Shown in pieces: positions 1 to 33,880 of a DNA stretch of 33,880 nucleotides. A model generated the notes under the pieces. That model did not search any database. It had not been told where the DNA came from and worked only from the letters and a program-made list of their open reading frames with translations. Location of the stretch: contig JYFJ02004228.1 in NCBI GenBank assembly GCA_000934665.2, positions 1-33,880 of the forward strand. Reading direction: 5' to 3'. The stretch is from Catajapyx aquilonaris (Eukaryota). Position 1 is the first letter of the stretch; each line of letters begins with the position of its first letter. A program made the position numbers and the translations under genes.

Positions 1-674
1 TTTAATTGTATTTACCTTGTCTGGAAGTCTAGTTTCAAATCCCACAAAATCCCAGAATTACCATAAGATACGAAGTCACGTGAGGTGGCCAATTAGCATA
101 ATATATTGGTGGATGCGCTGAATTTACGGAGATGGTTTAATTTGCTAGGTATTGTGGCATAAGGGTATTTCCTAGGGGAGACAAAGTGGCGCTGCGGAAA
201 CGTCGGGTTCGAACCCAGCCCGGGGTTCCCTCCTTCATCCCGTGCAGAGTTGGGTCGTCTCGGGTGGAATCTCCTCAGACTAATCCACCCGGGGGAGTTC
301 ACAAAATATACTGTTTGAGAATTGCACTTGCACCTTGCACATCCCCTCCCAGTCACCCTGCCCGTGGGCCCGGGCGCTACGTCAAAAAGGTTCCATCAAG
401 ACGAAATAAAGGTTCCCTCCCTGCGGTACGATGCAGGGAGGTAAATAGCTAAAAAAAGAGAGGCATTTCCATGGGAATGCAAATTGATTTATTGTTATTA
501 TTGTAAGCTAATTGTTGAGGCAGGAATATGCGTGTTGTGGGAGTTAGGTACTTTTTCGGAAGCTGAAACATGCGGCGTTAGATTCCTTGGAAAAAGTAAC
601 CCCCGAAATGCTAATTTAAGGCGGTGTAGGGGCCTTCCCCTGGATTTCTATAAGGGACAAACATCCAAACTAAC
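1..674. repeat. Dispersed repeat copy A (truncated by the window edge), same family as 21866-22547
   Basis: Colinear high-identity match by eye to 21866-22547 in the same orientation; the overlapping minus-strand ORFs 93..356 and 21901..22212 share PGWISLRRFHP and PYAT.PSKLNH. Confidence 0.9.
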
Positions 675-738
675 AATGAAGCTTCCTTATTTATAGAGAT
701 ATAAGAGATAAGAGATAGTTATAGCAATTGCAATAATT

Positions 739-987
739 GGGTGGAATTTTCGTCCCACTCCTAGTTACTGCTAACTTAGCAGCAATCACACGCACATCCC
801 CAACACTGGTACTGCTAACTTAGCAGCAATCACACGCACATCCCCAACACTGGTACTGCTAACTTAGCAGCAATCACACGCACATCCCCAACACTGGTAC
901 TGCTAACTTAGCAGCAATCACACGCACATCCCCAACACTGGCACTGCTAAGTTAGCAGTAACTAGCAGTGGGACAAAAATTCCACCC
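739..987. mobile_element. MITE with ~45-bp TIRs and four internal 44-bp tandem units
   Basis: TIR gggtggaattttcgtcccactcctagttactgctaacttagcag vs the right end with 2 mismatches; ATT on both flanks (736-738, 988-990); units start at 767, 811, 855, 899. Confidence 0.85.
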
Positions 988-1941
988 ATTGTCATTATTG
1001 ATGTACTGCACAAGAAGTGCCATCAGAGAGGCTGGACCTCCCATAGGATGAGTTGCATTATCGTAGCTCTCATTACCCCTCTCCTCCATCCACTTTCTCT
1101 ATCATAATTACTGGCTGCTAGAAGAAAAGGAGCTCATGTCTTTGATTCATCATTTGGTCATCACATTATCTTGACTATTCACTGAAGTTTCTGGGGGAGT
1201 GATACATACTGCTGGAAGAACATGCCATCTAATTGCCACAAATCCAAGTTATAGATTATTATTTTTTAATTTTTCTGTTCTGGGCTACAATGCTAATGAG
1301 GGAGCATCCCTATCTCGATGCCCTGTATGAAGAGAAGCACATTCCACTATGAAACAGGAAGTTAAGCTAACATATGCAATAGGGTGAGCAATCCAAGAAA
1401 TTGTCTGGTTGTAACACTAGCATTTCACCTGTGAGGGCTGTTCTTCAAGAAACCACCAATCATGTGTAACACATGCATCATACGCAGTCCATCATATGAA
1501 TCTAAATACAATCAGGAATCAGGCTTGTGTGTTTCACAACCTCCTATGTCATAGCCATGGATGGACAGATTGGTAGTGGTTAACTACTGAAAAATTAAGG
1601 CTTGAGTTCAAGACATATTGCTTAGATTGAGAACATTTGAAAGGATTGCATGAGGTGATATTTTCAGCTGACGCCTTGACAGAGCCTGTAGTTAAAATCA
1701 CTTAGTGAACCATATGCATAATCCTACCTGAGCCAATCTTCTCCTGCCCCCCATATGCATACTCGCACAACTTCTTGCGTAATTCCTGAATGCAAGTGCA
1801 TTGAACAATATATGAAGGTCACATTAATCATTATTTTTGAGCATTCCCTTGCCAGAATACCTTCCCACTTGCTTCCTTAATAAAAATAAGAGTTAGAATT
1901 TTTGACAGAAGAACTAAGGAGACCATTTCTTTCTTTGTCAG

Positions 1942-2249
1942 GTCTCTGGTACAGTACTCATCCCGACAACTCAGAGGAAAATGCTTCTCAGCCTTTCCAA
2001 TGGTCTCCTTCATGCTCCGATGAGCACCATCAAAAATTGAAAAAAACCTTTAGTTGTGATGTTTGTGGCAGAATAATGAATGATAGCAGTAATTTGAGGC
2101 AGCATAGGAAAGTCCACACTGGTGAAACAACATGCCCCATATGTAACATGGTTTTGAGTAGGGTAAATCGGTTGAAGGGTCATATGCAGAGGGTTCATGG
2201 CAAGAATTTAGATTTGTTCACACAGGGTGGACATGGGCAACAAATTTAG
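1942..2249 (+). CDS. ZF variant exon 1 (C2H2 pair, HTGETTC class)
   Basis: Acceptor tttctttctttgtcAG ends 1941, phase 1; CDVCGRIMNDSSNLRQHRKVH-TGETT-CPICNMVLSRVNRLKGHMQRVH; TAG stop. Confidence 0.88.
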
Positions 2250-3313
2250 AGGCTTCGTCTCAAATGATATACAATATCAGCTTAGTGGTCCAGTCTTTAG
2301 GACTGGTATTCCACTTCTGCAATCCCAGTTTCAATCTTTGGAGCGGCCAGATGAAGTTTTTGCGGGTGAAAGCGAGTTGCACAAATTTTCTATGTATTCA
2401 AGGACTTCTCAGAGTTCTGCTGTTTATTCTGGTGCAAAAATACAAGAGCACTGAAGTTCAAGCCAGACAGGATGATAACATGCTGCTTGTTTTATAACTT
2501 GGCTCACATCTGCATTGGCAGAATGTCGGATAATTATGCCCAAGGCTAGTTGGTTCCATGGAGGGAGGGAAAGAAAGGGTTGGGTGGGTTGCATAGGGGT
2601 GAAGGTGCCATCAGTGCAACTGAAATTGGGCAGGCAAAGAAGTACCATATTGACATAGGAGAGTCCCCAGCAATTCAACCAATGCGGAGGTGAGCTAAAT
2701 TATGAAGTACACTGTATATTATCATGGGTCACATCAAGTCAGAAAAGCGGGGTTAGAAAGTGTTATTGAGTGATGTCCATAATGACACCTGAAACAAACT
2801 GGTCTGAAGTGTATAGAATAAATCAAAAGTATATTATTTATCAAAATATGTAGCCTACTTGCATTTTGGCTAACTTTTGTCCATCTGTAATACTTATGGA
2901 AAAATTACTATAAAGTGCATGTTGAACGCCAGGTGAGGTACTCTATTCCAGGCATTTTAAAATTAACAGTGTTGTTAGTTTTCTTGTGTATGCTGCTGCT
3001 TGTTATTTTTTGAAATATTGAATTACATTTGCATTGCTGACACTTGCAAAGAAATATTATTGCCATCTGGTTCTTGACAAGCAGTCTTGTCAGTTTTATG
3101 TACTTTGTAAATAGTGAAGGAGAACATAAAATAGTGCATGCCAATAAAAATTGATGGGACATGAATGATGGTTATCTCTCCTTTCCTTCCAATCACACTG
3201 TTAGAGAAATGGCCATTGGAAGTTGTGTTAGTTAATGGATTGATAAATGACGAAGATTTCATTAATTTTGAAAAGCCACCTGAAAGACTGAGACCTTTTC
3301 TTTCCTTTGCCAG

Positions 3314-3714
3314 GGGTCTGGTACATAACTCATCAGGACGGCTCTGAGGAGGAAAACTCTTCTCAACCCTTCCAATGGCCCACTCCATATATAGATGACA
3401 ACCCGCCCAAAGTGAAAAAGACATTCACATGTGATGTATGTGGCAGGGTCATGAATGACAGTAGTAACTTGAGACAACATAGAAAGATGCACACAGGCGA
3501 GACAACATGTCCTGTGTGCCAAATGGTGTTGAGTAGAGTTAGCTGTCTGAAAGACCATGTGCAGAAGGTGCATGGGAAGCCCTTAGAATACTTTAAGCGG
3601 GGGCGCATGCAGCAGCATTCTAGAAATGCTAATCCATCTGCTGGGCGGAATAGAATGGGACGGTCTCACATGAAAGATGAATCGGGTGTTGCGAGGGCAT
3701 CGAGGCATACATAA
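3314..3714 (+). CDS. ZF variant exon 2 (close paralog of exon 1)
   Basis: Acceptor ttttctttcctttgccAG ends 3313, phase 1; CDVCGRVMNDSSNLRQHRKMH-TGETT-CPVCQMVLSRVSCLKDHVQKVH plus a basic tail. Confidence 0.88.
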
Positions 3715-6267
3715 AAGGGTGTTTTTTTTTTTGAGGATTTGGTCACTGTATTAGTTTCATGTACCCTTTTTTTTACTGCTATCAACCAGTCCTAACCAAG
3801 GCTTGATTTACTGCTACACAGGGAAGGCATTAAGTGCTAGTGCTCGCATGGTTCTGGTTCTGGCACACCACAATTACAGTCCCATCACAAAAAAATTCAC
3901 TGCATCATTTAAAATTGTAAATATTCAGGGCAGCTTGAAGCTACCAGCAGAGCAATCTGTCTGAACTTGTCACTTGACACTGACATCCCTCTTTATCAGT
4001 AAGCTGGCCTTTTCACTGCATTTTCACAGTGACTGACGTTTCTGTTGGGGTTTGCCAAGTTGAGGAAGATGGGAGTGACTATGGATAAATATTATTCTAC
4101 CTTGACTATCTGTTTACATGGGGCAGAGTAGTAGCTGCAAAAGAATGATGATGTGTGTTCGGGTTTTTCCTTTAATGAAAGTGTTAGGTCATGGCACCTT
4201 CATGCCTCTGGCAACATTATAACTGGAATTGTTTTTGTGACGAAATTGTAAGCAGTTTCTGATTGATAACCACATGTTATCGTTGAAGCAGTTTCCACCT
4301 GTAACAAATCAGTCCTGTAATATATACAGCGGACGATAAAAGAGATAACGGGATGTGTTTGCTGGAAGTGACATGATGCACTGTGTGTGAACATTCACCA
4401 AAACTTTTCTCCCAAAACTGTTGCTAACTGGGAGAAACTCAATGCAATGCAACATCTGAGAAATGTTATATCCAGGGAACATTTATATAATCTGCTTATG
4501 AATGGACCATGGTCTTAGAAGAATAGGTCGTGACACTCGCCACCATCTTGCATGCCATTAACCCTTCCCACATTGGCTCTGTATACCTGCAATGGAATCA
4601 CACTCTGGAACATACTACTATACTACTCACCGGATCTGGTGGCCATCGTGGTATAGCACTATAGGCAGTAATCGGTGGGGGAATCGTCTCGTGCTTAGGA
4701 TCACATGGTCAGGATATGTTTGGGACTATTCCCCTATCAATTACTGCCAATAGTGCTGTACCAAGATGGCTGCAGGCGCAAGGATAAGGCGGATATGTGA
4801 ATATAACACTAGCACCAATGTGGGAAGGGGTAACGGCATAGCTTTTTCTAGTGGGCTGGGATAGAAGTGTCCAAGGGCTGGAATGGATGTTACTCAAAAA
4901 TGTCCTGAGCAGGAAATGTACAATTGCCATTTTAAGAATAATTACCTATGATGCTCGTAAGAATTAAGTATAGCACTGTATCATATAAATCAGTCCATGG
5001 TCGTTATTTGTGCATAAGACGTGTGTTTGCAGTAAATGTTGCTGTTGAAAATAAGTTATCGTACTGGAAAAACTATTTGAAAGAGTTGTGGTGCTGAATT
5101 TTACTGAAGTACCCACATAACAGGTGCAAGAGCTGGCAGAAAAGTAGTCAGTGAATTTGTATTTTACAAGTCCATGACTGTGTTTAAATCTGGGCTTGCA
5201 GTTTCGTTCAAAGTTAGGGGGAATTCAAGTATTTTAACACCAATTGTGTTCACCAGCTCAAGCTTAATTAGGTACCTACTATGGTTGAAAGGTTAACTGA
5301 AAATGTGGTAGGGCCTCACACCTGTTTTTATTCAAGACTGGCATTTATAGGAATGATGTCATAATCATGTAAAGGTACTGATGGGACTTCGTAGCCGGAT
5401 TTATATGGCCCACTGACAGATAAGTTATGCTGCTTTGTTTTGTGGATGCTTAGTGGAGGACAGAATTTGTGGTCCATACCTGAACCTGAAATTATAGTAG
5501 GTGTAATGAAATTGACATTCTTTATCTCTTGCATTGGAAAATTTTGAATGGACCATTGGCAGCAGACACTTTTACAGTATTAAGTAGTTGGTCACAACAG
5601 CATGTCAAATGTGGCCAGTTTTTCTTATCCATGTTTTAAAGTGATTTATGTGTATTCCATGTCAGGTCAAAATGATTTTGCCTTCTGTGTAAATGGCATA
5701 GAGAATTTAATACGTGTCTTCCTTCAATTGTGTGCAATGTACCAGGTCTTTGTCATGTACAGTGAAGATGTACACATAAAGACATAAAATTTACCAAAAA
5801 TATACTGTCATGTAACTTAATGACTTGAAATGTCACCCATCCATCCATTGCATTGGGCTCTATCCAAACATATTTGCTCTGTGAAAATGAGGGGTGGTCC
5901 CAAGTTAGCCTGCTGTACCGTGACACTACGGGAATGGATTGCGACTGAATGTGCTGCAACACTATGCTTTTGGTTCACCTCTGTTCTACTACCCTGGCTC
6001 AAATGGTGAAGACATGGTCCCCCGGTCCTGTACCAGCCCACCACCGAGTGGTATCACCATAGCACAAGTCACAGTTGAAATCACTGATTTACTGCACTAG
6101 AAAAGCATTGCAGTAACAATGATCTTTTTGAGAAGGAGTAAATCTAGAGTTGTGTGCCAAGAGTAACCTCCATTAATGTGGAATTGGCCTGTGCATTCAT
6201 GGTGTAACATACTCTGATTCTCCCCTACAAGTATGAAGGCCTAAGGGACTGTATTTTTTCTTGGCAG

Positions 6268-6539
6268 GTCCGCTGTATAGAATCCGGCAGGTCACCTCTA
6301 TGGAAAATGTCCCTCTGCCATTCCTGAGGACTCCCACATATTCTCATAAGCTCCTTTCAGATACTAATGCCAAGACTTTTGTATGTGATATGTGTGGCAA
6401 AGTGGCTCACAGTTTGGGTGGTTTGTACCATCACAAAAAGGTTCACACAGGTGAAACAACATGCCCAATATGTCATAAAGTTCTCAGTACAGTTAGTAAT
6501 CTTAAGGTGCATATTCAGTATGTTCATGACAGTAAATAG
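6268..6539 (+). CDS. ZF variant exon 3
   Basis: Acceptor ttttttcttggcAG ends 6267, phase 1; CDMCGKVAHSLGGLYHHKKVH-TGETT-CPICHKVLSTVSNLKVHIQYVH. Confidence 0.88.
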
Positions 6540-6909
6540 AGAAGGTAAACATATATGGGAAGGGTAACTGGAGCTATATCTATGATGAGGTGAGGATTAA
6601 CCTACATTTAAGAATGCAAGAGAGAAAATTGAAGCAGTTTTATTTTGAAGTTGACCAACGTGTGTTGCATGAAGGGATGAATTTCAGCATAGCAGAAATA
6701 TCTTTGTTACCTGAACTTCCATCTGCAGAATAATTTTTTTTGTGCTGTTCTCAAAAACTACAAGATTCCATGCTTGAGACATTTTGATATGGGATAGATT
6801 GGTTGTAACTTCCAATACCGGTACTTTCACTGGTTATGCCCATAAAATCATGAATAATGACCCTGTAGGGATGAAATCAGACAGTTCAGGAAATTATTAT
6901 TTTCTTCAG

Positions 6910-7184
6910 GTACCCAGTGCAGTGTGCTGTATGACAGCTGAATGGGGAATGTTCCTCAACCTCTCTTCCAAATTTCTTCACTTAACTCTAATTGTAAGTC
7001 ACGGACTTCCAACACTCCTGTTTGCGATGTGTGTGGTAAAAGAGCAGGAAATTTTTCTAGCTTAGATCACCATGAAAATGTTCATTCAAGTGAAACATGC
7101 CCAATACATCATGAAGTGCTTAGTACAGTTAATAATCTGCGAGTGCACATCTGCTATGTGCTTGAGAGTAAATTATGGGGGTAA
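6910..7184 (+). pseudogene. Decayed ZF variant exon 4 (pseudo-exon, paralog of exon 5)
   Basis: Acceptor tttcttcAG ends 6909; in-frame TGA at 6939-6941 where exon 5 has TCA; one linker codon lost; finger 2 has its second Cys changed to His and its last His changed to Leu. Confidence 0.85.
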
Positions 7185-7572
7185 ATTTGAGGGTGGGACA
7201 GGTGTGTATCTTTAGTGAGGTGAAACATGACCTTGAATAAAAGCAACGAAAAAATGGCGAAGCGTGTCTTTTTACTTGCATTGACACTACAGACTGTTCC
7301 TGTCTGTGTGGTTTATAAATCGAATCTGTGCCACCAAGACTTTTTAATTCATTTTTAAAAGGGGGAGGGTGGAGGGTTGTAGTTTTAGGGGCCAAACTTG
7401 GATGATGACTGCTGTATTTCCAAAGACCAACAAAGTCATCTATTTTGTAGAATTGGACAATAGGCCTATGCAGTACCAATTGTAACCCATTAACTGATTA
7501 AGGACATAACACATGAATGAAACGGTAATAGGGAAGGAGTAAGAGAGCTAAGGAATTTATTTTTCTTGGCAG

Positions 7573-7877
7573 GTCCCCAGTGTAGTATGCTGCAAGACAA
7601 CTCAATGGGAAATGTTCCTCGACCATTCTTCCGTGCTTCTTCACTTAACATTAATCGCCAATCGCAGAATCCCAAATCCCCTATTTGTGATGTGTGTGGC
7701 AAAAGAGCAGGCAATTCTTCTAGCTTAGCTCATCATAAAAAAGTGCATACAGGCGAAACAACATGCCCAGTGTGTCATAAAGTTCTTAGTACTGTAGGAA
7801 ATCTCAAGGCTCACATGGTGAGTGTTCATGAGAGTACATACCGTTCCCAACTGTCCATTACTCCTTGGAAGCAATGA
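7573..7877 (+). CDS. ZF variant exon 5
   Basis: Acceptor tttttcttggcAG ends 7572, phase 1; CDVCGKRAGNSSSLAHHKKVH-TGETT-CPVCHKVLSTVGNLKAHMVSVH. Confidence 0.88.
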
Positions 7878-8810
7878 GGAAGGTGTACCTGTATGTGTTA
7901 CCATGTGGTGGACTTTCAATGACATAGCAGCTTTTATATCTGTAATCCATCTTTATTGATACTTTGAACAAGCTGCAGTAAATAGTACCCTTGAACTGTA
8001 CATGCAAAGATGCAATGTGAATGACGTGACTGAGTGCTAGAAGGATTTTTGTTTTCTGCCAGGCAGGGGAAGTCCAGTATATTGATCAAGACATGGGTCT
8101 CCCATGTGGATTTCAGAATGTTCCTGTCTCCAACCTACAGCAAATACAGTCTCTCTTTAAAACCTTGTTCATTACTTTTAAATTTAAATTTAAATTATTA
8201 TTTTTTCCCACCAAGCATGAGCAGGCTGGTGAATAATTAATGGCATCACTGGTTGATGGCATTTTAAAAAGGTTTATAAAAGTGTCAAATGTATGTCACC
8301 TTGCCAGATCATGTACTACATGAGACATGTTGAACTTGACAGTTGTCATAAGTGAAACTTATTCTTATGATTGTCTGCAAAGGATTGTTGTTGAAAAACA
8401 GAGTTCCATGGGAAGGTTCATCACATGGACTCAGGTTCAAGCTAATCTGAAGTCCTAAAGGCAGCTACTTTTTATGTGTGATACCCTAACCTTGAGAATC
8501 TGTAGTAAATGACTCACTAGTTACACATCCTTCCCCTTTACTTCAACACTTTCAAGTGCCAATCTGTGATACTAGGGTGCCCTTCCAGGAATTGATTCAT
8601 GTTGTCAGATTGTGCAGTTTTACACCTGAAGAGTGTATTGCTGCTTTTACCTTTTAGTGAATTTTGCAAAGCAGCATCTTCAAGTTGTGTAATTTGTAAT
8701 AAAGCATGTTCAGATTGAGGTCAAAAAGATTTTCAATTGCATCTCTAGATATCAAGGGGTACCAAATATATCATTTTGAATAATTATGTTGATATGTTGT
8801 CAGCTGTCGA

Positions 8811-8890
8811 CAGGTACACAATCCTCTACCGGAAACCCTTGGGACCAGACATGTTTCGGAATTCGGAATTTTGCAGATTTTGGAGTGATA
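8811..8890. mobile_element. Fragment resembling a pogo/Tigger-type transposon end
   Basis: caggtacacaatcctctaccggaaacccttgggaccagacatgtttcggaattcggaatttt recalls Tigger/MER46-type termini from memory; partner end not found. Confidence 0.4.
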
Positions 8891-9776
8891 TAGTCGTGGA
8901 CAACTGAGAATGCAATTCTGTAACCTCTCACTTTGCACTTCAGTTACCAGCTGGTAATAGCAATATTTTTGAAAGGAATTCATTACAAAACACTTGCTTA
9001 TAGGAGTACAATAAATATATACCTGAATAATATTTCCATTGACGGGGGTATGTTTTTGATGGGTATTGTTCACTTCACATTGTGTCTGTGACTTGGAGGG
9101 TGCAAGGGAAGGGGACTATGTCTTCCTGCAACAAAAGACGGAATCAGTGTCAGTACTTGATCAAGGATATTTATTGTTTTGAAGTGGGGAGACGACGGGA
9201 GAGGGATGGAGCTTCTGGACAAAAGTGGGAGGTTCTAGAAGTGCATTCTCGATATCAATAGATTATAATCCAGTATGAACATGCTGTATATCCACATACT
9301 ATCCCAGGAATATGTTAATCACTCAAATTTAAATGTCTGTGTGTACAGTCGCGAGCAGAAATATGTGGATGGTAGACCAGAGCTCTTCCTCTTCCTATCC
9401 AAGAGCAGTATAACTTTGCAACCTGCATTTCTTTAAAATTCATAAAGGCATAGAGGCATCCCAAGTATTAAAGCTTCATCTGCAGAGAAAAGCTTGGTTA
9501 GCGAGAGAAATACGGGGTTGTGTTTGAGAAAAATGGTGGAAAGTGGTGAACAAAAATAGTAAACTCAACTGACATAGGCACCTGAGGAGTTGCTTGCCAC
9601 AATAACTAGATCAATCTAGGTACAAGTGCTTGAAACATTCAGATGTGTTATCAAAAGGTCTGCCTGTGAATTACAATTATTATGTGCCCTACTAACAGTG
9701 GGTATTTTGTTCAAACGAATGCCTCATGTGACATTAACTATTGAGAGGGCCTAAGGATTGTTATTTACTGTTGCAG

Positions 9777-10078
9777 GTTACCTGTGTACTTTCGAGCAGG
9801 ACAACTCAATGGAAAATGATCCCTCACCATTCTCAAGTGTTTCTTCGCATACTGAGAATACTGCAGTAGATAAAAGGGCTAATGTTTGCAATATTTGTGG
9901 CAAAGAGGCGAGCACTGCACGTGGTTTGGCTTCACACAAAAAGGTTCACACAGGAGAAACAACATGCCATCTCTGCCACAAAGTACTCAGTACAGTTTTT
10001 AACCTGAAGGTTCATTTGCAAGGTGTACATGGCATGCCATTTCCTACAACGCAGTCAGTAAATGCTTATAAAAAGTAG
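9777..10078 (+). CDS. ZF variant exon 6
   Basis: Acceptor tttactgttgcAG ends 9776, phase 1; CNICGKEASTARGLASHKKVH-TGETT-CHLCHKVLSTVFNLKVHLQGVH. Confidence 0.88.
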
Positions 10079-10227
10079 GTGCCAGTGGGAGAAAGCGAGG
10101 ACAGGACAATTATTGTTGATATTATGTAATGACTGCAACATTACTCAGGGCTGATTGAGAAGCTTTTGTGCAGAAAAATCAGAGGCAGAATTGGGTAGCC
10201 TAAGGAGATGGTTTCTTTCCTTGTCAG

Positions 10228-10523
10228 GTTTCTGGTGTAGTAGCCTTCAGGGCTTCGATTCAGTCAGCTCCATGGATATCACACCAGAATCCATTCCGGT
10301 ACCACCTACCGAATGGCATGCTTCAGACTCACAAGACCTACAGCCCAAATCCAAGAAGACTTTTGAGTGTAATGTGTGTGGAAAATTAGTCAATCACAGC
10401 AGCACTTTGAGTCATCACAAGAAGGTTCACACAGGTGAAACTCAGTGCCCATTGTGCCAGACAGTATTTAGTCGAACAAGCTACCTAAAGGTCCACTTGC
10501 AGAAGGCTCATGGACAACCGTGA
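10228..10523 (+). CDS. ZF variant exon 7
   Basis: Acceptor tttctttccttgtcAG ends 10227, phase 1; CNVCGKLVNHSSTLSHHKKVH-TGETQ-CPLCQTVFSRTSYLKVHLQKAH. Confidence 0.88.
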
Positions 10524-10989
10524 TTATAAGTGCAACTGTACTGTTCAATATTGGGTGGGGATTGTTATTAAAACTACAGCTCTTGCATTGCTGCAAACCA
10601 CCAGGGAAAGAGGTCATGAACTGGCTACCATGTGTGCATTGTGAACTCTGTTCTGGTCAGTAATAAAAGTTAATTCAGGCAAGCAAGCAATATTTTCGAG
10701 TGTTCACATCAGAAATGCCTGATTTTTTAGAACTCTCAGCCGCTGTTACAGATTGTGCTTTACAGATTCTGTACTGATTTAATTGCTATTTTAAGGTAAT
10801 CAATCCTTATTATTATAGTATGAGGCTTATATGCGATTGTAGTAAAGACATTTCATTTGGAGTTGCATATCATTGAACACTGACTTAACGCACTTTGATG
10901 ACATTCTCCATTAAGTATTACTATTTCTTGAAATTTATCAGACGTGAAGTGTTGAATAGTTATTGGAAGCCCACTTTCTTCTTTGTCAG

Positions 10990-11264
10990 GTCTCTGGGAA
11001 AGTGGAAGTTCAGTGAACTCATTGAGCAGTGCATCTCAACATTTTGAGTGGCCTGCTCCAGGTTTGGAGGATCAGCAACCACATCCAAAGAAGACATATA
11101 CATGCAGTGTCTGTGGCAAAGTAGTGAGTCATAAAAAAAGTCTTGGGATGCATATGAAAGTGCACACAGGAGAAACAACATGCCCAGTGTGTCACAATGT
11201 GTACAATAGAAAACATTACATGAGATTGCATCTGAAAAAAGACCATGGAATTACAAATTGGTAG
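10990..11264 (+). CDS. ZF variant exon 8
   Basis: Acceptor ctttcttctttgtcAG ends 10989, phase 1; CSVCGKVVSHKKSLGMHMKVH-TGETT-CPVCHNVYNRKHYMRLHLKKDH. Confidence 0.88.
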
Positions 11265-11544
11265 TATGAGTTATATTTTCATCCCAAAGATTCTGAGGTA
11301 AATATTACTGTCGTGCTCATATTTTATATTCTGAAATGTTATCTAATACTATAAGATTGTAAGCTGTATGGTGTGTATTGACATGGGTCATTAAAACATA
11401 ATTGAAAACACTGGTGTAATCGTTTATCAACATGCAAGTGATCGGAAGAATTTTAATTACTGAGAAGTTTGGCCATTGGATGCTGGTTTCAGTCTACTGA
11501 CATTAAAATTTTTAGACTCCTTAGAAATTTTCTTTCCTTGTCAG

Positions 11545-11810
11545 GTGATTGGGGCAATACCCTTCCTGGCTGCTCAATGGATAGCTCCTACCAGGAGTAC
11601 CAATGGCCACCTTCGAATACTGATGACCAACGGTCATTCAAGAGGACTGTTTCCTGTGATGTGTGTGGAAAAGTATTGAGCCATGATACATTGAGACATC
11701 ATAGAAAGGTTCACACGGGTGAAACGAAGTGCATTATTTGCCACCGTGTCTTCAGTCGGGTTTTTCACTTGAAAAAACATATGGAACGATTTCACTCAGA
11801 GAAAAAGTAG
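11545..11810 (+). CDS. ZF variant exon 9
   Basis: Acceptor ttttctttccttgtcAG ends 11544, phase 1; CDVCGKVLSHDTLRHHRKVH (C-x2-C-x11-H)-TGETK-CIICHRVFSRVFHLKKHMERFH; AATAAA at 11814. Confidence 0.87.
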
Positions 11811-12433
11811 GCAAATAAAACGTGATCAGAACAACTATATCTGCTAGCAGTGAGCAGTGACGAAACAGATGCGTGAGAGGCCTCACTACAAGACAGCTTA
11901 GAAATTAGATAAAGGAGTAGTTGCTTGCAGAGAACATTTGCTAGTGCTGTTGGAAATTCATGTCTACTGTTCTTGAGTAATTGAATGATTTTGTATATTT
12001 GTAGGAGAGTTCAAAATATCCCTTTGTCATAACAAGTGACATTAAAGCGCCATTTTTATTGTGGACTAGTTATTTGGTGCCATCGACACATAATACTTTT
12101 ACTTTGCCATTTACGTACCGGTGTATATTAAGGCAGTCAAGATTTGGACAGGGGATTTTTTGAACATTTAAAAATCGTCCCAAAGTATTGTTGGGTCACA
12201 TCATCTCAGCATGTCCACCTAATCATGTACCACTTTTATGGGGAAGACTTCATGGCAGCAAAAATAAAATTTAATGGAGAACAAAATAATGATCTCAGAA
12301 TACATCAAATTGGAGTTTTGATGGTGCATGATATGCTTATTCTTTCAGAAATGAAAAATTGTTGTACACTCAATGTTAACAGGCACATATTTTCAAAGCA
12401 ACAGGCTAAGGTGGCCTCTTCTCTCTTTGTCAG

Positions 12434-12711
12434 GTTACTGGGATGATACCCTTCAGTGCAGCTCAGTGGAATATCCGTGTGATGTTTACCAATGGCCTTC
12501 TTCAAATATTGTTGCACATGCACAACCCTCTTTATCAAAGAAGACATTCACATGTGATGTGTGTGGAAAAACAATGGGTGATACTAGTAATATGAGGCAG
12601 CACAAAAAAATGCATGCTGGTAAAAGCAAATGCCCTCTGTGCAATTTGGTGTTGTGCAGACCAAGTGGCATTAAAAGGCACATGCAACAAGTGCATGGAA
12701 AATTCTCTTGA
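12434..12711 (+). CDS. ZF variant exon 10
   Basis: Acceptor ctcttctctctttgtcAG ends 12433, phase 1; CDVCGKTMGDTSNMRQHKKMH-AGKSK-CPLCNLVLCRPSGIKRHMQQVH; AATAAA at 12781. Confidence 0.88.
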
Positions 12712-12934
12712 ACATTGAAAATGGAGTAGGTCTACTACTAAAGAACACTGCAACTGTCAGCACTATCAGTTTACAGGTTAAATAAATATAGTGATAAAAT
12801 ACTCTATGATGGAATGCTCGTGTTTGAAAATGAAGCGCAAGAGTGAGTTACTCTGTTAGGCCTTTTACTGGGGTGTTTGCAATTTGCTTACTTCTGAGAA
12901 ACGATGTTAAGGAGTCCTGTTTTTTCCTTGCCAG

Positions 12935-13218
12935 GTGGCTGGGACATTGCTCTCCAGGGTAGCTCTACTGCAGTCCAATTGGAAAAAACTTCACAGCCTC
13001 TGTGGCTCACAGTGTGTAACAAGGAGGAGCTGCCAAAATCCAAGAAATCATATGAATGTGACATTTGTGGAAAGTTCATGAGCCATAGTAGCACCTTGCG
13101 GCAACACAGAAAAGTGCACACCGGTGAAACTAAGTGTCCCATTTGTTCCATGGTGCTCAATAGAATATATGATCTGAAAATGCACATGCGCATTATACAT
13201 GGACAGAAGGATTTTTGA
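12935..13218 (+). CDS. ZF variant exon 11
   Basis: Acceptor ttttttccttgccAG ends 12934, phase 1; CDICGKFMSHSSTLRQHRKVH-TGETK-CPICSMVLNRIYDLKMHMRIIH. Confidence 0.88.
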
Positions 13219-13767
13219 GAGAAGGGTGGGTGCCTTGCTTCGTGGTTTAGGGTTTCCATATTAATTACAGAACTTAATCAGGCCATTATAGCAGAGTCAC
13301 AGGATGTACCCGTAACAGAATTATTTTCACAATTAGGCATATTGAAATAAGGTCATCTAGATACAACGTTTAGGGATTTCTTGTGTTCATTACAAAATAT
13401 TTCATTCATACTTTGGAGGAGCGTAAATTATCTGTCATGCTCCTCTCCAGCTCGATATTTTCAGTTACTTTCATGGGCATAGTTGTTGTAAACATTATTC
13501 CCATCTAATATGATGCTCTCCATGTGATATGTTGCAATATTTTTTAAACATCAGGTTGTCAATTCAGTACTTGTCATGCAAAAGCTAGACTGTGACAGCT
13601 CTCCCACATTCGTTCAGTTAATACATTTTTGCCATAAGTAAAGGTAAAGCACTTGACAACAACTTTTGACACAGACTGAAGATATTATTCATGTTGCAAT
13701 TAAAATTTTGAGAGGTACGTGACTTGCCTCTAGTATCACAATTTCTCTTCTTCTTTCTTCCACGTAG

Positions 13768-14075
13768 CCGAAGAGGAATTCCCAGAGCGAAAGTTTTCGA
13801 GCCTGGTGGAATTTGAGCTGCCCCAGAGTAGTTTTGTCATGACTAGTCTGCCTACAGAAGGAAAAGGGCAACAGCCAGGTAGACCCCCCTCCCCAGCCAC
13901 CCATCTGCAGTACACCTGCTCCATTTGCTACAAGTCATTTGGGTGCTATGGATCCTTGCAAAACCACAGGGGCCTGCACCAGGGCACCAGCATTTGCCCA
14001 GTTTGCCACCAAGTGTACAGCACTTACAGTAATATGAGACGACACTATAGAACTGCTCATGGAGAGACAGATTAA
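13768..14075 (+). CDS. ZF variant exon 12
   Basis: Acceptor tttctcttcttctttcttccacgtAG ends 13767, phase 1, open into ORF 13806; CSICYKSFGCYGSLQNHRGLH-QGTSI-CPVCHQVYSTYSNMRRHYRTAH. Confidence 0.85.
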
Positions 14076-14258
14076 GAGAAGGATAGCTTTCTCCTTTTTT
14101 TCCAACATCCCCCTTTGGAGTCCAATTGTCATAAAGTAGTCATGTATTGTGAAATATATGTCGATAAAAGCACTGTCACTGGGAGTCTTGTTCTTGTTAT
14201 TTTTCTTAAGGGCATATGAGGCAGAACGAATGACTTTTTTTCCCCCGTTACGTTGTAG

Positions 14259-14476
14259 GGCTGCTGGTTGCAAGTGACACCGAACCTGGAACCATAGCCA
14301 AGTACCAGTGCCCGGATTGCTTCAGTTCCTTTAAGCACTTCTCATCTCTTAGAGACCACCGGCCATTTCACTCAGGAATGACTGTGTGTCACATTTGCTC
14401 CTATGCGTGCAGCACCGTTGGGAACTTACGAAAGCACTTGCGTGTCGTTCATAAGTGGAATGAAAATGCCAAGTGA
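14259..14476 (+). CDS. ZF variant exon 13 (absent from the ORF track)
   Basis: Acceptor ttttttttcccccgttacgttgtAG ends 14258; manual phase-1 translation (x)LLVASDTEPGTIAKYQCPDCFSSFKHFSSLRDHRPFH-SGMTV-CHICSYACSTVGNLRKHLRVVHKWNENAK*, TGA at 14474-14476. Confidence 0.85.
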
Positions 14477-14559
14477 CAATAGACGTAGTTGCAAAGCCAC
14501 AGATGTAATACGGGATCTATGGGAACTGAGCAGACTGGTTATTTTTCTCTTACCAACAG

Positions 14560-14855
14560 CACGCTACTTCACAATGGCAGGGGTACCTCCTCAGGCCAAT
14601 TGGATCAGGCATGGTGCAGATGTGTATCAGTGCAACTTGTGTGAAAAGGAGTACCGAAGCCGCCACGCTCTCCGCCACCACATGGCTGTCCACAAGGGGC
14701 GTACTCAGTGCCCAGTCTGCCATACAACATACAGTAATACCAGCAATCTGCAGAGGCATATGGCTAATGCTCATGGACGGGGGACAGGCCTGTGCAGTGG
14801 CACAGTGAACTCTGAAACAGGCATAGAACCTGAGAGAGACGTGTTATATCCTTGA
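14560..14855 (+). CDS. ZF variant exon 14
   Basis: Acceptor tttttctcttaccaacAG ends 14559, phase 1; CNLCEKEYRSRHALRHHMAVH-KGRTQ-CPVCHTTYSNTSNLQRHMANAH. Confidence 0.86.
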
Positions 14856-14958
14856 ATGCNCCCCCCCCCCCCCCCACCAACTTTTGAGTAGTTTGAAGAT
14901 CATTAAGAAAGGGTCCAGCATGCAGTTAAAAATATTCTCTTGTCCCTTCTTCATGCAG

Positions 14959-15236
14959 CTGGAGTCAAGCAGAGAGGTAGATGGCCTGGGAATGTTGAGC
15001 AGTTCTGTGATGCTCCCCGCGTTGTCTCTGAGCGTGCCCGTGACCCACTAGTGTATGTGTGCAGTGTTTGCCACAAGGAGTTTAGGCGCCAAGATTCACT
15101 GAAGAGTCACCGTGCACTGCATCGAGGAGACACATCCTGCCCTATCTGCCACAAGGTGGTCAGCCGCAGGACACACCTACGGAGGCATCTTAAGATTGTG
15201 CACAAGGTTGACTTGTGGGACAAGAACACTTTGTGA
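14959..15236 (+). CDS. ZF variant exon 15
   Basis: Acceptor ttctcttgtcccttcttcatgcAG ends 14958, phase 1; CSVCHKEFRRQDSLKSHRALH-RGDTS-CPICHKVVSRRTHLRRHLKIVH. Confidence 0.87.
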
Positions 15237-15399
15237 GAAATACAGTAGCCTTTGAATCCCTTTTAAAGCCCTCCCACAGTGTGTGTCACATTGAGTGGGA
15301 TGGGGGGATATAACATGAGACGTATCCTACGTTAAACAGCATTAGTGACGGGGGGGTCTTCTTCATTTACCTCATTACTTTTTTTTTCTATGTACTTAG

Positions 15400-15647
15400 G
15401 GCACTGGTTTCATCTCCCGGAGCCATCTGCATCATGTGACCCTGAGCCTACTATCCCTTTCCCAGCTGTGAGCCACCCATACATTTGCAACGAATGTGGG
15501 CAGAGTTTCAACCACCAAACATCACTCAGTGCCCACCGTCACAAGCACCGGGGAAGCACTCAATGCCCAGTGTGTCATGTGGTGTTTAGTCGCCCAAGTA
15601 ATACTAAGCGGCATATGTTGACTGCACACAAGTTGGGACAAAAGTGA
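15400..15647 (+). CDS. ZF variant exon 16
   Basis: Acceptor tttttttttctatgtacttAG ends 15399, phase 1; CNECGQSFNHQTSLSAHRHKH-RGSTQ-CPVCHVVFSRPSNTKRHMLTAH; AATAAA at 15749. Confidence 0.87.
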
Positions 15648-15929
15648 ACTCAATTTTATCAACTCACATTGTGCTTGTGAAAGTGCCCCAAAAATTGGCG
15701 GGAAACTCTTGTACTACTTGTGCTACCAGCACAACCCATAGCTGGATGAATAAATCAATTGAACTGACCTGGCATGAATCTGTACATAATTTAAGGATTA
15801 AGGTGCACATGAAGAGGTGGGAGGGCAGCATACTACAAAGAGAACGTTGCTTTGCTTGCACTGTAGATGAGATATAACAGTGAGAGAGAGAAATTGGAGC
15901 GGGTCTTTTCTTTATATTCCCTTTTGCAG

Positions 15930-16147
15930 GCTGCGGTGGCGGCCTTGTGCCTGCCCTCCCTTCCCTCCCATGCGACCTGTGTGGGCGAGTGGTCAGTGAC
16001 CGCTCAGCTCTCAAGCGCCACATCGACTCAGTGCACACCCGGGGAAACTTCACCAGTTGTACCATTTGCGGCAAAGTCTTCAAGAACAAATATAGCATGT
16101 GGGCACACAGGAGCCGCATCCACACCAATAAGGCAATGCCTTCCTAG
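15930..16147 (+). CDS. ZF variant exon 17 (Broad-like long-linker pair)
   Basis: Acceptor ttttctttatattcccttttgcAG ends 15929, phase 1; CDLCGRVVSDRSALKRHIDSVH-TRGNFTS-CTICGKVFKNKYSMWAHRSRIH; AATAAA at 16185. Confidence 0.87.
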
Positions 16148-16193
16148 GTGCAGTAGGTGAGTTAGGGAGAAGATTTTTAAGAAGAATAAAAAT

Positions 16194-16236
16194 AGAGAGA
16201 GAGAGAGAGAGAGAGAAAGAGGGAGAGCAAGAGAGA
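16194..16236. repeat. (AG)n microsatellite
   Basis: agagagagag... run just after the AATAAA following exon 17. Confidence 0.9.
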
Positions 16237-16606
16237 AATATATTTGAATATGACACATGCATTTAAAAGATCATTGGCTCTGTTCAATTAGTGACCATTT
16301 TTGGGAAGCACTGAAATAGGTCATACTTGCACAATTAGTTGCAGCGGTGAAATTGAGGTGGCTATGTGCAATGAACAGTCTGTTTTAATGGGTAGCATGC
16401 AAAATACACACCACACCATGCATGATATAAACTCACTGCACATTTGATTGAGCAAGTAAGACTTAAAGTGACACTTTAGCACATCGCGACAATAAGGCAC
16501 CCTTTTTAAGACCACTCCCATCCCCGCCATGGAAATGACTTTTCATTGACATGTGTAGAAAAGCAAGGAAGCCCACACTTTTTCTCTCTCTCCCTACCAA
16601 TTATAG

Positions 16607-17085
16607 GGCGGGCGCTTGGACTGCCCCCGAGCGATGTCCCGTACGGACCAAGCGTCACTATGAGGGACCTGGCCTGCCTGGGCGTTGCTACCTCATCATC
16701 CTGGCCTCCAATCACTTCTCCCCCAGCCTCCCAAAGCGCTAGCACACTTGCCCCCAAAGCCACCTCCTCAGCAAAGAAGTTGTGTCCATTCCAATGCCCT
16801 GTGTGCTCCCAGACCATCAGCAACTACTACAACCTGCTGAAGCACATCCGTATTCGACACAGCATTGGGCAGCAGAGGGCCCCCTGCCCTGTTTGCCACC
16901 GACTCTACAAAACCAAGTACTCACTCAGGGAGCACCTGAGGCTGGTGCACAAGCAGCCTCCCACGAGGCCCTACACCAGAGTTGGGAGCCGAGGTGGTGG
17001 TGGTGGAGGAGCTGGTGCAGGGGGAGGTGGAAGAGGGTTGGGGGAAGGCAGTGAGGATCTCGCACATCAGGGAGGCATGCAGTGA
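16607..17085 (+). CDS. ZF variant exon 18 (Broad-like, Gly-rich tail)
   Basis: Acceptor tttttctctctctccctaccaattatAG ends 16606, phase 1; CPVCSQTISNYYNLLKHIRIRH...CPVCHRLYKTKYSLREHLRLVH. Confidence 0.85.
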
Positions 17086-19378
17086 ATATTGTGCAGGGAA
17101 TATCCGTCGGATGTGATTCAGCGTTAGATCTTCTGTTGAGTTGCAAGTGCCATGTGGACAGGGCAGAGGCAAGGGCTGGTTTCTCTCAACAAAACTAAGT
17201 ACTTGACTTCTGGTTATAGAGGATGTGGATGATTATGCATGAAACCTAAACTACCTATGCAGGCTGAGTCTTTTGAGGTACTCTGACTCACAAATCAGAT
17301 TCTTCAGTGTGTTTATTACTTATGTACCTTGACAACCGTTCCAAAAGTGAAATGAAGGTTAGCCATGGCTTTTTATGTCAACTGTTCACATGCAACCCCA
17401 GATTTCAAACAAGGCAGTTGCATATAAATGGCATATGATGAAAATATTCTTAAGATTATTTTTCAATGAACAGATAGAGGTGATAGTGGGAGAGCAAGCA
17501 CATGCAGTATAAGGTAGGGGAGGTATTCTTGCACCAAATAGACTGCTCCCAACTGCTCATGTGCTTGTGCAGTCCCATTTTTACCCTCAACCAGCTCCCT
17601 TGAAAAGTAATCGTTAGCACTGATGGAAATGAAGGCAGAGGGATCATATATCAAAATAATGTCCAATGCTTTATCACTGGATTGACACCCAAATGTACTT
17701 TCTAGGTTATTGACCACACATGTCTTAGAGAGGTGTCGTAATTTATGGCACTTCTTATTCCTGCCCTTCTACCATCATGTAAGGAATGTATTGGTCAGTC
17801 CTACTCCATAATGGGTCAGGTTATCAAGTGCATTTTTTCATGTGCCTGTCTTGTCCACATTCTAAACCAGCACAAAACTGAAGTATTTGAAGTTGAGCAG
17901 TTATATTGTGCTAAAGTCAAGGGGCACATTTATAAGGAAGTTTTATATCGCTGTCTCTAAAATTATGTTGTTAAGTTTAACTTTCCCACATTATAATACA
18001 TATTAATTACAATTTATTACCAGAAATTAATTTATGGAACACGAGGCAGGAATATGCATCTCTATCCCTCCATGTGCCACTCGATCCCCATGGAGACTTT
18101 TTTTTTAATTAATGTAGTTCAGATGCAGTGAGCAAAGAGTAGTAATTTAGAGGGAGTTTAAGATGCCCTTCTGTTTTAAGTTGACTCATTTTTATTCGAC
18201 TGCATTTGAGTATCATGTGCCAAGGAGCACAACGTGCATAGTTTGGAGATTCTTAGCATTTGAGTATGGATGAGAATACTCCAACTTTGGCAGCTTTTGT
18301 ACAGTATTTTGGTAGAACCTCTGAGCATTTATTTTGGTCCTAGTCTGATGGTCACAGTATTACGAGTGGATGTGTTAGTGGGGACGGATTAGTCCTGACA
18401 TGTAAAAGGAAATAATTCACATATTTGTGACAAGTGATGAGGTACATTTAGAATTGAATGTTAGAAAGTTTGTGACAAGATTGTGTTATTTTTGCGAGTT
18501 TCTCATTTACCAATACAGCAACTGAATGTGTCCAGGGCCATTTTCAGACTGAACCTAACCAAACGCTTTAATAGCTTAATATAGTACATTACAAAGAGAT
18601 CAGGAAAAGTGATCAATCACATATGTAGTGCTTCCCAGATTGGTTACTTACTTTGATGTTTCAACCCTTCACGTCTTGGGAAGTGCAACACTTTGTCTCC
18701 CGAAATTGCAGGTTTGATTGCCAGAACAGTGGTCTTCAAGTAGACCGAGCAACATGATCAGAATATAGTGTAGTTTTATTTTGTACCTTAGATGAGCTTG
18801 TCTATGATGCAATATTATGGCATAAAGGTAGCATAATTATGTGAAACCTCATGTTGTCCTTCATTCCTCACAACTCTCGTCAAGAATGTGCTTTTTTATT
18901 ACTTTTGTTAAGGAGCTGTCTTCAAAGCCAGGAGCATGCAGGCTGCATGATAAAGGTATAGTTTGATAAACTTTATGAGAAAAGTGGCATTTCCTGTTAG
19001 TAGTTAGTTGATGACATTTTTCTATCTTTTCTGTTTATTTTGTGTATTGCAGGAAGGATGTCATTTAAACAGACTGTGTCACAGAGTAAAACTAGAAAAA
19101 GTGTTTCTTGCACTTTACATTTAAAGGTTTCAACCTTAATATTCAAATATTCAAAATGAAGCTGTGAAGACAACAAGTATCAGGGGGCTTTTTGTATTAT
19201 CAGCAGTGTATGAGCCTCATTCACATGCAGCACTGTAATAGCATGTACGTACCTCCCTGCACAGCCATTACATTTTGATAAGGTATTTTGCCAGATTATT
19301 TGCTGCAGAATTCTAAAAGAAGTGTCATGCATATAAAAGCATGACTCTTGTGTTACTTTCTTGGCCATCTCCCTTCAG

Positions 19379-19797
19379 ATCGCTTTGTGTGCCCAGTGTG
19401 CCAGCAGCACTGCCTAACTTCCTACACTCTGACTCGTCACATTGAAGTGAAGCACCATCCCCAGAGCCAGCCCCACCACTGTCTTCAATGTGGGAGGGAA
19501 TTTAGGACCAAGTACAGCCTCTCAACACACGTGAGCCGCTACCACCGGTCTTCAGCTCCTTCCATGGAGAGAAGTGTACCAAGAGGACCTCCTGCTCTAC
19601 AGAACAGCAGTCCCATGACTTCTCCCAGGGGTTCTCTGCCAGGAATTGCCACATTCTCACAGTTACACTCTTTGCAAACAAATATGTCAGGATTCTCAGC
19701 TCAAGCTGATTCAAACTCAATGCCAGAGTTCCCTTCCTCAAATAGAGAGCTGCGGCAACATAATGATTCAGCTACAATGCATCCAGAGGCAGACTGA
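19379..19797 (+). CDS. ZF variant exon 19 (Broad-like, last of the array)
   Basis: Acceptor ctttcttggccatctcccttcAG ends 19378, phase 1; CPVCQQHCLTSYTLTRHIEVKH...CLQCGREFRTKYSLSTHVSRYHR plus a Ser/Pro-rich tail. Confidence 0.86.
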
Positions 19798-21538
19798 ATT
19801 TATGCATCACTTTCTTCACTTTAGGATCCATCTGACAGTGTTATACTAGGCTGAAGCTTTTTCAGGTCTTTCTTATTATACAGGTGGGTTTATGGGAGAT
19901 GCCAAAGAGTTCCTTCATTACAATAATCTGCATAAGGGCTGTCCACAATGTAGTTGCAGTAAGGGGACACACAAAGAGTACTGCAGCTTATATACAGAGT
20001 GTTCCAACTGTCACTGGTAGAGTTGTTGTTTTTTGACACCCAATTGCTTATTTTCAGACTGCTTATTTGGAACATATCATATACTTTTAGGGTTATCTAA
20101 AATATTTCTTGCTAATATTAGGCCAAATGGATGCATCATTTTAAAGTAATTCAGGAGTGTGTAATGGTTCAACCATGGGTCTCAGAATTATGTCCATGTG
20201 CTATGAATGAAGAGTTATTTGCAATGTCTTAAGCTCAAAAACTCGTAGCAATTCAGGGTCTGGATGACTGCATCCCTGCAACCTAATACCATTAGGCAAT
20301 ATTGGTAACAGCTTCTAAACTTAACTATTGGAAAGTAATAATTCTTTACATGCATCGTAGCAAAAAATTACAAACCATTAGACTAATTAATAGAGGCATT
20401 TCAGTTAGTACACAATGATATGACTGAACTTTGGCCTGCAGGCCCTTCCTTTCCTCTCCACTTGGTCCACAGGCTGAACTGACTGACTTTTCTGATTCTC
20501 ACTTGATAATCACTTTTGCCCAATGTGACACTTCACTCTATAAATTTTTGCCATTCTATACTCTTCCTTGTTCATGTTGAGGCAATTGTTTGTGAACAGC
20601 TTCCGAACTTTCCTATCACTTTCACACCCCACTGTAACCCAATTTCCAGAGTGCATAAATGATCAACTTCCCATGCACTCGTGCCTTACTCCTATTGAAC
20701 ATAATGCCCCCACTGACTAATGGAAGCATGTTGATGTCAAGGAGCAAAGATATTTTTGGGTGAAAAATAACATTGGGTGGGATGTGGTTAGGAGAAATTA
20801 TTTCAGTCAAACTGTTATGTAACCATGGTGTGGAGCTGGCATTCTCCACCTGACTCATGTCTCATGGCTCTTGAAATAATGATTACTGACAATATTTGAG
20901 TTTAAAGAAGCAAACATAAACTTGTCTAGTTATTGTGAATTCAGAGTAGTAGGTATAAAATTATTCTTCCTTTTTTTCCCAAGGTAAATGTTGCATAAGA
21001 GAATTTGAGCAAGAAGTAGTGACCCTATTGTCCTCATGATATATTCACATCCACTTGCTAATGTATAAAAAGATAAATCCGAAATAAAGTTTGGACGTCT
21101 AGATTTATTCAATGGCCAAAGTGCTATTATTTTGGCTGCTACAGTATCATTTTGGACACAATTAAATCATTCATGTTTTGTACAGTAAACATTGGCAGAA
21201 TAGAGATACAGTACTCCTTACTGTATAAGACACCATAATTGAATGTGTTGAGTGTGAAAAGAGGGCAGTTTCTTATTCACAGTCCCTCAAATTAATGTGA
21301 CTTTAACTGGGACGCTTTTCATGATAATAGAGTTTGATGAAAGCTACCATAAGATTACAAACTGAATTTCACTAAAAGTGAATGTATGACCACACCAGTT
21401 TCCAGTCAATTTCATTCCAGATCTCCACTGGAGGAGAAAATTTATTTTTTACACCAACATACTGAATTATTACAATAGTTGTTTAAACAATGTTAATTGC
21501 ATGGCTGTTACAGCTGAAATAATAATATGAGAATCTAC

Positions 21539-22563
21539 ATCTATAATTTAGTTTGTTTGTGGGTGTGTGGATTTGTTTGTGTGTAGATTCGCTATAGAAA
21601 ACCAGGGGGCTACCAGTGTACTGGGGTGCTGGTATATGTAGGGGTCCATATACACTAGATACAGTATATTAGGAAATGTGTTTGTAAAAATTTCCCTTCC
21701 ATACACTCGAAACTCGAAATGTCTTAAAATGGGCCTTATAAGATGCAATCACACCCCCACCTCGTTCCATATGTTTGCTCTAAAGAACTTTAGAAATGTA
21801 CTGTACGTACAGATGCATGGTGGAAAATTTTGTTTTCAACGCGGAGTTATATTTGTACTGTAGTATTTCATTGTATTTACTTTTGTCTGGAAGTCTACTT
21901 TCAAATCCCACAAAATCCCGGAATTACCATAAGATACGAACTCACGTGAGGTGGCCAATTAGCGTAATTGGTGGATGCGTTGAATTTACGGCAATGGTTT
22001 AACTTGCTAGGTGTTGTTGCGTAAGGGCATTTCGTAGGGGAGACGAAGTGGGGCTGCGGAAATGCGCCCACGGATGTTAAGGTCCCGGGTCCTTGATCCC
22101 GTGCAGAGTCGGGCCGTCTCTGGCTTCGTTTCGGATGGAATCTCCTCAGACTAATCCACCCGGGGAGTTCACAAAATGTACCCTTTGAGAATTGCACTTG
22201 CACCTTAGTCACCCTGCCCGGGGGCTACGTCAAAATGGTTCCATCAAGACGAAATAAACGTTCCCTCCCTGCGGTACGATGCAGGGAGGTAAATAGGCAT
22301 ATTTTTAAAAAGGCATTTCCATGGGAATGGAAATTGATATATTGAACATTATTGATGTAAGTTAATTGTTAGGCCCGAGAAGTGAGAAGATTTGGGAATA
22401 TGCGTGTTGTGGGAGTTAGGTTCATTTTCGGAAGCTGAAACATGCGGCGTTCGATTCCTTGGAAAATGTAACCCCCCGATATGCTAATTGAAGGCGGTGT
22501 AGGGGCCTTCCCCTGGATTTCTATAAGGGACAAACATCCAAACTAACTAACTAAAATATAGAT
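21539..22563. mobile_element. ~1 kb non-autonomous element (copy B) with imperfect microsatellite-containing inverted ends; Helitron/Helentron-derived or MITE-like
   Basis: Left end atctataatttagtttgtttg...tatagaaaaccagggg resembles the reverse complement of the right end (atctatattttagttagttag...tatagaaatccagggg); interior duplicated at 1-674; no coding capacity. Confidence 0.6.
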
Positions 22564-25500
22564 TAAGATTATTTCAGGTAAATGCATTTTACAGTTTTGT
22601 TTAATTTGTTTCAATATTGTCTATATTGTCAATATTGTCTCTAGAATATTGTCTGGTGTAGGATTTTCGTTGTCATTTTCTTCAGCAATCAAGGTTGTGC
22701 TGGTTGTGTCGTTGTGCGCAACTTATACTATTCCACTAGTCACTGACAGGTAAGTGATGGTTTATTTATTCATTTATTTGCATGCCCCATCACAGTGTTA
22801 GAAGTAGTGCTGAACTCGTCGCGATGGTAAGCCTAAAACTATACATTACATTGACAATATCGAATCCGATATAATCCTTAATCTCCTGTCACAATCTTCT
22901 TGCTGACACAGCCTGGCATTTTTATCCTGCACCTTTGCCTATCATTCCTATCGCCCTGTAGGCCATAGGTTGAACAATGCGTTTGTCATGGTAAGCACAA
23001 ACGCACATTACACCAACAACTTCAGCCCCTATAGCTTCCCTTACACCTCCTTGCCGACAATCGAATGGCGTTAAAAAAATTATTTTCTACCCTGAATCAT
23101 TTCAGGCAATAGGTTTCCATTTTGCAGCTGTGAAATACATTATACCTTTTGCACATTTCAACTTAACTATTCAAATAATCTGAAACTTTTCATTGTCTCA
23201 TACGAGAATGTTTCAGTCAATCTTATCCAAAGCAATACGAACTTCATTACTTTTTCAGCCCTCTCTTGTCATTGGCTCAGGCATGTCTCGACCTTTTTCT
23301 TCTTCTTTTTTTGCATGGTATGCCCATGAGTCACTGTTTTTTTTTTTTTTTAATGTTCATATTGCACCAATGAGGCTCGTTGGTTGTTTGATGAGGTTAC
23401 TGTTTTAATGCCTCAGTTTAAAGTTACACTGCAGAAAGTATTGCCAATCATTGATTACAATAAGTATGGATTGTAAATAGCAACATGTACGTCTCTAAAT
23501 ACGTAGGCTATAATGTTGCTATAAAATTTTAGATTAAAGCTCATTTTCATTCTCTCCCATAACTTATCTTCCCTTCGCCTGATCTGATCGTGAGTGCAGT
23601 TCGAAATTTGCATCAAAATCTAACCAACCACAGAATTATTGTAATTTAATTATTGTATACCAGCTCCATCTGGGCCACTTAATCATGACTGTGTGCAATT
23701 TCAGAAAGGGTACTTCACGTATGAAAATTTGATATAAATTATGATGTCTTGTGTTCTAGAACAACCTTAATACAGTATTAGCAAGAACCATGTGGTGGAG
23801 AATCCACGATGTGCTGCCATGCTATATCAGCGTCATTTTATTGACAGTGATTGCAACAATCTCAACCACCTTACGAACCGAGCAAGCCATGCAACACATA
23901 CTTTTCCAGTGATCTGATCTTCTTTAGCCATTGACGTCATATCACCTGCCTAATCACTGCTCAGTCCTTAGAAGCAGACCCATCAGTGGAAAGGCAGCAT
24001 ATTTATATCCAGATAATACTAAATGTCCCCATAGTTTTTGGTGTCATTTTTGTTCCATTCCCTGTTGAGCCTGCATATTTTGCAAATATGTAACATCTCC
24101 AGATATGGCTGATAACATATCGTAATAAAATAATAAATCGTCATCAGCTTACGTATACTGTAAGACAGTCATAAGTTTCCTGAGCTTCCCTATAGGCGTG
24201 AGTGATATCAGGGGTTTCCGTCGTGCTAATCCTTATCGACATATGTGTGGTATGGTTAAAGAGCCCACACTGGAGCACTCGTCACCCAGTTACTTTTGAC
24301 GTCACATAGTTGCGTGTTTGCAACTACAGGAGTGGGGCTGGGGGAAGTACCCCTTCCCTACACCATCCCCCACCCTCTCTATTTATCGGGCGGACAAAAA
24401 CGCCGCGCCGTCACGCTACGGCTTTGACTGCAAAGTGTTACTGGATCGGCTTCGGAACGTGCTGAAGTATTGGGTGCTAGTGTTTGTGACGACGACTTCC
24501 TGGTGGGAAAATCTATATCAGGTAATGATTCCGATCACATTATGCATATAATTTTATTGAATAGTTTTGTGCACTATTCTGATAAGCTATTTGACTGCGC
24601 ACTTACTGCTTTATTGTAAGGAATTCATATATATATATAGCATTGTTTTTATGTAATATTGCAGTACCATACTCGTGTACGGCAACAGACGTAAATTACA
24701 TCCGTTTTCAGACGTGCTGCATATTTTTCATTCCACGAACAGCACTATATCATCAGAGCGTGACTGTACGACAATTCCGCCAAACTGAATAAAAAGTCCT
24801 TACTGAAAATAATGACTATGCTAGAAGGACGCGCATATTGGTTGCCACTCATTATGTATGTGAGATGCACACTTGACTTGGCTTTTGATACATTAGACAA
24901 GGTCGATACCATATATAAATCAGTGGGAAAGAGTATAGGAATTTGCTTCCGAACAATCAGTTGAGTGCTGTATATCGCTATGTGGTAAAATCACGGCGAA
25001 CTATGGCATGCCACGGACCACATGTGCTCAAGGACATGTGATTTATGAACCCTCATAACAGAACCCCCACGTCCACATTCAGTACAAGTACTTGTAATTG
25101 GGCTTGAGTGGGTTTACCTCATCTTGTGGTCATGTCGCGCTCTCATTTTTTCCTGTTCAGTTTGAACACGTGCCAGATTTCTCAGAGTTTAATAGCCACC
25201 TAAAAGTGCGTGGTGTCATTATCTACTGGTTACAAAGCTTATCTTAATGTGGGTATGGTCGTAAGGGGGGAAAACCCTATAATAGTGTAAAGGTCATTGT
25301 CAATTGCGACTAAATTATTCACATCGCAATGTACCCGGCGGAATCATATCATTGGGTACATAGAAATCGTTTGTATGATAATTAGCTATTTGTTTGTGCT
25401 ACGCATTGCGATGAATTATCCATACACCCGAACGCGAATCAGGCGTAGAAATATATGGACACTCTACTGCACAATTTCACGACCACTTTTGTGCGCATGA

Positions 25501-26318
25501 TAACACATTCATGAGCACAATTACTAAGATTGTACGTCCTCTAATTGTAACATTGTACTGAGTGGCACAGTGAGCAAAGCCACTGAGTTCATGACATCCA
25601 GATCGAAAAATGACCTCCTATAAACTCTTGATCTTGTTGACAACTCCTGGCAGTTGGCAATCATACTCTATTATCTCTAATAAGTGCTAAATGCAGCAGG
25701 GTGTGGCGCCCTATGGTCGGGTATAAAAAAAGAAAAAAACAAAGTGAAAAAAGATCCGGGAACAACGCACGCTATTTCATTCCATTGGTTGGCACGAAAT
25801 CTCGTCGATCCCGTCAATAATGTGGATTTTAGGAAGATTAAAACGCCCCAGGAAGGAAGTGTCTCGTGGGTATTCCCTTTGGTCTCATGACCAATAAATG
25901 GCTCGTAAGGTGATTAAGTTGGTGCAGATATAGCTCTTTTGTGACAACGAAGGTTGTCATTTCCATATCGGCGATATGTGCATAAACATGCGTCACTAGG
26001 AAGCCATTAATCATTCGTTAGGTGACCTTCGAGGTGTTAAGGGACGCGACCTGTACTGTTGGGAGGTTCATGCTCTTGGTAATAGGACTTAGAAACATGT
26101 CCGTGTGCCAGATGGAGCGATTGATACGCAGAGATTGAAGCAAGGGTAGCATTGACCTCGTTTGTAGCAATACAAACTGAAACAAACTTTGAGGTGCCCA
26201 GCAGAATAGTTGCACATAAATCGCAATCAGATAGATAAGGCTATTTTTACACTGCACTTTTAATTGATATGGTCGCATTTTTACAGACTGTCGTTGTGGA
26301 TCGACTCGACATATCACC

Positions 26319-27986
26319 ATGGGCTCCGACGAGTTTTCTTCTAACTTTGGAAGTAAGTGATTTGCTGTCATCAAAGCAACGATCGAGCGAAATTTTCGGA
26401 TCACTATACATACTTTGTGTTTGATGGCAGCACTGCACATTAAAAACCGAATGGTGATGGTCATTGTAACGGGCTGTCAGCATTTCCCGATGGTGTGACA
26501 CTGTTTAGACAAGTGCTTGACTTTTTACAGGCGAAGAATTTGACGGGTGGGATGATGGTCATGATTTTGATAGCTGGAATCATGGCGTTAAACACCATAG
26601 TGGTGAGTTTGGTCAAATTCAATCTGAAAAATCTCATAACCTTTATGAAGATTAGTTCCCTGTCACTCTTACTAATAGCACTGCTGTTAACGCAATATGT
26701 TGCTAAAACATGGATTAATATTATTACAGCATTCTTATCTCATGCTTAACCGACTGTCAAGTTTCCTGATCGGCAACCGATAAGTAATTGGTTCTTTAAA
26801 GGAGCCTTAATCCTTATCAAATTATGACGTATCATGTTTGATGATGGCTCAAGTTGCTTACAGGATATTATGGTAGTTTCCTATTGAAAATCTATTACTC
26901 GTATGAGAGATTCAATCTTTTGTTACGCCTTATTGCATCCAATATGTAGGCTACGAAAAGACGAGGCAGAATTCTATTGTCTGGTGCTTGCTTACATAAT
27001 GTGACCTGTAGTGTGCAGGTCAATAGATTAGATTGATAGATTAATTTGCATATTTAGATAATGAAATTGGTGTTGCTCATTTTCATACTAGTTACTGCCT
27101 CACATAACCTACAGAATTAACTACTTGAAACGAGGAAGTTGCTTACGAATTGTGGGAAATGCGCCAATATACGTAAGTACAGCATCGCGATAAGACTACA
27201 GGAAATTTTACACGTCATCATAATGCTTGTCCTTAGCTTTTCTGAGAACATAATCATGCTGCCACTGCCATCACATGTCAAACATACTCGACCAATTTGC
27301 TTTTTCTGTACCACGCCATTGCTCCAATACCCAATCACATATGCATATTAATCATAGCAGTTGAACCCGAACTCGTAAGAAAATTTCCGTTGAACAAATT
27401 AGTTCATTTCACATGAACTGCAATAATCTTCAGCAAGTGCTGTCAGTTGTCTGCTGAATTTATTTTTCTTCTCTGAATTGGAATAATGTTTGATGATATG
27501 CATGTATTAATGCTCGCGATGTCCTTCATTTCAGTTCGTGAGAGCCCACCACTGGAGATAATCCTTCCGGTGGTGTTCTTCGTGGTGTTCGTCATCTTCT
27601 TCATCACCTGCTGCATAGCCGCTATAATCCGCAAGCGAGACGAGGAGAGACGACGAGCCAACATCACCTACACCTCCCCAATAATAACCCCTGGCTACCC
27701 TAACTATCCAACTGCCATGCCTTCTCACCCTCACCAGTACGGAGGGCAGCCCCCGTCCTTCCTCCATCCGACGGCCCTCACCACCGTCTCTGGAGGAGGA
27801 TACTCCAACTTCCTGGCGCAACAGTCCGACCTGCCCCCATCGTACGAAGAAGCCACACACCAGAGCCTGGACTCGGGGAACAAGACCCTCCAACACCAGC
27901 AGCAGGCAGGGCTGGTGGGTGTCCTCAGCACGGTGCCTAGTTCGGGACACTGGCAGCAGCAACAACCGGGATGGGTGCAGCAGTGA
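26319..27986 (+). CDS. Small single-pass membrane protein with a Pro/Gln-rich tail and LPPSY (PY) motif; join(26319..26352,27535..27986), 161 aa
   Basis: CACCATGG start in an exon bounded by ttacAG (ends 26286) and a GTAAGT donor (26353, phase 1); acceptor tccttcatttcAG ends 27534, phase 1; TM IILPVVFFVVFVIFFITCCIAAII followed by RKRDEERRR; LPPSYEEA. Confidence 0.75.
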
Positions 27987-30261
27987 CTATATGGAGAGAG
28001 GGGGACAAGGGCTGCAGTAGTCCCTCCGTAGAACACACGTTGTGCCTGAACATCACTGCCAATAACACGCTCTGATCATTGAGACACATGCTTTGCGTGC
28101 CATGAATGAGCTGTGCCTTTGACATTTGAACAGAGAATTCCCTCCTGAATCTGGAGTAGTGGACAGATGCGACGTTATCTGAATGATATAATATGTTATG
28201 AGATAAACATGAGAAGTGGTTATCAGTTATCATAGGATAGCCTGTAGGATTGTATTGAGCTGTGGAGTAGGCCTACCAGCTACCCTAACGAAAAGCAATT
28301 GCTGTGATTTTATTCCACTATGAGTCATGTTATTACGAACAAATGATCTGAAACATTGTATTTATAGTAGTTTAGTAAAGTTTTATATGAAACATGCTTG
28401 CAAGTTTTTATTTATTAACTTGTCAGGGTGTAAACGATCCATGTACAGTGCAATTTGATACCTGAATATTTTTTCCGATCTAAAGTATTCTTGCTGCATG
28501 AAATACAGCTGCAAATCAGATAAGAAGACTCCTTCATATCAGAAAACACTGTCAGAGCTACGTACTTTCGTGGAGTTTCCTCGATCCAGAACTGGTGGGT
28601 TGTGTGTATGTAATATCATAAATTAGTGACAAAGTGTAGTTCAGGAGGAGAGTATGATACTGCATTTCTTAATTGTTATTACTGAACATGAACTGGTATC
28701 CAACGTCCTTGCATAAGAATATAGTATACCATTGCAATACGTCAACGCTAATATGAATCAACGGGATTGTTCGACCCGTGTAATTTTTCTGGACATTGAT
28801 TAGAAGAGTTATTTGTAATTATCACATTTCTTATATGTACAGTACTGCATACATGATCTCCCAGCTCAGGTTTTATAAAAAACCATTAGATGCGGTGTAT
28901 GACCAATTGTTTCCCTTACGCCTCTTGAAGTAATTGTGACTCCGCCACACAAAGTTTTAAGCGGTATGGCTATATACATCTTACGAGACCTTGGTTGTAT
29001 TGAATCTACTTTCAAGCTGATTGGTGTGGGTGGGGTGAGGAGGATGGAAAATTGAGGTGTCACGCACCTTCTCCCCCTCCCCCCCCCCCCCACCTCTGAC
29101 CTTCTCATCCGGAAATTACTTAACCGGCCGTATACACTATTAGCTTGACAAGCCCCGCGTGTATACTGAACAGCACAACTGAAAGGGCTGTGTGACTTAT
29201 ATACTATATGGGTGTCATTTGGGTATCAGCAACTATTATTATGTACTCAAATAATCGACAAATATGCTACAAGCTACAATGCTTGATATGATATGTCCAC
29301 TTGCATTTTGTGTGGTAATGTGAGAGATAGGAATATTAATTACGTACGTATAGGCTCTGTAACTCTTGCGTAATGTGCAGTATATTCTGACCTGTCATGT
29401 ATATGGAGGTGTTTCATATAATGATGCAAACATCTAGGGGAAACGTCACAGGATCACGTATGCAGAGGTATTGCTTCAAAATCAGATGTAAAATTTCCTG
29501 CCACATATGCGTCTCCATGAGCTACTTCACTTTTACTGTGCAATTATAATCCAATGCACTGGGTATAACAAACAGTGGTCAAGATAGTGTAGGCTGCATC
29601 AGCGATACAGGAGACACTATTAATATGTTCTTCTTGATTAATGATCATTAATATATTAACGCGCCCGCGTTGACCGTAAGGTCATGCTAATTAACTTACT
29701 ATCTTACATGTAGGCTACTTTTAAATGGAATATTGTATTAGTAAAATACCAATGCTCGGTTATACCAAGAGCTTAGCTCTTGGTTATACTGAAGAGGCCG
29801 CTATGCATGGCTGCAGAGGGGAAATCTATGATACGTATTTGCACGGTCTTCACAGCAGAAACTGGCACGCGGATTTGCCAAAATTAGCAGTGTTACAAAT
29901 TGCACATTCAAAATGAGCAAACCTACTTCAAGAGAGGTGTGTGAAGCGAAAAGTCATCTTGTTCAATTAGGCGTGCAAATGTCTTCGATTAGAAGATGGT
30001 ATACGTACTTGTATATCATAACTCTCAACAACAAACAAAACAAACCTACACAAAAATCCATCACGACGTGTCTCTACAAAAGAATACGTCAGCGACATAA
30101 GAGTCGCAAGTCAAATAATATGACGAGCTCACATAAAAAACTGTCAACGTTGCACGTATTTCACATGACAAATACAGTAAAACCGATATACTTTTGGGCC
30201 ACATTCATCGAGAGGGGAAAACTCACATTTTTGCGATTACGTGTATTAAGACACTGTGTCA

Positions 30262-30362
30262 AATTTTCGTCCAACTGCTAGATACTGCTAACGTAGCAGT
30301 ATCGGTGCCAACACTGGTACTGCTCAGTCAGCAGTAACTATAGCAGTGGGACGAAAATTCCA
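30262..30362. mobile_element. Short diverged member of the 739-987 MITE family
   Basis: aattttcgtccaactgctagatactgctaacgtagcag ... ccaacactggtactgct ... gcagtgggacgaaaattcca; same TIRs with only a partial internal unit. Confidence 0.75.
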
Positions 30363-31293
30363 TTCACTTTCATTTATATTTAAATTAATATTGCACCCAC
30401 ATCTGGTATTATCAATACCATATAAGCTAAGTCTCGGTAGTTATCTTACCTTCTCTCGAAAATATGCAACAGTGTATTAATCTGCACAAATATGAAAGTA
30501 AATAAATTAACCATAATTTCATTGGTATTTTACGGGGCACATGCTTGGCAGTCACGGTAGAAATTCTTTCACTACTATCCCATGAGTAATAAAATAGCAC
30601 ACCCAATTCTGAGAAAGATACAAAAAGAGTAAATCTAAAAATAACGCAGTTTGGCGGCAGCCTCGACACACCACCACTGAAATAACTTTTTTTTCATTCT
30701 CATATGAATGACGTTCACACAACAATAGTACAACAATGTCATTTACAGCGTTCGGTTGATAATTTTTGCCGCAGTAATCCTGTAAATTTCTCTTCATTAA
30801 AAAACTGCCCTGCCACTTGGTAAGTGTTCACCAAAATTTAAACGATAGGCTATATAACCTCACGTTTGTCCAAAAATCAGGCGAATATCCCATGGACACA
30901 GTCTGAAGGAGTCTGAACGGCCGTGAAAAGACGGTACCGTACTTTGGCTACTATTGTTTGCTTTGTCTGCAGCGCCAGCGAGTTTTTGCCAAATTCTTTT
31001 TTGACTCATTTACTTCCTGTGAACCCTCCTGCTGCGCATTCCGGATTAGCTGGTTGGTGGAAAGGAGGCTTGGTCTCGGGTTTCTACGTCGTGGCATGTG
31101 ACTATTGCGACTATGGATTGAAAGAGGAGTATTAAGAGGTCATTTCCACTAACACCTACGAGCTGCTTAAGAGAGAGAGAACCTGTGCCACAAGTGAGTG
31201 TATTTTTAGTCCCTTCTTTCGTGAAGCAATATATTTAAAGCTATAACGTCATGTAACTGGTAGTGTTCCCAGCTACAACAGGTACCCATTTAC

Positions 31294-31943
31294 ATGCTCT
31301 TAACATTTTATGACACTTTAGGTAAGGACTTCAACATTCCTCTTTGGGTGCACCATGAGCTTCACTGAAGATGCGATTAACTTTAAAGGTATTTTACACG
31401 TTATATGCATTTAGTGCTCCGTAGTTAAGTATACTTATATTTTAGATGATAAAGAGTTCCAAAATGTTGGAGACGACTTCACCACCACCAATGAGGGCTG
31501 GCTGAACACCAAGCGTGGAAATGATATCATTACGTATGATACGCCTTCTCACTGTAAGTAGGTCTCTGACAATCTTCCAAAGGATTGTAACTAATGGACT
31601 GGCCCTTTTTTTGGCCATCTCCACAGCTGCTGACAATGGACTCGACATGTTTATTATATTGGGTTTCCTCCTGTTCTCGATTCTAATCATCGTCATATTG
31701 TGCGTGATATGTGCCAAACGTGAAGCCAGACGGTTACGGTACGGCATGGCGTTCACCACAGCTCCAATGCCCAAGTCGCAAGTGACGTATGTGACTCCGC
31801 AACTACTTCCAGACCAGAACCAGCACCAGCCCTTTGGTGCCGCCAGTCCATTTGCACCAGCACCTGGTCCTCCTCAGCTGACGATTACGACAGCTGACGA
31901 TTGCAGGGCTGATTTCCAGGGTGTGCAGACGTCTGGCGTATGA
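31294..31943 (+). CDS. Second small single-pass membrane protein, possible paralog; join(31294..31321,31446..31553,31627..31943), 150 aa
   Basis: Phase-consistent GT/AG junctions (GTAAGG 31322, AG ends 31445, GTAAGT 31554, CTAAT branch point + ccacAG ends 31626); TM MFIILGFLLFSILIIVILCVIC followed by AKREARR and a Pro/Gln-rich tail; first coding exon less certain. Confidence 0.65.
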
Positions 31944-32330
31944 CCATGTCAGTGGATCGGCTGGTGTTTCAGTGCATTGTGCCAATGTTTTCTGAAAGAA
32001 ACTAATTTTTCGAGTTTTGGACTAAACGTTTCAGTCGTCTTACAATAACTTTTGAAGTGAATAATATGTCAAGTAGTTTCAGCAGGATGGCCATATTTTA
32101 TGCACAAAAATGGGACTATTTCAGCTCAATATATTACTGCACTCTGTGAATTTCCTTGGATGAAAATAAAATATATCTTTTTTACCTATTAATTGTGTTG
32201 TATTGGCACGTAAATCAAATAAGAAACTTTAATATACAGGGTTACGTCATTTAAATTCTGCTTTCAATGCCAAAGACAGTAGTAACTCCAATATCATCGT
32301 TATACATTTGCCAAAATGCTATGTTTATAG

Positions 32331-33192
32331 CAGCGGTTCTTAACCTGGGGTGCGAGCAGGGGTGCCAGTTATGTACCATAATTATGGTATACATTCCATA
32401 ATTTCTGGGTCCGTCCCATGTAGGCTACCATAATGGTACACAAAAATACCGGATAATTTCGTCAAGCCCAATATAACTCTGTAATTCCATTTCCATGAAA
32501 AAAGTGCTGCCAATTTCATCAAATATACACCCCGACACACCCATTCAAATCTCCCAGCCAGTTACATTCACCACAAATGTGTGACCTTGAACCCAAAAAA
32601 TATATTTCGCCTGCGGCGGGCTTACCCCCCTCCCTTTATGACATGTTCGACTCTTTCATTGAAGGGTTTTTATTGCAAATTTAATTTACTTGTCATTAAA
32701 TACACCTTTTAGAAAAGTACCCTAATTTCCGTGGGTTGGTACCATAACTTCGATTCCGCGATCTGCCGAGCAAGGTGAACTTCTGACTATGAATTTAATC
32801 AATCACTCTCTTCCTCTCTACTTCTCTCCTCGAGCGGTTCTTCCTCTTCCTCGAGCGGTCCTCGGACCCAACTCGCATTTCTTGGTTGGACGGGGTGCTT
32901 GGGAGAATATCCTACCCCCGTCCCTGGGTTGGACCTGGCATTGCAGTACAGCTGGGTCCAGCCAGCCCTCCTCTCCCCCACCCTTCTCCCCCACCCCTAC
33001 CTTGCAATCCCACACCTTCCTCTCCTACCCCCGGCTGCCAAGGCTCGACTCAGAGAGAGCCATACAAGCTGGGTAACCCTTCCTATTACCAACCAACCAA
33101 CCAAATAATCAATCACTACTAGTATAGGGGATGCGACAAGGACCAACTGTCTTCAAAGGGGTGCGGAGGCCCGAAAAGGTTAAGAACCACTG
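32331..33192. mobile_element. hAT (Charlie-like) non-autonomous element
   Basis: TIRs CAGCGGTTCTTAACCT / AGGTTAAGAACCACTG, subterminal ggggtgcg, imperfect 8-bp TSD gtttatag / gtttagtg. Confidence 0.75.
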
Positions 33193-33572
33193 GTTTAGTG
33201 TCTATAACTTGACCATGATGATAATTTCAGGTTACAGGCTTATAACAAAAATCCTCAACTGATTCGTCTCCTAACTGGATGATTCTTGCATTACAATGTG
33301 GAGATCATGGCCAGTTGAAGAAAGAATCTCTTTCGCCATGCACTAGAGTAGCCGTACTTGTGTACTAGACTTCTCTTAACTGGTCGTAGTGGCGACTATA
33401 ATATTTCATATATCGTGCGCAATTCGACAAGTTGTTATTACATATCACCTATTCATATTTTTGCATGTAGCACGTGCTGGGGTAATATGGCAGTGAGCTC
33501 CTACACAGGACGTGTGCAACATTACGTAAAAGTTACATTATTAAGGATGTAACACGCACATCTTCTATAATA

Positions 33573-33705
33573 TTAAAATCTAAAATATCATAAAATCATA
33601 AATATATATATTAAATCTAAAATATCATAAAATCATAAATATATATATTAAATCTAAAATATCATAAAATCATAAATATATATATATTAAATCTAAAATA
33701 TTAAA
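33573..33705. repeat. AT-rich minisatellite, ~37-bp unit, ~3.5 copies
   Basis: ttaaatctaaaatatcataaaatcataaatatatata repeated. Confidence 0.9.
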
Positions 33706-33880
33706 TTAATGAATATTGAGTTACGGTCCTCTCACATCTGACGGCAGTACTGGCATCCCCAGTGGGAAGAGTTGGTAAGCAGGATCCCACCAAAAACCTT
33801 TCTGTAAAAAAGGCCAAGTTCTCCTGACTGCTTGGCCGTAAAAAGTGGTGAGATCTGAAATACGGCCAAGTTCAGCGTCG

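Follow-up and report, generated by a model that had tools for sequence, protein, structure and literature searches.

The 33,880-nt stretch of Catajapyx aquilonaris DNA analysed here (the window) carries on its forward strand, between positions 1942 and 19797, a row of 19 exon-like units, of which 18 are intact and one, unit 4, is decayed. Each unit follows the same order: a pyrimidine tract leads to a phase-1 YAG acceptor, after which come a linker, two C2H2 zinc fingers and a stop codon. The units are best read as alternative terminal coding exons, dependent on a coding exon further upstream that would end in phase 1. The region probably forms the variable 3' portion of a single transcription-factor gene with many isoforms, of the lola type. 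The array is real, but it is not a new kind of system, because the same layout is known from insect genes such as lola. The individual cassettes are listed in Table 1.

Table 1. Cassettes and associated splice signals; cassette coordinates start at the first exon base after the acceptor.
Feature	Position	Strand	Description
Conserved 3' splice signal block (example)	1906..1941	+	CTAAGG-like branch point ~27 nt upstream, pyrimidine tract, CAG
Cassette 1	1942..2249	+	Phase-1 acceptor, 101 codons, two C2H2 fingers, TAG
Cassette 2	3314..3714	+	132 codons; closest paralogue is cassette 1 (65% identity)
Cassette 3	6268..6539	+	89 codons
Cassette 4	6910..7184	+	Decayed copy of cassette 5
Cassette 5	7573..7877	+	100 codons
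Cassette 6	9777..10078	+	99 codons
Cassette 7	10228..10523	+	97 codons
Cassette 8	10990..11264	+	90 codons
Cassette 9	11545..11810	+	87 codons; finger 1 spacing from second Cys to first His x11, not x12
Cassette 10	12434..12711	+	91 codons
Cassette 11	12935..13218	+	93 codons
Cassette 12	13768..14075	+	101 codons; no AATAAA/ATTAAA before next acceptor
Cassette 13	14259..14476	+	71 codons; next acceptor 83 nt away
Cassette 14	14560..14855	+	97 codons
Cassette 15	14959..15236	+	91 codons
Cassette 16	15400..15647	+	81 codons
Cassette 17	15930..16147	+	71 codons; finger 1 H-x4-H, 7-residue linker (broad/lola-like pair type)
Cassette 18	16607..17085	+	158 codons; long Ser/Pro-rich linker, Gly-rich tail
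Cassette 18, possible second acceptor	16727	+	From blind acceptor scan
Cassette 19	19379..19797	+	138 codons; last unit of the array

Both strands of the window were scanned with the finger pattern C-x2-C...H-x3-5-H. The forward strand gave 38 matches, 37 of them inside the 19 units, which hold two apiece except for unit 4 with one, plus one stray at position 1430; on the reverse strand, only three stray singles were found. A profile built from the units and compared with the six-frame ORFs of the window matched exactly 19, all on the forward strand (E 1e-38 to 8e-18). Both results bear out the 19 same-strand units described in an earlier, sequence-only reading of this DNA. The two C2H2 fingers which that reading assigned to every unit are present in the 18 intact ones, while unit 4 is disrupted by an in-frame TGA at 6939-6941 and by the loss of one linker codon, one Cys and the last His. 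Over 232 nt, it is still 77% identical in nucleotides to cassette 5.

Neighbouring units are tandem duplicates. The distance from one acceptor to the next ranges from 301 to 2954 nt. Cassettes 12-17 are separated by gaps of only 83-282 nt, and wider gaps of 1-2.8 kb follow cassettes 1, 2, 5 and 18. No non-finger alternative exon with a phase-1 ORF of at least 60 codons lies in the gaps of the array, a threshold that shorter ones would escape, and Rfam gave no match within the window. In the contigs of sequencing run X1 (depth 0-6), exons and spacers are covered alike, as in low-depth DNA; these contigs show no joints at any acceptor and are uninformative on expression.

At each of the 19 acceptors, two bases precede the first full codon, which corresponds to phase 1. 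A strict rule, which asked for a YAG preceded by at least 12 pyrimidines in 17 bases and for a frame open to the fingers, finds a phase-1 site in 16/19 units, a phase-0 site in 2/19 and a phase-2 site in 0/19. Units 4, 5 and 6, with their weaker tracts, miss this rule, yet they align with the site of unit 3. The uniform phase claimed earlier is thus retained, for three units by homology, but the 19 shared phases do not count as 19 independent events, because neighbouring units arose by tandem duplication. A blind search for YAG sites with at least 13 of 17 pyrimidines and a phase-1 ORF of at least 60 codons, covering both strands of the entire window, returned 18 forward sites, namely 15 acceptors of the array, one site inside unit 18 and two in a downstream gene region, and two sites on the reverse strand.

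Upstream of the acceptors, the reading frames close within 22-178 nt. None of the 19 exons starts with AA, AG or GA, so that no donor base could create a stop codon at the junction. In the alignment, a splice signal block equivalent to the example of Table 1 stands ahead of cassettes 1-11. For nine unit pairs, intron identity is 55-80% at positions -20 to -1, compared to 23-33% at -300 to -101; the conservation is confined to the last 20-40 bases before the exon and drops to background beyond ~40 nt.

The encoded domains are regular zinc fingers. They match Pfam zf-C2H2 (PF00096) with E values of 1.6e-8 (cassette 1) and 2.5e-9, and the AF2 model of cassette 1 contains two beta-beta-alpha fingers, with a pLDDT of 84-94 over residues 31-90. 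The eight zinc ligands are invariant across 18/18 intact units, and the residue sets at the contact positions -1, 2, 3 and 6 differ in all of them. In cassettes 1-16, the two fingers are joined by a linker of five residues. Every unit reaches a stop codon 3 to ~80 codons after finger 2.

Between units, synonymous sites are saturated, with the same codon used in 471 of 926 codons for identical residues, and the non-contact residues have a pN of 0.24 versus a pS of 0.78. The linker ahead of the fingers is likewise constrained (pN < pS in 6/7 pairs tested), and Trp is the second codon of the exon in eight units (1, 2, 7-11 and 16). As judged from the sequence comparison, coding constraint begins at the acceptor, upstream of any Met, and the units other than unit 4 are ancient paralogues, in which silent sites have become saturated and amino acids have been kept.

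A phase-1 donor after finger 2 is absent from all units, and eight of them (8 and 12-18) have no donor-like site scoring 7/9 or better. The 'HG' that follows the last His was considered as a hidden G|GT donor for serial splicing and rejected, as the Gly codons at this place are GGC, GGG or GGA, never GGT. Without a donor, a cassette exon would be terminal. The description of the units as alternative terminal exons is in agreement with their uniform phase, own stop codons and lack of conserved donors. At the 3' side, each of units 12-15 is followed by its neighbour with no canonical poly(A) signal in between, and the first AATAAA downstream of cassettes 12-16 is found at 15749, a signal that these five cassettes may share. 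Hence, the reading of each unit as a self-contained terminal exon is not strictly secured.

In the proposed gene model, a common 5' part would lie upstream of the window and end after the first base of a codon. From a shared donor, splicing would join it to any one of the 18 acceptors that are usable. The exon selected would provide the two bases that complete the split codon, followed by a linker of 3 to 60 residues, disordered for the most part, one C2H2 pair and the stop. Each exon choice would thus fit a different DNA-reading head to an unchanged front end. This front end is most likely a BTB domain of the tramtrack type, as in lola, broad, fruitless and tramtrack. Together with the shared donor and the BTB nature of this front end, the mode of splicing (cis or trans) and the 3' ends of the isoforms are parts of the model that we infer. 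At least 18 functional variants had been claimed before, and 18 units indeed look functional, because their coding sequence is under purifying selection, their zinc ligands never vary, their splice signals are conserved and downstream donors are absent.

If the splicing is confirmed, one gene would yield at least 18 transcription factors differing only in the DNA-reading head. BTB domains of the TTK type are described as multimerising (PMC11426971), hence mixed complexes could combine specificities. As ancient paralogues with saturated silent sites, all differing in their contact residues, the 18 cassettes also form a ready-made series in which the sequence of a finger pair can be related to its DNA motif.

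Swappable heads as such are a well-known principle in lola, broad, fruitless and mod(mdg4). Lola is partly trans-spliced, and in the Broad-Complex, a BTB core is joined to alternative C2H2 pairs, encoded by Z1-Z4 and further Z exons. The array resembles lola in that alternative 3' coding exons stand in a same-strand row, with a zinc-finger end of its own in each. The lola exons are reached from one hub exon; here, a BTB hub would be situated outside the window. Two features set the array apart from lola: the spacing of 301 to 2954 nt is tighter, and 16 of the 18 intact heads combine a five-residue inter-finger linker with an H-x3-H finger 1. In lola, spacing is described as regular (with a median of 1400 bases in Nasonia) and growth as proceeding by tandem duplication (PMC5000498). 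TTK-type BTB factors in general are characterised as having usually one or two C2H2 fingers and many isoforms; for Drosophila lola, 20 isoforms are given, 17 of them with C-terminal C2H2 fingers (PMC11426971). The novelty that the sequence-only reading saw against 'about 20' lola variants was overstated, since published lola arrays are far larger: in Nasonia, a single hub exon is reported with more than 180 alternates, and in Apis the number is 58 (PMC5000498). For barnacles, 'gene family expansions' of Br-C and Lola are reported, with Br-C present in 80 and 63 copies, of which 19 share a scaffold (PMC8220330).

The last three cassettes, 17-19, share an H-x4-H finger 1, a long linker and a 'Y-K/R-T-K-x-S-L'-style finger 2 with the finger pairs, presumably broad-type, of the run-through model P0001 from Ladona, but the identity to these pairs is only 35-42%. 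They are also weakly similar (32-44% identity) to the C-terminal finger pair of the Drosophila BTB protein P0024, cassette 17 reaching 44% and cassette 19 40%. Cassette 18 matches both fingers of the Tramtrack DNA-binding domain (PDB 2DRP), a two-finger C2H2 module ending a BTB factor, with E 1.6e-5, a similarity generic to C2H2, as many unrelated finger proteins score higher. For units 1-16, protein comparisons gave generic finger similarity only, and among the ten longer proteins retrieved as candidates for cassette 1, none was significant.

Profile searches led mainly to proteins with many fingers. The profile of all 18 cassettes had 26 significant matches, mostly sal-like and other multi-pair finger proteins, with a BTB domain in 2/26. 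The profile of cassettes 12-19 had 507; the best 120 of these 507 are all multi-finger, with BTB in 0/120, and single-pair relatives, if any, rank below them. To keep the fingers from swamping the result, a further profile was limited to the linkers ahead of the fingers in cassettes 1-11. An exhaustive search of 1.84 billion proteins gave no match to it, though with leave-one-out scores of 26-37 bits, this bait is weak for all but cassettes 1 and 2. Of 206 pattern matches in metagenome contigs, 149 held up, and 80 loci were retained. Their best-ranking ORFs have 8-58 fingers, and a single two-finger ORF with a five-residue linker, L070, scored 36.7 bits. The ESM Atlas gave short arthropod C2H2 clusters only. 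Altogether, neither orthologues nor specific relatives of the cassettes were found in these searches, which were swamped by multi-finger proteins.

A possible reading, to which we give a minor share of belief, is a lineage-specific lola-like gene with no described insect orthologue. The 16 short-linker heads with their conserved Trp entry peptide would then be an old family of their own, kept for a very long time in view of the saturated synonymous sites, and the front end could be something other than a BTB domain of the TTK type. It is unlikely that the architecture is the one proposed here and the shared front end something other than BTB, be it a different module for oligomerisation or effector function, or a BTB-less system in the style of lola or mod(mdg4). 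No front end is seen in the window, where 0/109 ORFs of at least 50 aa outside the array match BTB and no other front-end exon is present either; this speaks against the main reading and leaves room for such a module. A non-BTB front end would also fit cassettes 1-16, which have a five-residue inter-finger linker and no specific relatives among the BTB proteins retrieved. However, it is for BTB genes of the TTK type that rows of alternative terminal exons with two fingers are described (PMC11426971, PMC5000498), and the closest similarity of cassettes 17-19 is to the C-terminal finger pair of a BTB protein from Drosophila.

The cassettes could also be acceptor exons for trans-splicing, with one or more promoters of their own and separate pre-mRNAs joined to a donor transcript. 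In Drosophila, mod(mdg4) is described as a common 5' part with more than 30 alternative 3' exons, and every isoform as made in this way (PMC13490949). That gene differs from the present array by its FLYWCH heads, its exons on both strands and its use of trans-splicing only, whereas C2H2 pairs on one strand are found here. DNA gives no distinction between cis and trans, and the wider gaps after cassettes 1, 2, 5 and 18 could house internal promoters for clusters of exons. Nevertheless, cis-splicing explains 19 close-packed units on one strand without extra assumptions, which makes a trans-spliced array rather improbable; in any case, it is a variant of the best explanation and no true alternative to it.

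Very improbable, finally, are independent small genes with their own promoters, or serial exons of one multi-finger mRNA: a Met does precede the fingers in units 3, 5, 6, 7, 9, 12, 14 and 18, and gene predictors do yield run-through multi-pair proteins from such arrays, like P0001 of Ladona fulva, but the conserved coding sequence begins at the acceptor, ahead of any Met, the gaps within units 12-17 are too short for promoters and leader exons, and the serial poly-ZF mRNA that the sequence-only reading had named as the contrary case is opposed by a stop codon after every pair and no conserved phase-1 donor there.

The window has a G+C content of about 40% and is eukaryotic-looking, and a pattern scan found the C2H2 spacing 38 times on its plus strand. 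Almost all of these matches (37/38) fall inside 19 exon-like units, two fingers per unit and a single one in unit 4; the last is a stray at 1430, and the three isolated matches on the minus strand are chance occurrences. A profile derived from the units retrieved exactly 19 of the six-frame ORFs of the window, all on the plus strand (E 1e-38 to 8e-18), and nothing else. The scan and the profile bear out the 19 same-strand units described by the sequence-only reading, from the acceptor of unit 1 at 1942 to the stop of unit 19 at 19797, and confirm the array, one unit being decayed. Simple-sequence runs lie between cassettes 5 and 6 (8168-8207) and, CT-rich, after cassette 17 (16178-16236). At 14860-14876, between the stop of cassette 14 and the acceptor of cassette 15, an N stands before a run of C, an assembly uncertainty in the densest part of the array.

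Proposed first exon bases of the units (5' to 3')
Unit	Position	Strand
1	1942	+
2	3314	+
3	6268	+
4	6910	+
5	7573	+
6	9777	+
7	10228	+
8	10990	+
9	11545	+
10	12434	+
11	12935	+
12	13768	+
13	14259	+
14	14560	+
15	14959	+
16	15400	+
17	15930	+
18	16607	+
19	19379	+

The finger ORFs open just 22-178 nt 5' of a pyrimidine tract and YAG, and in all 19 units two bases separate the proposed acceptor from the first full codon (intron phase 1). Under a strict rule (YAG, at least 12/17 pyrimidines and a frame open to the fingers), phase 1 was found in 16/19 units, phase 0 in 2/19 and phase 2 in 0/19. Weaker pyrimidine tracts make units 4, 5 and 6 fail this rule; base for base, they line up with the acceptor of unit 3. 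When both strands of the entire window were scanned blind for strong acceptors leading into a phase-1 ORF of at least 60 codons, the minus strand gave two matches and the plus strand 18: 15 unit acceptors, a second site in unit 18 and two sites in a downstream gene region. No exon among the 19 starts with AA, AG or GA, so that a stop at the junction is impossible whatever the donor base. The finger-core tree clusters neighbours (1-2, 3-5-6, 7-8, 12-16 and 18-19, no branch being strongly supported), the pattern that tandem duplication should give, and the phase 1 claimed throughout the array holds for the proposed acceptors but does not represent 19 independent events. The second strong phase-1 acceptor of cassette 18 (16727), 120 nt 3' of the first, would shorten the linker and leave the fingers unchanged.

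Between units, silent sites are saturated: the same codon is used in 471/926 identical-residue codons (36 pairs of 9 units), and mean pS is 0.78 (45 pairs of 10 units). Neutral intron sequence is consequently expected to be randomised, and this was found: in nine pairs of upstream paralogous regions, ungapped identity is 23-33% at -300 to -101 and 20-37% at -100 to -41. It climbs to 55-80% in the last 20 nt before the exons, and units 1-11 share a block in which a CTAAGG-like branch site, ~27 nt upstream, is followed by a T-rich tract and CAG|GT, as would be expected from selection on 3' splice sites.

At the other end, every unit has a stop codon 3 to ~80 codons past its last His. No donor-like site (7/9 consensus positions) exists in eight units (8 and 12-18), those of the other units are sporadic and not at conserved places, and no unit has a phase-1 donor-like site after finger 2. 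The units are thus terminal rather than serial exons. A G|GT donor hidden in the frequent His-Gly after finger 2 was ruled out, the Gly codons being GGC, GGG or GGA. In cassettes 3 and 7, the inter-finger Thr-Gly-Glu codons form a donor-like, phase-1 CAG|GTGAA (6451 and 10435), which could on paper connect a cassette's finger 1 with a cassette further 3'; most likely, it is a by-product of the coding sequence. Units 12 to 16 have no canonical poly(A) hexamer between them; the next one lies past them, at 15749. A shared 3' end is therefore possible, and these units may be expressed with the downstream ones silent within the 3' UTR.

The proposed mechanism starts from a transcript, primary or (in the case of trans-splicing) donor, with a constant 5' part; the last exon of this part would stop after the first base of a codon. 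Of the 18 acceptors, one would be picked; the chosen exon would complete the codon and add a flexible linker, two fingers and the translation stop. As it has no donor, the mRNA body would end there, and each isoform would read a different DNA motif through its differing contact residues. That the units are alternative terminal exons of one gene is highly probable. Judging from lola, broad, fruitless and tramtrack, a TTK-type BTB domain is the most likely constant part; a BTB front end as such is favoured with some reserve, and the full statement, exons and front end together, is likely. Of the lola-like locus originally suggested, it is the terminal-exon architecture that stands (phase-1 acceptors, stops and no conserved donors).

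None of the eight zinc ligands varies among the 18 intact units, and the median dN/dS, computable in just 14/45 pairs, is 0.22. Replacements are twice as frequent at the contact positions -1, 2, 3 and 6 (pN 0.50) as in the rest of the fingers (0.24), and the contact-residue sets all differ among the 18 units, which implies a distinct DNA motif per isoform. The segment from the acceptor to finger 1 is under some constraint (pN below pS in 6/7 pairs, equal in the seventh), and Trp is the second exon codon in eight units; coding therefore begins at the acceptor, 5' of any Met. In the AlphaFold model of unit 1, two strand-strand-helix fingers (pLDDT 84-94) follow an entry segment of low confidence (pLDDT 54-58). 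Finger 1 of units 1-16 has H-x3-H, and an inter-finger linker of five residues follows it; units 17-19 differ in both. Finger 1 of unit 9 is shorter by one residue. Unit 4, 77% identical to unit 5 over 232 nt, is a decayed, more recent copy of it, with an in-frame TGA (6939-6941), one linker codon, one Cys and the last His lost. The claim of at least 18 functional variants agrees with the ligands and the coding constraint of the 18 intact units, but unit 4 falls outside it.

None of the 109 ORFs of at least 50 aa outside the array within the window encodes a BTB (0/109) or another recognisable domain, apart from one weak, sub-threshold RCR match. Multi-finger proteins prevailed in the comparative searches; with a profile of the 18 cassettes, 2/26 significant protein matches contain a BTB. 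The first, P0019, is ZBTB-like and has four fingers. In the second, a Drosophila setifemur protein of 572 aa (P0024), the BTB is N-terminal and a finger pair lies at the C-terminus; units 17, 19 and 18 are 44%, 40% and 32% identical to this pair. These three units also resemble the finger pairs of a dragonfly model (P0001), which appears to run through several such pairs. No specific relative of units 1-16 was found in these swamped protein searches, and a finger-free entry-peptide profile, a weak bait by its leave-one-out scores, had 0 matches in 1.84 billion proteins. On a metagenome contig (L070, 4423-4884), one ORF with exactly two fingers, five residues apart, scores 36.7 bits against the cassette profile, the only such ORF among the metagenome ORFs fetched; a distant kinship with the short-linker type is possible.

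In kind, the array matches the known multi-isoform arrays. TTK-type BTB domains multimerise and are typically accompanied by one or two C2H2 fingers and by many isoforms; of the 20 isoforms of Drosophila lola, 17 have C-terminal fingers (PMC11426971; for lola also 10.1101/132027). Nasonia lola has >180 alternates off one hub exon across 350 kb (median 1400 bases per new alternate) and Apis lola 58 (PMC5000498). For barnacle genomes, large 'Br-C' and 'Lola' copy numbers are reported, with 19 of the Br-C copies together on a single scaffold (PMC8220330). The >30 alternative 3' exons of mod(mdg4) are purely trans-spliced, with independent promoters and on both strands (PMC13490949). In contrast to these arrays, the spacing here is tighter, 16 heads are of the short-linker finger type, and the searches made found no orthologues of the cassettes.

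The whole array lies between two direct copies of a ~660-nt element (17-674 and 21883-22547; blocks 89-97% identical), ~21.87 kb apart, an arrangement that may be a coincidence. The only sequencing run containing the sequence resembles DNA contigs of low depth. The first copy has a very high depth in this run (394 in the first bin) and is therefore an abundant genomic repeat. Directly 3' of this first copy, a tandem repeat with a 44-nt unit (722-985, ~6 copies) shows many length variants among the sequencing-run contigs. Downstream, two paralogous-looking plus-strand exons (27477-27986 and 31627-31943) encode a single transmembrane helix and then a tail rich in Pro and Gln, the first exon having a PPSY motif; a weak, sub-threshold RCR match (E 0.005) is all that Pfam gave for them. 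They probably belong to one or more unrelated downstream genes and, if so, would mark the end of the array locus.
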